The position numbers were made by a program, and so were the translations under genes. Shown here in pieces: positions 1-64,000 of a stretch of 64,000 bases of DNA (positions are counted from its first letter, which is position 1; the number at the start of each line of letters is the position of its first letter). The notes under the pieces are model-generated. The model saw nothing but the letters and a program-made list of their open reading frames with translations, was not told where the DNA came from and searched no databases. Source of the stretch: an uncultured Pseudomonadota bacterium (GTDB lineage: Bacteria; UBA10199; GCA-002796325; CAYWXY01); NCBI GenBank assembly GCA_964462555.1, contig CAYWXY010000001.1, positions 1,577 through 65,576 of the forward strand. Reading direction: 5' to 3'.

Positions 1-559
1 CGGATAAATAAAGAATTCTTTGCCCCGGAAAGAGCTCTGAGATTTTATTGCCGAGCGCGTGCATGAGATGGGTTTTACCGAGACCCACACCCCCATAGAT
101 AAAAAGAGGGTTGTAATGGCCACCGGGAAGTTCTGCGGCAGACATCGTGGCCGCATGAACAAACTGGTTAGAAGAACCCACGACGAAACGTTCAAATGTA
201 TACTTAGGATTGAGATTCTTTGGGGGCTCCGCACGCTGCTGGGGCTCAACCCTTTCCACAGGCTCTACGGGAAGCGTAATTTCATCGCTGCCGGCCGCAG
301 CCGTGGCGTTACCCGGGATAATCTTAAAATCGAGTGAATAGCTTTTTTCCGTTAGTTGGTAGAGTTCTTGCGTAATCAGGTCGTGATAATAATCGAGAAT
401 CCAATCTTTAACAAACGTATTTGGGGCTCCGAGTATAACCGTATGATCATCAACGTCGACAAACGACAATTGTTGAAACCAATTATTGTAATTGAACTCG
501 TTGACCTTCGGTTTAAGGTTGGTGAGAAGCTGTTGCCAGGTCTGTTCAAAGGCGTGCAT
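1..559 (-). CDS. dnaA: Chromosomal replication initiator DnaA, N-terminal part; gene continues beyond window start (not in ORF track because no stop in window)
   Basis: Manual translation of minus strand from ATG (complement of 557-559): MHAFEQTWQQLLTNLKPKV...NPKYTFERFVVGSSNQFVHAA...NPLFIYGGVGLGKTHLMHALGNKI. Contains the DnaA AAA+ Walker A region GGVGLGKTHL and the conserved NPxYTFxxFVxG motif. Reads divergently from rpmH. Confidence 0.9.
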   Translation of the reverse strand, partial: MHAFEQTWQQLLTNLKPKVNEFNYNNWFQQLSFVDVDDHTVILGAPNTFVKDWILDYYHDLITQELYQLTEKSYSLDFKIIPGNATAAAGSDEITLPVEPVERVEPQQRAEPPKNLNPKYTFERFVVGSSNQFVHAATMSAAELPGGHYNPLFIYGGVGLGKTHLMHALGNKISELFPGQRILYLS

Positions 560-562
560 AAG

Positions 563-571
563 TTATCCACA
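563..571 (+). promoter_or_regulatory. DnaA box (TTATCCACA, perfect consensus) in the dnaA-rpmH intergenic/oriC region
   Basis: Exact 9-mer TTATCCACA seen at 563-571, immediately upstream of the dnaA start. Confidence 0.7.
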
Positions 572-613
572 GGTTCGGCCAAAAAAATTTCCTCCCCCAC
601 CCACTGAGGAAGC

Positions 614-622
614 TGTGGATAA
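614..622 (-). promoter_or_regulatory. DnaA box (TGTGGATAA, reverse complement of TTATCCACA), inverted relative to the first box
   Basis: Exact 9-mer seen at 614-622; two perfect boxes within 60 bp between dnaA and rpmH. Confidence 0.7.
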
Positions 623-997
623 CTCTAAATCAAAGTCGTCACCCCTTTGCAATAGTAATTTCAACCAACCCCACTTTTTACTTAAAGGAGTTGTTTAATT
701 TGTCGGGCCTAAGAGTTTTTCAGAACCAACGAGACCTTGTCAAAATAGGCGGCATATTAGAAAAGCAGATTGACCAGGCTGAGCAAGTGGGCGCCGAGCG
801 GGGCTGCCGGAGATGACCTGCATCAATGGATATAATACCGCAGGCACCGGAGGGCAGGCGACGTTTGGGCCGTAACCCAAACGGAGACGTCCCCGAGGAG
901 CACAGCTTGCGGAGCCTGGCGTAGAGATATTCCATAATAATATCAACATGTTAGTGCTTGTAAGAGAGCGAGAAGGGCGGAAATTGCCAAAACCCCC

Positions 998-1026
998 TTG
1001 ACAAGAAGGCCAAAAAAGTCTTTATT
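998..1026 (+). promoter_or_regulatory. Putative sigma70-like promoter for the rpmH-rnpA-yidD-yidC operon
   Basis: TTGACA at 998-1003, 17-bp spacer, TTTATT at 1021-1026, about 80 bp upstream of rpmH. Confidence 0.35.
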
Positions 1027-1104
1027 CGTGCGGCTTTAGAGGTCATATCGGCCCGTTCATCGGGCCGTATGTGCAGAAAGAGAAAGGAAAATAAGAGGTT
1101 TACC

Positions 1105-1242
1105 ATGAAGAGGACATTTCAACCGAGTCGCACCAAAAGAAAAAGAGCCCTCGGGTTTCGTGCACGCATGAAAACGAAAGGCGGCCGAGAGGTTATCAAC
1201 AGACGCCGAAGAAAGGGTCGTGCGCGCCTAGCCGTTGAGTAG
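1105..1242 (+). CDS. rpmH: 50S ribosomal protein L34 (45 aa; below the ORF-track size cutoff)
   Basis: Manual translation [45 protein letters not shown]; canonical L34 sequence; position immediately upstream of rnpA. Confidence 0.92.
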
Positions 1243-1245
1243 GCC

Positions 1246-1614
1246 ATGAAAAAACACGCCTTTACCACTGACGAAAGACTGCACCATACAACTGAATTTC
1301 AGAGTGTCTATCGAAACGGCCAAAAGGTAGTATCGCGATACTTTATATTGTTCTTTTTAAAGAGTGATCGAGAAAAATCAAGGCGGCGTTTAGGTCTGAC
1401 TATTACACGAAGCGTTGGCAATGCTGTTGAGCGAAATCGGATCAAACGACAAATTCGGGAGTTCTTTCGAAAAAATAAAAAGAATTTTCCGAATGGCGAT
1501 TGTGTTTTTAAGGCACGTATCAAGGCGGGAAGCGCAAAAAACACCGAGCTGCGCGAAGATATTGAACGGGTGCTCGGGCGTTTGAGGAAACAAGGGGATA
1601 AGCGGAATGCGTAG
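1246..1614 (+). CDS. rnpA: Ribonuclease P protein component
   Basis: 122 aa, basic; RLGLTITRSVGNAVERNRIKRQIREFFR matches the RnpA signature (RNR-KR-RE); conserved rpmH-rnpA synteny. Confidence 0.9.
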   Translation: MKKHAFTTDERLHHTTEFQSVYRNGQKVVSRYFILFFLKSDREKSRRRLGLTITRSVGNAVERNRIKRQIREFFRKNKKNFPNGDCVFKARIKAGSAKNTELREDIERVLGRLRKQGDKRNA

Positions 1615-1825
1615 TTTCTTTCAAGGAATGATTCGTCTTTATCAATTGACGATTTCGCCTATTCTCTCAGCGCTAGGCGGCGGTTGTCGCTTCTATCCCA
1701 GTTGTTCTGAATATTCCAAAGAAGCCTTCACACATTATTCATGGCCACGTGCGGTTCTTATGACGATTAAGCGACTGTTGCGGTGTCATCCATTTCATCC
1801 CGGAGGAATCGATCCGGTACGCTAA
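1607..1825 (+). CDS. yidD: Membrane protein insertion efficiency factor YidD
   Basis: 72 aa; YQLTISPILSALGGGCRFYPSCSEYSKEAF and CHPFHPGGIDPV are hallmark YidD motifs; 8-bp overlap with rnpA. Confidence 0.9.
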   Translation: MRSFFQGMIRLYQLTISPILSALGGGCRFYPSCSEYSKEAFTHYSWPRAVLMTIKRLLRCHPFHPGGIDPVR

Positions 1826-1836
1826 AGGGGAATTTT

Positions 1837-3531
1837 ATGGGCGGTGAAAAACGCGGAATCTTTGCCATTGCACTCAGTTTACTGGTCTTTGTGGTCTGGT
1901 ATTCATTTATTCAACCTAAATTTTTCCCCGAGGACAAGAAAACCGAAACAGCAGCCGTTGAAGAGGTGGTAATAGCGGAAAAGCAAGTAGCCACGGCCGA
2001 GACGGCAGCGTTAGACCAAAAACCAACAGAGCCCACCGCAGCAGCGGGGGCGGTTTCCCAGAAGAACGTTGATGAAGTTTTCACAACGATCGAAACCCCA
2101 GAGATTAAGGTAACGTTTACAAATTATGGCGCCAGGCCGACCGAGTGGGTACTTAATCACTACACCACACGAAAAGGGAAAGACTCCAAGCCGATTAATC
2201 TAGTGACTCAGGACCCCACGCCGAAGCACCCATTAGAGCTAACATTTGTAAAAACGAATGTCGCCATTCCTAAAACGCTTCAGTATACCCTTGTTGAGGC
2301 GACGAACGAGCGTGTTCATTATCGTTGGACATCATCGGCACAGGTGATCGACAAGATCTATTCCGTGACCGATATTAAGTATGACCTCGGTCTGACAGTG
2401 ACAATTACCAATAAAGGAAAAGAGGCCTTAACTCAGCAAGTCTCTCTTGCCTGGACCGCAGGGAAGCCCGAAGAAAAAAAGGGTGGTTTCTTTAGCTTTT
2501 TAAAACGCCCATCCGATATTAAAATGCCGGTCTATGATTTCGATGGTGAGGTTGATAGAGAGACCTCCGTTGCCAAGCTTGGCAAGGAATCGGTCAAATG
2601 GGGAAGCCTTTTTTGGACCGGCATTGAAGACCGCTACTTTTTAGCCGCAATTGTTCCACAGGAGGTCGGCGGTTCATTAGGCCTTGAGATGGGAGTGTTT
2701 GGAGAGGCAGGGGCAAACGGTTTCTATTCCGGCCTCGTCCTTCCGGAGGGGATTATTCCCCCAGGTGGCGCGGAAAAATATAAGTTTTCAATCTTTGGTG
2801 GGCCAAAAGATATGCATGCGCTTCAGGCCGTTGGACGGGACCTTGACAAGGCGATCGATTATGGGTGGTTCACATTTATTGCCATCCCGATTCTCTACAC
2901 ACTCAAGTTTCTCTACAGTCTCGTTCATAATTATGGCATCGCCATTATCTTGCTGACAATCTTGATCAAAATTCTTCTCTATCCGATTTCAAAAAAATCG
3001 ATGAAATCAATGAAGGGAATGCAGCAATTGCAACCGCGTCTCAAAGAGCTCAAGGAAAAATATGCCAATGATAAAGAACGCCTCAATGTTGAAATGATGC
3101 AGCTCTTTAAAAACAACAAGGTTAATCCGATGAGCGGTTGTCTTCCGATGGTATTGCAGTTCCCGGTCTACATCGCGCTCTACCGTGTCCTCTGGAACTC
3201 CATTGAGCTTTATCAGGCACCCTTCTTCTGGTTTTATAGCGATCTTTCCCAGCCGGACCCTTACTACATTACGCCGGTTCTTCTGGGTCTTTTTATGGTT
3301 CTCCAACAGAAGTTGACACCAACCGCGACGGCTGATCCAGCCCAGCAAAAGATGATGATGCTCATGCCGGTCATGTTTGCCGTTTTTCTGGCCTTCTTGC
3401 CAGTGGGGCTGGTTATTTACATTCTCGTCAACACGGTCCTCACTGTTCTTCAGCAGTGGATGAACAACAATGATATCCGGTTCAGGGATCTGTTGCGGGG
3501 ACGATTTCCCAAAAAGGCCAATGCCCAATAG
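1837..3531 (+). CDS. yidC: Membrane protein insertase YidC (start likely ATG 1837, not 1783)
   Basis: N-terminal TM, large periplasmic domain, C-terminal 5-TM core with LLTILIKILLYPISKKSMKSMKGMQQLQP...NPMSGCLPMVLQFPVYIALYRVLWNSIEL; RBS AAAGGGG before 1837. Confidence 0.92.
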   Translation: MGGEKRGIFAIALSLLVFVVWYSFIQPKFFPEDKKTETAAVEEVVIAEKQVATAETAALDQKPTEPTAAAGAVSQKNVDEVFTTIETPEIKVTFTNYGARPTEWVLNHYTTRKGKDSKPINLVTQDPTPKHPLELTFVKTNVAIPKTLQYTLVEATNERVHYRWTSSAQVIDKIYSVTDIKYDLGLTVTITNKGKEALTQQVSLAWTAGKPEEKKGGFFSFLKRPSDIKMPVYDFDGEVDRETSVAKLGKESVKWGSLFWTGIEDRYFLAAIVPQEVGGSLGLEMGVFGEAGANGFYSGLVLPEGIIPPGGAEKYKFSIFGGPKDMHALQAVGRDLDKAIDYGWFTFIAIPILYTLKFLYSLVHNYGIAIILLTILIKILLYPISKKSMKSMKGMQQLQPRLKELKEKYANDKERLNVEMMQLFKNNKVNPMSGCLPMVLQFPVYIALYRVLWNSIELYQAPFFWFYSDLSQPDPYYITPVLLGLFMVLQQKLTPTATADPAQQKMMMLMPVMFAVFLAFLPVGLVIYILVNTVLTVLQQWMNNNDIRFRDLLRGRFPKKANAQ

Positions 3532-3581
3532 ATTAAGGGTTCCCTTTACATAGCACCCAAAATATATTATACGTCTTATTC

Positions 3582-6500
3582 ATGATATGGGGCTGTACAC
3601 CATACCGACCGCCGCCGGCCGACTATCCCGAGCTCCCGGATGTCTCACTCCATGACGTCATTCACGACACCCTCGTTATTAAAGACACGAAGGGTGGAGA
3701 CTCCCTCTTTGACTCCTTCTGGGATATTAAAGAAAAATACGATGCCGAGATTGATACGTTCAGAGAAGATGCGGATGGCTTTGTTGATGCCGAAACGAGC
3801 GATACGTCAGACACCTTTGATGCGTTTGATGGCGAAGAGATGTGTGAAGATCTCTGTTTTGATATTTCAGATAGTAACGATGGTGACGCAGAAGTTTGCG
3901 AGTTTGTTGGCGAGATTGACGATACCTGTGATGATATTGACGACGACTGTGACGGCGAAACCGATGAAGAATTTCCCATAGAATTGACCGAGTGTGGCGT
4001 TGGAGGTTGCCTTTCAACGGGCATCTTGGCCTGTGTCGGCGGCGACATTGTTGATACGTGCGTTGAAAAGCCGGCCGAGATTGACGACAGTTTTTGCGAT
4101 GGTATTGATGGCGACTGTGATGGATGGACCGACGAAGATTTTGAATCTGAAACCACGTCATGCGGTATCGGTGCCTGTTTTTCAGAGGGTTTAACACTAT
4201 GTATTGGAGGCGAGGTTCAGGATAGTTGTGAGCCCGCCCTCCCCGCACCAGACGATCCGGGCTGTGATGGCATTGATGATGACTGTGATGATCTGGTTGA
4301 CGAGGACTTTATTCCATATCCAACGTCCTGTGGGGCTGGGGCATGTGCCGCTGATGGTGAGGCGACGTGTGAGGGAGGTTTCATCATCGACAGTTGCGAG
4401 CCGCTAGCCACAGCACCAGACGATAGCGAATGTAACGGCATCGACGATGACTGTGACGGCGAAACAGACGAAGACTTTGTCTCAATGGTAACTGCTTGTG
4501 GTATCGGGGGTTGTGCCTCCGTTGGGCTAACGTTGTGTGTCGGGGGAAGTGTTCAAGACAGTTGCAAGCCAGGAAAGCCCGCGCCAGACGATGCGACATG
4601 CGACGCTATCGACGACGATTGCGACACAAAGATAGATGAAGACGTTCATCCGATTGAGACCGAGTGTGGCACGGGAGCTTGTTTGGGTTTAGGGCTGGCC
4701 ACATGTCTAGACGGAATAATGGTTGATAGCTGTGAAGAGGGAGTGCCGGCCCTGGACGATTCGGAATGCAACGGGATAGACGATGATTGTGACGGCGAAA
4801 CCGACGAAGAGTTTGTGTCTTCAGCCACCGAGTGTGGTCTTGGCGGCTGTGTTAGCACTGGAAGCACCAGTTGTATCAATGGAGAGGTTCAAAATAGTTG
4901 CACGCCAGAGATGCCAACCCCTGACGATGCCAAGTGTGACGGCGTCGATAGTGATTGTGATGAAGAGGTAGACGAAGACTTTATGCCATACGGTATTCAG
5001 TGTGGCGTTGGGGGCTGTATCGCGGACGGCCTGGCCATCTGTTTGAATGGTGAAATTTCGAATGAATGCACACCGGGAGCGGCGCTGGAAGATGATACGT
5101 CATGTGACGGAATCGACGGTGATTGCGATAGTGAGACCGATGAAGATTTTGTCTCAATGGCAACAATGTGTGGCACGGGTGGATGTTTGGCCGAGGGGAT
5201 CACACTCTGTATTGGTGGTGGCATTCAAGACAACTGTGTGCCCGGAGAGGCGGCGCCGAACGATGCGAGCTGTAATGGCGTCGACGATGATTGTGATGGC
5301 AAAACTGACGAAGATTATGTTCAGCAGATAACGAAATGCGGCGTTGGCGGCTGTTTTGAAGAGGGGGCGACCACCTGTTTGGGTGGCGTGATTTTGGACA
5401 GTTGTGTGGCGGGAACTCCTGCTCTGGATGATTCCGAATGCAATGGTATCGATGATGACTGCGATGGCGAAACCGACGAAGATTTTACCTCACAGGCAAC
5501 GGAATGTGGCACGGGGGCTTGTCTTAGCAGCGGAGAGACAAGCTGCATTAATGGTGTCGTACAAAATAGTTGTACCCCACTCTCCCCTGCCTTTGATGAT
5601 GCAACATGTGATGGTATCGATGATGACTGCGATAACGACCTTGACGAAGACTTTACTCCCTACAGCATTCAGTGTGGTATCGGAGGCTGTGTCGCGGACG
5701 GCCTGGCTATCTGTCTAAATGGTGAGATTTCGAATGAATGCACGCCGGGAGCGGCGTTGGAGGATGACACGTCATGTGACGGCATCGACGGTGATTGCGA
5801 CAGCGAGACCGATGAAGATTTTATCTCAATGGCAACAATTTGTGGCACGGGTGGATGTTTGGCCGAGGGCGTCACGCTCTGCATTGGTGGCGGCGTTCAA
5901 GACAACTGTGTGCCCGGAGAAGCTGCGCCGAACGATGCGAGCTGTAATGGCGTCGACGACGATTGTAGTGGCGAGACCGACGAAGATTTTATTTCAGAAA
6001 CAACAGAGTGTGGCACGGGTGCTTGCTGGGCCCAAGGCCTAACCATTTGTCTAAATGGTATGTTGATAGAAAATTGTGAGGAGCTTCTCCCGGCCATTTA
6101 TGATTCGGAGTGTAATGGTGTCGACGATGATTGCAATGGCGAGACCGACGAAGATTTTGTCTCACAGGCAACGGAATGTGGCACAGGAGCTTGTGTTGAT
6201 AGCGGAGAGACAAGCTGTGTTAACGGAGAAGTTCAAAATAACTGCGTTCCACTGCAACCCGCCCTAGATGATGCAACATGTAATGGTGTCGATGATGATT
6301 GCAATGGTGAGAGCGACGAAGACTTTATTCCCTATGGCATTCAGTGTGGCGTGGGGATCTGTCAGGCGAACGGTTTGGCTATTTGTCTAAATGGTGAAGT
6401 GGTTAATGAATGTACGCCTGGCCTCCCAGCACCAGACGACACATCGTGCGACGCGACAGATAACGATTGTGATGGCTTTAGTGATGAAGATTACATTCCC

Positions 6501-9500
6501 GAAACATCGTCATGTGGTGTGGGGGCATGTATCTCGGAAGGAACCATTTATTGTATTGGCGGAGCCTTTGTTGATAACTGTGAGCCCGGCCAACCCAGCG
6601 TCGAACTCTGCGACAATATCGACAATAATTGTAATAATGTTATCGATGATGATTGTATTGAAGGGGATTTCACCTGCGATGGCGTCGACGACGACGAAGA
6701 TGGCGAAACCGATGAAGAGTTTGAGCCCTACCCCACGTCATGTGGTATCGGGGAATGTTTTGCCGAGGGGCTTGCCACCTGCGTGAACGCCTCAATCATC
6801 GATAGTTGCGAGCCGGGAAGTCCGGCGCCGCTTGATACCATTTGCAACAATCTAGATGAAGATTGCGACAGTAATACCGATGAGGATGTTATTCCCGTTG
6901 AGACATATTGTGGAACGGGCGCTTGCGCCGCCGAGGGTCTTGCTATTTGTGTGGGCGGTGAAATGCAAGACAGCTGCACACCCGGGCAGGCGGCAGCGAC
7001 CGACACGTCATGTGACGGTGTGGATAATAATTGCAATGGCGAGACGGACGAAGGATTTATTTCGTATGCCACGTCATGTGGTCAAGGTGCCTGTTTGGCT
7101 GAAGGGCTCGCCACCTGTGTGAATGGCGATGTGGTGGATGATTGCACGCCTGGAAATCCCGCTCTTGATGATGCGACATGCAATAACGTTGATGACAACT
7201 GCAACGGATTTATAGATGAAGATTTTGTTCAATCAATAACGAATTGTGGTGTCGGTGCTTGTGAAAAGAGTGGGACAACATCGTGTATAGATGGCGACGT
7301 CATAGATAGTTGTGTTCCTGGGCAAGCGGCGCAAAATGACACCAGTTGCAACGCTGTCGACGATGACTGTGACGGTGAGGAAGACGAAGATTTTATTTCA
7401 CAGGCAACAGAATGTGGCACAGGCGCCTGCTCTTCCACGGGGCAGACAACGTGTGTGGCGGGCGAGATCGTTAATGATTGTGTTCCAGGTGACCCCGCAG
7501 CCAATGATGCGACATGTAATGGCGTCGACGATGACTGTAACAATGAAACGGACGAAGATTATCAAAATGCCGTCATCCAATGTGGCGTTGGCGCCTGTCT
7601 GGCCGACGGTCTGAAATTGTGTGTAAATGGCGAGCTGACAGACGAATGCACGCCCGGCCAGCCGGCACCCACTGATTCAACCTGTGACAATGTGGATAAT
7701 AATTGTAATGGCGAAACTGACGAGGGCTTCGTTTCTTATGCAACTTCTTGTGGTCAAGGCGCCTGTTTGGCTGAGGGGCTGGCCACGTGCGTCGGCGGCC
7801 AGGTCGTTGATAGTTGCACGCCTGGAAACCCCGCTCTTGACGATGCGACCTGTGATAACATCGATGATAATTGTAATGGGTTTGAAGACGAGGATTTTGC
7901 ATCAACCGTAACGAACTGTGGCGTTGGTGCCTGCGAGGCGAGCGGCACAACATCGTGTGTGGATGGAGATGTCATAGATAGTTGTGTTCCTGGGCAGGCG
8001 GCGCAAAACGACACTAGTTGCAACGGTGTCGACGATGACTGCAATGGTGAAACAGATGATGGTTTTGTGGCCCAGGTAACCGAGTGTGGCGTCGGGGCCT
8101 GTGCGGCAGAGGGCGCAACCGCCTGTGTTGACGGAGAGATAACAAATAACTGTACGCCTGGAGACCCGGCAGGAAGTGACGCCAATTGTGATGGTGTTGA
8201 TAATAATTGTAATAATGAAGTTGATGAAGATTATCAAAATGCCGTCATCCAATGTGGCGTTGGCGCCTGTCTGGCCGACGGTCTGAAATTGTGTGTAAAT
8301 GGCGAGCTGACAGACGAATGCACGCCCGGACAGCCGGCACCCACTGATTCAACCTGTGACAATGTGGATAATAATTGCAATGGCGAGGCTGACGAGGGGT
8401 TCGTTTCTTATGTAACCTCTTGTGGCCAGGGTGCTTGTCTGGCCGAGGGATTGGCAACGTGTTTGGCTGGAAACATTATCGATAGTTGTCTCCCGGGGGA
8501 GGCTGCCGCCAACGATTCGACGTGTGATAATGTTGACGACGATTGTGATGGTTTTAAAGATGAAGATTTTATCCAGGTGGTTACCAACTGTGGCGTGGGT
8601 CCCTGTGAAAAAGAGGGAATCACATCATGTGTCGACGGTGAGGTTATGGATAGTTGTCTTCCGGGAACGCCAGCACCGAGTGATGTTAATTGCGATAATA
8701 TTGACGACGATTGCAATGGCGAGGCCGACGATGGCTTTATCCCATATGATATAGAATGTGGCACGGGTGTCTGTTTTGCCGAAGGGCTTGCCCTTTGCGT
8801 TCAGGGCAGCATTGTTAACGATTGTGCCGAGGGTGAACCGACCGGAAACGACAGTGACTGCGATAATACAGATAATAATTGCAATGGATTTGTCGATGAA
8901 AATTTTGTTCCGTTTGGGACAGGGTGTGGTGTAGGTGCCTGTGCGGCCGAGGGTATGGCGACATGCGTGGGAGGAGAAATTCTTAACAGCTGTACACCAG
9001 GAGAAGCGGCCCCAAACGACACAACATGTGATGGTGTGGATGATGACTGCGACAGCGCGGTCGACGAAGATTATCAAAATGTCATTATTCAGTGTGGCGT
9101 CGGCGCCTGTGTTGAAGATGGATTAAAGCTATGCGTCGGTGGAGAATTTGTCGAGAATTGCGTGCCCGGAGACCCAGCTGAAAATGATACAACTTGTGAT
9201 GGTGTCGACGACGATTGTAATGGATTTAATGATGAAGACTTTAATCCGTATGGCACCAATTGTGGTGTTGGTGCTTGTTTCGCCGCAGGAACAATGACGT
9301 GTGTGGGCGGGCAACTTCAGAACGACTGTGAGCCGGGTGCTCCAGCGCTCACCGACGACGAATGTGATGGTATTGATAATAATTGTAACGGTACGACGGA
9401 TGAAGAATACGCACCAGAGATAACGGCCTGCGGCAGCGGAGCGTGTGCCGCTGAAGGAACAACGGAATGCATGGAAGGCGATATCATTGATAATTGCACA

Positions 9501-11387
9501 CCCGGGCTCGGAGCTGACGATGATCTAACCTGCGATGACGTCGACGACGATTGTAACGGTGAAACCGACGATGGCTACATTCCACAAAATACAGAGTGTG
9601 GTGTTGGCGCCTGTATGGCCGAAGGAATTACATCTTGCGTCGGTGGAACAGAGGTCGACGATTGCGCACCTGGAACGCCGGCCGAAAGCGATACCAATTG
9701 TGACGGCGTCGATGACGATTGTAATGGCGTGGCAGATGATGGATTTGTTTCGTATCCAACAAATTGTGGTCAAGGTGCCTGTTTTGCCGAAGGACTCGCG
9801 ACCTGTGTTGGCGGGGCTATCATCGATAGTTGTGAAGAGGGAACTCCGGCCCTTAACGATGTGACGTGCGATAATGTCGACGACGATTGCGATAATGAAA
9901 TCGACGAAGATTATATTGGCAACGCGATTCAATGTGGCGTCGGCGCCTGTATTGCAGACGGCATCACAGCCTGCGTTGGTGGGACAGAGCTCGACGACTG
10001 TACGCCGGGCCAACCCGCTGCAAGCGACACGACCTGTGATAATGTCGATGATGATTGTAACGGTGTGGCGGATGATGGTTTTGTTTCGTATTCGACAAAT
10101 TGTGGTCAAGGTGCCTGTTTTGCCGAAGGGCTTGCAACTTGTATAAATGGGATATTGAGCGACAGCTGCGAAGAAGGGATTCCGGCCCCGAACGATGTGA
10201 CATGCGATAATGACGACGATGATTGCGATAATGAAATCGACGAAGATTATATTGGTAATGCGATTCAGTGTGGTGTCGGCGCTTGTCTAGCAGATGGAAT
10301 CACAACATGCGTCGGTGGGGCAGAGCTCGACGACTGTACGCCGGGTCAACCAGCGCCATCGGATGAAAGTTGTGACAACGTCGATGACGATTGTAATAAC
10401 CAGACCGACGATGGTTTTGTTCCCTACTCCACCGAGTGTGGTGTAGGCGCATGCGTAGCCGAGGGAGAAGCGACCTGTGTGGGCGGAGAAATTCAGAATA
10501 GCTGCATACCGGGAATGCCCGCAATTAATGACGAGACATGCAACAACATCGACGACGACTGTGACGGCGCGACCGATGAAGACTTCGCATCCTATGTTAC
10601 GAGTTGTGGCGTCGGCGCCTGTCAAGCTGAGGGCCTGGCCACATGTGTGGGTGGAGAAGTGATCGACAGTTGCACGCCAGGAGAGGCGGCGGCCAACGAT
10701 GTAACATGCGATAATGTTGACGATGACTGTAATGGCGAAACCGATGAAGACTACGTTCCAACTGGGATGAGTTGCGGTGTTGGATCATGTGTTGAAAGTG
10801 GTCTCATACAGTGTGTGGGCGGCGAATTAATTGAAGAATGTACGCCGGGAACGCCAACCGATGAAATTTGCGATGGACACGATAACGATTGTGATGGAAA
10901 TACCGACGAGATCTGCATTGACAATATTCAAACGGGCTCCCTTCTCCTTGTTGGCTACACGACGCCGGCGAAGACGGAGATCATCAATAAAGAGGTTTTT
11001 GCAACAATCATTACCGGAGAGGCCCCCCTTCCCGATTCCTTTACGGTGGCGATTGAACATTGTATCGAAGAAGTCTGCACGACGACCGACCCGGTCGCCC
11101 TGGCTAACGGTATTGAACTCTGTGATTTTTCAGTGGGGCTTGGAAATGAGGCGTGCGAAGAAAATCAACCGGCCCCCATCAAGGAGTCAAATATTCTAGA
11201 TCTGACACTTGCGCAACTGATTCCCGGAATGAATCTTTGGTCCCTCTCTCAAGATGAAACATTCCGCGGCAACGTCACAACGTTGTCATACGACCTCGGC
11301 GGTTATAATATTGGTCTCGAGATTCCGATCCCCAACGCAGATGCGGCCTCATGCTACTATCTCTTTAACACCTACGCCTGCGATTAA
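3582..11387 (+). CDS. Giant (2601 aa) acidic cysteine-rich tandem-repeat protein. About 50 copies of a 45-aa six-Cys module ending in an LDLa/TSP3-like Ca-binding loop CDGxDDDCDGxTDEDF. No N-terminal signal peptide. Unique 190-aa C-terminal domain. Likely Ca-binding surface/secreted adhesin-like protein
   Basis: Single uninterrupted ORF. Repeat pattern C-x4-C-x7-C-x8-C-x11-C-x6-C with motifs CG(T/V)G(A/G)C, CxPGxPAxxD and CDG(I/V)DDDCDGETDEDF. Alternating module subtypes (ATECGTGAC.. / IQCGVGGC..). Near-identical DNA blocks recur at 672-bp offsets. First in-frame start is ATG 3582, with a stop at 3534. Confidence 0.85.
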   Translation: MIWGCTPYRPPPADYPELPDVSLHDVIHDTLVIKDTKGGDSLFDSFWDIKEKYDAEIDTFREDADGFVDAETSDTSDTFDAFDGEEMCEDLCFDISDSNDGDAEVCEFVGEIDDTCDDIDDDCDGETDEEFPIELTECGVGGCLSTGILACVGGDIVDTCVEKPAEIDDSFCDGIDGDCDGWTDEDFESETTSCGIGACFSEGLTLCIGGEVQDSCEPALPAPDDPGCDGIDDDCDDLVDEDFIPYPTSCGAGACAADGEATCEGGFIIDSCEPLATAPDDSECNGIDDDCDGETDEDFVSMVTACGIGGCASVGLTLCVGGSVQDSCKPGKPAPDDATCDAIDDDCDTKIDEDVHPIETECGTGACLGLGLATCLDGIMVDSCEEGVPALDDSECNGIDDDCDGETDEEFVSSATECGLGGCVSTGSTSCINGEVQNSCTPEMPTPDDAKCDGVDSDCDEEVDEDFMPYGIQCGVGGCIADGLAICLNGEISNECTPGAALEDDTSCDGIDGDCDSETDEDFVSMATMCGTGGCLAEGITLCIGGGIQDNCVPGEAAPNDASCNGVDDDCDGKTDEDYVQQITKCGVGGCFEEGATTCLGGVILDSCVAGTPALDDSECNGIDDDCDGETDEDFTSQATECGTGACLSSGETSCINGVVQNSCTPLSPAFDDATCDGIDDDCDNDLDEDFTPYSIQCGIGGCVADGLAICLNGEISNECTPGAALEDDTSCDGIDGDCDSETDEDFISMATICGTGGCLAEGVTLCIGGGVQDNCVPGEAAPNDASCNGVDDDCSGETDEDFISETTECGTGACWAQGLTICLNGMLIENCEELLPAIYDSECNGVDDDCNGETDEDFVSQATECGTGACVDSGETSCVNGEVQNNCVPLQPALDDATCNGVDDDCNGESDEDFIPYGIQCGVGICQANGLAICLNGEVVNECTPGLPAPDDTSCDATDNDCDGFSDEDYIPETSSCGVGACISEGTIYCIGGAFVDNCEPGQPSVELCDNIDNNCNNVIDDDCIEGDFTCDGVDDDEDGETDEEFEPYPTSCGIGECFAEGLATCVNASIIDSCEPGSPAPLDTICNNLDEDCDSNTDEDVIPVETYCGTGACAAEGLAICVGGEMQDSCTPGQAAATDTSCDGVDNNCNGETDEGFISYATSCGQGACLAEGLATCVNGDVVDDCTPGNPALDDATCNNVDDNCNGFIDEDFVQSITNCGVGACEKSGTTSCIDGDVIDSCVPGQAAQNDTSCNAVDDDCDGEEDEDFISQATECGTGACSSTGQTTCVAGEIVNDCVPGDPAANDATCNGVDDDCNNETDEDYQNAVIQCGVGACLADGLKLCVNGELTDECTPGQPAPTDSTCDNVDNNCNGETDEGFVSYATSCGQGACLAEGLATCVGGQVVDSCTPGNPALDDATCDNIDDNCNGFEDEDFASTVTNCGVGACEASGTTSCVDGDVIDSCVPGQAAQNDTSCNGVDDDCNGETDDGFVAQVTECGVGACAAEGATACVDGEITNNCTPGDPAGSDANCDGVDNNCNNEVDEDYQNAVIQCGVGACLADGLKLCVNGELTDECTPGQPAPTDSTCDNVDNNCNGEADEGFVSYVTSCGQGACLAEGLATCLAGNIIDSCLPGEAAANDSTCDNVDDDCDGFKDEDFIQVVTNCGVGPCEKEGITSCVDGEVMDSCLPGTPAPSDVNCDNIDDDCNGEADDGFIPYDIECGTGVCFAEGLALCVQGSIVNDCAEGEPTGNDSDCDNTDNNCNGFVDENFVPFGTGCGVGACAAEGMATCVGGEILNSCTPGEAAPNDTTCDGVDDDCDSAVDEDYQNVIIQCGVGACVEDGLKLCVGGEFVENCVPGDPAENDTTCDGVDDDCNGFNDEDFNPYGTNCGVGACFAAGTMTCVGGQLQNDCEPGAPALTDDECDGIDNNCNGTTDEEYAPEITACGSGACAAEGTTECMEGDIIDNCTPGLGADDDLTCDDVDDDCNGETDDGYIPQNTECGVGACMAEGITSCVGGTEVDDCAPGTPAESDTNCDGVDDDCNGVADDGFVSYPTNCGQGACFAEGLATCVGGAIIDSCEEGTPALNDVTCDNVDDDCDNEIDEDYIGNAIQCGVGACIADGITACVGGTELDDCTPGQPAASDTTCDNVDDDCNGVADDGFVSYSTNCGQGACFAEGLATCINGILSDSCEEGIPAPNDVTCDNDDDDCDNEIDEDYIGNAIQCGVGACLADGITTCVGGAELDDCTPGQPAPSDESCDNVDDDCNNQTDDGFVPYSTECGVGACVAEGEATCVGGEIQNSCIPGMPAINDETCNNIDDDCDGATDEDFASYVTSCGVGACQAEGLATCVGGEVIDSCTPGEAAANDVTCDNVDDDCNGETDEDYVPTGMSCGVGSCVESGLIQCVGGELIEECTPGTPTDEICDGHDNDCDGNTDEICIDNIQTGSLLLVGYTTPAKTEIINKEVFATIITGEAPLPDSFTVAIEHCIEEVCTTTDPVALANGIELCDFSVGLGNEACEENQPAPIKESNILDLTLAQLIPGMNLWSLSQDETFRGNVTTLSYDLGGYNIGLEIPIPNADAASCYYLFNTYACD

Positions 11388-12871
11388 TCGTTACTGACGA
11401 GACCCTGAATGAAATAGGGATTAAACGTTTGATCGATCGATGAAAACTCTTGCCAGATCAGCGCAAAGCCATTCTCCTGCGATACAAACGAATCTCCAGC
11501 GACGGTTCCCTGAATAAGTAGGGACTCGTTGGAAGAGAGCGCCCTTCCCGACTGATCGATTTTTGTCAGGTAGGTATTATGAAAGGTGATGCCGGTGTAG
11601 CCCGAAGCGACAGCGTAGGCACTATAGGTTGTAAAATGGGTATCGTTCCAGGTAATCACGGCGCCATCACGATTGGTCGCAATTTCTTTTCTTTCGACAA
11701 GAGCGGCACCAGCGGGACTATATCTTGCAAAGTATAAAGAGCCGATATTAGAATCATCACGTACAACCCAGGTAACGCCCATAGAGGCGCCATCCCAAAC
11801 GAGACTCGGAGTGGTGGAATAGACAGAAGTGTCGGAAATGAGGAGGGCAGAGGTGTCGGAGGAGATATCGGGCTTAAGGTAGATATTCATGAGGTCGCCG
11901 TCTCCAACTTCATTCCAGGTTGCGGCGTAGCTGGAAGACGTCGTGATCAAGATAAGGCGATGTGATCGTGATTCACTGTTGGATATATTCTTTGCGGCGG
12001 TCTTTTCGCTACCGTCGGCGTTGAGAGTCATAAAGTAGATATCGGACCACCAATTGGAACCGCTGTAGCCACACCACGCAAGACCATATTCATCATCTCC
12101 TGAAACAATGGAAATGCAGTCAGTGTTGGTGTGGACAGAGGGTATTTGACGCGCGGGAACGGTCACCGTTCCACTGGCGTCCATTCGCGTAAAATAGATA
12201 ATATCATTGTCGTCCTCTTCCAGACCGTAAACAATTGCGAAATCGGTGCCGTTCCAAGCAATGTCATTAATTGAAATAGTGGGTGTCCCCGATACGAATG
12301 GCATCAATTCGGAATGACTGTTTGTCGACGGATCGAGCGTTACAAAGTTATTATGTGCTACGAGGCCATAGATCGTTCCGCTATAAGCCAAGGCAAAAGG
12401 ATTCGTTTCAACATTTGCGGCAAGCGAGGTCATGTCGATTTTGGATCGAACAACAAATGAAGATGTGTCTGGGTCCGTTGGGTCCAGATATGTGACGCGA
12501 GCTGTTGTCTCAACTTCGGAACCGTCCACCGATAGCGAAGTGGTCAAAATTTTATCATCGTCATCGACAGTTCCGTTGAATACGATTTCTGTGCCATCAG
12601 AAAGGGTTGGGGATATCGAAAAGGCGCTGTCCGTGATTAAAACAGAAACGGTGGCACTTCCTGACACGGTCCCATCGATACTCGATTTGGAAAATGTGCC
12701 ACTTCCGTTGGCATCGGTTTCAAGGCTGTAGTTCGTTAGGGCCGCAGTTGTTAATGTTAGTTCCATATTGCCGAGCGGTTCAGGGTTTCCAGTCTCTGTT
12801 CCCTTTCCTGGCGTGCAGGCGTAGAGAGACACCAATACAAAAAAAAGAAGAACTTTTAAACATTGCCTCAT
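11384..12871 (-). CDS. Putative lipoprotein (495 aa) with Thr/Ser-rich N-terminal region and repeated W-x-G/aromatic blocks (beta-propeller-like); function unknown
   Basis: Signal peptide MRQCLKVLLFFVLVSLYAC with Cys lipobox-like site; recurring motifs IAWNGTDF, LAWCGYSG, ATWNEVGDGD, VTWVVRDD, ITWNDTHF, LIWQEF; 4-bp ATGA overlap with upstream gene. Confidence 0.6.
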   Translation of the reverse strand: MRQCLKVLLFFVLVSLYACTPGKGTETGNPEPLGNMELTLTTAALTNYSLETDANGSGTFSKSSIDGTVSGSATVSVLITDSAFSISPTLSDGTEIVFNGTVDDDDKILTTSLSVDGSEVETTARVTYLDPTDPDTSSFVVRSKIDMTSLAANVETNPFALAYSGTIYGLVAHNNFVTLDPSTNSHSELMPFVSGTPTISINDIAWNGTDFAIVYGLEEDDNDIIYFTRMDASGTVTVPARQIPSVHTNTDCISIVSGDDEYGLAWCGYSGSNWWSDIYFMTLNADGSEKTAAKNISNSESRSHRLILITTSSSYAATWNEVGDGDLMNIYLKPDISSDTSALLISDTSVYSTTPSLVWDGASMGVTWVVRDDSNIGSLYFARYSPAGAALVERKEIATNRDGAVITWNDTHFTTYSAYAVASGYTGITFHNTYLTKIDQSGRALSSNESLLIQGTVAGDSFVSQENGFALIWQEFSSIDQTFNPYFIQGLVSND

Positions 12872-13734
12872 GAATTGTCCTCACTCTTTGTTAATTTGAT
12901 AAAGCCGAGATTGATATTAACCACCTCGGTCTTGTTGTTGTTCCCCTCCTCCAGCTGCCGATGCAGTTTTCGACGAAACTCCTGAAGGGCGTCCTTCAGT
13001 TCGGCCATCTTCTCTGTTGAGATGGCCATTGTGATTGCAGAAAACTCGCGGTCGTCGACCGGATCCATTTTGACGGCTTCTTTGGATAGTTCCATCAGCT
13101 GTTCGTGAAATTCGGTGATCGAAAGGCTGCGGACCACATTTGGGGTCGCGAGCATCTCATCCGTTTTTTTAAGTCGACCAGCCTCATCGCGAGAGATCAG
13201 GCCGAGCCCTTCAAGTTCCTTCATGGCATGTTTGGCCTTTGGGACAGAAATAGGCGGCTTTAGCTTGTTTGCGATCCAATGATAATCCTCACGAAAATTA
13301 TCCAAACGCACAACCTCCATCAGTGCCAAATAGTACCAATTCGAATAAATCTTATAGTACTTTGACTGAAGCGTCGCCGGACTCTTCTTTGGTGTAAAGT
13401 CGACAAGTTGTTGGTAGTAGAGATTTTTTTCATCGTATGTGCCGGCTTGGCAAAAATTGACGAGCGCATGAAAAAAACGCGATTCTTTTTTGGAAAGACG
13501 AAAGCCTTTGCAGATCTTTTCGGCACTATCTGACGTCAGATTTCGCTTGCCGTCCATGATGAGTTTAAGATGGGCAGGCGATTTCATTCCGGCACGCCGA
13601 TTGAAGTTTCGATATGAGAATGTGGGGAGTGTCTCCTTGAGGAAGGAGATTCGATCCTTGAGGAATTCGCGATAGTCAACGAACTGATAAATCTCCTTGA
13701 TCTTGATTTCGTCATTGTTTATTGAATCGTCCAT
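12868..13734 (-). CDS. TIGR02147-like family protein (uncharacterized; N-terminal HTH-like region), translationally coupled to the downstream lipoprotein
   Basis: N-terminal YQFVDYREFLKDRISFLKETLPTFSYRNFNRRAGMKSPAHLKLIMDGKRNLTSDSAEKICKGFRLSKKESRFFHALVNF resembles the DYRxFLxD...FSYRxFAxKAG..SP..L..VI.GKRNL signature recalled for the TIGR02147 family (from memory, not searched). Confidence 0.55.
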   Translation of the reverse strand: MDDSINNDEIKIKEIYQFVDYREFLKDRISFLKETLPTFSYRNFNRRAGMKSPAHLKLIMDGKRNLTSDSAEKICKGFRLSKKESRFFHALVNFCQAGTYDEKNLYYQQLVDFTPKKSPATLQSKYYKIYSNWYYLALMEVVRLDNFREDYHWIANKLKPPISVPKAKHAMKELEGLGLISRDEAGRLKKTDEMLATPNVVRSLSITEFHEQLMELSKEAVKMDPVDDREFSAITMAISTEKMAELKDALQEFRRKLHRQLEEGNNNKTEVVNINLGFIKLTKSEDNS

Positions 13735-13867
13735 CTAAAAACTCCGAAATTTTAGGAAGCACAGGTAAACAACCAACAACACTTATATTGTATAACATAT
13801 TGATATAATTGTCATAATAAATATCGCCAAAAGAGAAAGACATAATATAGTCTATAAATACAATGCC

Positions 13868-14785
13868 TTAGTAAACATGCAGAATGCAGCTCGAGTCCTC
13901 TGCGTTGATACCAATAATGTACACCTCTTCGTCTATTGTCTGGATCGTGCTGTTGAGAGAAAGGTCGTCAAAATGGCACGATTCATAAGATCCAGCGCTT
14001 GCTGGAAGAACCTCTAGCGTAGATACGAAATCGGGGCAGATCAAGGATGTAACCTCAACAATATTGGACAGGCACTCCAAAATTTCTTTTGCGTGAAGTG
14101 CTTCTAATTCATCATCTGATAAATCTTCTGTGTCTTCTATTAATATATGTGGCTTATTAGGTGGTTGGGAAGAATTGTTAATATCGATATTAGGCAGTGA
14201 ATTTAAAAAACCTGGAATTGGATAACTTGGGAGGGGGACTTCTGCATTATTTTCACCCTCAAGAACCACGTCAGGATTGAGACTCTTTATGATGCAATCA
14301 ACTGAATCAAAATGATATGCTACCTCTGAATCTTCAAGCAGGAGGATGTCCCCTGTATTGCTATTGCAGTAATAGGCCTCACCCTTTTCATCTAAGACAC
14401 CAGCGATATTTTCTATAACGTCCTGCAAATGATCAAAGTCGTTCGCAGTCCAGCCTGTTGATGCCTGGCCACAAGCAAACAAAAAATTATAAAGAACTAA
14501 TGTTTCACATTGTGAATCATCAGCGTCTTCATCGCCATCATTCGCACTTTCTCCGCTTTCCCCATCACCATCATCGTCATCACGATCATCCCCCTTGTCG
14601 CCGTCATCATCAAGTTCGGTATCACCTGGGATCTCGACGGCATCATTCTCCCCATCGTCATCGAAGAAGGAGGCAAAATCGTTGGGCCGAACAGTTCCAT
14701 TATCTCCACATCCGGATAGAATAAGTAGCGCCGGCAGGAGAAGAATTGCGGCAAGAACGACAATTTGCTGAAGAAATTTTCTCAT
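13868..14785 (-). CDS. Acidic lipoprotein with poly-Asp/Glu low-complexity region (function unknown)
   Basis: MRKFLQQIVVLAAILLLPALLILSGC lipobox; DDDGENDAVEIPGDTELDDDGDKGDDRDDDDGDGESGESANDGDEDADD tract. Confidence 0.6.
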   Translation of the reverse strand: MRKFLQQIVVLAAILLLPALLILSGCGDNGTVRPNDFASFFDDDGENDAVEIPGDTELDDDGDKGDDRDDDDGDGESGESANDGDEDADDSQCETLVLYNFLFACGQASTGWTANDFDHLQDVIENIAGVLDEKGEAYYCNSNTGDILLLEDSEVAYHFDSVDCIIKSLNPDVVLEGENNAEVPLPSYPIPGFLNSLPNIDINNSSQPPNKPHILIEDTEDLSDDELEALHAKEILECLSNIVEVTSLICPDFVSTLEVLPASAGSYESCHFDDLSLNSTIQTIDEEVYIIGINAEDSSCILHVY

Positions 14786-15003
14786 ACGAACCTCCATATG
14801 GCTTGATTACTTTGTTTACAGAATTTACAAAAGAGCATTTAAAATACAGTGTATTTTATATAAGCAATTTATATGCCAAGATGCGGCCAATAATTAGCTA
14901 ATAATAACGAGCAGGTAGGGTTTGTGGGCTTTTAAGGATGGGGGGTGGTGACCTCGCAGCTGTATACTCAAAACCCCAAAAAACGAGTAAAATGTGAGCG
15001 GGC

Positions 15004-16731
15004 TTACCTAAACTCGGCCTTATAAATATGATTAGTGGAACCATCCGACTGTTGCCAGACAATGACCGTCTCACCATGATCATTGATAGCAATCTGGGGA
15101 TAGTAGGCATCATGATTGTCGGGGCTGATATTGTCGAGAAGATCTTCCGGAACAAATAAAACACCCTCTCGAAATTCGCCCTTAAAGACCTGAGAGTTGG
15201 TATCATCAGACTGTGTCCATACAACAACCGTGTCGCCGTCGACATTCATTGCCACCTGCATACCCTGAGAGGTTCCGTCCTCACGACCGTAATAGCTGAC
15301 CGGTTGCCAGTTGCCATCGCTATTTGCATATAGACCAACACGATAGGCGGCTCCGTCATGCTGCTGACAGACAATGACAGCCCCTCCATCATCATTCATA
15401 GCAATCTGTGCATACCGCGCTGTCAACCCCTCCGTGCTGAGGGCGTCTGAGGTGTCTGTAGGATGTACCCATACCCCCTCACGATACTCGCTCTTCAAAA
15501 TACGAGGAGTAAACGCGTCATCCGATTGATGCCATGCGATAATCGCATCGCCGTTTTCATTCATTGCAACTGCAGGATTGTTGGCGCTAAGACCCTCTGG
15601 GCTGATGTAGTCTGAGCTGTCCGAAGGATGTGTCCAAGCTCCCTCGCGGTATTCGCTCTTGAATATGCGAGATTTACCCTCGGCAAGTTGTGACCAGACA
15701 ATGATGGTTGCCCCGTCATTATCGATCGCAACTTGAGGGTGTGTGGCATTCAAGCTCCCGGGGTCAATATAGTCTGAGCTGCCCGAGGGATGCGTCCATA
15801 CCCCGCCACGATACTCGCTCATATAAATACGGAGATAGTCCCCCCTGTACTGGAACCAGGCAATAACGGTTTCGCCATTGTTGTTCATGGCTACCTGGGG
15901 AAGATAAACGTCATTGTCATCGGGACTTATATTATCTGAGAGGTTCGTCGGATGTGTCCAGGTTCCATCACGATATTCGCTCTTAAAGGTTTGGAGGCTT
16001 TCTCCATCGCTTTGTTTCCAAACGATAATAGCCTCCCCTTGATCATTCATAGCAACCTGTGGTCTCTGGGCATTTTCACCGTCTGGACTGATGTTGTCTG
16101 TGAGGTTCGTCGGATGCGTCCAGGCTCCATCACGATATTCGCTCTTGTAGATCTGGGAGGCATTGCCGTCCGATCGTGACCAGACAATAATGACGTTGCC
16201 GCTATTATCAATGGCAACTTGAGGGGCGAGTTCGTCTCCCCCTCCACCCTCTGGGTCGATGTGATCATTTTCTAGGCTCGTTGGGTGTGTCCAACGGTTT
16301 GAGCAAACGATATCGATGCTACGAACATCATCGCCATTGATTGTTCCGCTTCCGTTTGCGATAGTGCAGTTTTGTAAAAGGGGCTCTGTATCTAAGGTAA
16401 TAGAATAATTGCTGCCATCTTCAAAGGTTTCTTCGAACTGAAAATCACCATTGGCAGACAGGGCAAGATTCTCGCTGTTATTGATCTTAAGAACCAGCTC
16501 TTCGCTTGCAAGCCCTGTTAGCGAACCGCCAACATAATAGTAAGTGGCATCCGTCGTCGTCTCAGACGCTCCCCCCTCCTCCTCGGCTGGTGTCTCAGTC
16601 TCGGTCGGAGCATTTGTTTCGACACTTTCCTTTTCGGCGGGCTGGCTTGAATCTGTTGGAAGCCCACCGCAGGCCGAGAGGGTTGATAGGAAAAAAATAA
16701 TAAATAGAGCATCGAAGCGAAAAAGTTTCAT
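15004..16731 (-). CDS. Lipoprotein with about 9-10 tandem 47-aa repeats (WTHPTNLSDNISPDG...PQVAMN..GEAIIVWxQSDG..xIYKSEYRDG); probable beta-propeller; function unknown
   Basis: MKLFRFDALFIIFFLSTLSACGG lipobox; highly regular internal repeats visible in translation. Confidence 0.65.
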   Translation of the reverse strand: MKLFRFDALFIIFFLSTLSACGGLPTDSSQPAEKESVETNAPTETETPAEEEGGASETTTDATYYYVGGSLTGLASEELVLKINNSENLALSANGDFQFEETFEDGSNYSITLDTEPLLQNCTIANGSGTINGDDVRSIDIVCSNRWTHPTSLENDHIDPEGGGGDELAPQVAIDNSGNVIIVWSRSDGNASQIYKSEYRDGAWTHPTNLTDNISPDGENAQRPQVAMNDQGEAIIVWKQSDGESLQTFKSEYRDGTWTHPTNLSDNISPDDNDVYLPQVAMNNNGETVIAWFQYRGDYLRIYMSEYRGGVWTHPSGSSDYIDPGSLNATHPQVAIDNDGATIIVWSQLAEGKSRIFKSEYREGAWTHPSDSSDYISPEGLSANNPAVAMNENGDAIIAWHQSDDAFTPRILKSEYREGVWVHPTDTSDALSTEGLTARYAQIAMNDDGGAVIVCQQHDGAAYRVGLYANSDGNWQPVSYYGREDGTSQGMQVAMNVDGDTVVVWTQSDDTNSQVFKGEFREGVLFVPEDLLDNISPDNHDAYYPQIAINDHGETVIVWQQSDGSTNHIYKAEFR

Positions 16732-16833
16732 AATACCTCCTTGTGAACGATGATGTATTATCGCAAAAAAGGGAGGTGTATGTTGTGTGCTATTTAGTGG
16801 TTTGCGAAGAATCCGTATACTCGGAGTAAACAG

Positions 16834-17862
16834 TTAGAATAAATCTTTTTGGGTGGAAATGGCGCTTTTGGGAGCGCCGCCTTCATTTTCGGCCTCGGTT
16901 CGAGCAAGATAGACCATAGCGGCACCGATCGCGGAATCGAACCAGTCGTCACTCGCATTATTGTAAGCAACGGTAAGCGTAATCATGTCGCCACTTCCAA
17001 CGGCGACGCCGGCCGGATCTTGAAAGGGTGGAAGTGATGTAATCCGATGATCATCATCGATCAATGCTGTCCCCTTCCAAAAGGGGTCACCCTCATCACC
17101 CTTAGTAAGAGAAACCGAAACGCCATAATTTTGTAGAAGCCCATGGGCCTGAATCACAGAACCTGTCTCCGGTGAATAGGCAACCTCTACCTTTTCAACA
17201 AATTGTCCCGGTGCGATATTAATCGGCTCGTGATAACAAGGGTCGAGATCGATCATCATTGGCAAAACATCGGTCATCATCTTTGTATTGTCCATCGGTT
17301 CGCCAACGAGAATGACCTTGATATAGACACCAAAAAAATCCTGCTTCAACGGGTTCTGAAGAACAACGCGGGCCTCGAGCGGATCGCTGGGAACGACGGC
17401 ATAACCATGTCCCTCGGGAAGTTCAATCTTTTCCATATTGGAACTGGTGGCCGCAAAGGGATTTCCGGTTTGGCTGGTTGTACAAAAACTATTTTCCTCA
17501 CCGTGATTCACGAGAAGGATTTGATGAACAAGCTCGTTTGGGAGAGCAGCACCTTCAGCATCTTCAATGATCGGTTCAATCGATGTTACCCAGAGAGGTT
17601 CCTCCAGGTTGAAGCGCATCGTTGCCGGTTTCAAAATCATGGCGTTGGCAGACGTCATTGACGAAATATCATAAGGCCCCATATGGTACGTATAGACAAC
17701 CTTTCCGGTCTCATCGAGATAGTCGGAGATCGAGAGTTCTGCCTTTGACGGTTCGGCCTTCAGCTGCATGCTGGGGCCGCCTGGAACGTCGTTACAGGCG
17801 GAAAGGAGTGCCACCAAAGATATTGTTGCAAATGTGATAAGCTTTCGCATAAGTTTGGCCAT
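16834..17862 (-). CDS. Hypothetical lipoprotein (true start likely MAKLMRKLITFATISLVALLSAC at 17862)
   Basis: LSAC lipobox after hydrophobic stretch; the listed ORF's N-terminal extension lacks features. Confidence 0.55.
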   Translation of the reverse strand: MAKLMRKLITFATISLVALLSACNDVPGGPSMQLKAEPSKAELSISDYLDETGKVVYTYHMGPYDISSMTSANAMILKPATMRFNLEEPLWVTSIEPIIEDAEGAALPNELVHQILLVNHGEENSFCTTSQTGNPFAATSSNMEKIELPEGHGYAVVPSDPLEARVVLQNPLKQDFFGVYIKVILVGEPMDNTKMMTDVLPMMIDLDPCYHEPINIAPGQFVEKVEVAYSPETGSVIQAHGLLQNYGVSVSLTKGDEGDPFWKGTALIDDDHRITSLPPFQDPAGVAVGSGDMITLTVAYNNASDDWFDSAIGAAMVYLARTEAENEGGAPKSAISTQKDLF

Positions 17863-17901
17863 GTTAACACGAGGCTTTTTTAGCGGTGAATACGCGCCGC
17901 G

Positions 17902-19311
17902 TTGGACAAAATGACGCAGGGTGACATGAAAATGGAAGAGACAATTACAGCTATAGCGACGCCTCCAGGGCGGGGGGCGATCGGGATTATTCGGATCAGC
18001 GGTTCCCAGGCAAAGGAGATTTTGGGGAAGGTGTGGAAAAGTGGCCCCCATCCTGTGGAAAACTTCGTAACACACCGATTATACTTAGGAAATATTGTTG
18101 ATTTGTCCACAGGGGAAACAGTCGATCAGGTAATGGCCGTGCTGATGCAGGGACCACACTCCTATACGGCCGAAGACGTAGTTGAAATCAACTGTCACGG
18201 CGGACCTCAAACGATAAAAGCCATATTAAATCAAATAGTTAAATCGGGTGCGCGACTGGCTGAACCGGGGGAGTTTACGAAACGGGCCTTTTTAAATGGC
18301 AAGCTCGACCTGGCCCAGGCCGAGGCCGTGGCTCAGCTGATCGATGCCCGGTCAAGCCGAGCGGCCAAGTTGGCAGAGGAACAGCTCGAGGGAAAACTCT
18401 CAAAAAAAATTCGGTCTCTTCAGTCCAGTCTCAAAGAGTTGACCGCATACGTCGAGGCAACGATCGATTTTCCCGAAGAGGACGAGCGATTTATTGAAGA
18501 GGGAGAGATCGGAAAACAACTTGGAAATCTACAAACAACAATTACGCACCTGATCGAAAGTTACGATGAGGGACGAATTCTGCGCGAGGGCGTAAAGACC
18601 GTTATCGCGGGGCCACCCAACGCCGGAAAATCAAGTCTCTTAAATGCGATTCTCGGGACCGAACGGGCGATCGTTCATCACATTCCAGGAACAACGCGCG
18701 ACACGATCGAAGAGGGTGTTTTGATTCGCGGTATTCCGTTTCAAATGATTGATACGGCCGGGATTCGGGAGGCCGAGGAGGAAGTAGAAGAGATCGGCGT
18801 GGGTAGAAGCCGTCAGGCGCTGACACAGGCCGAGGTTGTTATTGTTGTTCTCGATGGTCACGATTACCGTGCGACCGACGATCGGTTTGTTGAAGAATTG
18901 AAAGATGTTAAACATGTTGTTGTCGTAATTAACAAGATAGACCTTAAGGAAAAAATTGACGCAGGCGAAATCAGCAATCGTTTCGTCGGTCGAAGGATTG
19001 TAAAGGTGTCGGCCAAAAATGGCGATGGCATTGAACAACTTTTGGAGACCGTGGCCGACGAGATCGTTAGCGACCATGCCGCAAACGAGGAAGAAGATAT
19101 TGTAATTACGTCGGAGCGGCATTTTGAGTTATTAGGTAGATCTGCCGAGGCCCTAGAATCTGCAAACGAGGAGTTATCAAAGAACCAATCGCCGGAATTT
19201 ATTGCCATTCACCTGAAAGAGGCCCTCGGCCAGCTGGGCCGAATCGTCGGCGAGGTCACAACGGACGACCTTTTGAACGAAATCTTCAGTAAATTTTGTA
19301 TTGGGAAATAA
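17902..19311 (+). CDS. mnmE: tRNA modification GTPase MnmE/TrmE (start may be an internal Met near 17926)
   Basis: TITAIATPPGRGAIGIIRISG N-terminal motif; G-domain GPPNAGKSSLLNAIL, DTAGIRE; C-terminal CIGK motif. Confidence 0.92.
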   Translation: MDKMTQGDMKMEETITAIATPPGRGAIGIIRISGSQAKEILGKVWKSGPHPVENFVTHRLYLGNIVDLSTGETVDQVMAVLMQGPHSYTAEDVVEINCHGGPQTIKAILNQIVKSGARLAEPGEFTKRAFLNGKLDLAQAEAVAQLIDARSSRAAKLAEEQLEGKLSKKIRSLQSSLKELTAYVEATIDFPEEDERFIEEGEIGKQLGNLQTTITHLIESYDEGRILREGVKTVIAGPPNAGKSSLLNAILGTERAIVHHIPGTTRDTIEEGVLIRGIPFQMIDTAGIREAEEEVEEIGVGRSRQALTQAEVVIVVLDGHDYRATDDRFVEELKDVKHVVVVINKIDLKEKIDAGEISNRFVGRRIVKVSAKNGDGIEQLLETVADEIVSDHAANEEEDIVITSERHFELLGRSAEALESANEELSKNQSPEFIAIHLKEALGQLGRIVGEVTTDDLLNEIFSKFCIGK

Positions 19312-19408
19312 GAAGAGAGATATTTCACATTTAGCTTTTCATTTATTGTCATGGCGATAGGGGTAGTGCGGGCATACTAAATCGAATAATCACAAAAAGG
19401 AGGTCTCT

Positions 19409-20551
19409 ATGAGAAAGGTTACATTAACAGTGGCATGTGCCATCTTGGCCATATCGCTCGCTGCCTGTGGCGGTTCATCCGGTGGCGGCGGTGGCGGCGG
19501 TGGTGATACCGGATCAGCGCTAAAGGGTTTAGCCACATGTACAGCACAAACAGGTGAGGCTGTCATTTGTGGTACGGTCTATGCGGCCGATGGAACAACG
19601 CCTGTTATTGGGGCAACGATTACACAAGGAACAGCTTCTGGTGATGAAGTTGCTCTGACAGGACTTTATAAGGGAGTTGCAAGTGATACTGCCTGTCAAA
19701 CAGATACAAGCGGTGCGTTTGCCTGTTCGGGAATCACAACCGCAGGAACGTTTACGTTTTACATTGCCAGCGACATCGGAAGTAGCTCTTTTTCTCAGGC
19801 CGCGACAATAGGCGAAACGGCAGATGTGCCAGCGTCTTCGACAACCATCAGTGGAAGCAGCGGAACAGCCCAATGGTTGGTTGTCCCCGGAGCTTATGAT
19901 GGGATTCAAAAACTTCTGGCCGACATGAAGGGGTGCACGTTGACGGGTGACGAATCAAATCCCCCGGCCCTAACAAACAGTGATGAATGTGAGGCACTCG
20001 GCCTACTTGTTTTAACAGCTGTTGAAATTGATACATATTTTTCCGATGTTGCTGAGCTCACGGCATACGATTCGATTTTTGTCAATTGCGCCACAGACCT
20101 GAGTTCATATTCAACCGTTCTTGAGGAATACGTTGCGCAGGGTGGTAATATGTATTTTTCAGATTTGGCTGATGATGGTTTGACGACAGCCTTTCCAGGA
20201 AATGTCACCTTTGGAACAGCCGCGACAAGTTCCGGAACAGTCGCCGCGGCCGACATTGATGACACCGGTCTTGCGACCTATTTGGGCGTTTCAACCATGG
20301 AGATCGTTTTTGATCTCGGTTCCTGGCAAGACATTACATCGGTTGAGAGCAACGTGACGACCTACATCAGTGGTGACACCTCATCACTGGGTGGAATGGC
20401 AGATGCTCCGATTACAGTTGGCTGGAAAGAAGATACAGGCGGATGCCTCTTCTATACATCCTACCATGTCGAGGCAAGTACGGCAGAAGATGCCAATCAG
20501 GAAAAGGCCCTGAAATATCTCGTCCTCAATATTAGTCAAATTTGTCAGTAA
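19409..20551 (+). CDS. Hypothetical lipoprotein with poly-Gly linker
   Basis: MRKVTLTVACAILAISLAACGGSSGGGGGGGGD; strong RBS AAGGAGG 7 nt upstream; followed by a terminator. Confidence 0.65.
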   Translation: MRKVTLTVACAILAISLAACGGSSGGGGGGGGDTGSALKGLATCTAQTGEAVICGTVYAADGTTPVIGATITQGTASGDEVALTGLYKGVASDTACQTDTSGAFACSGITTAGTFTFYIASDIGSSSFSQAATIGETADVPASSTTISGSSGTAQWLVVPGAYDGIQKLLADMKGCTLTGDESNPPALTNSDECEALGLLVLTAVEIDTYFSDVAELTAYDSIFVNCATDLSSYSTVLEEYVAQGGNMYFSDLADDGLTTAFPGNVTFGTAATSSGTVAAADIDDTGLATYLGVSTMEIVFDLGSWQDITSVESNVTTYISGDTSSLGGMADAPITVGWKEDTGGCLFYTSYHVEASTAEDANQEKALKYLVLNISQICQ

Positions 20552-20571
20552 GTTTTTAAGGTCAATACAAA

Positions 20572-20603
20572 GGCCCGGGGATTCAAACCCCGGGCCTTTT
20601 TTT
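20572..20603. terminator. Rho-independent terminator shared by convergent genes 19409-20551(+) and 20602-21435(-)
   Basis: GGCCCGGGG-ATTCAAA-CCCCGGGCC perfect 9-bp stem followed by TTTTTTT. Confidence 0.85.
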
Positions 20604-21435
20604 ATTCATTCAAGAAAGTGTTGACCATATCCTGAAGTCCGGAAAACCAAGGTCCCATTATGGTTAGTTCTCCTCCGCCTGATGAGTAAGGATTAAGAAT
20701 GATGCCGTCTGGTTCATCTTGGTTGCATAGGAATATAATGTTGGCACTAGGGTCTGAAAAATCCCAGGGCGCAGTGGAATATTGATAAGTGTTGTTCTCA
20801 TTACAATCTGATCCCTCGGAAACAATATTTTCACCAAGTAATGTGTATACAATAAGCTTTAATCGGCGTAAGGCCCAATTGGATACTGCGTACTGAAACC
20901 AATTTTGATAAAGATCCCAAAGCTCTTTTGGGGAAACAACACCAGAATAGAGTGTTGATGACGATTGCCAATAAACTTTGCAAAGAGGAACGTCTTGATC
21001 GCTCATGGCGTAAAGGCGACGGCTACCAGGCCTTTTTTTGATAATCTCTTCACCGTTCGTGGAGGCTATATATTGGATGATGACGCAATTTGGCATATCG
21101 TTAGTGGTAGAAAAATTGCTGTGTGAAATAAGCTGAATGGCGGTTGTGTTAGAAAAGGTCTCCGTCGATTCCAAATAATTTGGATTAGTCAAAAAATGTG
21201 CAATTCGATACGATGTTCCTTCATAAAATGAAGAGAGATTGTCAGGCGTCAAAATGATCTCGGCATAATCGATATCTTGATACGTAACCATCTTCTGGTA
21301 AAGACTATAATGAAAGCCGGGGGATGATTGGTCTTGATTCTGAAAGGCTTCTGCCGCGCCCATTAATATGGGCAGCAATGAAATTACAACGGTGACAACA
21401 ATAGTAACGACAACTGCATAGAACATTCCTTTCAT
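20602..21435 (-). CDS. Hypothetical secreted/membrane-anchored protein
   Basis: N-terminal hydrophobic helix MKGMFYAVVVTIVVTVVISLLPILMGAA; no recognizable domain. Confidence 0.5.
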   Translation of the reverse strand: MKGMFYAVVVTIVVTVVISLLPILMGAAEAFQNQDQSSPGFHYSLYQKMVTYQDIDYAEIILTPDNLSSFYEGTSYRIAHFLTNPNYLESTETFSNTTAIQLISHSNFSTTNDMPNCVIIQYIASTNGEEIIKKRPGSRRLYAMSDQDVPLCKVYWQSSSTLYSGVVSPKELWDLYQNWFQYAVSNWALRRLKLIVYTLLGENIVSEGSDCNENNTYQYSTAPWDFSDPSANIIFLCNQDEPDGIILNPYSSGGGELTIMGPWFSGLQDMVNTFLNE

Positions 21436-21847
21436 ATGACCTCCCAAAAGAAATGTCCCTCTAACAATGTAACAGCAGCAAACATGTGTTGATTAATGGC
21501 ACTCTAAAAAAATTTCGATCAAGACGCTGTTGCGTCCTCGGTATCGATTGGTATCGGTGGCGTCGGAACAATGATCGCAATGGCAGAAACAACAAATAGA
21601 GTGTAGGTCCTTCTTTTCATTTCTCCCTCGATTAATGATTGATGTGGCCCCAATGTCGTGTAATGCAAATAGAATGCCAAGGGGTCGAAATGTAAAATAA
21701 TAAATAAAATTAGAGGGATACGCCAGATTTTACAGGCGTCGGATAACTATCATAATGATAGATTCAGGGCCTTCTCTCAAAATGGGAGAGAAAATGGAGC
21801 CCCCAAAAATTGACAATGGGTAGGGCCTCACGTATAGAGCAGGCGCG

Positions 21848-23704
21848 ATGAAAAGGAACTATGACATTATTGTGATCGGCGCAGGCCACGCAGGTATTGA
21901 AGCGGCGCTCGCCTCCGCGCGAATGGGATGTGAGACCCTTCTCGTGACCGGGCGACTGGAGACGATTGGGCATATGAGCTGCAATCCGTCGATCGGTGGT
22001 CTGGCCAAGGGTCATCTGGTCCGCGAGATCGACGCCCTGGGCGGTGAGATGGGAATTGCCGCCGACAAAACCGGCATCCAATTTCGCCGGCTCAATACCA
22101 AGAAGGGGCCCGCCGTTCGGGCAACACGCTGTCAGACCGATCGCACCTCCTACATGCACTACATGCGAAGTGTTTTAGAGAAACAAGAAGGCCTCGAACT
22201 CTTGGAGGGAATTGTTGGGGAGGTTGTTGCCAAGAACGGAACGATTAAGGGAGTAAAGATAGACAATGCGGAAATCTCGTCCTCGAAGGTCATTATTACA
22301 ACCGGGACTTTTTTAAACGCCCTCCTTCACTATGGGATGGAACATGTTGAAGGTGGTCGAGAAAATGATTTTTCCGCGAAGGATCTTTCGAGAAATCTTA
22401 AAGAGCTCGGTTTTACGCTCGGTCGCCTCAAGACCGGAACCTGCCCCCGCCTTAAGGGCGACACAATCGATGTTGACAAAATGGAAATACAACCTGGTGA
22501 TGAGACATCCCCCACTTTTTCATTTAGTAAGACCGACCATCCCCTCCCCCAGCTTCCCTGTTACATGACATATACAAACGAAAAGACGCACGATGTGATT
22601 CGTTCCGGCCTAGATCGGTCGCCACTCTACTCCGGGAAAATTCAGGGAACAGGTCCAAGGTATTGCCCATCAATAGAAGATAAAATCGTCAGGTTTAAAG
22701 ATAAGGCTCGTCACCAACTCTTCGTGGAGCCGGAAGGTCTCGACATTAACGAGGTCTACGTCAATGGCCTGTCGACATCGCTCCCAAAAGATATTCAAGA
22801 GAAAATGCTCACGACGATTCCCGGTCTCGAGAATGCTGAAATTGCTCGATATGGTTATGCCGTTGAATATGATTATGTTCCACCAACACAGCTGAGGCCG
22901 ACATTGGAAACCAAAAAGGTTAAAGGCCTTTATTTGGCCGGCCAGATTAATGGAACGTCGGGCTACGAAGAGGCCGCAGCCCAAGGCCTCATGGCCGGGA
23001 TCAACGCTGTCAATGCGCTCAAGAATAAAGAGCCCTTTATTCTCGGTCGACCCGAGGCCTATATCGGTGTTTTAATCGACGATTTAGTTACGAAGGGAAC
23101 CGAAGAGCCTTACCGCATGTTTACATCACGCGCCGAATATCGACTCCTCCTCAGGGAAGATAATGCCGATCTTCGTCTCTCAGAAAAGGGCCACCGATTG
23201 GAACTTTTGACAGGGGATCGCTACGAAATATTCGCCGAAAAGGAAAAGAGAATTAATGAATTGCGAAAAGTGTTGAACGAAACAAGGCTCAATGCCGACA
23301 AAGAGACAAATCGAATATTAGGCGAAATTGGGACGGCCCATCTTCGAAAACAGATTACACTCGCAGACCTCCTGCGTCGCTCAGAAGTGAAAATTGAAGA
23401 GGCGCTAAAGAACTTCACAGATATAGATCCAGGGGCAATAGAGAATGATGCAGTAGAAGAGGCGGAGATCGAGGTGAAATATTCGGGCTATATTAGGTTC
23501 CAGCTTGAAGATGCCAAACGTCATAAAAAACTCGACGATATGCGAATTCCCGACAACTTTTCATACGAGCGCGAAGGTCTTTCTCGTGAGGTACAGGAGA
23601 AGCTCGAAAGCGTTCAGCCGAGGACGCTTGGACAGGCCTCCCGAATATCGGGAATTACGCCCGCTGCCATTTCGATCTTGATGGTTCACCTCAAAACGCG
23701 GTAA
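21848..23704 (+). CDS. mnmG: tRNA uridine 5-carboxymethylaminomethyl modification enzyme MnmG/GidA
   Basis: [26 protein letters not shown]-binding N-terminus; 618 aa typical length; conserved C-terminal domain. Confidence 0.93.
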
Positions 23705-23739
23705 AGTAGACATCGGGGTCAGACCCCTTTGTCTACTTT
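23703..23739. repeat. Nested hairpin element AAAGTAGACA-TC-GGGGTCAGACCCC-TTT-GTCTACTTT overlapping the mnmG stop; its 27-nt core recurs at 48785-48811
   Basis: Exact 27-nt match ATCGGGGTCAGACCCCTTTGTCTACTT at 23712-23738 and 48785-48811; palindromic. Confidence 0.6.
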
Positions 23740-23759
23740 CAAGAACGACTGGAAATATT

Positions 23760-24896
23760 TTGGAAATGCAGATTGACCAAAAAACTCTAATCAAACTGAT
23801 CGACCGCCTCAATAGCTATCCGGTGGGGCTTCCCGACACACCCGACATTCGAGAATTTCTCCAAATCCTCATGACGTCGGACGAGGCCTCGGTTGCAGCC
23901 TCGTTTCCGATGCGCGAGGCAACAGCCGCGGAACTTTCAAAAAAGAGCGGTTTTGATTTGGAGACGACAGAGAAGCTCCTCGATCAATTGGCCGATAAGG
24001 GCGCTGTCATTGATTTTGAAGTAACGAAAAGCGACCGGTATTATCTTTTAACTCCTTCGATCATCGGTTTTATCGAATTTTCACTGATGAAAATACACGA
24101 AGGTTTGCCGATGAAGCGGATGGCCGAGATTCTCAAGCGCTATGAGGACGAAGATCTCTACAAAGAGGTCTTTGGTTCAAAGACTCCGATTACTCGAACG
24201 CTTGTTGCGCACAACGTTCCGGTATCATCCCAGATCATGACGTATACACAGGTGGCCGAGGTCATTAAGGCCGCCGGCGGTGGCGCCCTCCAGACATGTT
24301 TTTGTCGACACCAGTCCCATCTCATCGACACACCGTGTGAAGTGGCACCCTTTGAAGAGACCTGTATCAGTCTGGGGTCGGCATCATCGTTTGTGGTTCG
24401 CCGTGGTTTCGCAAGACCGGCAACCGTTGAGGAGCTTCTGAAAAAAACACGCGAACTCGGCGAAAAAGGTCTGATTCACGTCACCGACAATGTTCGCAAT
24501 AAGCCGAGCTTTATCTGCAATTGTTGTGGGTGTTGTTGTGGCCTTCTGGCCGGAATTAATCGAAAAAATATTCCACATGCCGTCTCACCATCGCCCTACA
24601 TATTGAAAACCGACGACGAGACATGTATCGGCTGTGCGGCCTGTGTTCAAAAGTGTCAGATTAATGCAATTACGATCCATAATAAAAAGGCGGTCGTCGA
24701 TGCAAAAAATTGTCTTGGGTGTGGAAGCTGTCTAAGGTTTTGCAGGCCAGGAGCGCTGAAGCTCGTTAAGAGAAAAAAGGCCCCGAAAATTCCAAAGAAT
24801 TCCATGAGAAAATTTGCAAAAATATCGTTCGAAAAGGGACGTCTTAGAAAGTGGTTTCCAGACATTGTTCGATCGAGACTAAGAAAGATAATGTAA
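23760..24896 (+). CDS. Uncharacterized iron-sulfur protein with C-terminal 2x[4Fe-4S] ferredoxin-type domain, inserted between mnmG and rsmG
   Basis: CIGCAACVQKCQ and CLGCGSCLRFCRP ferredoxin CxxCxxCxxxCP motifs; additional Cys cluster FICNCCGCCCG. Confidence 0.65.
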   Translation: MEMQIDQKTLIKLIDRLNSYPVGLPDTPDIREFLQILMTSDEASVAASFPMREATAAELSKKSGFDLETTEKLLDQLADKGAVIDFEVTKSDRYYLLTPSIIGFIEFSLMKIHEGLPMKRMAEILKRYEDEDLYKEVFGSKTPITRTLVAHNVPVSSQIMTYTQVAEVIKAAGGGALQTCFCRHQSHLIDTPCEVAPFEETCISLGSASSFVVRRGFARPATVEELLKKTRELGEKGLIHVTDNVRNKPSFICNCCGCCCGLLAGINRKNIPHAVSPSPYILKTDDETCIGCAACVQKCQINAITIHNKKAVVDAKNCLGCGSCLRFCRPGALKLVKRKKAPKIPKNSMRKFAKISFEKGRLRKWFPDIVRSRLRKIM

Positions 24897-24908
24897 GCCG
24901 AAGGGAGT

Positions 24909-25544
24909 ATGATCATGAAAGGTCTTCCAGAATTTGATGCCCATATGGACGAGGCGCAGGTGATTAATTTTGAACAATACCTGGGGCTCCTTCTGAAGTG
25001 GAATCGGGCCTACAATTTAACGGCGTTAAATGATCCAATCGAGGTCTATGAAAAACACTTTTCCGATTCGGCCATGCCCCTTCAGTTTGTAAGAGAGAAC
25101 GCGAAATTGATTGATATTGGCACGGGCGCTGGCTTTCCCGGCGTGCCAATCAAGATACTCCGAAGCGATATTCAGGTTACCCTTGTTGACTCTAAGTCGA
25201 AAAAGGTCAACTTCTGTGAACATGTTGTCCGTGAACTGAGCCTTAAGGGAATCAAGGTGATCCAGGGCCGCGCCGAAGAGGCAGCGATGCAAAAACGGTT
25301 GGGTAAATTCGACGTGGTCGTTTCGCGCGCCACGCTCAAGCTCCCCTCGTTCATCAAGGTGGGAGAAAAATATGTTAAGAAGAGCGGACATTTGATTGCA
25401 ATGCTCGGTGTCAATTGGTCGGATGATCTGGATAAGGCGATGAGTCAAATCAAGAAATCAAACCTTAAGTTGATCAAGGTTCACGAATACACACTACCCA
25501 TCAGTCAAAATCACCGCGCCTTATTAATTTTCGAGAAATCCTAG
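24909..25544 (+). CDS. rsmG: 16S rRNA (guanine527-N7)-methyltransferase RsmG/GidB
   Basis: LLLKWNRAYNLTAL...HFSDS...IDIGTGAGFPGVPIKI SAM-binding motif characteristic of RsmG. Confidence 0.9.
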   Translation: MIMKGLPEFDAHMDEAQVINFEQYLGLLLKWNRAYNLTALNDPIEVYEKHFSDSAMPLQFVRENAKLIDIGTGAGFPGVPIKILRSDIQVTLVDSKSKKVNFCEHVVRELSLKGIKVIQGRAEEAAMQKRLGKFDVVVSRATLKLPSFIKVGEKYVKKSGHLIAMLGVNWSDDLDKAMSQIKKSNLKLIKVHEYTLPISQNHRALLIFEKS

Positions 25545-25668
25545 AAATATAATAAGAATATTCGGTTTGGGTTTCGAGGCTCGTTTCGTCTATTGGTTTC
25601 GGTTGCGGTGAAACAGACGACACCTTGACCGTAAAACGATACGGGCATCGTGACCGAAACCGGAAGTT

Positions 25669-26415
25669 TTAAAGATAATCAGACAAATCGACATCAACGC
25701 CATCAATAGCAAAGGTTCCAGAAAAGGTATAACTCTCTAGATTAAACGGGGCGCCATGTGCCTTAAATGTGACATCGTATGTGATGGTGTGACTGCTTCC
25801 ATTAAGCGTGAGCGTAATCGATGATGACTCTTCAAGGGAGCCGGTAACACATCGTCCACTCCCGATCAGTGTTTCAATGCTTTCTTCGAGACGACCGTTA
25901 AATTGACACGTGAGGAGCCCATCAAGTGAAAACTGTCCCACATCTGGATCGCTAATGGAGTAGGCCTGAAAATCAGCCGAAAGATTTAATGGAACAAAAT
26001 AATAAACCGGCGCCGATGCACCGTTACTTTGAATGGTTTCAAGATCACCATCTGCGTTGATGATAGCGTCACCTGAATCTCCAGAGACATTCATGTTCCG
26101 ATCAACGGTGCCGATTTCACCGCTAAAACCAACATTGACACTCTTCGCACCACTTCCGCCACTTTGTTGGATGCCATCGATACTAACATCTTCAAAGACG
26201 GCCTCGCCGAGAAGCGAGCGAATAATGAGGAGGATTTCAGAATCCCTGAGATCCTCAATCGTTCCCACCTCAGCACTGCCGCTTTCATCCGTCGTCGGCG
26301 CGGAGGTCTCCGGTGAATCCGCTGGATCAGTGGCCCCTTTGTTCGTCCGATCATTTCCACAGGCCATGGTCACGAAGAGAGAAAAGCTCAATATTATAGA
26401 TAAGATATACTTCAT
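25669..26415 (-). CDS. Hypothetical lipoprotein
   Basis: MKYILSIILSFSLFVTMACGN lipobox; acidic Ser/Gly-rich mature region. Confidence 0.55.
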   Translation of the reverse strand: MKYILSIILSFSLFVTMACGNDRTNKGATDPADSPETSAPTTDESGSAEVGTIEDLRDSEILLIIRSLLGEAVFEDVSIDGIQQSGGSGAKSVNVGFSGEIGTVDRNMNVSGDSGDAIINADGDLETIQSNGASAPVYYFVPLNLSADFQAYSISDPDVGQFSLDGLLTCQFNGRLEESIETLIGSGRCVTGSLEESSSITLTLNGSSHTITYDVTFKAHGAPFNLESYTFSGTFAIDGVDVDLSDYL

Positions 26416-26549
26416 TGGTCACCTATAAATGTTATCGGTCCCAGGGTCCCAGATGTTGCGTATAAAATAAAGAAAAAAAGCCAAATATATTGAGATACTT
26501 AGCAACTAATTGGGGCCCCGAACGATAACCTCCCTGACAGCGGAGGGTA

Positions 26550-27854
26550 GTGGGCATGACTAAGTTATCAACTTGGGCGCGGACCAATCTAGTCAAAGTG
26601 GGCGATTTTTTGCCAATCAATCTTGGTCTCGGTAAAGTATGTCCAGCAGTAGATGTGGTTGCTTCCGGGCAAGAAATTGATTCCGGGATCAATATTCTAG
26701 GCGGACAGGCCAATATTGTTGAGGGGATTATTCTTCCTCAGATTCCTGAAGATGAAGCCGCTGGTTTTCTGGAGGCAATCTCCGCATTTGAAGATGCGGC
26801 CTTCGATTACTTTGTCGATATCGATCCGACCAATCCTCTCAAGCCAATCGATATCGGTTGGCAAAATCGTCATCGCATCCAACAAGTTTTAAGTCGTCCT
26901 GGTTTTCAGGCTGCACTCGGTATTTGCGGTTCTTGTTTGGCAACTGCGGTCACGGGACATCTTGTTCCGTATGAAATTGGCGCGCGCATCTTTTCGACCG
27001 CCATGGTTGCGATTCCGCCAACCGATGCACCTAAAGAGGGACTCCTTCGTTACATGGCGGTCTCTCCCGATCTTCGTACTCACTTTACGAATCTAATGAT
27101 TCGTCTTGAACAGGCAATGCGGCGACTTGATCGATTGACACCGGACGATCTTTCATGGTTTGTAATGAAACAACTCGCAAGCCCGGAATTGATGCCATTT
27201 CTCAAGCTGGCCTTTATCGATCTAAAAGATTTGCTCTTCGAACATGATACGCTAACCATCCTTCTCTATAATACCATTCAGAATATTCTCTTTGGTGGCG
27301 ACCGAGACGTTTCAATCTACCGCGTCCACTTCAATATGACGACAATCAATGAGATGGATTCAACGAATCATCACGGGAATGTCTACCTTCGTGTTATTCA
27401 GGCCTGGTTTCAGGAAAAATTTGGAACCATTCACGTGGTTAGGAATCCAGAGCGGACATCATTTGAATTTATTGCACGTCCAGCGCGCCACGTTCGCCAG
27501 GTCATGAACTCTTTTGAAATTGAGGTTCAGCATCGGATCGCAACAGCCACGGGAGTTGATCCTGCGATTGTTGCCGAATTTATTCCGCGTGCAGTTCTCT
27601 CACGGCGAACGTTGACACGCCGAAATCTCTACCGCTACGGTGTTCGGAGCAGTGCTGACATTGTGATGTTTAGAGAGGTCTTGGAGTTTAGTGGCAGGGT
27701 CGATGTTGACGCGCTTGCGGAACTTCCTGAAGAACAACAGCTTCGTGCGGTCCATCGGGTGCGACCTGACATCGATGGTATCGTGAAGACGGGGGACAAG
27801 CGCCTCATTAAGACGCTCTACGCCGTGATGATCAAGGGAATTTCTACGCCGTGA
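26550..27854 (+). pseudogene. N-terminal fragment (434 aa) of a large hypothetical protein, interrupted by a triplicated 26-bp tandem repeat; would fuse in-frame with 27877-29505 if the repeat were single-copy
   Basis: ORF ends ...TLYAVMIKGISTP*; the next ORF begins (M)MIKGITELNAEL; removing 52 bp (two repeat units) restores ...TLYAVMIKGITELNAEL... Confidence 0.6.
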
Positions 27855-27895
27855 TGATCAAGGGAATTTCTACGCCGTGATGATCAAGGGAATTA
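27818..27895 (+). repeat. Three tandem copies of a 26-bp unit CTACGCCGTGATGATCAAGGGAATTT (third copy ends A instead of T) at the junction of two ORFs
   Basis: Directly visible: 27818-27843, 27844-27869, 27870-27895. Confidence 0.9.
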
Positions 27896-29505
27896 CGGAG
27901 CTGAACGCCGAACTCGCGGCCCAGACCACCTTCTTTGAAAAAGAGGTTGGCTTCGGTCAAATAGTCTATCTCGAAACCGAACTTCCCAAGCGGGGAAACC
28001 CCCTCCTTCCGATTTGGCAGCGATATCTTGCGGATCGAACTAATTTTGTTGGCCCCGGCCAATATGATCCGGCCTACTATAATGAAAAATTAAATGATCC
28101 GAGATTCATTGAGACCCTCTTTTTTGATGTGGGCCTTCGAACCGATAATCCAGTCAATTACTATCCGGCAGATGGTCGGTTGGCACCAGAGGTTGATGCG
28201 ATCGTTAAAACAATTCCACCACTCAGGCGTATTCAGGGTCACATGTCTCATCGTCGCCCGGGAAGCGCGGGTGGTGTGATTCAGCGCTTTGAGGCGGCCA
28301 GGAAAAATTTTCTAGCTGTTCCCGAAGGAAAACGTGCAGAGGCCTTGGCCGAGTTGCAAGAGATGGGTAAAGAGCTTCTCGATGCCTTCCGAAACTTCTA
28401 CCGCTGGGCCGTTCGAGATCCGCGAAATCTCTGGACACAAAAACAACACGAGACCTTCTGGGTGAAGCGCGGCGACGGCCTAGAAGAGGTTCCGGCCAAC
28501 TTCTTTGTTCAGGAAGTGGCGCTTGCCGGAAATACGTTCATCATGGAACTTGAGTATGATTCCTTCCGTGCCTATACGGGCGCACATGGTAAACATGACA
28601 TACAAGATAAGGACTTTAACCGTGTTCGCGATGCCGTCTGGTTGGCGGCCGCCGAAATGGATATGCCGATGCCAATTGTTAATCCATCTGGCGGCGACCA
28701 TATCTCGGTCTCTTTTTCGAGCACCAATCTCAACGGAGAAGCGGTTGATCCTGTCGCGTACTCGAAGCTGGTACAAGAGATCATCGTGGAACGGTTCAAG
28801 GATAAGCCATTCCAAGATCTCTTTAAGGTCGATGTTCGCGAGTTCCGTCTCAGCGGAAAAGGCCTAAAACGTCTTGAAGACCCCCATTTCATGGAGCAGA
28901 TGCGCCAAGACTTGAATTTTGCGGCACAGCCGCAACTAACCGCAGTTACGGACCACTACGTTGTTTTGGCCGCTGCGTCGGAGTCACGAGAGGGAGGCGA
29001 AACGACACTAGATATCATTAAGACCTATCTTGCAGAAAATGGGATGGTCGTTGACGGTGAGGCCATGTCGCTCGAGAAGCTTCGCCTCCTGATGTGGAAA
29101 AAAGAGGGGGGAAATCCAGATGAGACAGATTATTGGGTCTTTGGAAAGCTGCAACCCGATGGGTATAAACCCTTTATGAATTTTCTCTCGGTAACGATTG
29201 GTCTCGGCGAACATCGTCCCATTCGGGCCTCTTCTGACGTGGAACTCTTTGCTCAAACGGTTCACCACGCCGGTGCGGCCATGGATAAGGCCAAGACGAC
29301 CGGTTGGCCGGATAAAGGTGAGCTTGCTGATGTTCGGGGAGAGTCTCCGATCCATCGGGTGAAAACCGAAAGCAACTTCAGTAAACCGCTATTCACCCCT
29401 TCTCCAACAACCCTTTTACAAGGGGGGGTCTCATTCCTTATGAAGACGGCCGACGGTTTGGCCCACCGAGCTGTCGATTATCTCGTAGACCGTATTCTCA
29501 GATAA
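27877..29505 (+). pseudogene. C-terminal fragment (542 aa) of the same large hypothetical protein (GTG/ATG start is an artefact of the repeat-induced frameshift)
   Basis: Reading frame is continuous with 26550-27854 after removal of two 26-bp repeat copies; no recognizable domains. Confidence 0.6.
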
Positions 29506-29601
29506 TTTCATTATATTTCTGGCATAGGCAGAATTCGTCAGGCACTCCTTGAAGTGTCCGTTAGGTCATGATATAGAGGCGCAAATAGTGCGGGGGGTAC
29601 T

Positions 29602-29925
29602 ATGTCCGAAAATATTGTCGCAAAGATTCGAAAAGCCGAAGAAGATGCCCAGTCTTTTGTGGACCTGGCAAAGCGTGAATCAAGCGCCGGGATTGCCCAG
29701 GCCAAAAAAGATCTCGAGGCGGCTCATCAGAAGTCTGAAGCAGAATCCCGAGAACATCTCAAAAAGTTTCGAAAATCTAAGGCAGAAAAATACAGAGCCG
29801 AAACAAAACGATTAAGAGATGAAGGTAAGAAGGCAGAGACTGCCTATGCCCAGAATCTGGAAGCGCGCTTTGGTGAGATTAAGGCAAAAATCGAAGAGAT
29901 GATCAGGAAAGAGCTATGTCTATAG
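29602..29925 (+). CDS. V/A-type ATPase peripheral-stalk subunit G/H-like (small coiled-coil protein)
   Basis: 107 aa, Lys/Glu/Ala-rich heptad-like sequence; first gene of the V-type operon. Confidence 0.55.
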   Translation: MSENIVAKIRKAEEDAQSFVDLAKRESSAGIAQAKKDLEAAHQKSEAESREHLKKFRKSKAEKYRAETKRLRDEGKKAETAYAQNLEARFGEIKAKIEEMIRKELCL

Positions 29926-31871
29926 CCCGAATGGAAAAGATTCGAGTCGTCGGCCTCAAGCGTCAGCGCCGACAGATACTCGATCTCTTGCAGTCACTTG
30001 CTGTGCTGCAGGTTGAGGAAGTATGTGATGAGCCGATAACGCTCGAACGCGATATTCACTATGATTCCATGATTACCGATCTTGAATTTGCCATTGATTT
30101 TCTAGAGCCTCATGAAGAAAGCGCCAAGGGTTTTCTTGAGGGGCTAGCGCCCGGCAAGGTTATCGTCGACTATAAAGACGTGAAGGCGCGCGTTGGGAAG
30201 GTTCTCTCCGCTAAGCCGGTAAAGCGGTGTCGCCGGTTGGAATCCGAGCTCGTCAACCTAGACGAACTGGAGCGCAACCTCTCTCGCGAACGAATTCTCC
30301 TGACGCCATGGCAGGATCTTAATGAACCGCTCGAAGATCTTGTAAATATGAAACACGCGACATTTTTCGCAGGCATAATGGGAGAGCTGGAGATTGTACG
30401 GGCCCGCGAGGCCCTGGCCGATCTTCCGGCCGAGATTCAGGTGGTGAGACCGGACAAGAACGGTTCGCTAATTTTGGCCGTCGCTGAAAAAGAAGCGGCT
30501 GAAGAGGTTCAGCAAATTTTGCTGGAGAACGATTATTTACCAATCAAACTACCGGTGAGTCCACGGACGCCCAGCGAAGAGATTGCGAAGATCGATCATT
30601 CGCTGAAGGCGGCCAACGATCGCCGAAACGAAGTTATAGAAATCGCCAAGAAGATTGCTCGCGGCCGCTTCGACCTAATGTTAGCCCACGATTTCTTTAT
30701 GCAGAAGCGTGCAGCACAAAATGCCGAAAAGAAAGTGGCTCTTTCCCCATACACCTTTGTTGTCGAGGGGTGGATTCGGCGAAGAGAGCTTTCAAAAATG
30801 AAAAAAAAGCTACAGGCCTTCTTTCCCGATTCGCTTGTTGTATCAATCGAAGCGAAAGAGGACGAAGAGCCACCGGTGGCGATTGAAAACAGATCGATCG
30901 TTCGCCCATTTGAGTCGGTCACAGGCATCTACGGCCTCCCCTCGTATAAAGAGGTCGATCCGACCCCCCTCCTTTCAACCTTTTTTATCATCTTCTTTGG
31001 GCTCTGTCTTGGAGATGCAGGCTACGGAATCACGTTAGCGTTGGTCTCTTATTTTTTTTACAAAAAGGTCGGGCCGACGAGTGGCGCCAGAAAGCTACTA
31101 AAACTTCTATTCTACGGTGGCATCGCAACATTCATTGCTGGTGTCGTGGCGGGAGGTTGGTTTGGTGTCGAGCCGATCGCCTTTCCAGAGTCGTGGCAAC
31201 CTGCCCGAAATTTTCTCTTAAAGATTCGCATTCTCGACCCTGTCAACAACCCGATCCAGATGCTTCTCGTGGCCCTTTCGTTTGGCATTATTCAGATTGT
31301 CTTTGGTATCTTGATCAGCTTCTATGTCAAGGTGAGGGACGGCCTGATACTCGATGCTATCCTGGATGACCTTCTCTGGATCTATTTTCTCCTCATCCTG
31401 GTTGCCTTCGGCATCCAAAAGGCCGGGGCGATAACGATCAGTCCATATATTGGCAAGATGGTTCTCGGCGGGGTTGTGGCGCTTGTTTTGACGCAGGGAC
31501 GCAAAGAAAAGAATCTGATCTTAAAAATAGGCTCTGGCATCTTGAGCCTCTATAAGACAGTAGGTTATTTGAGCGACACCCTTTCCTACTCGCGTATCTT
31601 GGCGCTCGGTTTGGCCACATCAATCATTGCAATGGTGATTAATATGGTGGCCATCATGACGAAGGATATGATTCCAATTGTGGGATATGTCATCATGATT
31701 CTTGTCCTAATAGGTGGGCATATTTTCAACATTGCAGTGAATGTTTTGGGCTCATTTATCCATTCATCACGGTTGCAATTTGTGGAGTTCTTTTCGAAAT
31801 TTTTGGTGGGTGGCGGAACGGAATTTGACCCGCTTCGTCGCGAAAGTAAATTTGTTGAGATGAAAGAATAA
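29916..31871 (+). CDS. ntpI: V-type ATPase subunit I (a-subunit, membrane stator)
   Basis: 651 aa; hydrophilic N-terminal half and multi-TM C-terminal half with essential Arg in LSYSRILALGLATSIIAMVIN. Confidence 0.88.
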   Translation: MSIARMEKIRVVGLKRQRRQILDLLQSLAVLQVEEVCDEPITLERDIHYDSMITDLEFAIDFLEPHEESAKGFLEGLAPGKVIVDYKDVKARVGKVLSAKPVKRCRRLESELVNLDELERNLSRERILLTPWQDLNEPLEDLVNMKHATFFAGIMGELEIVRAREALADLPAEIQVVRPDKNGSLILAVAEKEAAEEVQQILLENDYLPIKLPVSPRTPSEEIAKIDHSLKAANDRRNEVIEIAKKIARGRFDLMLAHDFFMQKRAAQNAEKKVALSPYTFVVEGWIRRRELSKMKKKLQAFFPDSLVVSIEAKEDEEPPVAIENRSIVRPFESVTGIYGLPSYKEVDPTPLLSTFFIIFFGLCLGDAGYGITLALVSYFFYKKVGPTSGARKLLKLLFYGGIATFIAGVVAGGWFGVEPIAFPESWQPARNFLLKIRILDPVNNPIQMLLVALSFGIIQIVFGILISFYVKVRDGLILDAILDDLLWIYFLLILVAFGIQKAGAITISPYIGKMVLGGVVALVLTQGRKEKNLILKIGSGILSLYKTVGYLSDTLSYSRILALGLATSIIAMVINMVAIMTKDMIPIVGYVIMILVLIGGHIFNIAVNVLGSFIHSSRLQFVEFFSKFLVGGGTEFDPLRRESKFVEMKE

Positions 31872-31883
31872 CGTTTTTATTAA

Positions 31884-32362
<479 letters not shown>

Positions 32363-32363
<1 letters not shown>

Positions 32364-32923
32364 TGTCTCTCGACAATATATTAAAGAGAATCAAAGAACA
32401 GTCCGAGGGTGAGGCATCAGCGATTCGTCAAGGGGCTGAAGACGAAATTGCCAAGATCAATGAGGTTGGGAAAAAAGAGCATGACGCGTTGGATGCGGCC
32501 GTTCGAAAAGAAGAGGCGTCCATCGACACCGAATTGTCGAATGCTATCTTGCTCCCAGCGCGAATGGAGATACGCGGAGCCAAACTCAAGACGAAACAGG
32601 AGATGATCGACCGGGCCTTTAGCGATGCGATTCAGTTTTCAGATGACGACTATCAGCGCGTCCTCGATCATCTTTTTTCTCAGATCCCAAAGGTGACAGA
32701 CGGGACGATTCATCCAGCCGCGGGGAAAGAGGCGATCACAAAGGCCTATATAAAGAGTAAAAAAATCAAGGCCACGGTGGGAGATGCGGTTGATGCACTC
32801 AAGGGTGGTTTTATTCTCAAGAGTGGTCGCGTGGAATATGACTGTTCATTTGATACACTACTTAAAAAACTAAAGGAGCAACTCGAAACGGAGATTGCCC
32901 CGCTTTTTAACGACAATGAGTGA
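32363..32923 (+). CDS. ntpE: V-type ATPase subunit E
   Basis: 186 aa; N-terminal coiled coil with repeated EAxxI/K patterns; operon position. Confidence 0.8.
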
Positions 32924-33692
32924 AAACTATACATATGCTGTGGCGCGAATTCGCGCCCTTGAGGCAAAGATGCTCACTGCAACACAGGTCGGCCGGATGG
33001 TAGAGGCCGCTGATCTGGAACGGGCCTTCTTTGTTCTCAATGAAACAAGTTATGCTGAACATATCTCTGGGTCAGTCAGCCCCTTTAATTTTCATGAAAT
33101 TTTGAAGGCAGAACTCGATTCGGTTCATACCTTTCTGGAATATACGGCCGGAGATGACGACGCCCTTCGAACCTTCTGGCGGAAATACGACTATGGCAAT
33201 GCGAAACTCTTGCTCAGAAGGAGCGAAGAGGATGAAGAGGTGATTTCTGAAAAACTCCTTCATTACGGAAATGTAAAAATCGACCAGTTGACGACGTATA
33301 TCATGAAGGGTGAGGGACGGGTTCCCATCTGGTTAGACCACGCTGTGGGCCGCGCCCTCCTCCGTTTTGAGGAGGAAAAGAAGACGGCCGGGATCGATGA
33401 TGTTTTGGATGAGGCCTACTTTGACGATTTGGCTTTGAGCGGAAATGCCCTGTTAATGCGTCTTGCCAAGCTTTGGAGTGAACGCCCCTTTCCTTTTGAC
33501 TCTGAGGGGGATCGGGCGACAATTGATCTCCTGCGTCAGATTAAACGCAAGGCCTTTGGAATAGAACCATTGATCACATTTTGGCTCGCCAAGGTTTTGG
33601 AGGCACGTTTTATTCGTGTGATCTTGGCGGGGAAGAAACACCATGTGAAGATCGAATTGTTAAAAGAATATGTGAGAGAGACCTATGTCTGA
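32916..33692 (+). CDS. ntpC: V-type ATPase subunit C (d-type)
   Basis: MSENYTYAVARIRALEAKMLT... typical N-terminus of bacterial NtpC/AtpC; operon position. Confidence 0.75.
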   Translation: MSENYTYAVARIRALEAKMLTATQVGRMVEAADLERAFFVLNETSYAEHISGSVSPFNFHEILKAELDSVHTFLEYTAGDDDALRTFWRKYDYGNAKLLLRRSEEDEEVISEKLLHYGNVKIDQLTTYIMKGEGRVPIWLDHAVGRALLRFEEEKKTAGIDDVLDEAYFDDLALSGNALLMRLAKLWSERPFPFDSEGDRATIDLLRQIKRKAFGIEPLITFWLAKVLEARFIRVILAGKKHHVKIELLKEYVRETYV

Positions 33693-33993
33693 TATCGCGA
33701 TGATCGGAAGCATCGATCAAATACAACTCTTTGGCCTTTTGGGGCTGGATTTGTTCCCGGCAGAAAATGCCAGTGAGGCACGGGGGCAGCTAAGCCATTT
33801 AATCGAGGAAAAGAGTCATAAGGTTGTTTTTATCATGGAAGGGCTCGCATGTGAGATGCGAGACGAGATGCGCGAGGCTGAATTTTTGGATGAACCGGTT
33901 GTATCTCCCCTGCCCGACCATATTCGAGAGGTTTGCTATATCGATGATGAATTGCGTCGCCTCAGCAAGTCAGCGATTGGAATGGAAGTTTAA
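33685..33993 (+). CDS. ntpF: V-type ATPase subunit F
   Basis: 102 aa; MSDIAMIGSIDQIQLFGLLGLDLF matches the subunit F N-terminus. Confidence 0.8.
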   Translation: MSDIAMIGSIDQIQLFGLLGLDLFPAENASEARGQLSHLIEEKSHKVVFIMEGLACEMRDEMREAEFLDEPVVSPLPDHIREVCYIDDELRRLSKSAIGMEV

Positions 33994-34000
33994 TGAAAAA

Positions 34001-34112
34001 TACAAATTACAAGCACCAAATCACAAACAAATTCCAATATACAAATTACGAATGTTGTTTGTTTTGGTCATTGTGATTTGTCTATTGTTTGTAATTTGGA
34101 AATTGTAATTTG
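34001..34112. repeat. About 110-nt imperfect palindrome (AC-rich arm / GT-rich arm; CAAATTACAA...TTGTAATTTG) in the ntpF-ntpA intergenic region
   Basis: Arm 34003-34030 pairs with 34085-34112 (24 of 28 bases complementary); repeated CAAAT(T/C)ACAA motifs. Confidence 0.6.
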
Positions 34113-34123
34113 AGATTTTTATA

Positions 34124-35881
34124 TTGGAGACAAATATGGGACAAGAAGGAAAAATCGTACGTGTTGCAGGGCCGCTGGTTGTCGCCGAGGGAATTGAGGG
34201 TGCTCGGATGGCCGACGTTGTGAAGGTCGGTGAGTTAAAGCTCGTGGGAGAAATCATCGAGCTTAAGGGAGATAAGGCCTTCATCCAGGTCTACGAAGAG
34301 ACCGCCGGCATTGGCCCAGGGGATCCGGTCGAGACAACGGGCGAGCCCCTTTCAGTGACACTGGGACCGGGCCTGATATCCTCTATCTACGATGGCATTC
34401 AACGACCACTCAATTTGATTGAGGAAAAATCGGGCGTTTTCATTGCGCGAGGCATTGAGGTTCCATCGGTCGATATGGAAAAGAAGTGGGAATTTAAGGC
34501 AACAGCCAAAAAGGGCGACAAGGTTATTGGCGGCGATATTATTGGTGAGGTTGAAGAAAGTGCGCTGGTTGTCCATAAGATCATGATCCCTGAAGGAATT
34601 GAGGGAGAAATTGAAGAGATTAAATCGGGGAGCTTCAAGGTGTCCGAAGCCATTGCCAAGGTGGGCGGCAAAGAAATTACAATGATTCAAAAGTGGCCCG
34701 TTCGAAAACTTCGTCCCTTCGCAAAGAAACTCCCGGTGATTGAACCCTTAACGACCGGTCAACGAATTATCGATTCGCTCTTTACGCTTGCCAAGGGTGG
34801 AACCGCCGCCATCCCAGGTCCTTTTGGTTCGGGAAAAACGGTGGTTCAGCATCAAATTGCAAAGTGGGCCGATGTTGATATCGTCATCTTTGTCGGTTGC
34901 GGTGAACGTGGAAACGAAATGACCGATGTTCTTCTCGAATTTCCAGAGCTCAAGGATCCGACCAGCGGCAGACCTCTGATTGAACGAACGGTTCTGATTG
35001 CCAACACATCGAATATGCCGATTGCGGCACGTGAGGCGTCGGTCTACACGGGCTCGGCCATCGCCGAATATTTTCGAGATATGGGATATAATGTGGCTTT
35101 GATGGCCGATTCGACATCGCGCTGGGCGGAAGCTCTTCGTGAGATGTCGGGACGCCTTGAGGAGATGCCCGGAGAAGAAGGATATCCAGCCTACCTCGGT
35201 TCGCGTGTGGCTGAATTTTACGAACGCTCCGGTCGCGGTGTTTGCAAGGGAAGTGATGAAAATCGAATTGGAACACTGACGATGATAGGCTCAGTCTCCC
35301 CTGCCGGTGGTGATTTGTCGGACCCGGTGGTTCAAAATACCCTTCGTGTCGTCAAGGTCTTCTGGGGCCTTGATTACAAACTGGCCCACCAGCGACACTT
35401 TCCGGCGATCAATTGGCTCATCAGCTACTCCCTCTACCTCGACAATTTAGAACCGACCTTTCGGGATCAGGTGGATCCGGAATGGAGTCGGACCCGTGCC
35501 GACATGACCCGACTCCTTCAGGAAGAGGCGGAGCTTGAAGAAATCGTTCGACTCGTCGGTCAAGACGCCCTTTCCGATCGCGAACGGCTTATTCTATTTG
35601 TTACGAAATCGATCCGTGAGGATTTTCTCTATCAAAGCGCCTTTGATGACGTTGATCAGTTTTCAACATTTGAAAAACAGTTTCGAATGATGCATCTGTT
35701 GATTGATTTTTATCATCAAGCCCTGAAAACCCTCGAAGGGGGCATTACATTCGATAAGATTCAAAGGCTTAAGAACTTTGTGAAGGTCGCAAAGATGCGT
35801 TTCATACCCAATAACGAGCCCGAAAAGATCGATGAGATTCACAAGGCGTTAATTGCCGAACTCGGAACACTTAGAAAGTAG
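34124..35881 (+). CDS. ntpA: V-type ATPase catalytic subunit A
   Basis: 585 aa; Walker [18 protein letters not shown]; characteristic non-homologous insert region; strong similarity pattern to A subunits. Confidence 0.93.
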
Positions 35882-35891
35882 CGAGGAGCAT

Positions 35892-37286
35892 ATGGAGAAG
35901 GTTTACAAAACAACCGTTAGCATTTCCGGCCCACTCATTATGGTGGAGGATGTCGCCGGGGTCAAATACGACGAACTTGTTCAGGTCAAGACGGCGTCCG
36001 GAGAGCTTCGGAATGGCAAGGTCTTAGAGGTGGATCGGGATAAGGCCCTTGTTCAGGTCTTTGAGGGGACCGATAGTCTCGATATCAACAAGACCGAGAT
36101 TCGTTTTCAGGGGCGTGGTCTTCAATTTGGTCTGTCGCCCGATGTCATCGGTCGAACGTTTGATGGCCTCGGCCGCCCGATCGATGGGATGCCGCCATTG
36201 GTTGCCGACAAGAGCCTCGACATTAACGGAAACCCAATTAATCCCTATTCACGCAACTATCCTAATGACTTTATTCAGACCGGAATTTCATCGATCGATG
36301 GCATGAATACACTATCACGTGGTCAAAAGCTTCCGATTTTTTCGGCCTCCGGTCTCCCTCACCCTCGCGTTGCAGCGCAAATAGCTCGGCAGGCAAAGGT
36401 CTTAAAGGGCAAGGGAGAGTTTGCCGTTGTCTTTGCGGCCATGGGCATTACGTTCGAAGAGGCCGAATATTTTATGAGTAGCTTTCGAAAGACCGGCTCG
36501 ATCGAACGGGCTGTCCTCTTTTTGAATTTGGCCAACGATCCGGCCATCGAGCGAATTGCCACGCCAAAGATGGCGCTGACGACAGCCGAATATTTGGCCT
36601 TCGATTTAGGGATGCATGTCCTCGTTATTTTGACCGACATGACCAACTATTGTGAATCACTTCGCGAAGTCTCGGCCGCACGCAAAGAGGTCCCTGGCCG
36701 CCGCGGATATCCCGGTTATCTATATACCGATTTGGCCACAATGTACGAACGGGCCGGTCGAATCAAGGAACGGGAAGGTTCGATCACCATGATTCCCATT
36801 CTCACGATGCCGGAAGATGACAAGACCCACCCCATTCCCGATTTGACAGGGTATATTACAGAGGGGCAGCTCATTTTGTCGCGCGAACTGCATCAGAAGG
36901 GAATCTATCCGCCAATGGATGTGTTGCCATCGCTCTCCAGGCTCAAAGATAAGGGCATTGGGCCCGGGAAGACACGCGAAGATCACCCCGATCTTTCGAA
37001 CCAGCTCTTTGCGGCTTATACGAAGGGGCGCGAGGTACGAGAGCTAGTCGTCATCTTGGGTGAGGAGGCACTCAGCGATCTGGATCAGATCTATCTCAAA
37101 TTTGCTGATGCCTATGAAAAAGAGTTTATCGAACAGGGAGACGATGAACGCTCGATTGAAGACACTCTTGCGATCGGATGGGAACTCATATCGATGATTC
37201 CAGAGGAAGAGCTTCGTCGGATCAAGCCGGAGCTCATTGAGAAATATATGCATAAAAAAGTTGATAGTGCGGAAGTTCAGAAGTGA
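35892..37286 (+). CDS. ntpB: V-type ATPase subunit B
   Basis: About 465 aa; [18 protein letters not shown]...; [21 protein letters not shown] conserved B-subunit motifs. Confidence 0.92.
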
Positions 37287-37346
37287 GGAAGTTGATATAA
37301 TAGATGTCATCCTCCGGCGTGACCGGAGGATCCAGGGAGAGAAACA

Positions 37347-37973
37347 GTGGAGATAAGAGTCAGCGCCACACGAATGGAGTTGTTGAAGCTCAAGCGAAAG
37401 CTTGCCTTGGCCCAGCGCGGACATAAGCTTTTGAAGGACAAGCTCGATGGCCTCATTCAGAACTTCATTAAGACTAGCAAGGAACTCCGGACAACATATA
37501 ATGACTTGACCGAAGAGCTGAGCGTCTCGCTGTCTCACGGTATTTTGCTTGCAAAAGAGGTCGACCGGCAGTCATTAACGGCCGCCCTCACCTCCCCCTC
37601 CCTTGATCCAAAGGTGGAGCGTTCAACAAAAAATCTTATGGGTGTTCGTACGCCAAAGCTCGACTTGACGATCGGCGAGGAGTGGCAATCGTTTGGTCCC
37701 ACGTTTTTCTCAGAAAAATTCTTAAAGACGGTTGAGCAATATAAGGATCTCCTGCCCAAGATGCTTTTGATGGCCGAAAAATATAAAACACTTCAGAAAG
37801 TCGGCCGAGAAATCGTCGAAATCAAACGCCGCGTCAATGCCCTCGAATATGTCCTGATCCCGAGCCTCGAAGACAAGGTTCGCTATATCCGAATGAAGCT
37901 CGGTGAGATCGAACGCAGCACGACCGTCGGCCTCCTCAAGATCAAAGAACTCGTCCAATCAAACAGAGGTTAA
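37347..37973 (+). CDS. ntpD: V-type ATPase subunit D (central stalk); GTG start
   Basis: 208 aa; TRMELLKLKRKLALAQRGHKLLKDKLDGL typical NtpD N-terminus. Confidence 0.85.
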   Translation: MEIRVSATRMELLKLKRKLALAQRGHKLLKDKLDGLIQNFIKTSKELRTTYNDLTEELSVSLSHGILLAKEVDRQSLTAALTSPSLDPKVERSTKNLMGVRTPKLDLTIGEEWQSFGPTFFSEKFLKTVEQYKDLLPKMLLMAEKYKTLQKVGREIVEIKRRVNALEYVLIPSLEDKVRYIRMKLGEIERSTTVGLLKIKELVQSNRG

Positions 37974-38277
37974 TCCACCTCCGTAAGTTATATTCATCGA
38001 GGACAGTCGTTCTTCATATAGGTACTCCCTCACACGTCTCCCGCGGCATGAGGCTCCTTCGCAACTTCGAATAAGTCCAGCTTCCGTAAGCTGAGCTCCT
38101 CGGGGACGTCTCCGTTTGGTTGACGTCCCTTTGGGGTGGAGGCCAAACCCCTCCGGGTTGTGAGGAGAGGAAAACTGAGACGGCTTAAAATCGAGCAGCT
38201 GGAGCCGATAATCGAACAGATCTACTTTCCTGACTGGATGAATGGCGTACCGGCTGAGCAGGCCTTTCCGAGTGAGT

Positions 38278-38703
38278 CTATTTGTCGGATTCTGGATACA
38301 ATTCTTGGATTAAATTCATCAAAATCTCAATTTCGATGGCGAATTGCGATGTGACATTCATGATTTCACGTGGTTTTAGGTCTAAAAAGCCATTTATGGA
38401 CGTTCCTCGGAGATCCATCGCCATCAGCCAGATATCGGGCTCATTGATCCAGCTGAGGCGGACCCCTTCTTGAATGCAGGCGCGTGGGCTTAAGACATCG
38501 ATCCCCTGTTTGGAAAGGGAGATCTTGAGGAAATTGAGCGTCATGACGAAAAGATTCTCAAATCGTTTCATAAGGGCATCGAAGCAGAGAATCGCGTAAG
38601 GTTCGCTCGGTTTTTGCTCCTGATACGTCTCATAGGCCTCCTGGAATGATGTGAGTTTCTTTTGGAGGTCCTCGAGGGCCAATGTGAGCGTATAACGTTT
38701 CAT
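38278..38703 (-). CDS. HI0074-family nucleotidyltransferase-substrate-binding (HepT/HEPN-like) protein; the canonical Rx4-6H motif appears degenerate (RGTSINGF)
   Basis: ALMKRFENLFVMTLNFLKISLSKQGIDVLSPRACIQEGVRLSWINEPDIWLMAMDLRGTS resembles the ..IQRFEFTFELAWK..K..L...G....SPR..IREA......D...W..M...RN.TSHTY core. Confidence 0.5.
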   Translation of the reverse strand: MKRYTLTLALEDLQKKLTSFQEAYETYQEQKPSEPYAILCFDALMKRFENLFVMTLNFLKISLSKQGIDVLSPRACIQEGVRLSWINEPDIWLMAMDLRGTSINGFLDLKPREIMNVTSQFAIEIEILMNLIQELYPESDK

Positions 38704-38705
38704 CC

Positions 38706-39257
38706 CTAGTCCTTACTCGCGAATAGTGCCTTTTCGTCCGTATAGCCATGGAGCCGGACATATTGTTCCTGAATCATCAATTTGTACCAAAGGGGTGCCG
38801 CATTCAGATTGACGATGTCGATCCGATATGGAAAGGCGCTGTCGAACAATTTTTGGCGAAGAATGCCAAGTTCCTTCTCCTTTGGTGCCCGCGGAAAATA
38901 GACGGCAAAATTCCAGTCAGGCTTAGGGCCAAATTTTCCAATATCATTTGAGCTGAATAATAAGAGATCGGCCTTATATTTTTTCGCAAACTCAAAAAGC
39001 TGATATGAGATCACCTTGATTCTGTCGGGCGCCCTTTTCATTGCCTCGAAGGCCAAGGTCCGATCCGATGTCAAAACACGATAGTCGACATTCAGAAATT
39101 GGCGGATTTTTTCAAACGTCGAATTAAAAACGGACGAATCTTCAAACATATTGTAGATCGATTGTCTCGATATGCCGCAATAATCGGAGAGCTTGTTGAC
39201 GGAGACACCCCTCGTCTTCAGAATCGATTCAAGCTTCAATTTGTCCAAGTACAGCAT
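38706..39257 (-). CDS. HTH (XRE-like) domain fused to a minimal-nucleotidyltransferase-like domain (MntA-like partner; catalytic GS/DxD motif degenerate: FSS...DWN)
   Basis: N-terminal SVNKLSDYCGISRQSIYNMFED helix-turn-helix; C-terminal LLLFSSNDIGKFGPKPDWNFAVYF aligns to hG[GS]x9-13DxD of minimal NTases; 3-bp gap to the downstream HI0074-like gene. Confidence 0.45.
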   Translation of the reverse strand: MLYLDKLKLESILKTRGVSVNKLSDYCGISRQSIYNMFEDSSVFNSTFEKIRQFLNVDYRVLTSDRTLAFEAMKRAPDRIKVISYQLFEFAKKYKADLLLFSSNDIGKFGPKPDWNFAVYFPRAPKEKELGILRQKLFDSAFPYRIDIVNLNAAPLWYKLMIQEQYVRLHGYTDEKALFASKD

Positions 39258-39694
39258 AATTACTTGTATAATTAATAAGACAAAATGTCAAATATATAAG
39301 ACTACTCATGCTGGCGGTCATCTGTCGGCCCGAATGGAGGCCTATATATTGTTAAATATATGATAAATAAGGAATATATATGAGTAGATTATAGGCGAGC
39401 ATGGCCGAGGCCAAAAAATGGCCTAATTTTGTCTAAAATCGCTCTTCCCGACCCATTCCCCTCCTACCACGCTAAAAATCGCGAGAATCGAGAATGAGCG
39501 CGAGGAAATAATGCTGTAAAATCATATAGATACATGGATCTCCAGAGAAAAGTCAATAAAAACAAGCAGATAGGGCTATTGGCGATTTTGTGTTCGTATA
39601 ATGGGGCGGCGGAGAGTGCGGCGCATAATGAATGTCGTATAGTGTTACATGCTTTTCGGGCGATGGCGGGGTCTTCTTGTCGTCGGTCGACAAA

Positions 39695-39710
39695 TGTTTC
39701 ACGTGAAACA
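39695..39710. promoter_or_regulatory. parS centromere-like site, perfect 16-bp consensus TGTTTCACGTGAAACA
   Basis: Exact palindrome read directly; 155 bp upstream of parA. Confidence 0.85.
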
Positions 39711-39791
39711 TTTCGGTACCCGAAGATGAATTTTTTCAAAATAGGGAAGGGGCGATGCCATCACGAAGTTCACTTGGTCAAAAAAAGAAAT

Positions 39792-39807
39792 TGTTTCACG
39801 TGAAACA
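39792..39807. promoter_or_regulatory. Second perfect parS site TGTTTCACGTGAAACA
   Basis: Exact palindrome; 58 bp upstream of parA; followed by degenerate half-site TTTCACTTGAAAT. Confidence 0.85.
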
Positions 39808-39864
39808 ATTTCACTTGAAATAAGAGGCAAAAGTGTACTACGTAATAGATCACAAAAACGAGGG

Positions 39865-40677
39865 GTGTCTATGTCATCAATCATTGGAATCTGTAATCAA
39901 AAGGGTGGGGTCGGCAAGACGACGACAGCTGTATCTCTAGCGTCCTGTCTAGCCGCTGCTGAGAAGAGGACGCTTCTCATCGATATCGATCCTCAGGGAA
40001 ACGCAACGACAGGCCTAGGGATCGACAAACGAAACATTACAAAGAGCGTCTATGATCTGATGATTGGTCGCGCATCCGTTGGCGAATTGGCCTGTGACAC
40101 GATGATTGAACATCTCAAACTGATTCCATCCAATAATGAGCTTGCGGGTGCCGAGGTAGAGCTAGTCGGCATGATATCGAGAGAAACGCGACTGAAGACG
40201 GGCCTAAGGGCAGCTCATGACAATTACGATTACATTATCCTAGATTGTCCACCGTCATTGGGGCTTCTGACGCTGAACGCCATGACGGCAGCAGAATCGT
40301 TAGTCATTCCGGTACAATGCGAATATTATGCCATGGAGGGGATGGCCGACCTATACCAAACAATCAAACTGGTCCGTTCCCATCTGAATCCCCAGCTAAA
40401 GGTCATGGGGATCGTTCTAACGATGTTTGACGCACGAAATAATCTGTCTAGGCAGGTTGCAAGCGAGGTTCGGGAATACTTTAAGGAAGAGGTCTTTCAG
40501 GTCATCATACCGAGAAATGTAAAGCTTTCAGAGGCACCCAGCTATGGGAAACCGATACTTCTCTACGACGTTGCATCAAAGGGTGCGGAGAGCTATTTCG
40601 CGCTGGCCTCAGAGGTGATTGCCTTGACAGATAAGGCAAGGACCCAGGAGTCTGAGGCGCTGAGCACCGCTGAGTAA
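39865..40677 (+). CDS. parA: Chromosome partitioning ATPase ParA/Soj
   Basis: Deviant Walker A IGICNQKGGVGKTTTAVSLAS; 270 aa. Confidence 0.92.
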   Translation: MSMSSIIGICNQKGGVGKTTTAVSLASCLAAAEKRTLLIDIDPQGNATTGLGIDKRNITKSVYDLMIGRASVGELACDTMIEHLKLIPSNNELAGAEVELVGMISRETRLKTGLRAAHDNYDYIILDCPPSLGLLTLNAMTAAESLVIPVQCEYYAMEGMADLYQTIKLVRSHLNPQLKVMGIVLTMFDARNNLSRQVASEVREYFKEEVFQVIIPRNVKLSEAPSYGKPILLYDVASKGAESYFALASEVIALTDKARTQESEALSTAE

Positions 40678-40735
40678 TTAGATAAGTGGCTGATATTATT
40701 AAATATTGACTAGTCGCATAATATATGGAGGGGAC

Positions 40736-41617
40736 ATGCAATCACGCAAGGCCTTAGGAAAAGGGTTGGCATCATTAATCCCGAGTGAAACAAAAGTGAA
40801 GCTCGAAAACGGAACAAAGGTGCCGTACGAAAACATTGCCGTCGATGCGATCGTTCCAAACCGCATGCAACCGCGAAAAGAATTTTCCGAGGAATCACTT
40901 CAAGAGCTGGCCGCGTCGATTAAACAAAATGGAATCGTTCAGCCACTCATAGTAACGCCAGCGGTAAGCGGTCGATACGAATTAATAGCGGGGGAGAGAC
41001 GTCTTCGTGCATCAAAGATCGCCGGACTAGAAAAGGTGCCGGTCGTTGTGCGTGATGCAAGCACCGAGTTAATGTTGGAACTTGCAATCGTTGAAAATGT
41101 TCAACGTGAAGATTTAAACCCAATCGACGAAGCTCGGGCCTACAAAGAATTAATCGATGCGTTCGACTATACTCAAGATGAGGTTGCTGACAAGGTTTCG
41201 AAATCACGTCCACATGTTACAAATACGCTTCGGTTGCTCTATTTGCCGAAGGTGATTCAAGAGGACGTCGTCGTAGGACGCTTGAGCCCCGGGCATGCGC
41301 GGGCACTCCTTGCAATTTCCGATCTGCAGGAACAGTTGAAGATTCGGGAACATATTCTTCACTCGAAGTTGACTGTTCGCAATGTTGAGCGAATGATTCA
41401 GGAAAGCATCAAGGGCGGCAAGACAAAAGGGAAAGGGAAGAAAAGAAAGGTAGAGTTGTCACCTCAGATGAAGGCGTTGCAGGACGAAATGACTCATGGT
41501 CTAGGAACAAAAGTGTCATTCAATCCCGCCAGGAACAATAAAGGGGGGCAAGTCATTATCGAATACTATTCCATTCAAGATCTGAATCGAATATACAAAA
41601 AAATTATTACGGAGTAA
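40736..41617 (+). CDS. parB: Chromosome partitioning protein ParB/Spo0J (start at internal ATG 40736 with GGAGGGG RBS)
   Basis: GERRLRASKIAGLEKVPVVVRD ParB box; HTH region; 4x K-rich C-terminus. Confidence 0.9.
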   Translation: MQSRKALGKGLASLIPSETKVKLENGTKVPYENIAVDAIVPNRMQPRKEFSEESLQELAASIKQNGIVQPLIVTPAVSGRYELIAGERRLRASKIAGLEKVPVVVRDASTELMLELAIVENVQREDLNPIDEARAYKELIDAFDYTQDEVADKVSKSRPHVTNTLRLLYLPKVIQEDVVVGRLSPGHARALLAISDLQEQLKIREHILHSKLTVRNVERMIQESIKGGKTKGKGKKRKVELSPQMKALQDEMTHGLGTKVSFNPARNNKGGQVIIEYYSIQDLNRIYKKIITE

Positions 41618-41640
41618 TTTGAGTAGAAGGAGGAACGTTA

Positions 41641-42090
41641 ATGTTTGGTGCAAACGAAAAGGAGACGAAGGTGACTACAAAAAACGATCAAGTCAATGGT
41701 CTACTCGACAAGGGCTGTACCTTTGAAGGCAAATTGACCTTCGATGGTACCGTGCAAATCAACGGCGATTTTCAAGGAGAGATATACTCCGATGGAACGC
41801 TGGTGGTGGGCAACGACGCCAAGGTTACAGGTAAGATCTTTGTCGACACACTGGTCACGTATGGCCGCCTGGAAGGTGAGATTGCGGCCAAAAGCCGGAT
41901 CGAGATGCATATTCCGGCCGTGGTCGTGGGGAGCGTCAACACAAAGAGTCTTTCAGTGGAAGATGGCGTCATCTTTGAGGGCCAATGCCACATGGAAAAG
42001 AGTGGGGCGGAGAAGACCGAGACAACAGCCGTGAACTACGACAAAAATGACGATGCTGGAGAATCCGAAGAAGACGTTCTCGTCATGTAG
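41641..42090 (+). CDS. Bactofilin (DUF583) cytoskeletal protein
   Basis: Repetitive beta-helical pattern G.F.G.I.SDGTLVVGNDAKVTGKIFVDTLVTYGRLEGEI; acidic C-terminal tail. Confidence 0.8.
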   Translation: MFGANEKETKVTTKNDQVNGLLDKGCTFEGKLTFDGTVQINGDFQGEIYSDGTLVVGNDAKVTGKIFVDTLVTYGRLEGEIAAKSRIEMHIPAVVVGSVNTKSLSVEDGVIFEGQCHMEKSGAEKTETTAVNYDKNDDAGESEEDVLVM

Positions 42091-42111
42091 ATTAAGTCGG
42101 GGGAGAAGCAC

Positions 42112-42576
42112 TTGACAGAAGTCGAGTTGATACCAAAGATCGATTCGTTTGGGTCTGCCATACGTTACGCTGTGGCTGTTGGCCTGCACGGCATTCTTTT
42201 TTTGACACTTTTCTTTATTCTAAGGCGCTTAGTTTTTGCGCCACTCGCAAGAAGGGCCCACCGAAACGAAAACCTTCTCAAAAAGGCGGAGGAAGAGATC
42301 GAAATTCTTCAAAAAGAGAATAATATTCTTTTAGAGGAATATGAGGGTCGAATGGAGGGCGCTCGCCAGTTGGCCGTCGAGCGGCGAGAGGTGACGCGCA
42401 TGATGGGACAGTGGCGCGCCGATATGATTCTTGGGGATGTCAAGAGAGAGACCAATCGGGACCTCAAAAATGTGGTTAAAAAGGCAGAGGCGTCGCAACA
42501 GGCCGTCTTGCCAGTGGTGTCAGAGGAAATATCAAAGAGCGCCACTAAATTTGCGGAAAAAATCACCGAATCTTAA
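42112..42576 (+). CDS. atpF: F0F1 ATP synthase subunit b' (peripheral stalk)
   Basis: Single N-terminal TM then coiled coil; LRRLVFAPLARRAHRNENLLKKAEEE. Confidence 0.7.
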   Translation: MTEVELIPKIDSFGSAIRYAVAVGLHGILFLTLFFILRRLVFAPLARRAHRNENLLKKAEEEIEILQKENNILLEEYEGRMEGARQLAVERREVTRMMGQWRADMILGDVKRETNRDLKNVVKKAEASQQAVLPVVSEEISKSATKFAEKITES

Positions 42577-42587
42577 GTGGGTGGCCT

Positions 42588-43082
42588 ATGGGGGAGACAC
42601 TCTATCTTGCGTTATTGAATCTCGGACTGATTGTTGCCGGGGCCTACCTTTTAAGTCGCGGCAGAGTAAAGAGGTTCATAAAAAACCGATATATAATGAT
42701 TATGGCTCAGAGAAGGAACGTTGAGGCCGATCTTGGGGAGGCGAAGGCCAACAACAAGACCTTTCGGGCGCGAATGGAATCGATCCGGGACGATATCGAT
42801 CAGGCACTTGAAGATGCAGAGGTTGCCGGGGAGCACGACGGAAAAAAAATGCTAATCGATGCAGAAATAATGGCCGATCAAATTATTGGTAGATCGATGC
42901 AGCGGGCAGACCACGAAATCATGAAAAAGGATCGAGAATTTTATCACGACCTTGTTGAACGCTATGTTGAAGAAGTTGAGCAACAACTTAAGGGAAAGAC
43001 AACGCTGGAACAGCAGGTTCGTTGGGGGAAAAAGATATTAAGAAAAATTGAGGCCGGGGAGAGAAGAAGCGATGGACGCTAA
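42588..43082 (+). CDS. atpF: F0F1 ATP synthase subunit b
   Basis: N-terminal TM LYLALLNLGLIVAGAYLL then charged coiled coil; precedes atpH. Confidence 0.7.
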   Translation: MGETLYLALLNLGLIVAGAYLLSRGRVKRFIKNRYIMIMAQRRNVEADLGEAKANNKTFRARMESIRDDIDQALEDAEVAGEHDGKKMLIDAEIMADQIIGRSMQRADHEIMKKDREFYHDLVERYVEEVEQQLKGKTTLEQQVRWGKKILRKIEAGERRSDGR

Positions 43083-43632
43083 GATTGTCGGCAGACGATA
43101 TGCCGCAGCACTATATCGTCTGGCAAAGAAAGAACGGATTGAATATCGGCTCGAGACCGAGTTGAAGATGATTCAATGTCAGATTGAGGAATATCCCGAT
43201 TGGGGAGCACTTCTTGCTGATCACTTCATGCCGTCCTCTGAAAAATGTCTCATGTTGGATGAATTTGCAGGTGTTTCTGGGATTCATCGACACACACTAG
43301 CGCTCCTTAAAGTCCTTGTTGAAGAACGTCGGGTGGTCGTTTTTGAGGAAATTTATAAGGCCTTTAATAAGATGTGGCGGGAGGGGCGCGGAGAGATAGA
43401 GGTTGTTGTAACGGCAGCGCATCCAGAAGTTTTGGTTGAACTGAAAGAGGATATCCAAAAAACGCTTTACTCTGTGGGGAAAAGGTCGCCCATCGTTCGG
43501 GGAAAAGTAGATCCAGAGATTATAGGGGGTCTTCGTATTAAAATTGGCGATGTTGTTTATGATGGAAGTATTCGGGAACAACTCAAGAAGGTGCGGCGAG
43601 ACCTCCTTGTCGCGGCTGAGGCGGTTTCTTAA
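43072..43632 (+). CDS. atpH: F0F1 ATP synthase subunit delta (OSCP)
   Basis: RYAAALYRLAKK N-terminus and C-terminal GGLRIKIGDVVYDGSIREQL typical of delta. Confidence 0.8.
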   Translation: MDAKIVGRRYAAALYRLAKKERIEYRLETELKMIQCQIEEYPDWGALLADHFMPSSEKCLMLDEFAGVSGIHRHTLALLKVLVEERRVVVFEEIYKAFNKMWREGRGEIEVVVTAAHPEVLVELKEDIQKTLYSVGKRSPIVRGKVDPEIIGGLRIKIGDVVYDGSIREQLKKVRRDLLVAAEAVS

Positions 43633-43647
43633 CCAGCGGGGAATGAA

Positions 43648-45147
43648 ATGACATTAAAAATCAATGAAGTAAGCGAGTTGATCGAGCGACAGATCGAAAA
43701 TTATGGTCAATACATTGCGAAGGAAGAGGTGGGTGAGATTATCTCCGTGGGTGATGGTATTGCCCGCATTCATGGTTTGACGAAGGCGATTTCGGGCGAG
43801 CTTCTCGAGTTTCCGAATAACATTCGAGGAATGGTGCTAAATCTCGAAGAAGACAATGTCGGTGCCGTGATTATGGGCAATGATGAATTGTTGCGTGAAG
43901 GGGATGAGGTCAGGCGGACCGGAGAGGTGGTATCGGTCCCAGTAGGGGACGCGCTTCTCGGTCGCGTTGTTGACGCCCTGGGGCGGCCTCTTGATGGTAA
44001 GGGGCAACTACGGGCAAGCGAGCATCGTCCCGTTGAGTCAGAGGCCCCAGGAATTATTGATCGTCAACCGGTATCGGAGCCTCTTGAGACCGGAATCAAG
44101 ATCGTTGATGCCCTAACACCAATCGGACGGGGCCAGCGGGAGCTCATTATTGGCGATCGGCAAACGGGGAAAACGGCAATCGCAATTGATGCGATCATCA
44201 ATCAAAAAGGGCGTGATGTTTGCTGTATCTATGTGGCCATTGGTCAGAAGATGTCGACCGTAGCTCGCGTTGTGGACAAGTTAACACAGATGGGGGCCAT
44301 GGCCTACACCACCGTCATCAATTCATCAGCATCCGATCCAGCGCCACTCCAATTTCTAGCACCATACAGCGGGGCGGCCATGGGTGAACACTGGCGCGAC
44401 GATGGGAAACATGTCTTGATCATCTATGACGATCTTTCAAAACATGCGGTGGCCTATCGACAAATTTCACTCTTGCTTAGACGTCCACCAGGGCGGGAGG
44501 CCTATCCCGGCGATGTCTTTTACCTTCATTCACGTCTCCTCGAGCGTTCTGCAAAGATGAACGATGCGCTCGGCGCAGGATCGCTAACGGCCCTGCCTAT
44601 CGTCGAAACACAGGATGGTGATGTCACAGCCTATATTCCGACAAATATTATTTCGATGACCGATGGTCAAATTTACCTAGAGCCAGATCTCTTTTATGCG
44701 GGCGTTCGTCCCGCGATGAATGTCGGTCTTTCAGTTTCACGAGTAGGGGGGGCTGCACAGAGCGCGGCAATGAAAGAGGTTGGCGGACAGCTTCGAATCG
44801 AGCTTGCGCAATATCGGGAGTTGGAGAGTTTTTCACAATTTGGTGGAGAACTTGACTTGGCGTCGAGAAAAAAGTTGGCACGTGGGCAAATATTGATAGA
44901 GGTCTTGAAGCAGAACCAGTTTGTACCCCTTTCGTCAGGCCTTCAGGTGATTCATCTCTATGCGGCGGTTCATGGCTGGTTGGACCATACTCCAGTTCAA
45001 CAGATAAAGGACCGAATGACGAAACTTTCTTCATTTATTACAAAGACAAACAAAGAAATTATTGCCGAAATCGAGACAAAGGGCGAATTGGACAGTTCGA
45101 TTAAGAAGTCGATTGACGAAATACTCGGAAGTTTTCAGTGGGGATAG
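43648..45147 (+). CDS. atpA: F0F1 ATP synthase subunit alpha
   Basis: Walker [19 protein letters not shown]; 499 aa; canonical alpha motifs. Confidence 0.95.
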
Positions 45148-45150
45148 ACC

Positions 45151-46032
45151 GTGCAGAAGCTTAAGGAAATAAAAAAACGGATTCGATCGGTCCAGTCGAC
45201 GATGAAGATTACGGGCGCGATGCGGATGATCTCAATATCCAAGCTCCGGGCAGCCCAGGGAAATGCAGAACGCTCCAGACTTTACTGTGATGGACTGAGA
45301 GATATAGCCCTCAGAATTGCAGCCAAAAGCAATGGTGAGGGGCACCCAGCTCTACTTCTGAAGTCAAACCCCAAAAAAGCAACACTGGTTGTGATCGCTT
45401 CTCAGAAGGGGTTCTGTGGAAACCTAAACGAGAATCTCTTTAATCAGATCAACCATTTTGTCCAAATGATGGAAGATCGTGGCACACACATGACAACGTT
45501 CGTCGCTGGGGCAAAGGGTTTTCGGCACTTCTCAAAGGGACAAATTGAATGTGAGCGGCTGGATGTGGGGATTGAGGATCTCCTCGTAAAGATTAAGCTC
45601 GAGGGGATTTGCCGACACCTGCTGCAGCTCTATCTTTCAGGCGAAACCGATCAGATTTTTTTGGCCTACCAGGGGTTTGAATCAATCACACGCCAGAGGG
45701 TCGAGCTGGAAATGTTTTTGCCAATCTGGGTTCGAGAGAGTGAAAGACCGAAGACTGGGAGTACAGTCGACTATCTTTACGAGCCATCAAAAGATGATGT
45801 GGTTGATATGCTTATTCAAAAAACACTTCGTTCAACTTTCTTTCAAGCCCTCTTGGAGAGCTGGGCGTCAGAATTGGCCGCCCGAATGGTGACGATGGAT
45901 CAAGCGCTGAGAAATGCACGTGATGTTGTGGGTCAGCTGACAAAGCAATATCATCATGTTCGACAAACGGTTATTACACGGGATCTGCTGGATATTGTCG
46001 GTGGGGCCGAGGCACTTCGAAATCAACAGTAA
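45151..46032 (+). CDS. atpG: F0F1 ATP synthase subunit gamma (GTG start)
   Basis: LKEIKKRIRSVQSTMKITGAMRMISISKLRAAQ N-terminus; conserved C-terminal helix. Confidence 0.92.
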   Translation: MQKLKEIKKRIRSVQSTMKITGAMRMISISKLRAAQGNAERSRLYCDGLRDIALRIAAKSNGEGHPALLLKSNPKKATLVVIASQKGFCGNLNENLFNQINHFVQMMEDRGTHMTTFVAGAKGFRHFSKGQIECERLDVGIEDLLVKIKLEGICRHLLQLYLSGETDQIFLAYQGFESITRQRVELEMFLPIWVRESERPKTGSTVDYLYEPSKDDVVDMLIQKTLRSTFFQALLESWASELAARMVTMDQALRNARDVVGQLTKQYHHVRQTVITRDLLDIVGGAEALRNQQ

Positions 46033-47448
<1,416 letters not shown>

Positions 47449-47451
47449 GGC

Positions 47452-47703
47452 GTGCAGCTTAAGGTGATTACACGCGAAGGCATACAGGTTGAACAGGAGG
47501 TAGGAGATGTTTCACTTCCGGTTCATGATGGGCGTCTCCAGGTTCTAAATGAGCATACAGACGCTATCCTTCAAATCGAGGAGGGGGATATCCAATTTGA
47601 TAGATCAACTCTGGCTGTTGGCCGTGGGTTGGCACATGTTGTAAATCATGAAATAACGATTTTTGTAGAGGGAGTTCGTGGGCGTGTACGACCAAAAATG
47701 TAA
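47452..47703 (+). CDS. atpC: F0F1 ATP synthase subunit epsilon, short form (beta-sandwich domain only, 83 aa; GTG start)
   Basis: LKVITREG...DVSLPVHDGRLQVLNEHTDAI...; lacks the C-terminal two-helix regulatory domain. Confidence 0.75.
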   Translation: MQLKVITREGIQVEQEVGDVSLPVHDGRLQVLNEHTDAILQIEEGDIQFDRSTLAVGRGLAHVVNHEITIFVEGVRGRVRPKM

Positions 47704-48316
47704 AGCTTGGAAAAAAACAATCTTTTTGGCAGGTCTCCTCCTGTTTTTTATGACGTCACGGGTGACATGGGGAAGTCAGCTGTTGGATGAGTTTAGCGCT
47801 ATCTACCATAGCGGGGTAATTATTGAGGTCGGCGTTCAGCTCGATCGCTTTGGCCATCCGAAAGAAAGTTGCCACTTGAAGACAATTAAAGGGGGTCGCG
47901 AAGAGGTTGACGAAGTTCTCAAGCAGTTCGGCGTCTGTAAAAAGAGAAGGAATATGAAGGTTGAACAAAAGCGTCTCATGTTTCTCTATCGAAACGGTAA
48001 CGGCAATTATCGTTCAATGAACCTCATTCGAAAGGGCGTAGGTCCGTATTCGGATCAGCCGATGTACAAAGACTTTCAGAATTTCATTAAAAAGGTAATT
48101 CGGTGGACAGGTAATCAAACAATCTCTCCAAGCGGCATGATTGTCCTTAAAGATTCAAAAATATGCGAAACGCTTAAAAAGAACGACTATTTTAAGACAC
48201 GTTATCCGGAGTCAATATCCTCTGACGAATTTGTCGCTGGTGGAGATGCTGGAATGTTCCAAAAGTTTTCACCCCTGGTTCGTATTCAATGTGGCGGGGA
48301 AGATCAATCTTTATAG
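47678..48316 (+). CDS. Hypothetical secreted protein (alternative GTG start; overlaps atpC end)
   Basis: KKTIFLAGLLLFFMTSRVTWGS signal-peptide-like N-terminus; no recognizable domain. Confidence 0.4.
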   Translation: MGVYDQKCKAWKKTIFLAGLLLFFMTSRVTWGSQLLDEFSAIYHSGVIIEVGVQLDRFGHPKESCHLKTIKGGREEVDEVLKQFGVCKKRRNMKVEQKRLMFLYRNGNGNYRSMNLIRKGVGPYSDQPMYKDFQNFIKKVIRWTGNQTISPSGMIVLKDSKICETLKKNDYFKTRYPESISSDEFVAGGDAGMFQKFSPLVRIQCGGEDQSL

Positions 48317-48771
48317 ATGGATCGGATGGTCCTCGTTGAGTCGCTTTTGACCAAGCGGAAGGATGGTCGTAAGTTTAAATCAAAAGATTCGAGAATTTTC
48401 TCCTTTTCGAAATCCGCCGGCCGATCGGGATCTCGCCGAAGCCCATATTTAAGCTGCGCCGCGTGCTCAAATGCGGAGATGACCTCACGAATGCAATAAT
48501 CAGAATAGTCCTCTTCAAAACCTTCACAAATAATATCTTCACGGATGTCGCCCAAATAATCGATGATCTCTTGGATAAACCAACTCTCATGATCGCGTGG
48601 AAGGGGAGTATAATAAGTAGCAGTCATTCTTAGAATCAAACGACGAACGTCACTGAGGATGCGATGAAGCGCCACCACCGGCTTACCGAGACGACGTTGA
48701 ATCAGAAGGTAGGAGATGAGGTCTCCAAGGCGGGCGATATCTGCTTCGGGTATAATTTTGCGCCCCACCAT
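48304..48771 (-). CDS. Hypothetical protein (probable start MVGRKIIPEA; weak MazG-like EADIARLGDLISYLLIQRRLG motif)
   Basis: Part of the listed ORF 48304-48873 downstream of the repeat element; upstream 34 codons are translation of the intergenic hairpin repeats. Confidence 0.35.
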   Translation of the reverse strand: MVGRKIIPEADIARLGDLISYLLIQRRLGKPVVALHRILSDVRRLILRMTATYYTPLPRDHESWFIQEIIDYLGDIREDIICEGFEEDYSDYCIREVISAFEHAAQLKYGLRRDPDRPADFEKEKILESFDLNLRPSFRLVKSDSTRTIRSIYKD

Positions 48772-48784
48772 GGCATTTTTGTTT

Positions 48785-48843
48785 ATCGGGGTCAGACCCC
48801 TTTGTCTACTTATTTCAAAAAGTATGAAAAGGGGTCTGACCCC
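48785..48843. repeat. Second locus of the GGGGTC(A/T)GACCCC hairpin element: 27-nt core identical to 23712-23738 plus a second GGGGTCTGACCCC palindrome 30 nt downstream
   Basis: ATCGGGGTCAGACCCCTTTGTCTACTT at 48785-48811; GGGGTCTGACCCC at 48831-48843. Confidence 0.6.
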
Positions 48844-48914
48844 ATTAAAAAAAAGTGAAGGCCCGGCTCTCAAGGAGGGGGAACCTAGAGCCGGGACCTT
48901 CAGGGCAGCAGATA

Positions 48915-49280
48915 CTAACTTTCTTCACCTGCCGTTGGTGTCTCAAGTGAGAGGGAGGACTCTTTAACGAGTTTTGCGGTGGTGGGACCATCTGTCGTGA
49001 TATAGGGCAAAATCTTATTGAAGAGCTTCTGGCCAATACCCTTGACCTTCATTACATCCTCGGTGGTACTGAATTTCTCTGATTCACGATAGCTGGCGAT
49101 TGCGGAGGCCTTGGAGGGGCCGACGCCAGGGAGCAACACGAGTTCCTCGACGCCGGCACTATTGATATTGACGACCCCTTGGAGATGGACACCCTTTTTG
49201 GCCATTGCCAATTGGCTGATGCCTAAAACGAGGGCAATCAGGACAAAGAGGGGGACGATTCGCTGAAATTTCTTGAACAT
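48915..49280 (-). CDS. comEA: ComEA-like helix-hairpin-helix DNA-binding competence protein
   Basis: Signal/TM N-terminus; VNINSAGVEELVLLPGVGPSKASAIASYRESEKFSTTEDVMKVKGIGQKLFNKI is the canonical ComEA HhH tandem. Confidence 0.8.
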   Translation of the reverse strand: MFKKFQRIVPLFVLIALVLGISQLAMAKKGVHLQGVVNINSAGVEELVLLPGVGPSKASAIASYRESEKFSTTEDVMKVKGIGQKLFNKILPYITTDGPTTAKLVKESSLSLETPTAGEES

Positions 49281-49283
49281 GAC

Positions 49284-49466
49284 TTACTCCTTTCCTTTTT
49301 TGATGCGATTTCGGATATGAATCTTGCCGTCGAGGGGGAGAGAATTGAGTAATACATTGAGTGAATCGTCGCGATTTACAAAGGCCGAACCGATCTTCAC
49401 CCAGATCGCCTTCTTTCCTTCCCTCTCGATAATATGAAACACGTCCTTGATATGATTTTCTTCCAT
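49284..49466 (-). CDS. Small hypothetical protein (about 60 aa)
   Basis: ORF only; MEENHIKDVFHIIEREGKKAIWVKIGSAFVNRDDSLNVLLNSLPLDGKIHIRNRIKK; no homology recognized. Confidence 0.25.
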   Translation of the reverse strand: MEENHIKDVFHIIEREGKKAIWVKIGSAFVNRDDSLNVLLNSLPLDGKIHIRNRIKKGKE

Positions 49467-49743
49467 ATTGATTCCTTTCCTGCCTGGCCGGGGCAATGTC
49501 GATCAACGCCTCCTCCTTAAGCAAGAGACGTGCCATTTCCGAAAAAAGGGGAACAGACAAACGAAGAACGAAGACTCTTGATTAGACTCAGGAAAAAGAG
49601 ATAGCGGTCATAGATAGTGGGATAGATGAGGGTCAAAGGTGTGACACGTTGGCAGAATAGTGGTCAAGCTGTTCAGAAATGATGCAGCTATTCTAAATTT
49701 CTCGATTTCCGACAAAGAGGGCGAAATGGATCAGGGCCTCTTT

Positions 49744-50681
49744 TTCAAGGGATTGTTTGAAAGGGTCAAGTGACGACATCGCCTTGTCAATATAGCCTCT
49801 GGCGACCTCTTTGGATTCATCGATACTCTGGTATTTTTCAAGAATGGTGGTTACCGATTCTAAATCCTTTTCGGAGTAATGAGGGGTTAGAAGAGATTCA
49901 GCAATAATCTCTCGTTCCTCCGATGATACCTTGGCGAGGGCGTAAATAATAGGAAGCGTTAATTTTCCCTCTTTTAGATCGGTGCCACGTCGTTTGCCAA
50001 ACCGTTTCCCTTCGTGGTATAATCCAAAATATCGTCGACAATCTGAAAGGCAATGCCAAGTGACAGGCCATATTGACGAAGAGCCGCCGTGAGGCGTGTC
50101 GGAGCATTAGCCAAAATACTTCCTGCCTCACATGTTGCCGCGATCAGATAGGCCGTTTTTTTTGTGACAATATTGATGTATGTATCAAAATCCATTTTGA
50201 GGTCGCTGCTCTGAATAATCTCCAGCGCTTCTCCCTCGGTTGTTTTTTTGGCTGCATCGGTAAGGCACGCGATCACACTCCGTGTCGTATGTGAGGCCAA
50301 AATCTCATTGGCAAGACTGAGGCAAAAATCACCAACCAAGACGCTCAGATGATTTCCCCACTTGGCATTAGCAGAAACAACACCTCGCCGAAGCTCCGCA
50401 CTGTCAAGAACGTCATCGTGGATCAGGGAGGCGGTATGAATCAATTCAATGGCGGCCGCAAGATGGATGGCGCGCTCATCCGACCCCCCACAAATGCGAT
50501 GGGTCAGAATTGAAAGAGCGGGCCTTAGACGCTTTCCACCACTAAAGACGATATGGTGGGCCACATCTCGGACCATCGGGACCTCTGCCGTCTGAATGGC
50601 CTCTTCTAAAATAGTTTCCAGCCGTTCCAGATCATCCTGGATCGTTAAAAATAGAGGGTGGGGTCGCTCTGCCGCTTTCAT
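49744..50681 (-). pseudogene. Polyprenyl diphosphate synthase (IspA/IspB family) with apparent frameshift near 49975-49990 between the second Asp-rich motif and the GK..G.DL.EGK.TLP region
   Basis: Frame A: ...LIHDDVLDSAELRRG...FQIVDDILDYTTKGNGLANDVAPI* (stop 49974). Frame -1 continues ...EGKRFGKRRGTDLKEGKLTLPIIYALAKVSSEEREII... to a stop at 49744. Both halves carry the family signatures. Confidence 0.7.
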
Positions 50682-50819
50682 GGGATTATTTTGCTCAATT
50701 TTGTTGGGAATTGTCAAAGCAAACATTATTACGGCATTTCTGCACCTGCTGGGGCCGCAGATAACCTCAGACACTCTTTTTAATAGTGAGATTTCAAGAA
50801 GTATAGTAAAATTCCAGGC

Positions 50820-51563
50820 ATGGAGGGGAAGCCAAAAGGATGTGTAGTGCTTCACGGGTTGAGTGGCACACCAGAGACGATGCGTCCAGTAGTGGACTCC
50901 TTAAGAGAGGCGAACTTTTACGTCAACGCACCGCTTCTTCCTGGACATGGAACGAAGTATCAAGATTTGTCACAGGTCAAGTGGCAAGATTGGTGGAAAA
51001 AGGTGCTCGAAGCATATTATGACGTCAAAGAGAAATCGGAGCGAGTGAGCTGTGTGGGCCTGTCGCTCGGTAGTCTCTTAGCCCTTCAGTTGGCGATAGA
51101 GATGAAGCTCGATCTACAGGCGGCTGTCGTTATGGGTACACCGCTCGTTCTTCCACCACTCCTGGAGCACCTGGCTCACCCGTTGGTGAAATATTCTCCG
51201 GTCAGGTGGCTGTACCGCTATAGCGATAAGGATTGGAAAAAAAGTGTAGCGGATGAAGAAGGAAGAGATTTTTATCAAAAACACAGCTATGAGAAACTTT
51301 CGGTTCACGCCGTCATGGAACTCTTTCGGCTAAAAAAGAAAATTCGATCACGCCTAGGCGAAATCACTGCCCCCGTCCTGGCCATTCATGGCCAGGGAGA
51401 TCTTGTAGCGCCCCTTAAGAATCTGGATATCTTGGAACGGTCGATTGGTTCCAACATGTTTGAAGAGATGGTCTTTGGTGCCTCTAGACACGTGGTATCG
51501 CTCGATCATGATAGAAATCGTGTCGCTGAGGCAACGGTTGCTTTTTTGACCAAGTTCTCGTAA
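50820..51563 (+). CDS. Alpha/beta-hydrolase fold esterase (carboxylesterase-like)
   Basis: GLSLGS nucleophile elbow (GxSxG), HG oxyanion region VVLHGLSGTP, IHGQGDLVAP near the C-terminus. Confidence 0.7.
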   Translation: MEGKPKGCVVLHGLSGTPETMRPVVDSLREANFYVNAPLLPGHGTKYQDLSQVKWQDWWKKVLEAYYDVKEKSERVSCVGLSLGSLLALQLAIEMKLDLQAAVVMGTPLVLPPLLEHLAHPLVKYSPVRWLYRYSDKDWKKSVADEEGRDFYQKHSYEKLSVHAVMELFRLKKKIRSRLGEITAPVLAIHGQGDLVAPLKNLDILERSIGSNMFEEMVFGASRHVVSLDHDRNRVAEATVAFLTKFS

Positions 51564-51565
51564 AA

Positions 51566-51622
51566 GGGGTCTGGATCCCATTGTGTCACTTTAATATAGT
51601 GAAACAATGGGTGCCTGACCCC
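51566..51622. repeat. Intergenic hairpin flanked by GGGGTCTG...ACCCC (same outer motif as the 23712/48785 elements) enclosing a 13-bp-stem inverted repeat CCCATTGTGTCAC/GTGAAACAATGGG
   Basis: Read directly; lies between the esterase stop and the metallophosphoesterase RBS. Confidence 0.45.
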
Positions 51623-51631
51623 GGAGGTAAT

Positions 51632-52180
51632 ATGAAGATTGGTGTCATCAGCGATAGTCACGGTGAGCTTAATATGCTCAAAGAGGCCATCAATCATATG
51701 GTGGATAGACACCATATTGATGCGTTGATTCATCTGGGTGACGACTCAACTGATCTGAAGATCATCGGCAATCCTCCTATCGATATTTATTGGGTCCCCG
51801 GTCTTTACGAAGATCGATATAAAAACGAAGCCATTGAGAATCGTCAAATTATCGAATTTGAAGGGATTCCTTTTCTTCTGACGCATTCACCCACCATCGA
51901 TTCGCACGATTTGCCGGGTGATATCGATCCGAGAGAAGCGATAGAAGATGGGGATGTGCAGGTTGTGTTGTATGGCCACCTGCATCGGTGGCGAATCGGC
52001 GAAGAAAAAGAGGTTGTTGTTATTAATCCAGGCCACCTGACACCTCAAGGAAGTCAAACCAGCAAAGGTCTTCCCCCGAGCTATGCACTTTTGGATGTGT
52101 CCTCTAGAAAACTTGAAGTGAAAATAATGTCACTCACCGATGAGGTGGAGGCAGAAAAAACGTTTTTCTTTGAAGTCTAG
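51632..52180 (+). CDS. Metallophosphoesterase, YfcE/MJ0936 family
   Basis: MKIGVISDSHG..., GDDSTD, HSPT, VVLYGHLHRW motifs; GGAGGT RBS. Confidence 0.8.
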   Translation: MKIGVISDSHGELNMLKEAINHMVDRHHIDALIHLGDDSTDLKIIGNPPIDIYWVPGLYEDRYKNEAIENRQIIEFEGIPFLLTHSPTIDSHDLPGDIDPREAIEDGDVQVVLYGHLHRWRIGEEKEVVVINPGHLTPQGSQTSKGLPPSYALLDVSSRKLEVKIMSLTDEVEAEKTFFFEV

Positions 52181-52182
52181 TC

Positions 52183-53589
52183 TTAGGTAAGTTCGAACTT
52201 TTCCAGATATTTTGGGATGATTGTCTGGATCCCCTTGAAATTCTGATCAATCAAAACCTTCATAGCGGCTACAGATTCCTCTTCACCATGAACCAGGAAG
52301 ATTGTTCGAGGAGGTCTATTGAAAGTTCCAAGCCACTGAATGATGTCATCTCGATCACCATGCGCGGATAGCGATTCAATAAACTCAAGATGACAATTGA
52401 TGCCGACCGGTTGACCGTGAATCTTTAGTGCCTTGGCACCATCAATGATCGCCCTGCCGCGAGTGCCCGCCGCCTGAAAACCGACAATAACAAGGCAAGA
52501 CTTTGGGTCTCCAGCATAGGCCTTTAAATGATGGAGAATTCGTCCGCCGGTCATCATGCCGCTCGCAGAAAGGATAATCGCTGGCCCTTCTAGTTTGTTA
52601 AGCGCCTTTGAATCGACCTCATCATGAACATAGTGAAGGTTGGGCATTCGAAATATATTGGGGTCATGTTCATCGCTCGAAATGAGATGTTCCTTGGAGT
52701 AATGGGTATAAATAGCCGTGGCGTCAATACCGAGGGGTGTATTCAGGTAGATGGGAACCGAAGGCGGAATTCGTTTTTCCTGGCTCAGTCGTTTAAGAAT
52801 ATAGAGAATTTCTTGTGTTCGGCCAACGGCAAAGGCCGGAATCAGGACCTTTCCTCCTCGGGCAACGGTTTCCTTGATGAGCTTTTCAAATCGGTCAAAA
52901 ATATCCTCTTCAGGATGACTGTGAGCTCCATAAGTTGATTCCAAAACAAGATAATCAATATCCCGTTCAATGGTTGAAGGGTCGTGCGTAATCAATGAGC
53001 CATACCGACCAATATCTCCGGCAAAAAGGATCGTTTTTGCCGTCTTGTCTTCCATCGCAATTTCAACAAAGCGCGAGCCCAAAATATGGCCCGCTCGGTG
53101 CATTCGCAATGTGATGTTATGGCCGATTGGAATGTCAGTATTATCCGGGGCGGCCTTGAAATAGGAAAATGTATCCAGTGCATCTTGATATGTATAGAGG
53201 GGGAGGGCCGGATGGTGCTTTGAAAATCCCTTTTTCGATGCATACTTGGTATCTTCCTCTTGAAGGTAGCCAGAATCGGGAAGGAGAATTTTACAAAGTT
53301 CAATCGTTGGTTGACTGGCTAAGACATCGCCATGAAATCCATTTTTGATAAAGAGGGGAAGGTAACCACTATGATCGATATGCGCATGCGTGAGAATAAC
53401 GCTCTTAACATCTTTAGGCGCCAGTGGAAGTGGAGACCAATTCTTTAGACGCAGTTCCTTGAGGCCCTGAAAGAGACCGCAATCGACCATCCAACTATTG
53501 GCACCGCTGGACAGAAGAAATTTTGAACCAGTGACTGTTTCTGTAGCCCCTAGAAACTGCAACGTGGTACTACTACTCGTTCTCCGCAT
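52183..53589 (-). CDS. MBL-fold metallo-hydrolase of the beta-CASP family (RNA-metabolising nuclease)
   Basis: ILTHAHIDHSGYLP (HxHxDH), LESTYG, HLSAHGD C-terminal motif; 468 aa. Confidence 0.75.
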   Translation of the reverse strand: MRRTSSSTTLQFLGATETVTGSKFLLSSGANSWMVDCGLFQGLKELRLKNWSPLPLAPKDVKSVILTHAHIDHSGYLPLFIKNGFHGDVLASQPTIELCKILLPDSGYLQEEDTKYASKKGFSKHHPALPLYTYQDALDTFSYFKAAPDNTDIPIGHNITLRMHRAGHILGSRFVEIAMEDKTAKTILFAGDIGRYGSLITHDPSTIERDIDYLVLESTYGAHSHPEEDIFDRFEKLIKETVARGGKVLIPAFAVGRTQEILYILKRLSQEKRIPPSVPIYLNTPLGIDATAIYTHYSKEHLISSDEHDPNIFRMPNLHYVHDEVDSKALNKLEGPAIILSASGMMTGGRILHHLKAYAGDPKSCLVIVGFQAAGTRGRAIIDGAKALKIHGQPVGINCHLEFIESLSAHGDRDDIIQWLGTFNRPPRTIFLVHGEEESVAAMKVLIDQNFKGIQTIIPKYLEKFELT

Positions 53590-53676
53590 ACTGAATTCGA
53601 GAATCCTTTCTTCGTGGGATTAGGTGAGAATACTCCCTTTGGCCCAAAAGATCAATCAAACAGGCAAACTTCAGCA

Positions 53677-55896
53677 TTACGAAAGAGTCTCCCGGTTGGG
53701 TCGGGCTTGATAATCCTGTGATACAATAATGTCGGCGCTCCTTTTGAGATTTTGAATGATATGATGTTCAATCTCGAGAACCTTAAGGATGAAGTTGAAA
53801 TCCTGATCTGGATCACGGGCTCTGTTTCGTTCCTTGATCTCTTCAATTCGCTTGGTGTAGTCCGACTCAAGAAAAACCTTAAGCGTGATATTTTTGAGTT
53901 TCAAACCATATGTTAAATCAACAAGGATCACATCACGCCCCGTTATATCGGCCGGAACATTATCGTATCGCCGGGATCCCAGGCTGCGGCAATCAGACGG
54001 GACAAAAAGGGTCGTGGTTTTGCAATCGATCGCAGCACCTAGAATGCTATCCAAACGGTCCAGGTCGACCTCTTGGGGACCAAGATAATCTGTCAACTTT
54101 CCATCGTCATATGCCTTTAGACGAGCATGATGGTTTTCTGCAGGAGGTTTCTTAAAAAAAGCATCACCTGGTAGGGTCATTCCCCAGATCTTCTCTTGGC
54201 GTAGGCGATAGCGCAAAAATTCTGCAATCTCCGTCTTGCCAGCACCCGACTCTCCGCCCAGAGCAATGGAGACACGTTGACCAGAGGCACGCGCCTTTTT
54301 AACGGCTTCCTTAATGTAGGGAAGAAGACCCTCTGCAGCCTGTTTATGTTTTGGACGAATAATTGGCGGATCGCCCCGCCATGCAAATGATAGACGATGA
54401 TAGGCGCGGCCGTCACGTTGCATCATGACCGTATCAAATGTTTTCGATGGATTATCGACATCAACAACCTCATCCTGACAAAGACGGTCCAGGACTTGTC
54501 CTTGAAGGCGAGCAATACCCAGCCAACTAAAGGCCTCTTTGGCACGCTTAAATCCATTCATGGATAAAAGTTTAAGTTCTCCCGGGTCCCCCGATTTTTC
54601 GACAAGACGTTTTGCTGCAGCGGCTGGATCCTCGGGGTCGACAATGATGGCATTTACGCCATCTGTTAGCCAACGTGAAATTCCCGCATTTTTTGAGATG
54701 ACAACGGGAGCGCCAGCGGCCATGGCCTCTGCGACGCCCATTCCAAAGGGTTCCATCATCTGCATGCCGACATAAAAGAGACAATTGTGCGCCAGAACCG
54801 AAAGGACTTCCCAACCTTCACTGGGTATTCGAACGACATGAGCATCGGTCAAGTCATAACGTTGCATCATCTTCTTGATTTCTTCCTCAACATGCAGCTC
54901 TTCATCCATCGGTTTCTTTGGGTCACCCCCCACCAAGACAAGCTTCATCGACTTGAATCGTTCTGGATCAAGACGCCGGGTTTCACCGAAAACAGCGACA
55001 ACGCCCGGAATATTTTTGGCCTCAGAAAAACGACCAAAAAAGAGCATGTAACGGTTCGGACTTAAGCCAAGGGGTTTTAAAATGTCGAGCCTTGCACGCT
55101 TACTTCGATAAGCGTCAAAGAAATATTGTCCGGCCCCGGCCGGCATGATCAGGTGAGGGTACGCAGCATTATAATATTCTTTAAGAACCGCAGGTTCAGC
55201 AGGCGTATTGGCGATCTCAAGATTGGCTCCATGTAGGGCGGTAAATTCAAAACTTTCACGCGTCCAAAAGTTATACTGATCGTCAAGCCATGTTTCTGGG
55301 TCGAGTGGATCAAAGCCAAGATTAAGAACCTTCTTGATCCCTATAGAATGTGGGATGACAACTGTTGGAACCTTCAGTCGCTCGCCAACCTCAACCGATC
55401 CGGCCATTCCGTCGGCATAGTGCCCCATAACAGTATTTGCATTAAAGAGGAGTGAGATTGCCACCTCGGCCTCGGCCATCTCTGGAACAAGAGGGTAAAT
55501 GTCCTCTTTTCGGACAAATTTGTCGCCGCCGGCCTGAATCCGAACCAACCAGACATTCTTTCCGAACTGTTCGACACGCGGGTAGGGCTTGAACCACCGA
55601 GCAAGAATAATAACTTTTCGACCCTGCTTAGCCCAGGCCTTGGAGGTCTCAAGGACGTAATAGGTTTGGCCACCGGTATCTGGTACGCCTGCCGGGGGTG
55701 GATCCCCCCAATAGCCATGTGTCGAGATCATGACAATACGGTCTGCACGAGTCGTCGCACGGCGCTTGCGAACGACTGGAATGCCATGTTCCTGGAATAA
55801 CTGGAAATATTCTTCTAAAAGTGAAGGCGAAAGGTCATAACGTTTAGCCAAGGTGTTAAGCCATCGTCTACTTGCATCATCTATTATTGTCCCCAT
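53677..55896 (-). CDS. Bifunctional protein: SPS-like GT4 glycosyltransferase (N-terminal, about 480 aa) fused to a C-terminal P-loop PRK/uridine-kinase-family kinase domain
   Basis: GT: ISTHGYWGDPPPAGVPDTGGQTYYVLE (sucrose-phosphate-synthase-type DTGGQ motif), EPFGMGVAEAMAAGAPVV. Kinase: VSIALGGESGAGKTEIAEF Walker A, VILVDLTYGL, KVFLESDYTKRIEEIKERNRARD (uridine-kinase-like D..RL.RR..RD). Confidence 0.7.
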   Translation of the reverse strand: MGTIIDDASRRWLNTLAKRYDLSPSLLEEYFQLFQEHGIPVVRKRRATTRADRIVMISTHGYWGDPPPAGVPDTGGQTYYVLETSKAWAKQGRKVIILARWFKPYPRVEQFGKNVWLVRIQAGGDKFVRKEDIYPLVPEMAEAEVAISLLFNANTVMGHYADGMAGSVEVGERLKVPTVVIPHSIGIKKVLNLGFDPLDPETWLDDQYNFWTRESFEFTALHGANLEIANTPAEPAVLKEYYNAAYPHLIMPAGAGQYFFDAYRSKRARLDILKPLGLSPNRYMLFFGRFSEAKNIPGVVAVFGETRRLDPERFKSMKLVLVGGDPKKPMDEELHVEEEIKKMMQRYDLTDAHVVRIPSEGWEVLSVLAHNCLFYVGMQMMEPFGMGVAEAMAAGAPVVISKNAGISRWLTDGVNAIIVDPEDPAAAAKRLVEKSGDPGELKLLSMNGFKRAKEAFSWLGIARLQGQVLDRLCQDEVVDVDNPSKTFDTVMMQRDGRAYHRLSFAWRGDPPIIRPKHKQAAEGLLPYIKEAVKKARASGQRVSIALGGESGAGKTEIAEFLRYRLRQEKIWGMTLPGDAFFKKPPAENHHARLKAYDDGKLTDYLGPQEVDLDRLDSILGAAIDCKTTTLFVPSDCRSLGSRRYDNVPADITGRDVILVDLTYGLKLKNITLKVFLESDYTKRIEEIKERNRARDPDQDFNFILKVLEIEHHIIQNLKRSADIIVSQDYQARPNRETLS

Positions 55897-55984
55897 GCTC
55901 TATTGATGACAAAAAGGGTCACTCCTGTCAACAGGGTCTAATTTAATTGACGCGTAGGTGCGAAGCCGCTAAATTAACAAAACG

Positions 55985-57034
55985 ATGGTATTCAAATCCC
56001 TCAGGATTGCGCACGTGGCACCACTCTTTGCCAGTATTCCACCGCTGAAATATGGTGGAACCGAACGGGTTCTGGATTGGTTGATCCGCGCGCAACTAGA
56101 AAAAGGTCATGATGTGACCCTCTTTGCCAGTGGCGATAGTCAAACCCAGGCAAAGTTGGTTTCGGCCATCCCGGAAGCGATGTGGAATTCTGGAGGAAGC
56201 GAATTCCCTAATATTTATCATACAATTGAACTTGATATGTTGCTCAGACGGGCCGAAGAATTCGATGTCATCCACTTTCACTTCAATTTTATGCATCTGC
56301 AGGCGGTTCATATTATCAAAAAACCGCTCATTTCAACATTACATTGGCGGGTTGATCTCAAGGAATTTCAGGATCTCTATAACTATTTTACTGATGTGCC
56401 ATTGGTTGCAATTAGCGAATCCCAGAAATCATATATTCCCCAGGCAAATGTTGTTGATGTCGTCTACCATGGTTTGCCATTGGAAGATTATCATTTTTGT
56501 CCAGGGCCGGGAGAATATTTGGCCTTTGTTGGGCGCTTCAGTGCCATAAAAGGACCTCATATTGCCCTTGAGGTGGCCAGACGCGTCGGAATTCCACTGA
56601 AAATCGCAGCTCGAATTCCCGAAGAAGAAGAGGATCGAAAATATTTCGAAAATACGATCAAGCCAATGTTGGAAGGCCCGAATGTTGAATATGTTGGTGA
56701 GTTAGATGAGAAGGAAAAGATTCCCTTCATGGGAAAAGCCCTGGCTACACTGATTCCCACCTGTTGGCCGGAGCCCTTTGGTCTGGTAACGATCGAGTCG
56801 TTGGCGGTCGGAACGCCGGTCGTTGTCTACCCAATGGGTGGGACAAAAGAGATTGTTGAAGACGGCGTTAATGGGTTTGCCGTAAATTCTGTGGATGAGA
56901 TGTGTGATGCGGTTAAAAGAATTGGGGAAATAAGTCGAAAGACATGTCGACAACACGTCGAGGACAAATTTTCTTCTAAGGGAATGGCCGCAGCCTATGA
57001 TAAGATCTATCATCAACTTATTGATAAATGTTGA
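55985..57034 (+). CDS. Glycosyltransferase family 4 (group 1)
   Basis: IAHVAPLFASIPPLKYGGTERVLDWL N-terminus; EPFGLVTIESLAVGTPVV EX7E-type motif. Confidence 0.8.
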   Translation: MVFKSLRIAHVAPLFASIPPLKYGGTERVLDWLIRAQLEKGHDVTLFASGDSQTQAKLVSAIPEAMWNSGGSEFPNIYHTIELDMLLRRAEEFDVIHFHFNFMHLQAVHIIKKPLISTLHWRVDLKEFQDLYNYFTDVPLVAISESQKSYIPQANVVDVVYHGLPLEDYHFCPGPGEYLAFVGRFSAIKGPHIALEVARRVGIPLKIAARIPEEEEDRKYFENTIKPMLEGPNVEYVGELDEKEKIPFMGKALATLIPTCWPEPFGLVTIESLAVGTPVVVYPMGGTKEIVEDGVNGFAVNSVDEMCDAVKRIGEISRKTCRQHVEDKFSSKGMAAAYDKIYHQLIDKC

Positions 57035-57042
57035 GGGGGAGT

Positions 57043-57693
57043 ATGAAGTTTCATGCCGCGATCTTTGATATGGATGGCGTCGTCGTTGACACCGTTCCCA
57101 TTCACTTTGCTGCCTGGAAGAGAATGTTTGAAGAGCACGGGCACCCATTTACATTCGATGAATACAAAGAAAAAGTCGACGGGATTCCACGAATCGACGG
57201 AACGCGAAATGTTCTAACGGACTTGAGCGAAGAAGAGATTCAAAAAGCAGCGGCACAAAAACAGGAATATTTTTCAGAGGAAATTGAAAAAACAAAAATT
57301 CCGATCTACGATTCAACAGTCAAATTAATCGATAATCTGCAAAAAAATGGGATTAAAGTTGCCGTTATTTCAGCATCAAAGAATGCCCCGCTAATTCTAA
57401 CACGAATAGGCCTGATTGACCGTCTTGACGCTACTGTAAATGGCAATGACGTGACACGAGGGAAGCCGGATCCTCAGGTTTTTTTGATGGCTGCCGAGCG
57501 GTTGGACGCATCTGCTAATCAGTCCATAGTCTTTGAGGACGCGGTTTTGGGGGTGGAGGCGGCCAAACGTGCAGAAATGAAATGTATTGGCATTGATCGA
57601 TATGGGGAACCGGAGAGACTTAAAGAGGCTGACCATGTTGTGAGCGATCTTTCTGAGGTGACGATCGAGACAATCGAAGCTCTATTTTCTTAG
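57043..57693 (+). CDS. pgmB: Beta-phosphoglucomutase (HAD superfamily)
   Basis: AAIFDMDGVVVDT HAD motif I; SASKN motif II; GKPDPQVF; FEDAVLGVEAAKRAEM motif IV. Confidence 0.8.
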   Translation: MKFHAAIFDMDGVVVDTVPIHFAAWKRMFEEHGHPFTFDEYKEKVDGIPRIDGTRNVLTDLSEEEIQKAAAQKQEYFSEEIEKTKIPIYDSTVKLIDNLQKNGIKVAVISASKNAPLILTRIGLIDRLDATVNGNDVTRGKPDPQVFLMAAERLDASANQSIVFEDAVLGVEAAKRAEMKCIGIDRYGEPERLKEADHVVSDLSEVTIETIEALFS

Positions 57694-57702
57694 TGGGTAT
57701 GG

Positions 57703-60012
57703 ATGGGGAATATGGGAAAGCGCATATTTGATGATCTTCTGTCATCGGAAGAATGGCTGATTGAGCAGAAGGGGTGGGCGAGGCCCTTACAGCAGATTCG
57801 CGAAGCGCAGTTTACGTTGGGAAATGGTCTTATCGGCTCTCGAGGCATTTTAGAAGAACTCCCCTACGATGCAAACGCCGGAACATTCGTTGCCGGCATC
57901 TTTGATCGCGTGGGAGCCAAGATTCCAGAGTTAGTCAACCTTCCAAACCCGGTCGTTTTTCGAATAGATGTTGAGGGCGAGAAAGTCGATCCAGCAGCGA
58001 TGGACATTATGAGCCACTATCGAGCCCTTGATATGCGGAAGGGCCTTCTGGTTCGCCACACCCGATATAAATCGGCGCTAAAAAAACGAATTGATTATCA
58101 ATCGTATCGATTTGTTGGAATGTACCAAAAATTTATCGGGGCAATGGTCGTTTCCATATCGCCACTCGACGAAGATATGACATTCAACGTTCTCTCGACG
58201 GTTGATACGTCGGTGTGCAATCGGGGGTTTCTGACTGAGGGGCGCAAGCGTCACTACGAAGTGACCGCCATCGCAAAGGGGAAGATTGGAAATTATACCG
58301 AGGTTCAGACTTTTGAACATCGTCATATTATCGGGTATGCAACGTGCGTAGAGATTGAACATAAAGGAAGGCGAAAGGTTATTCCCGACAAAAGTTTTGT
58401 CGTACGGGTTAAAAAGGGGGAAAGGGCAACATTTGTTCGATATTTTACGATTGTACCGTCATTCTACGTTAAGGGAGACATCAAAAAGGTGGCCACCAAA
58501 GAGCTGACGCGTGGTCGAAATTTGGGCGTCAAGCGCCTCTTTGGAGCGCACGAGCGTGAGTGGAGCGAAAAATGGAAAATGGCAGATATCGTGATGGAAG
58601 GTTCCGACATCCGCCAGAAGGCCGTTCGTTTTAATCTATATCACTTGATAATTTCGGGGCATCACGATGATCGTATCAGTATCGGTGCGCGAACCTTAAG
58701 TGGGGAGGGATACCGTGGGCATATTTTCTGGGATGCCGAAACATTCATCTACCCCTTCTTCCTCTACACGAATCCGCGTATTGCGCGAAGTATGCTGATG
58801 TATCGATATAATCGCCTGGATCCCGCCCGTCAGATAGCGGCGGCCAAGGGGTATAAGGGAGCACTTTTTCCATGGGAATCGGCAGCGTCGGGAGAGGAGA
58901 CAACGCCGGCATGGTTTAAGGATTTAGCAGGCGAGGTTTTGAAAATCGAAACACTCGAAGAAGAACACCATATTGTGGCCGATATCGCCTATGCCATTCA
59001 CCAGTATGTAAGGGCAACCGGAGACGACGCCTTTATGGTCAATTGTGGCCTGGAGATGCTCTTGGAGACAGCTCGTTTTTGGGCATCAAGAGTGATTTAT
59101 AATAAAAAGAAAAAGCGATATGAAATGCACCACATCATGGGACCCGACGAGTTTCATTCGGGAACGAACAATAATACATTTACGAGCATAATGGCCCGCT
59201 TCAATATGCAAGTTGCCCAGAAGTGGTATCAGTGGGTTAAAAAACATAAGCCGGCCAAGTTAAAGAGCCTTGTTAAAAAAATTGGGTTTAAAGAGGCGGA
59301 GATGAAGAAATGGCGGGAAATATCGCAGAAAATATTCCTGCCTTATTCGAAGACAAAAAAGATTTACGAGGAGTTTGAAGGGTATTTTAAATTAAAGGAT
59401 GTTCGGATCACGCAGCTTGATCAAAATTTCATGCCAATCGTTCCTCATCAGGCACAGCCCGTTGAGGATGGAAAAACACAAATGATCAAGCAGGCCGATG
59501 TTGTCATGTTCTTATATATGCTATACGATCAGTTTTCGCCGGCCGAAGTTAAGCGTAACTTTAAGTATTACGAAAAAAGAACGCTGCATAAATCATCGCT
59601 CAGTCCGTCGATCTATGCATTGATGGCCGCGCGCGTGGGCGCCATGGAAAAAGCTCTAAACTATCTTACGATTGCTGCGCATGCCGATCTGATGGATGTG
59701 CATGGAAACGCCGCTGAGGGCTTTCACGGCGCGTCGGGGGGTGGTGTGTGGCAGGCAATGGTCATGGGTTTTGGTGGGCTGGATGTTCGAGAGGATCGGA
59801 TTTGTTTTAAACCAATACTTCCCACGCTCTGGAAGTCGCTCTCTTACAAAATTATGTCTCACGGCGCGAGAATTGCGGTGAAGGTTTTGCCGAAGGAAAT
59901 CCATATAACACGCGAAACAGCGGGACATCGAAAAAATGTTATTGTTGAGGCTGGGGGCGTTGCCAAGCAGCTCAAAAAAGGAAAGACAGTTAAGTTGTTG
60001 CACGATAGTTAG
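57703..60012 (+). CDS. Glycoside hydrolase family 65 disaccharide phosphorylase (maltose/trehalose/kojibiose phosphorylase-like)
   Basis: 769 aa; catalytic-region signature GHIFWDAETFIYPFFLYTNP...KGALFPWESA; N-terminal beta-sandwich plus (alpha/alpha)6 barrel layout. Confidence 0.85.
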   Translation: MGNMGKRIFDDLLSSEEWLIEQKGWARPLQQIREAQFTLGNGLIGSRGILEELPYDANAGTFVAGIFDRVGAKIPELVNLPNPVVFRIDVEGEKVDPAAMDIMSHYRALDMRKGLLVRHTRYKSALKKRIDYQSYRFVGMYQKFIGAMVVSISPLDEDMTFNVLSTVDTSVCNRGFLTEGRKRHYEVTAIAKGKIGNYTEVQTFEHRHIIGYATCVEIEHKGRRKVIPDKSFVVRVKKGERATFVRYFTIVPSFYVKGDIKKVATKELTRGRNLGVKRLFGAHEREWSEKWKMADIVMEGSDIRQKAVRFNLYHLIISGHHDDRISIGARTLSGEGYRGHIFWDAETFIYPFFLYTNPRIARSMLMYRYNRLDPARQIAAAKGYKGALFPWESAASGEETTPAWFKDLAGEVLKIETLEEEHHIVADIAYAIHQYVRATGDDAFMVNCGLEMLLETARFWASRVIYNKKKKRYEMHHIMGPDEFHSGTNNNTFTSIMARFNMQVAQKWYQWVKKHKPAKLKSLVKKIGFKEAEMKKWREISQKIFLPYSKTKKIYEEFEGYFKLKDVRITQLDQNFMPIVPHQAQPVEDGKTQMIKQADVVMFLYMLYDQFSPAEVKRNFKYYEKRTLHKSSLSPSIYALMAARVGAMEKALNYLTIAAHADLMDVHGNAAEGFHGASGGGVWQAMVMGFGGLDVREDRICFKPILPTLWKSLSYKIMSHGARIAVKVLPKEIHITRETAGHRKNVIVEAGGVAKQLKKGKTVKLLHDS

Positions 60013-60054
60013 CCAGCCGTAGGCTGGTCCGCCTCTGGCGGAAAGGAGGTCGTC

Positions 60055-60435
60055 ATGATCCTGGTTAAAGAAATGATGAATAAAAAAGTGGTTTCTATTA
60101 AGTTGACGGATGGCGTGAAGAAAATCTGTCAGATTCTTACTAAAAATATAATTACCGGCGTTCCGGTAGTTGATAATAAAAAAGAAATTCTTGGTTTCGT
60201 TTCAGAGCGAGACATCATTGCAGCCGTTAATAAGCCAAACTTCATGAAAAAAGTGGCAAAGGATCTAATGGTTAGGGATGTTTATACGGTTGAAGATAGT
60301 GTAAGTCTTAATGAGGTCTCCATGATTTTTTCAAAAGAGATTTTCCGGCATCTTCCCGTGACACGGAAGGGAAAGCTTGTTGGGATTATTACGCGAAAAG
60401 ATATCATCAACCAAATGCTCGGACACTATTACTGA
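60055..60435 (+). CDS. CBS-domain pair protein
   Basis: Two CBS repeats (VVSIKLTDGVKKICQILTKNIITGVPVV...; VYTVEDSVSLNEVSMIFSKEIFRHLPVT...). Confidence 0.8.
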   Translation: MILVKEMMNKKVVSIKLTDGVKKICQILTKNIITGVPVVDNKKEILGFVSERDIIAAVNKPNFMKKVAKDLMVRDVYTVEDSVSLNEVSMIFSKEIFRHLPVTRKGKLVGIITRKDIINQMLGHYY

Positions 60436-60460
60436 TATGCAATACGTTTCGAGAGAAATT

Positions 60461-61417
60461 CTACATTTTCTTCAAATAAAATTCGTTTGAGAGAATGATG
60501 TCTTGATTATTTTCCTTGTCTCTAGCAGCTAGCCGAATCCGATATCGACCAAAAGGGAGATTGATTGGTTTGTTCGAATGACAATCATTTGGTGTCGTCT
60601 TTATCTGAAGGGCCATCCGGTTCATAGGAGATATAATCTTTCCCTCAAGCCCCAGATTAATAGTGCCAGCTTTCACCCACTTGCCTCGGTCGAATCGTTC
60701 CAGTTCTCCACAACCATTTGGTATCAAGGAAGCGTTTGTTTTGCTGATCAACGTGAGACGAATGGCGTCATTTTTAAAATAGTCGTTCTGATTCGTCTCA
60801 AGTTGATTGAGTGAAGGGTTGTTGCCGCTACCCACCAATTTTCTCACTGTTTCGTTTTCACCCCAGGTTCTCGTAGGGCCGGTGTCAATATGAATAAAAT
60901 CGTAGCCGGGATAAAAGCCGACACCACCACAGCCGAGTTTTGTTGCATAATCTCGAATGGCCGATTCAGTCACCTCATCCAGGTGAAAATCGATGGCCTG
61001 GCCCTCCATGTGAAGACTCTCCCGAGCGACGCGTCGACCGCTCTCCTTGAGACCCTGATTGTAGGCTGGGCTCCGATATCCCGAGATAATTTCAACCGTG
61101 CGCACCCCGAAGTGGTCCTGAATATCATCAATAATATCAATAAGTTCAACTCTGATCGGGCGTTCCTGACCATCAGGAGAACGAAGAATATGAAAGATTT
61201 TGGCCAAACCCGCTTGATTATAAGAACCATTTGCATTATACGTCACAACGGTCGACTCATCCAAATGATAGTTATAGAGACTCAGCACCCCATCACCATG
61301 AGGAAGACATTTATTATCGATTCCCCAAGCGGATGGAGCTGCTGCAAGGAAAAGAAAAAGTAGAATTGGAGAAATTAGTATGAAGCGCTTGATATTGGTT
61401 ATTCTTATTTCACTCAT
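60461..61417 (-). CDS. DUF882/peptidase M15A (YcbK-like) protein with signal peptide
   Basis: EIISGYRSPAYNQGL...SLHMEGQAIDFHL (HxxGxAxD zinc-binding motif); signal peptide FILISPILLFLFLAAAPSAWG; AAAGGGG RBS. Confidence 0.75.
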   Translation of the reverse strand: MSEIRITNIKRFILISPILLFLFLAAAPSAWGIDNKCLPHGDGVLSLYNYHLDESTVVTYNANGSYNQAGLAKIFHILRSPDGQERPIRVELIDIIDDIQDHFGVRTVEIISGYRSPAYNQGLKESGRRVARESLHMEGQAIDFHLDEVTESAIRDYATKLGCGGVGFYPGYDFIHIDTGPTRTWGENETVRKLVGSGNNPSLNQLETNQNDYFKNDAIRLTLISKTNASLIPNGCGELERFDRGKWVKAGTINLGLEGKIISPMNRMALQIKTTPNDCHSNKPINLPFGRYRIRLAARDKENNQDIILSNEFYLKKM

Positions 61418-61922
61418 CAGCTGGCCCCTTTCGTTGGCAATTTCATCGGTGCCACAGAAACCCATATTTGAATACGAGGGTGACGGTCAACTCGAAATTT
61501 TTAATACACACAGTCACGAGTTGATGGAGATTGACTACAAAAACGAGGACGGAGAATATATTGAAGAGGGACTTGATGATGTGAAATATATTCTTCGGTG
61601 TCGTTTGACCGACGAAATCATCGCCTTTGATCTACGCTTGATTGAATTGATTGATCATATTCAGGATCACTTTGGCGGAAAGAAGATCGAGATTATTTCC
61701 GGGTATCGAAGTCCGGAGCTTAATTCGGCACTTCGAGCAAGCGGGCGGGGTGTTGCGAGCCGAAGCCTTCATATGCTTGGAAAGGCTGTAGATATACGAA
61801 TCCCAGGGGTGTCAACCCGAGAGGTTCGCAACTATGCTATTTCGCTGAAGGCCGGCGGCGTGGGATATTACTCCGGACCAGATTTTGTTCATATTGATGT
61901 TGGACGTGCTCGTCGTTGGTAG
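61380..61922 (+). CDS. DUF882/peptidase M15A (YcbK-like) paralog with signal peptide
   Basis: IEIISGYRSPELNSAL...SLHMLGKAVDIRI; signal peptide MKRLILVILISLISWPLSLA; GGAG RBS. Confidence 0.75.
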   Translation: MKRLILVILISLISWPLSLAISSVPQKPIFEYEGDGQLEIFNTHSHELMEIDYKNEDGEYIEEGLDDVKYILRCRLTDEIIAFDLRLIELIDHIQDHFGGKKIEIISGYRSPELNSALRASGRGVASRSLHMLGKAVDIRIPGVSTREVRNYAISLKAGGVGYYSGPDFVHIDVGRARRW

Positions 61923-61925
61923 TTC

Positions 61926-62840
61926 CTAATAGTCATCTAACACAGCCACACATTCATCAGAAGAGACTTTGCGCCCGCGCGACGCCACGAGTTCATTGAG
62001 GTTAACCTGGATAACATCGTTTCGTTTTGTCGGATATTTTAACTTGGCCACACGGTCCAGATTGATTTTCTTGATTTCAATTCCGGCCCGCACCAGGGCG
62101 TCGATGAACTCAGTTTGAATATCCTTCGCCCAGCGATAGATATCTGGATGAATCAAAACGATATTGTCCCGAATCTCAACCGGATGGTAAACAATCTGAA
62201 CGTTGAGTGGGGAAATAAGTTTAACCCAATAGCTGCGGCTGCGATGTTTTTTATATTTATTAAATAGTGAGTCGTCAGACCCATTCATCCGTTTTTGGAT
62301 ATACCATGCAAGATTGGCCGCCTCATCGTTGTGCATTCGCAGACATCCATGTGACGCTGCACGTCCAACGCTCTTGTCCTTATTGGTACCATGCAGGCGA
62401 ATTCCCTGTTGCATCAAAAGCTTCACTGGGCCCAGCGGATTGCGTGGTCCGGGCGGCGCCTTGGCAGCACCTCGCGCCCACGGCGAGTTCGGTGGAATCC
62501 ACCATGGGTTCCAGACGATGGTCTCAACGCTCTGAGAGCCAGCCGGTGTCTTGTAGATCGGTTGACCCACGGCAACATCATATCTGCCCACCTCTCGGCC
62601 TTCATCGTAGAGCGAGACCTTTCGTGCCGGAATGTTGATGATCAACTTAAGGTCGGGATAGACCGGTTCCTCAACAACGGGCTCCGGTTCGGCCTTCACT
62701 GCCTTGGCGGCCCTATTGAGACGCTGGGGCGGTAAGATTCCAGCGTATGGATTCTTCCTCGCGATCGACTGTGCCTGGAAGAGCGAAATCAGCAAGATAA
62801 TGATATTGGCGACGATGGCGAATTTGACAAGTTGTTTCAT
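61926..62840 (-). CDS. L,D-transpeptidase (YkuD domain)
   Basis: IRLHGTNKDKSVGRAASHGCLRMHNDEAANL catalytic HG...SHGC(I/L)R motif; N-terminal signal peptide. Confidence 0.8.
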   Translation of the reverse strand: MKQLVKFAIVANIIILLISLFQAQSIARKNPYAGILPPQRLNRAAKAVKAEPEPVVEEPVYPDLKLIINIPARKVSLYDEGREVGRYDVAVGQPIYKTPAGSQSVETIVWNPWWIPPNSPWARGAAKAPPGPRNPLGPVKLLMQQGIRLHGTNKDKSVGRAASHGCLRMHNDEAANLAWYIQKRMNGSDDSLFNKYKKHRSRSYWVKLISPLNVQIVYHPVEIRDNIVLIHPDIYRWAKDIQTEFIDALVRAGIEIKKINLDRVAKLKYPTKRNDVIQVNLNELVASRGRKVSSDECVAVLDDY

Positions 62841-62995
62841 TCGATACCCCCTCTTTTGCTGCGAACCCATCTACTGGGTATGCATGAACCATGCCACCGA
62901 AAATTTGACTCCAAGCAAAAAATTACATTAAATATCGATAGGTTAGATATCGACATATCCTTATCAGATTGGCAAAAGGGTAAAATTTGACATGG

Positions 62996-63015
62996 AACGT
63001 CAACGAATTGACGTT
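62996..63015. promoter_or_regulatory. Perfect inverted repeat AACGTCAA-CGAA-TTGACGTT (putative operator) within three phased TTGAC(A/G) repeats
   Basis: Read directly; TTGACA 62986, TTGACG 63008, TTGACG 63028; between divergent genes. Confidence 0.4.
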
Positions 63016-63095
63016 TAGATGGAAAAATTGACGCTTTCAAGCGGGTTTAGAGATAGTTCTTGAAGGGATTGAGAGCGTCCGATAATAATATAAGA

Positions 63096-64000
63096 ATGGT
63101 GCAACCGATTCAACATAAGCGCAGAGAGATCGGGCCGAAAGGGACCCATCCACCAGTCTCTAAGAAGGTCGTCGCGCGATCATCGGACGGCCCCGCCGAG
63201 ATGATAAAAAAAATTAATGCCGCCCACCGACAACAACGGAGAGATTGGATTACTATCAATCGTAACCATCCATTGTTTAGGGATTGGATGCTCGGACAGA
63301 TAATGAGTTTATGTAGGGATGAACAGATCGATTGTCGGATAGAAAGTTATCGGATGGGTGATTCGAATTTCCAGGGAATCCGAGTGATGCTCACCAGTTC
63401 TAAGTGTGATTCAGGAGATGATTCGGAGGGGTGTGTTGAATCACTCTTTGATGGTTATTATGAACACCGGTGGCTCCCGCTAGGAGTTGGCTATCAAGTT
63501 ATTACGGCAAGTTTAGGGAAAGCAAAGAAAGGGAGTGAAACAGTTGTTATTCCAACTCTTTCACAAGGGGTCTCCAAAACACTCAAGGGAATAAAAAGGG
63601 TTCTGGTAAAGAAGGCTCCAAAAGGGAACGAAGTAGATATCAGTCAGGCCCTGCGGCAAATGGATATCAAGCGAATGGAGGGAATTGCGCGTTGGAGCGA
63701 GTTTGCCGCCAACATGCCTACAGAGCGAGATTTTATTATCGGGCAGACAATTCACATGTGTCGCGACAATGATATCGAATGCAAACCAAATAGTGACACA
63801 GATCTTTTTGGGGAGCCATTTTATAGTCTGGATGTTTCATTTTCGGATGAAGAGGTGACTCTAAACGACGATGCAGAAATGGCGCTTGAGGCCTTTTTCG
63901 ATGAAATGTCGGAAGAGAAGCGCATCCCGTTCAACTTTCAATATCAAATCATCAATACGCACGTGAACCCCGAAACTCATCGAATCGAAGGCTCCATTAT
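63096..64000 (+). CDS. Hypothetical protein, 5' partial view (open frame runs off the window end; not in ORF track)
   Basis: No stop codon from 63057 to 64000 in this frame; candidate starts ATG 63096 / 63201 / 63288; translation MVQPIQHKRREIGPKGT...MIKKINAAHRQQRRDWITINRNHPLFRDWMLGQ... Confidence 0.4.
   Translation, partial: MVQPIQHKRREIGPKGTHPPVSKKVVARSSDGPAEMIKKINAAHRQQRRDWITINRNHPLFRDWMLGQIMSLCRDEQIDCRIESYRMGDSNFQGIRVMLTSSKCDSGDDSEGCVESLFDGYYEHRWLPLGVGYQVITASLGKAKKGSETVVIPTLSQGVSKTLKGIKRVLVKKAPKGNEVDISQALRQMDIKRMEGIARWSEFAANMPTERDFIIGQTIHMCRDNDIECKPNSDTDLFGEPFYSLDVSFSDEEVTLNDDAEMALEAFFDEMSEEKRIPFNFQYQIINTHVNPETHRIEGSI

Follow-up and report, generated by a model that had tools for sequence, protein, structure and literature searches.

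A HepT/MntA-like gene pair with an XRE-type HTH fusion and degenerate catalytic motifs in both partners, next to parS in an uncultured bacterium

Type VII HepT/MntA is regarded as being among the toxin-antitoxin (TA) families that are most abundant, and its logic rests on three elements: an RNase site, an acceptor tyrosine and a nucleotidyltransferase (NTase) site. A two-gene module in the window, the 64-kb stretch of DNA analysed here, resembles such a system except that the active sites of both partners look altered. What, then, is this pair, and why is it kept? The initial annotation left three readings side by side, namely a decayed TA system, a regulatory derivative and a variant with different chemistry. 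Profile searches and alignment of motif columns, which it had suggested, found homology to both families and an absence of the canonical residues. Profile, structure-prediction and alignment evidence thus agree on a HepT/MntA-like two-gene module in which both active sites are altered.

Two adjacent genes for an HTH-NTase and a HEPN protein

Both genes lie on the minus strand, and the module is made up as follows.

38706-39257, minus strand: HTH-pseudo-MntA gene, an ORF of 183 aa
39072-39257, minus strand: XRE-type HTH segment, about aa 1-62 of the HTH-NTase protein
38709-38972, minus strand: minimal-NTase domain, about aa 96-183 of the HTH-NTase protein
38278-38703, minus strand: pseudo-HepT gene for a HEPN protein of the HI0074/PF08780 type, an ORF of 141 aa

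The MNT gene adjoins and precedes the HEPN gene, which is the classic type VII arrangement that the initial annotation had recognized. The 3-bp spacing given there, however, is in fact an intergenic gap of 2 nt (38704-38705), between the TAG stop codon (38706-38708) and the ATG that comes after it (38701-38703). A Shine-Dalgarno (SD)-like AAGGA is found within the 3' end of the HTH-NTase gene. The N-terminal MLYLDK start of the HTH-NTase protein is kept in all 18 of 18 homologs, and a helical linker joins its HTH to the minimal-NTase domain.

The downstream gene had been read as HI0074/HEPN-like, and this assignment is borne out. With 35.1 bits the HEPN protein passes the gathering score (31.8) of Pfam NTase_sub_bind (PF08780), and HMMER matched it to TTHA0048 (1wty, E=1e-5) and to HI0074 (1jog). 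Against TIGR01987 (HI0074) it scores 35 bits, below the cut-off of 55.8, as a divergent relative. Foldseek returned the HEPN toxins 8yuf/8xdj as the best matches of the predicted HEPN structure (TM 0.78), and also 1wty and 1jog; the model has a pLDDT of 68, was built on a three-sequence alignment and falls below a pLDDT of 50 at motif residues 98–107.

The fusion of an XRE-type HTH to a minimal-NTase-like domain is likewise supported, from both halves of the AF2 model of the HTH-NTase protein (pLDDT 83). With the N-terminal half, Foldseek found the XRE HTHs of the CapH NTD, C.BclI, SinR and HipB at a probability of 1.0, and with the C-terminal half the best matches were MntA (6m6v, 5yep), HI0073 (1no5) and MNT (7ae9). 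By its predicted fold, the N-terminal half matches the XRE/Cro-C1 HTHs and would be a DNA-binding domain, and its scores against Pfam HTH models are just below threshold (HTH_26, 20 bits against 22; HTH_3, 17.6 against 23). The NTase scores, too, do not reach threshold for Pfam Polbeta (PF18765; 17 bits against 26.9) or for NCBIfam MntA (NF047752; 25.3 bits against 60). A profile built from the 18 HTH-NTase homologs, however, matches the MNT antitoxin 7ae2_B and HI0073 (1no5, E=0.005), so NTase homology is supported by profile-to-PDB matches and predicted fold despite the sub-cut-off MntA and Polbeta scores.

Active-site motifs and the clade that has lost them

The sites at which catalytic residues would be expected are the following.

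38910-38954, minus strand: degenerate NTase motif S102-S103-X10-D114-W115-N116, in place of GSX10DXD, its codons read directly
38386-38409, minus strand: degenerate HEPN motif R99-G-T-S-I-N104-G-F106, in place of RX4HXY, on which the HMMER and MAFFT alignments agree

Class I HEPN/MNT systems (HepT/MntA) are characterized by GSX10DXD and RX4HXY in neighbouring genes, with PF08780 partners included (Yao et al., PMC7641770); the HTH-NTase protein lacks the first motif and the HEPN protein the second. That the NTase GS and DxD read SS and DWN follows directly from the codons and from alignment to 7ae2_B and canonical relatives. The SSX10DWN motif keeps the canonical X10 spacing exactly, and the family profile sets FSSNDIG..PDWNFA of the HTH-NTase protein opposite FGSRATG..SDWDFA of 7ae2_B, pairing the stretch FSSNDIGKFGPKPDWNFA with FGSRATGNINANSDWDFA. 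In the HEPN protein, the reading of RGTSINGF without a His at Rx4-6H holds in the HMMER and MAFFT columns: opposite RN..xHxY of 1wty/1jog, R99 is kept, the catalytic His is replaced by N104 and the AMP-acceptor Tyr by F106. The whole 141-aa protein contains no His. Substitutions at such positions have been characterized in relatives: D39E/D41E in Shewanella MntA abolishes AMPylation, and modification is abolished by Y104A in the Shewanella system and by Y82F or GS->AT in the T. cleftensis homologue (PMC7641770). Residues retained are S103, D114 and D147 in the NTase (two of the three carboxylates) and R99 in the HEPN protein, and with these the pair may have residual or altered activity.

We searched for homologs of the HTH-NTase protein in a set of 5.8 billion proteins, which yielded 18, and in a library of 1.84 billion representatives, which yielded 33 proteins at E<=1e-10. 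On its own, the HEPN sequence matched only 2 proteins, both near-identical, and further HEPN partners were collected from beside the HTH-NTase homologs. Wherever a homologous locus extends far enough downstream, the gene directly after the HTH-NTase gene is a PF08780 gene; two contigs (L016 and L009) end before the position of the partner gene. The most distant homologs examined (P0018, P0019, P0020 and L010, 42–49% identity) carry FGSRAxGK..DWDF, and the partners of four canonical HTH-MNT relatives examined read RNATVHDY or RNGSVHDY. By contrast, RNSSINGI, KVSTINKT, RSSTINKT, KSSSMNGI, RSSSMGGD or KTLSMSEL stands in the HEPN proteins paired with DWN-type NTases. Across wider sets the picture is the same: about 130 NTase relatives keep GS..DxD, with degenerate sites only in the clade of the gene at 38706-39257 and in the representatives P0144, P0146, P0154 and P0165, and a partner-profile search found R..H.Y kept in 116 of 118 further HEPN relatives, the other two having H->R. 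In a neighbor-joining tree the degenerate forms make up one monophyletic clade, nested inside the canonical HTH-MNT fusions. Both motif changes are far beyond chance, since the same substitutions recur across the whole homolog clade.

This clade has 14 HTH-NTase members, one of which is truncated at residue 150 (L009); eight loci hold both genes, and five of the 14 members fall outside the partner check. Its sampling is thin, as the related loci are mostly short metagenomic contigs from few sequencing projects. His and Tyr are both absent from all eight clade HEPN partners, whereas the NTase sites are heterogeneous, with GS kept in three members and ExD in one. Position 102 (the Gly of GS) is G, S, N, K, D or E; position 116 (the second Asp) is N, S, H, D or T, with Asn in the majority; and D, E, N or S stands at position 147 (the third carboxylate). 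The HEPN motif has R or K at the Arg, N, G or S at the His position, and F, I, T, D or L at the Tyr position. The alignment columns contain no His common to the clade HEPNs and no conserved alternative active site. Conserved throughout the clade NTases are S103, G110, D/E114, W115 and F117, and these may be structural, since active relatives conserve them too. The pseudo-NTase pocket, to judge from these residues, may have kept some residual nucleotide binding. Because loss of His and Tyr is universal in the clade while the NTase losses are heterogeneous, the pattern suggests an order of events in which the toxin first lost its His and Tyr and catalytic constraint on the antitoxin was then relaxed.

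Selection, the promoter region and the chromosomal neighbourhood

Although catalysis appears to have been lost, as a decayed TA system would have it, the genes themselves are not decaying. Against the closest homolog (L019; 91% amino acid and 82–87% nucleotide identity), Nei-Gojobori dN/dS comes to 0.056 (NTase gene) and 0.022 (HEPN gene); both values come from this one close pair, and the HEPN ratio is approximate, since its dS is close to saturation (pS 0.69). In all eight loci that hold the two genes both ORFs are intact, and the NTase has 15 invariant columns and the HEPN protein 12. Identity to the HTH-NTase product of the window ranges from 54–64% in distant lineages to the 91% of L019, and the HTH is the best-conserved segment, with an identity of 0.71. 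Mean pairwise identity in the clade is 0.42 for HEPN and 0.60 for NTase, in contrast to 0.57 and 0.52 in canonical pairs; the HEPN/NTase identity ratio is therefore 0.70 in the clade and 1.09 in canonical pairs. Thus, constraint on the HEPN protein is relaxed relative to its partner, and it is now the faster-evolving of the two.

Upstream of the module lies a conserved element.

39261-39293, minus strand: predicted promoter/operator, called from conservation, with a putative operator role

TTGACA stands at 39291-39286 and a palindrome core, GACAAAATGTC, at 39279-39289; an imperfect palindrome, TGTCTTATTAATTATACA, extends into the -10 region. A repeat search also reported a palindrome here (I5). 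The palindrome, TTGACAwwwTGTCTTATATAT.., overlaps the promoter upstream of the module, and its GACAWWWTGTC core occurs only once in the 64 kb of the window (39279-39289). Directly 5' of the ATG, TTGACAttTTGTCTTatat..ATACA is invariant across 10 clade loci. All family members have the palindrome upstream, canonical relatives included: L017 carries TTGACATTATGTCTTATATATAAGACA, including a perfect 18-bp palindrome, TGTCTTATATATAAGACA, L010 and L014 carry TTGACATATTGTCTTATATAT..GACA, and L008 has a more divergent version, AGACAATATGTCTT. With its overlap of the promoter and its co-inheritance with the HTH across such divergence, the element looks like a putative autoregulatory operator. With its non-consensus -10, the conserved promoter escaped a sigma-70 scan. 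From the -10-like ATACA to the ATG there are about 8–12 nt, and the mRNA may therefore be leaderless or nearly so.

Beyond this element, the module faces a chromosome-partitioning locus.

39695-39710, no strand assigned: parS site 1, a perfect TGTTTCACGTGAAACA, a linked neighbour upstream of the divergent parA
39792-39807, no strand assigned: parS site 2, also a perfect TGTTTCACGTGAAACA, likewise linked and upstream of the divergent parA
39865-40677, divergent from the module: parA

On this side the order is parS-parS-parA-parB-bactofilin, followed by the F-type ATP synthase operon. A V-type ATPase operon (I, 29916-31871; A, 34124-35881; B, 35853-37286; D, 37347-37973) occupies the opposite side. 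All six clade loci whose sequence extends far enough (window/L004, L007, L011, L012, L016 and L018) have a perfect or near-perfect parS at a distance of 0.3–1.8 kb upstream from the module. The parA gene itself was seen in three clade loci, those of the window, L012 and L016, and in the latter two it is the next gene, with 71–82% identity. The other flank varies: the window has V-ATPase D there, L007 and L015 have a CN-hydrolase, L013 has an ArsP-type permease and L011 gidB/gidA; V-ATPase D is found one gene further out in L013 and L015. Thus, the clade keeps its linkage to parS even though the genes on the other flank turn over. The lineages have only two intergenic elements in common, parS itself and the promoter/operator, and no other conserved element was found between parS and the module. 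Canonical relatives, in contrast, occur in varied, unrelated contexts without parS nearby.

GC3 of the module (0.56 and 0.59) is inside the range of neighbouring genes. A GC3 like that of its neighbours and a fixed position by parS/parA, opposite a variable flank, make the module look native and inherited vertically. We also scanned GTDB genomes with the HTH-NTase profile, which gave no match, and a ParA scan of GTDB species representatives found the module absent from 80 of 80 parA loci, where ParA identity reached 67% at most (MAGs of uncultured Myxococcales, 'delta proteobacterium' and Bdellovibrionota). Absence from these 80 loci, together with the unrelated, parS-free contexts of canonical relatives, indicates that the module is confined to a narrow uncultured lineage, within which it appears to be vertically inherited. 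PADLOC made no defence-system assignment for the module.

The intergenic region 39258-39864 was considered separately as an oriC and as the site of a known RNA. Both candidates were rejected, the first since the region contains no DnaA boxes even when 1 mismatch is allowed, the second since Rfam gave only a sub-threshold chance match. Three observations go beyond the initial annotation: the loss of the acceptor Tyr (Y->F), the restriction of the losses to one clade and the linkage to parS.

Interpretation and relation to known systems

Of the three readings initially proposed, the regulatory derivative is the best supported, on the combined grounds of purifying selection, conservation of the HTH, a conserved operator and a fixed chromosomal position. 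We consider it probable that the module is a domesticated, autoregulated HTH-pseudoMntA/pseudoHepT regulatory pair, derived from an HTH-MntA/HepT (type VII, Class I HEPN/MNT) TA operon. The whole enzymatic circuit would have been switched off, with RNase activity gone, no transfer of AMP and no residue left to accept it. A HEPN protein without its catalytic His, and in some members with Lys for Arg, would not be expected to cleave RNA, and it is also without the Tyr that MntA AMPylates; an NTase whose GS has no Gly and whose DxD is without its second Asp would, as far as its sequence tells, not be expected to transfer AMP. What selection retains, on this proposal, would be a DNA-binding two-protein unit. 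Its XRE-HTH most likely binds the GACA/TGTC palindromes over the -35 and -10 of its own promoter, repressing the operon, and the pseudo-HEPN, presumably coupled in translation by the 2-nt gap and the SD-like AAGGA, is probably a bound partner or co-repressor. We infer that the pair is catalytically inactive and non-toxic, and conservation together with the behaviour of relatives suggests that it would bind its operator and form a complex.

A different possibility is that the module is still a working TA system of a non-canonical kind. The HEPN protein would then do harm by a route other than His-dependent cleavage, such as binding to RNA or ribosomes or sequestering them, and the HTH-NTase would counter it in the manner of type II systems, through stoichiometric binding, while also autoregulating the operon. 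The classic layout has indeed been kept, with the gene for the antitoxin ahead, 2 nt between the genes and what looks like an autoregulatory operator, the genes are paired in every locus for which downstream sequence is available, and the Arg corresponding to R99 is retained in five of the eight clade HEPNs. However, the Arg is lost in the other three, and His and Tyr are gone from all without a conserved replacement; the HEPN protein is also less constrained than in canonical pairs. TA modules are typically patchy and mobile in distribution, and the fixed core-chromosome position and native composition of the pair, and its absence from the 80 related parA loci rather than a scattering among them, are unlike this. 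Although Class II HEPN/MNT pairs, which are without RX4H, are nevertheless discussed as TA modules (PMC7641770), we regard a working TA system as unlikely here.

Could the linkage to parS itself be the key? The module might have been recruited to origin-proximal chromosome biology, either through a functional tie to parABS or through nucleotide sensing by the pseudo-NTase. A complex of HTH-pseudoNTase and pseudoHEPN would then modulate parAB expression or the ParB-parS partition complex, and would possibly sense a nucleotide through the partly preserved NTase pocket. Persistence of parS linkage is suggestive and hints at such a tie, but simple vertical inheritance beside a very stable locus explains it too, and we hold this recruitment to be quite doubtful. 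If it were true, the module would be a TA-derived regulator of chromosome segregation.

We find it more improbable still that the pair represents different chemistry, in which the NTase, the HEPN protein or both are enzymes that work through the substituted residues, with another metal geometry, nucleotide or acceptor. The pocket is not randomly eroded (S103, D/E114, W115 and G110 are invariant or nearly so, D147 is kept and Asn is the majority state at 116), so nucleotide binding might persist. Yet the substituted catalytic positions differ among clade members, which points to relaxed selection rather than to a new catalytic solution, and in a characterized MntA even D->E kills activity (PMC7641770). 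The heterogeneity within the clade thus disfavours the initial suggestion of a variant chemistry. That the pair is a functionless remnant on its way to becoming pseudogenes, for which the loss of catalytic residues in both partners might speak, is effectively refuted by the low dN/dS of both genes, the intact and paired ORFs in eight of eight loci, the invariant columns and the conserved promoter, and we give it almost no credence.

The module combines, in one lineage, the joint loss of all three type VII elements with strong purifying selection on both proteins and a fixed core-genome position. As a regulatory pair, it would be a clean natural example of the domestication of a whole TA module into a pseudoenzyme pair, and a testable system for non-enzymatic functions of MNT-HEPN complexes, such as DNA binding or scaffolding. 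Annotation that is blind to the motifs would take the pair for a TA system, or name it a 'nucleotidyltransferase substrate-binding subunit', and would probably be wrong.

Among known systems, the type VII HepT/MntA of Shewanella oneidensis (SO_3166/SO_3165; 5yep, 6m6v, 7bxo) has the same gene order, with MNT first, and the same folds, and its motifs align column for column with those described here. In the module, by contrast, SSX10DWN and RX4NXF stand at these columns, and neither RNase activity nor AMPylation would be expected; it differs further in the XRE HTH fused at the N-terminus, in a partner from PF08780 and not from PF01934 HEPN, and in its fixed parS-adjacent site. The closest solved relatives in sequence are H. 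influenzae HI0073/HI0074 and Thermus TTHA0048 (1no5, 1jog, 1wty), whose HEPN is of the same PF08780/TIGR01987 family; unlike the module, they keep RNxxxHxY and GS..DxD and are without an HTH fusion. The HEPN/MNT pair of Aphanizomenon flos-aquae (7ae2, 7ae9), the best PDB profile match for the NTase family, shares the unusual Trp in D-W-D, but is catalytically active, with an AMPylated Tyr, and has no HTH. The direct sister forms are the canonical HTH-MNT/HEPN pairs (P0018-P0020, L008, L010, L014, L017 and about 100 representatives), which share the XRE-HTH-MNT fusion, the PF08780 partner and an operator-like palindrome upstream, and which, unlike the clade, keep GS..DWD..D and RNxxVHDY.

Inactive members of these families have precedents. 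About 17% of HEPN-M proteins are without Rx4-6H, and TA-derived MNT-HEPN units have been domesticated with an inactive HEPN and an active NTase (PMC3710099). In GlnE/GlnD-type enzymes and kanamycin nucleotidyltransferase, an inactive HEPN serves as a non-catalytic partner of MNT (PMC3710099), as we propose for the pair here, and Class II HEPN/MNT pairs similarly have HEPN partners without RX4H (PMC7641770). In the domesticated MNT-HEPN enzymes and in Class II, however, the NTase is active and GSX10DXD is kept, whereas in the module the NTase is degenerate too and DNA binding is seemingly what has been conserved. A component that binds DNA and is encoded in trans was speculated on for MNT-HEPN in the portion of Makarova et al. 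2009 (PMC2701414) considered here; that portion makes no mention of an XRE-HTH-MNT fusion family, which may be described elsewhere. What is new in the present case is a pair with both partners apparently inactivated yet strongly selected, fused to an HTH and held at a fixed parS-adjacent site, and as such it is a variation on a known theme.

The partition locus and the module's surroundings in relatives

The parS-parAB-bactofilin locus is flanked by a V-type ATPase operon and an F-type ATP synthase operon, which lie less than 15 kb apart.

29916-37973, operon for the I, A, B and D subunits of a V-type ATPase
39695-39710 and 39792-39807, two copies of parS with perfect consensus (TGTTTCACGTGAAACA), just upstream of parA (39865-40677)
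39809-39820, third parS-like copy, partial, degenerate and half-overlapping (TTTCACTTGAAA), after the second perfect parS
43048-47448, operon for delta, alpha, gamma and beta of an F-type ATP synthase

Both perfect parS copies are embedded in a longer palindrome of 22 nt, and the spacing between them is 97 nt. In the related locus L011 (1-4236), the module, the gene pair encoding HTH-pseudo-MntA and pseudo-HepT, sits between parS and gidB (rsmG), with gidA (mnmG) close by; this site is the classical gidA-gidB-parA-parB junction, and gidB and the module are in opposite orientations. The intergenic stretch from parA to the module is unusually long (1-2 kb) in two other related loci, L012 (780-2828) and L016 (752-1772). 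No genes were called in either stretch, and the only elements they have in common with other loci are parS and the module promoter.

A candidate divergent transcript

The module's operator region contains a promoter-like element on the strand opposite to the module, followed about 140 nt downstream by a terminator-like hairpin.

39267-39272, + strand, perfect TATAAT preceded by TG, directed away from the module
39408-39434, + strand, terminator-like hairpin (AGGCCAAAAAATGGCCT, then a T-run)

Judged from these two elements, a short divergent transcript could arise here. Conservation of the stretch reaches only L019, a closely related locus, and Rfam gave no match.

DnaA-box-like nonamers and a giant repetitive ORF

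Perfect DnaA-box nonamers were found near the window's left end.

563-571 (+) and 614-622 (-), two copies of TTATCCACA, inverted relative to each other and 43 nt apart
3582-11387, + strand, giant ORF of 2601 aa with many MopE-type Cu-binding motif repeats (PF11617)

By sequence, the nonamer pair could reflect chance or a DnaA-regulated site. The DNA of the giant ORF is internally repetitive, with exact TTATCCACA at 7019, 7691 and 8363. The 672-nt spacing of these three copies is a mark of repeated domains, not of DnaA boxes.

Altered HEPN motifs in other relatives

Among the HEPN-protein relatives, two PF08780 proteins (P0101 and P0109) carry a His-to-Arg replacement in the motif, which reads RNGSVRDYF. 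This is an independent and different route to an altered HEPN site: the AMP-acceptor Tyr is kept, and the two proteins are otherwise canonical.

Follow-up and report, generated by a model that had tools for sequence, protein, structure and literature searches.

A sucrose-phosphate-synthase-like glycosyltransferase fused to a PRK/uridine-kinase-fold kinase beside glucosylsucrose-type genes

What would a glycosyltransferase (GT) resembling sucrose-phosphate synthase (SPS) do with a kinase at its C-terminus? The question is raised by a gene at 53677–55896 on the minus strand of the 64,000-nt stretch of DNA analysed here (the window). It encodes 739 aa plus a stop, with zero internal stops, in the order SPS-like GT4 domain, ordered linker, and P-loop kinase of the PRK/uridine-kinase (Udk) fold; domain-wise profile searches placed GT4 models in the N-terminal part and PRK/Udk models in the C-terminal part. 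The earlier note on this DNA had proposed such a fusion but feared a read-through of two genes, with an overlooked stop between 54400 and 54500. Translation was clean across the domain junction (54340–54561), and the identical protein, with the same neighbours, was located on four independent metagenome contigs besides the window. More than 120 full-length homologs (700–750 aa; 45–64% identity) kept every catalytic motif; all bore GESGxGK[ST], and GESGxGK, D578, the lid arginines, and the E-x7-E of the GT were invariant among them. Given the gene's presence on four other contigs and this number of conserved homologs, the fusion is no artefact; at the level of sequence, it is confirmed as a real, conserved bacterial enzyme. 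Close homologs were found in Thermodesulfobacteriota/Syntrophales-type MAGs, and a literature search found no paper on a GT4-kinase fusion.

Architecture of the fusion

The protein begins with a two-helix extension (aa 1–49; 55750–55896, minus strand; helices at aa 7–19 and 24–37 in the model) that precedes the GT-B core and is extra relative to SPS; sucrose synthase structures aligned with the fusion over 556–580 columns, exceeding the GT-B core alone. The catalytic domain (aa 50–470; 54487–55749, minus strand), delimited by structure matches and mapped residues, matched Glycos_transf_1 (aa 281–433, E 1e-18), GT-B_Sucrose_synth (aa 53–90), and the SPS N-domain of TIGR02472 (E 1e-33), the last with just 117 bits against a cut-off of 576. 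The nearest solved structures were SPS and sucrose synthase, led by the SPS of T. elongatus (TeSPS, tll1590, PDB 6kih; 90.7 bits) and H. orenii (HoSPS, PDB 2r60; 86.5 bits). Identity to SPS is about 24–27%, but the fusion has the same GT-B GT4 fold and DTGGQ loop and retains the catalytic His and Glu, the Arg/Lys and Glu that bind the nucleotide, and the two basic residues gripping the acceptor 6-phosphate; DTGGQ (aa 73–77), K130/R129, H183, R213, R289/K294, E382, and E390 are all invariant in A1. The phosphate of sucrose-6F-phosphate (S6P) is liganded in TeSPS by Arg105 and Arg178 (PMC7264703), which correspond to the invariant K130 (with R129) and R213 of the fusion, as the catalytic His158, Glu331, and Glu339 correspond to H183, E382, and E390. 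Because the acceptor-phosphate ligands of a solved SPS are retained, the earlier suggestion of a self-supplied phospho-acceptor is plausible. JGI pipelines label homologs mannosylfructose-phosphate synthase, another user of fructose-6-phosphate (F6P). As in bacterial SPS-SPP, the second domain is C-terminal; there it is a HAD-IIB phosphatase(-like) domain, here a kinase.

A conserved linker (aa 471–510; 54367–54486, minus strand), with invariant R501 and W506-R507-G508-D509, joins the two. The full-length AF2 model (pLDDT 92.2, pTM 0.91) fixed the arrangement of the domains, and the linker was ordered only when the GT was present (pLDDT about 89–95, versus <50 in a kinase-only model). Standalone relatives of the kinase start exactly at the GD motif of this linker.

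The kinase domain (aa 511–739; 53680–54366, minus strand) carries the Walker A motif GESGAGKT (aa 548–555; nt 54232–54255), the catalytic D578 (GDAFF), NH..R592, GP.E609, DLTY663, lid residues R690/R694, and E710-H711. More than 40 positions of the kinase part are invariant, among them the Lys of Walker A, D578 as the catalytic Asp of Udk type, and the arginines of the lid; the domain thus looks active, and the concern that it might be a pseudokinase falls away. Its P-loop region (about aa 540–735) matched PRK PF00485 (E 8.5e-4) and Udk TIGR00235 (E 4.5e-5), but it differs from the PF00485 family (UCK2, Udk, PRK, PanK, GLYK, 1rz3, FrcK-like 3c8u) in lying below the curated Udk, PRK, and PF00485 cut-offs. 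Unlike the UCK/PRK family, it shows the invariants N-terminal GD, GESG..GK[ST]E, GP.E, and EH, unconserved nucleoside-binding positions, and sugar enzymes as genomic partners. Compared with the standalone types (about 30% identity, 80–110 bits), the fusion-type kinase forms a separate subfamily, with its own Arg-rich loop, PSDCR..RRY, where the others have DKPLVIY; this loop could suit an anionic substrate. To our knowledge, no hexose kinase of the PRK/Udk fold has been demonstrated; FrcK bears the name 'fructose transport system kinase' only as a deposited label.

The divergent operon

The fusion gene is head-to-head with a second GT4 gene, GT4b, over an 88-bp spacer (55897–55984). Promoter-like matches on both strands of the spacer were no more frequent than in shuffled sequences, so we only infer that it is a shared regulatory region. 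GT4b (55985–57034, plus strand; 349 aa) matched the T. elongatus glucosylsucrose synthase (TeGSS, tll1591, PDB 7fg9/7fga/8x3q) over its full length with 282 bits and about 50% identity, keeping Tyr18, Arg179, and Lys184, with Phe in place of Trp10. It is thus a candidate alpha-1,2-glucosyltransferase, although its family is very large (7976 matches at E<=1e-30) and such identity is therefore no proof of sucrose specificity. The next gene, whose start overlaps the GT4b stop, encodes a HAD protein of 221 aa (57028–57693, plus strand) that by its sequence is a true beta-phosphoglucomutase (beta-PGM): it scored 186.5 bits on TIGR02009, above the cut-off of 153, and 113 bits over the full length of the L. 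lactis enzyme, with the catalytic Asp pair (DxD), R49, SASKN, K145, and ED kept. It is followed by a GH65 protein of 769 aa (57703–60012, plus strand), assigned to the kojibiose phosphorylase (KP) type of alpha-1,2-glucoside phosphorylase on 590 bits to the C. saccharolyticus enzyme (CsKP, 3wiq), versus 353 bits to GGP, and on the WET motif (FPWESA, KIET) and phosphate site (R, SS, H). The last gene encodes a stand-alone CBS-pair protein of 126 aa (60055–60435, plus strand; PF00571, E 1.5e-26), probably a ligand-sensing regulator, which holds the same position in two other loci (71 and 63% identity in L098 and L099). The four neighbours are what the earlier note took them to be. They form a conserved operon that recurs beside the fusion, the two together being conserved in L097 and L098; this context is no general property of the family, most members of which are orphan genes lacking the GSS/GH65 operon.

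An adjacent pair of SPS-type and GSS-type GT4 genes is also found in the cyanobacterial sucrose/glucosylsucrose pathway (tll1590 and tll1591; Nostoc alr1000). The organism of the window is not a cyanobacterium, however, its SPS-type enzyme bears a kinase, and its GSS-like gene is co-operonic with GH65, beta-PGM, and CBS genes, a degradative arm absent from the TeGSS paper PMC9909042. That arm resembles the catabolic KP and beta-PGM pairs of C. saccharolyticus and T. brockii in the WET motif of the +1 subsite, in the Arg, Ser-Ser, and His that bind phosphate, and in the adjacent beta-PGM; it differs in being co-transcribed with a biosynthetic alpha-1,2-glucosyltransferase and adjoining an SPS-like gene, an arrangement that speaks for an alpha-1,2-glucosylated substrate of endogenous origin and not for kojibiose taken up from outside. 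KP has been reported to transfer glucose onto O-2 of the glucose residue of sucrose (PMC1994063). The locus thus looks like a module for synthesis and phosphorolytic recycling, as first proposed, with the unspecified 'glucoside or compatible solute' of that proposal narrowed, on the TeGSS-like GT4b and the WET motif, to probably sucrose/glucosylsucrose. No SPP-type phosphatase or fructose-releasing enzyme was encoded in the locus or elsewhere in the 64,000-nt window.

Relatives of the kinase in other genomes

Standalone relatives of the kinase (about 215 aa) adjoined SPS/MshA-like GT4 genes at about 50 loci, from more than 10 phyla and with either gene first. The genome scan behind most of these counts ordered loci by how closely they matched the entire fusion, and is therefore biased towards such pairs; all three homologs picked solely for their long contigs likewise adjoined SPS/MshA-like GT4 genes. 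Independent fusions with the kinase ahead of the GT also occur (P0419, P0499). Enzymes that release free hexose, namely GH13 alpha-glucosidases and GH65-beta-PGM fusions, were fused to other members of the kinase family or encoded next to them, and alphaproteobacterial clusters held PGI or PFK, both F6P enzymes, and GlgC.

At two Magnetococcales loci (L061, L100) the kinase gene lies between an SPS-SPP gene, whose product passed both the TIGR02472 and TIGR02471 cut-offs, and a GH13_18 sucrose-phosphorylase-like gene. The slot between SPS-SPP and a sucrose-cleaving gene is the place of fructokinase in known sucrose clusters. Clusters with a PfkB fructokinase, of the sps-spp-frk-amylosucrase type, are known from Synechococcus PCC 7002 and methanotrophs (the title of a reference in PMC6753628). 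The Magnetococcales kinase shares this position but has the P-loop PRK/Udk fold, unrelated to the PfkB/ribokinase fold, and in the lineage of the window the kinase is covalently fused to the synthase. Since the kinase of the fusion belongs to a subfamily of its own, transfer of function from these sucrose loci is indirect.

Proposed pathway and its rivals

We favour, with a probability of only about 0.42, a bifunctional enzyme in which a sugar kinase, rigidly docked to a retaining GT, acts as a fructokinase that supplies F6P to the GT. Hexose kinase is the best-supported function of the domain, fructose the most likely substrate. The kinase would use ATP to phosphorylate the free hexose to F6P, which the GT, judging by its conserved phospho-acceptor pocket, would join with UDP- or ADP-glucose to form S6P. 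An unlinked phosphatase would free sucrose, to which GT4b would add alpha-1,2-glucose, giving glucosylsucrose; the GH65 phosphorylase would regain the added glucoses as beta-glucose-1-phosphate, and beta-PGM would convert this to glucose-6-phosphate, with the CBS protein as likely regulator. What we observed is the domain architecture and fold, the conserved catalytic and phosphate-binding residues, the fixed placement of the domains in the model, and the recurrent genomic coupling of the kinase family with SPS-like GTs and sucrose/alpha-glucoside enzymes; from these we infer the kinase substrate, direction of flux, and final product. The fusion beside glucosylsucrose-type genes points to an undescribed family of sugar kinases and to a natural role for kojibiose phosphorylase.

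The serious rival, although we consider it unlikely, is a disaccharide kinase that converts sucrose to S6P, with the GT in reverse forming NDP-glucose and F6P from S6P and UDP/ADP. A phosphatase would then be unnecessary, and at the loci inspected neither the fusion nor most kinase-GT pairs had a linked SPP. The kinase product would still be a ligand for the phospho-acceptor pocket, and the enzyme would permit an ATP-primed, bond-energy-conserving remobilisation of sucrose, e.g. that freed from glucosylsucrose by GH65. In Thermotogae and Bipolaricaulota, kinase-GT pairs have ABC sugar importers as neighbours, and such pairs also adjoin a DUF4922 GDPGP1-like candidate NDP-hexose phosphorylase; a TreC-like GH13 fused to one relative passed the phosphotrehalase-subfamily cut-off, and such enzymes take a phosphorylated disaccharide. 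GH13_18 includes S6P phosphorylases, and GH65 includes trehalose-6-phosphate phosphorylase. However, re-phosphorylation of sucrose at the two Magnetococcales loci would be futile cycling because the SPS there has an SPP-like domain, the presence of PGI and GlgC in alphaproteobacterial clusters suits synthesis from hexose phosphates, weak fusions of the kinase to GH100 (invertase-like) domains suit a hexose kinase better, and we know of no described sucrose kinase. Slightly less probable is a kinase acting on glucose, another hexose, or a polyol, so that the GT would make a different phosphorylated alpha-glucoside (e.g. glucosyl-glucose-6-phosphate); GT4b would then add alpha-1,2-glucosyl chains to that product instead of sucrose, and GH65 would shorten them. 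The low TIGR02472 score, partner GTs that in many cases score comparably as MshA-like, the distinct substrate loop of the fusion kinase, and possible variation of acceptor in the GT4b family all accord with this, as does glucose being what KP frees from kojibiose and what the GH65-beta-PGM and GH13 partners most commonly release. Against it stand the SPS and sucrose synthase relatives of the GT in both structure and sequence, the F6P-using enzyme named by JGI, the T. elongatus-like SPS-GSS pairing, and relatives in bona fide SPS-SPP and PGI contexts.

The two roles first suggested for the kinase fared poorly. A glycerate-3-kinase-type enzyme supplying 3-phosphoglycerate to a glucosyl-3-phosphoglycerate-type synthase, for a glucosylglycerate-like solute, is very improbable: GLYK matched only the N-terminal part of the domain (E 0.037), compared with uridine-cytidine kinases over its whole length (about 4e-7), the GH65 is not of the GGP type, GT4b is TeGSS-like, and all informative contexts, including the sucrose loci with PGI or PFK, point to hexoses or sucrose. 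The Arg-rich loop could bind a carboxylate or phosphate, and glucosylglycerate and glucosylglycerol phosphorylases are found in GH13_18 and GH65, but known glucosyl-3-phosphoglycerate synthases belong to GT81, not GT4. Equally hard to credit is phosphorylation of uridine, UMP, or UDP, whether recycling the GT by-product or easing UDP inhibition, even with uridine-cytidine kinases the closest solved relatives by profile and 'uridine kinase' the JGI label of some homologs. Orthology to uridine kinase was rejected: the domain scored 23 bits against Udk cut-offs of 180–220, and at the positions of Asp84, Tyr112, and His117 of UCK2, which we take to bind the nucleoside, its residues differ or are not conserved. 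The GH13, GH65, and sucrose-phosphorylase-like enzymes that related kinases have as fusion partners or as neighbours in gene clusters use no nucleotides.

The fusion protein and its two domains

The gene at 53677-55896 on the reverse strand is a single open frame of 739 codons, in which a GT4 glycosyltransferase resembling sucrose-phosphate synthase (SPS) is followed by a linker and a P-loop kinase. ORF calls and Pfam/NCBIfam searches agreed with the earlier note on the location and description of this gene and its neighbours. That note allowed that two genes might have been read through an overlooked stop. The junction segment (54340-54561) reads open, four independent metagenome contigs carry an identical protein beside the same genes, and full-length homologs number more than 120 in a search of 5.8 billion proteins; they are 700-750 aa long, share 45-64% identity, and belong to Thermodesulfobacteriota/Syntrophales, Myxococcota, Bdellovibrionota, Chloroflexota, and others. 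A read-through or sequencing artefact is therefore rejected. Most other members of the fusion family are orphan genes, without an operon of the type found in the window. A scan of metagenome contigs for close relatives of the fusion returned five loci only and added no context.

The GT4 region (approximately aa 50-465 by Pfam and NCBIfam) matched Glycos_transf_1 (PF00534, E 1e-18) and contains a sucrose-synthase-type first GT-B domain at aa 53-90. Against the SPS N-domain model TIGR02472 it scored 116.8 bits (E 1e-33), below the 576-bit equivalog-domain cut-off, as compared with 638-643 bits for the SPS of two Magnetococcales contigs (L061 and L100); by this curated cut-off it does not qualify as an SPS orthologue. 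The closest solved structures were TeSPS (6kih, 90.7 bits) and HoSPS (2r60, 86.5 bits), followed by sucrose synthases and MshA, and the top Foldseek matches of the fusion were SPS and sucrose synthase (SuSy). The GT-B GT4 fold, the E-x7-E motif, and the catalytic His are all present. Residue roles described for TeSPS in its co-crystal paper (PMC7264703) were mapped by alignment to 6kih, in which chain numbering equals paper numbering + 3. The catalytic His158 and Glu331 correspond to H183 and E382 of the fusion; Glu339, which binds the UDP ribose, to E390; Arg249, which binds the UDP phosphate, to R289; and Arg105 and Arg178, which hold the phosphate of sucrose-6-phosphate (S6P), to K130 (with R129 beside it) and R213. 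HoSPS also has Lys at the Arg105 position. All mapped functional residues are invariant in the fusion family, so that the domain looks like an active, retaining glucosyltransferase that uses a phosphorylated acceptor. At the N-terminus, a conserved two-helix extension (aa 1-49; 55750-55896, reverse strand) carries conserved E29, F34, and P40 and is absent from minimal SPS; alignments with SuSy structures span more columns than the GT-B core accounts for, a hint of an N-terminal element like that of SuSy.

The kinase domain occupies approximately aa 540-735 (Pfam and NCBIfam). Its assignment to the PRK/uridine-kinase fold in the earlier note was borne out, this being the P-loop kinase fold common to Udk, PRK, PanK, and GLYK. 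The fusion kinase scored 19.6 bits on PF00485, slightly below the gathering cut-off of 22, and matched Udk models at E about 4e-5 (TIGR00235, 23.2 bits, cut-off 220; NF004018, 23.1 bits, cut-off 180); its standalone relatives exceed the PF00485 cut-off and score 47-64 bits on the Udk models. An AF2 model of aa 488-739 was confident (pLDDT 87.7). When the kinase-family profile was searched against PDB sequences, human UCK1/2 ranked first over the entire domain (E about 4e-7), then 1rz3, PRK, and Thermus Udk; an FrcK-like protein (E 0.0025) and GLYK 6ckg (E 0.037) matched over the N-terminal part only. In the profile alignment, the columns of UCK2 Asp84, Tyr112, and His117, which we take to be nucleoside-binding positions, are variable or hold different residues. 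A uridine kinase orthologue was rejected on the low Udk scores (23 vs. 180-220 bits) and the lack of conservation at these positions, so the domain is a distinct clade of the PRK/Udk fold. The kinship with glycerate-3-kinase raised in the earlier note did not hold up, given the partial match of GLYK and its rank behind UCK, 1rz3, PRK, and Udk. FrcK was dropped as a precedent for a P-loop fructokinase, since a 2023 study (PMC10433430) concluded that it has no apparent substrate and that Frk is the fructokinase.

A degenerate kinase was also foreseen in the earlier note as a possibility. The motif GESGxGK[ST] is present in every full-length fusion homolog, more than 40 positions of the kinase part are invariant in a 36-sequence alignment, the Walker A Lys and lid arginines among them, and the invariant Asp of GDxFF falls on the column of the catalytic Asp in uridine-cytidine kinase. 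Given this invariance of the catalytic motifs, a pseudokinase is rejected.

The full-length AF2 model of the fusion had a mean pLDDT of 92.2 and a pTM of 0.91. The linker (aa 471-510) was modelled at pLDDT <50 with the kinase only and at about 89-95 in the full-length protein; it carries an invariant R501 and the motif WRGD (506-509), and the standalone kinases start exactly at the GD of this motif. In the model, the two domains are structurally coupled in a rigid arrangement. Among solved structures, none spanned both domains (query-normalised TM-score <=0.48).

Genomic partners of the kinase family

Searched exhaustively with an HMM, 1.84 billion representatives contained 656 kinase relatives at E<=1e-3, of which 328 reached E<=1e-10; clustered at 90% identity, the standalone family makes up more than 3,200 groups. 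Neighbourhoods were scanned in one genome per GTDB species, with loci ranked by similarity to the whole fusion, which biases the fraction of kinase-plus-GT loci upward. Standalone kinases of about 215 aa directly adjoin SPS/MshA-like GT4 genes in about 50 loci from Bacteroidota, Chloroflexota, Gemmatimonadota, Zixibacteria, Aminicenantes, Elusimicrobia, Thermotogae, Bipolaricaulota, Alpha- and Gammaproteobacteria, and others, usually in the order kinase then GT and at times in reverse. The pairing was also found in all three homologs picked solely for their long contigs. Databases name the fusion and kinase homologs variously as ‘glycosyltransferase’, ‘mannosylfructose-phosphate synthase’, ‘uridine kinase’, ‘zeta toxin family’, or ‘hypothetical’; the standalone kinases go under the last three of these names. 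Their consistent pairing with SPS-like GTs provides a functional hypothesis that can be tested directly and would correct mis-annotation that is widespread in the standalone family.

The kinase also occurs in other chains. Two independent fusions have kinase and GT in reverse order (P0419 and P0499; 216 and 161 bits on the SPS model), and P0420 (762 aa) joins the kinase to a TreC-like GH13 alpha-glucosidase. In P0422 and others (600-625 aa) the kinase follows an N-terminal domain weakly like GH100 (invertase); that identity is weak, with a partial Pfam match and no match among sequences of solved structures. The architectures of P0420, P0422, P0441, P0460, and P0473 include a 686-aa protein with a beta-lactamase-fold domain and a partial kinase match.

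Three kinase subfamilies can be distinguished (fusion type, main standalone type, and GH65-associated type), with scores of 70-117 bits between subfamilies and 175-255 bits inside the main standalone type. The third type accompanies single-chain fusions of beta-phosphoglucomutase (beta-PGM) with GH65, which in Bacteroidota and Anaerolineales are directly followed by one or two kinase genes. These chains measure about 1020-1075 aa (L067:729-3950, L068:6210-9275, L077:6713-9865, L080:943-4119, L073:1-1968), and their +1/phosphate motifs (FPWQSG, HGST) match none of the specificities in a 2024 GH65 review. Tandem kinase paralogs follow them at L068 (9280-9915 and 9995-10636), L073, and L080; the degenerate Walker A of the first copy (GEVDTGKA) suggests that the two form a catalytic/regulatory pair.

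Several neighbourhoods involve sucrose or hexose phosphates. The two Magnetococcales contigs encode, in order, MarR, SPS fused to its phosphatase (SPS-SPP), the kinase, and a GH13_18 sucrose-phosphorylase-like gene (TIGR03852, 329 bits, cut-off 334). Their SPS-SPP scored 638-643 bits on TIGR02472 (cut-off 576) and 293 on TIGR02471 (cut-off 210) and has the S6PP Pfam domain. In known sps-spp-frk-amylosucrase clusters, a PfkB fructokinase stands in the place that the kinase takes here. In Alphaproteobacteria and others, the kinase-GT pair lies with GlgC, DUF4922 (GDPGP1-like), and PGI or PFK, that is, beside enzymes of ADP-glucose and fructose-6-phosphate (F6P) metabolism. Clusters of PGI/PFK, DUF4922, kinase, SPS-like GT (about 472 aa), and GlgC were seen in SAR116, Rhodospirillaceae, Wenzhouxiangella, and Longimicrobiales (L101:5514-11400, L102:2160-8367, and L060, L063, L064, L069, L071, L072, and L079). 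The DUF4922 protein, a HIT protein like GDPGP1 and Ap4A phosphorylase, is possibly an ADP-glucose phosphorylase; a literature search on DUF4922 returned plant and animal GDPGP1 papers only.

Two further neighbours of fusion homologs deserve mention. In a Vitiosangium sp., a 716-aa protein directly downstream of the homolog (L003:12227-14377) joins the N-terminal, acceptor-binding half of a GT4 to a PF04185 phosphoesterase, and beyond it lie genes for a neutral ceramidase and another two GT4 enzymes; the phosphoesterase fusion could be the missing phosphatase of that lineage. On a Bdellovibrionota chromosome (L002/L010:12106-18339), a gene of about 2077 aa is convergent with the fusion homolog and had a weak Glycos_transf_1 match only.

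The divergent operon

Head-to-head with the fusion across 88 bp stands a four-gene operon on the forward strand: a second GT4 gene (GT4b, 55985-57034), a beta-PGM-type HAD gene that overlaps its stop (57028-57693), a GH65 gene (57703-60012), and a CBS-pair protein (60055-60435). The operon is kept at 57-71% identity in two other loci (L098 and L099), and the fusion divergently adjoins it in the window, L097, and L098. A promoter and terminator scan of the locus gave matches at chance level.

GT4b aligned over its full length with TeGSS, the cyanobacterial glucosylsucrose synthase tll1591 (PDB 7fg9/7fga/8x3q; 282 bits, about 50% identity). It keeps the catalytic Tyr18, Arg179, and Lys184 (Y23, GRFSAIKG), with Trp10 replaced by Phe15. 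At least 7976 proteins of similar identity belong to this family, so sucrose is a probable rather than certain acceptor, specificity being unreadable from sequence at this breadth.

The GH65 subfamily check proposed in the earlier note placed the enzyme with the kojibiose phosphorylases (KP), closest to that of C. saccharolyticus (3wiq, 590 bits). The WET +1 subsite (Trp391, Glu392, Thr417; FPWESA, KIET) and the phosphate site (Lys/Arg330, Ser631-Ser632, His675; GAR, HKSS, GFHGAS) are present, both hallmarks of kojibiose phosphorylase (2024 GH65 review, PMC11442529). KP of T. brockii is reported to use sucrose as an acceptor, adding glucose from beta-glucose-1-phosphate at O-2 of its glucose residue (PMC1994063), which is glucosylsucrose phosphorolysis in reverse.

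The HAD protein passed the subfamily model TIGR02009 (186.5 bits, cut-off 153), scored 160.4 on the equivalog TIGR01990 (cut-off 189.4), and had L. lactis beta-PGM as its best, full-length PDB match. It keeps the catalytic Asp pair (DxD), H20, R49, S114-N118, K145, and E169-D170 and is most likely a true beta-PGM; a disguised phosphatase is unlikely because the distal-phosphate residues of beta-PGM are conserved. No SPP or sucrose-cleaving enzyme was found within the 64-kb window. Scanning for HAD motifs turned up no SPP/HAD-IIB or other phosphatase of sugar phosphates there, with a pattern strict enough to miss even the beta-PGM, and Pfam scans of its unassigned ORFs for a phosphatase found only a Metallophos_2 protein (51581-52180) without a sugar link.

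Proposed route, alternatives, and setting

The best-supported model, to which we assign a probability of roughly 40%, is a fructokinase-type kinase feeding the fused SPS-like GT, with extension by the TeGSS-like GT4b and recycling by GH65 and beta-PGM. The reconstructed order of events would be as follows: a free hexose, in all likelihood fructose, is phosphorylated by the kinase; F6P is handed to the docked GT, which would yield S6P; an unlinked phosphatase would dephosphorylate it; GT4b would then add alpha-1,2-linked glucose; and GH65 with beta-PGM would recover the added glucoses as glucose-6-phosphate. What the analysis shows is the architecture, the fold, the conservation of catalytic and phosphate-binding residues, the rigid modelled placement of the domains, and the repeated genomic coupling; from these we infer the substrate, the direction of flux, and the product.

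The main rival, which we judge unlikely, has the kinase phosphorylate sucrose itself and the GT run in reverse; reversal would explain the absence of a linked SPP, and also the importers and the candidate NDP-hexose phosphorylase that lie beside some kinase-GT pairs. It is rather improbable that the route involves a different hexose or a different glucoside. Two proposals of the earlier note fare far worse: a glycerate kinase, for which the GLYK match was partial, is very improbable, and recycling of the nucleotide is equally hard to credit. Beyond the fructokinase-type model for this locus lies a wider and more speculative reading, which we regard as doubtful: that sucrose-type metabolism in bacteria has its own sugar kinase in this clade, which would stand in for the non-homologous PfkB fructokinase and has been fused independently to SPS-like GTs (in either order), GH13 alpha-glucosidases, and perhaps invertase-like domains. 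The fusion in the window would then convert fructose to S6P in one polypeptide and feed a non-cyanobacterial glucosylsucrose (alpha-1,2-glucan) cycle of reserve or compatible solute, in which recycling would be the physiological task of KP.

No published description of an SPS-kinase or SPS/uridine-kinase fusion, or of the kinase clade, was found in the literature; what is new is the kinase as domain partner of an SPS-like enzyme and a clade, probably sugar-specific, of a known kinase fold. To our knowledge, the partners of characterised sugar-phosphate synthases are phosphatases. That a synthase should instead be joined to a kinase, in a fusion that is conserved and rigid, implies another logic: the enzyme either supplies its own phospho-acceptor or runs in reverse after priming by ATP. 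Such a fusion would also give the PRK/Udk fold a new activity. We know of glucosylsucrose so far only as a cyanobacterial stress solute, and the physiological role of kojibiose phosphorylases has, in our assessment, been unclear. The locus suggests that uncultured anaerobic bacteria produce glucosylsucrose, extending the pathway beyond cyanobacteria and offering a candidate natural substrate for kojibiose phosphorylases. A single protein leading from fructose to S6P, together with the glucosylsucrose synthase/KP pair, could be put to use in making sucrose analogues and alpha-1,2-gluco-oligosaccharides enzymatically.

The window as a whole is an oriC-proximal housekeeping region with the dnaA end, yidC, mnmE/G, parAB, and V- and F-type ATPase operons; an Rfam scan of the window for riboswitches and regulatory RNAs gave no matches. 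By ORF layout and N-terminal sequences, the V-type and F-type operons (29602-37973 and 43048-47448, both forward) appear to lie within 20 kb of each other with parAB between them. A very long ORF of 2601 aa (3582-11387, forward) lies near the dnaA/yidC end. Adjoining the fusion is a beta-CASP metallo-beta-lactamase protein (52183-53589, reverse), syntenic in L097 at 72% identity; among NCBIfam models it scored best on the Cas14 model of type VII CRISPR systems (383 bits, cut-off 800), with aCPSF1 next.
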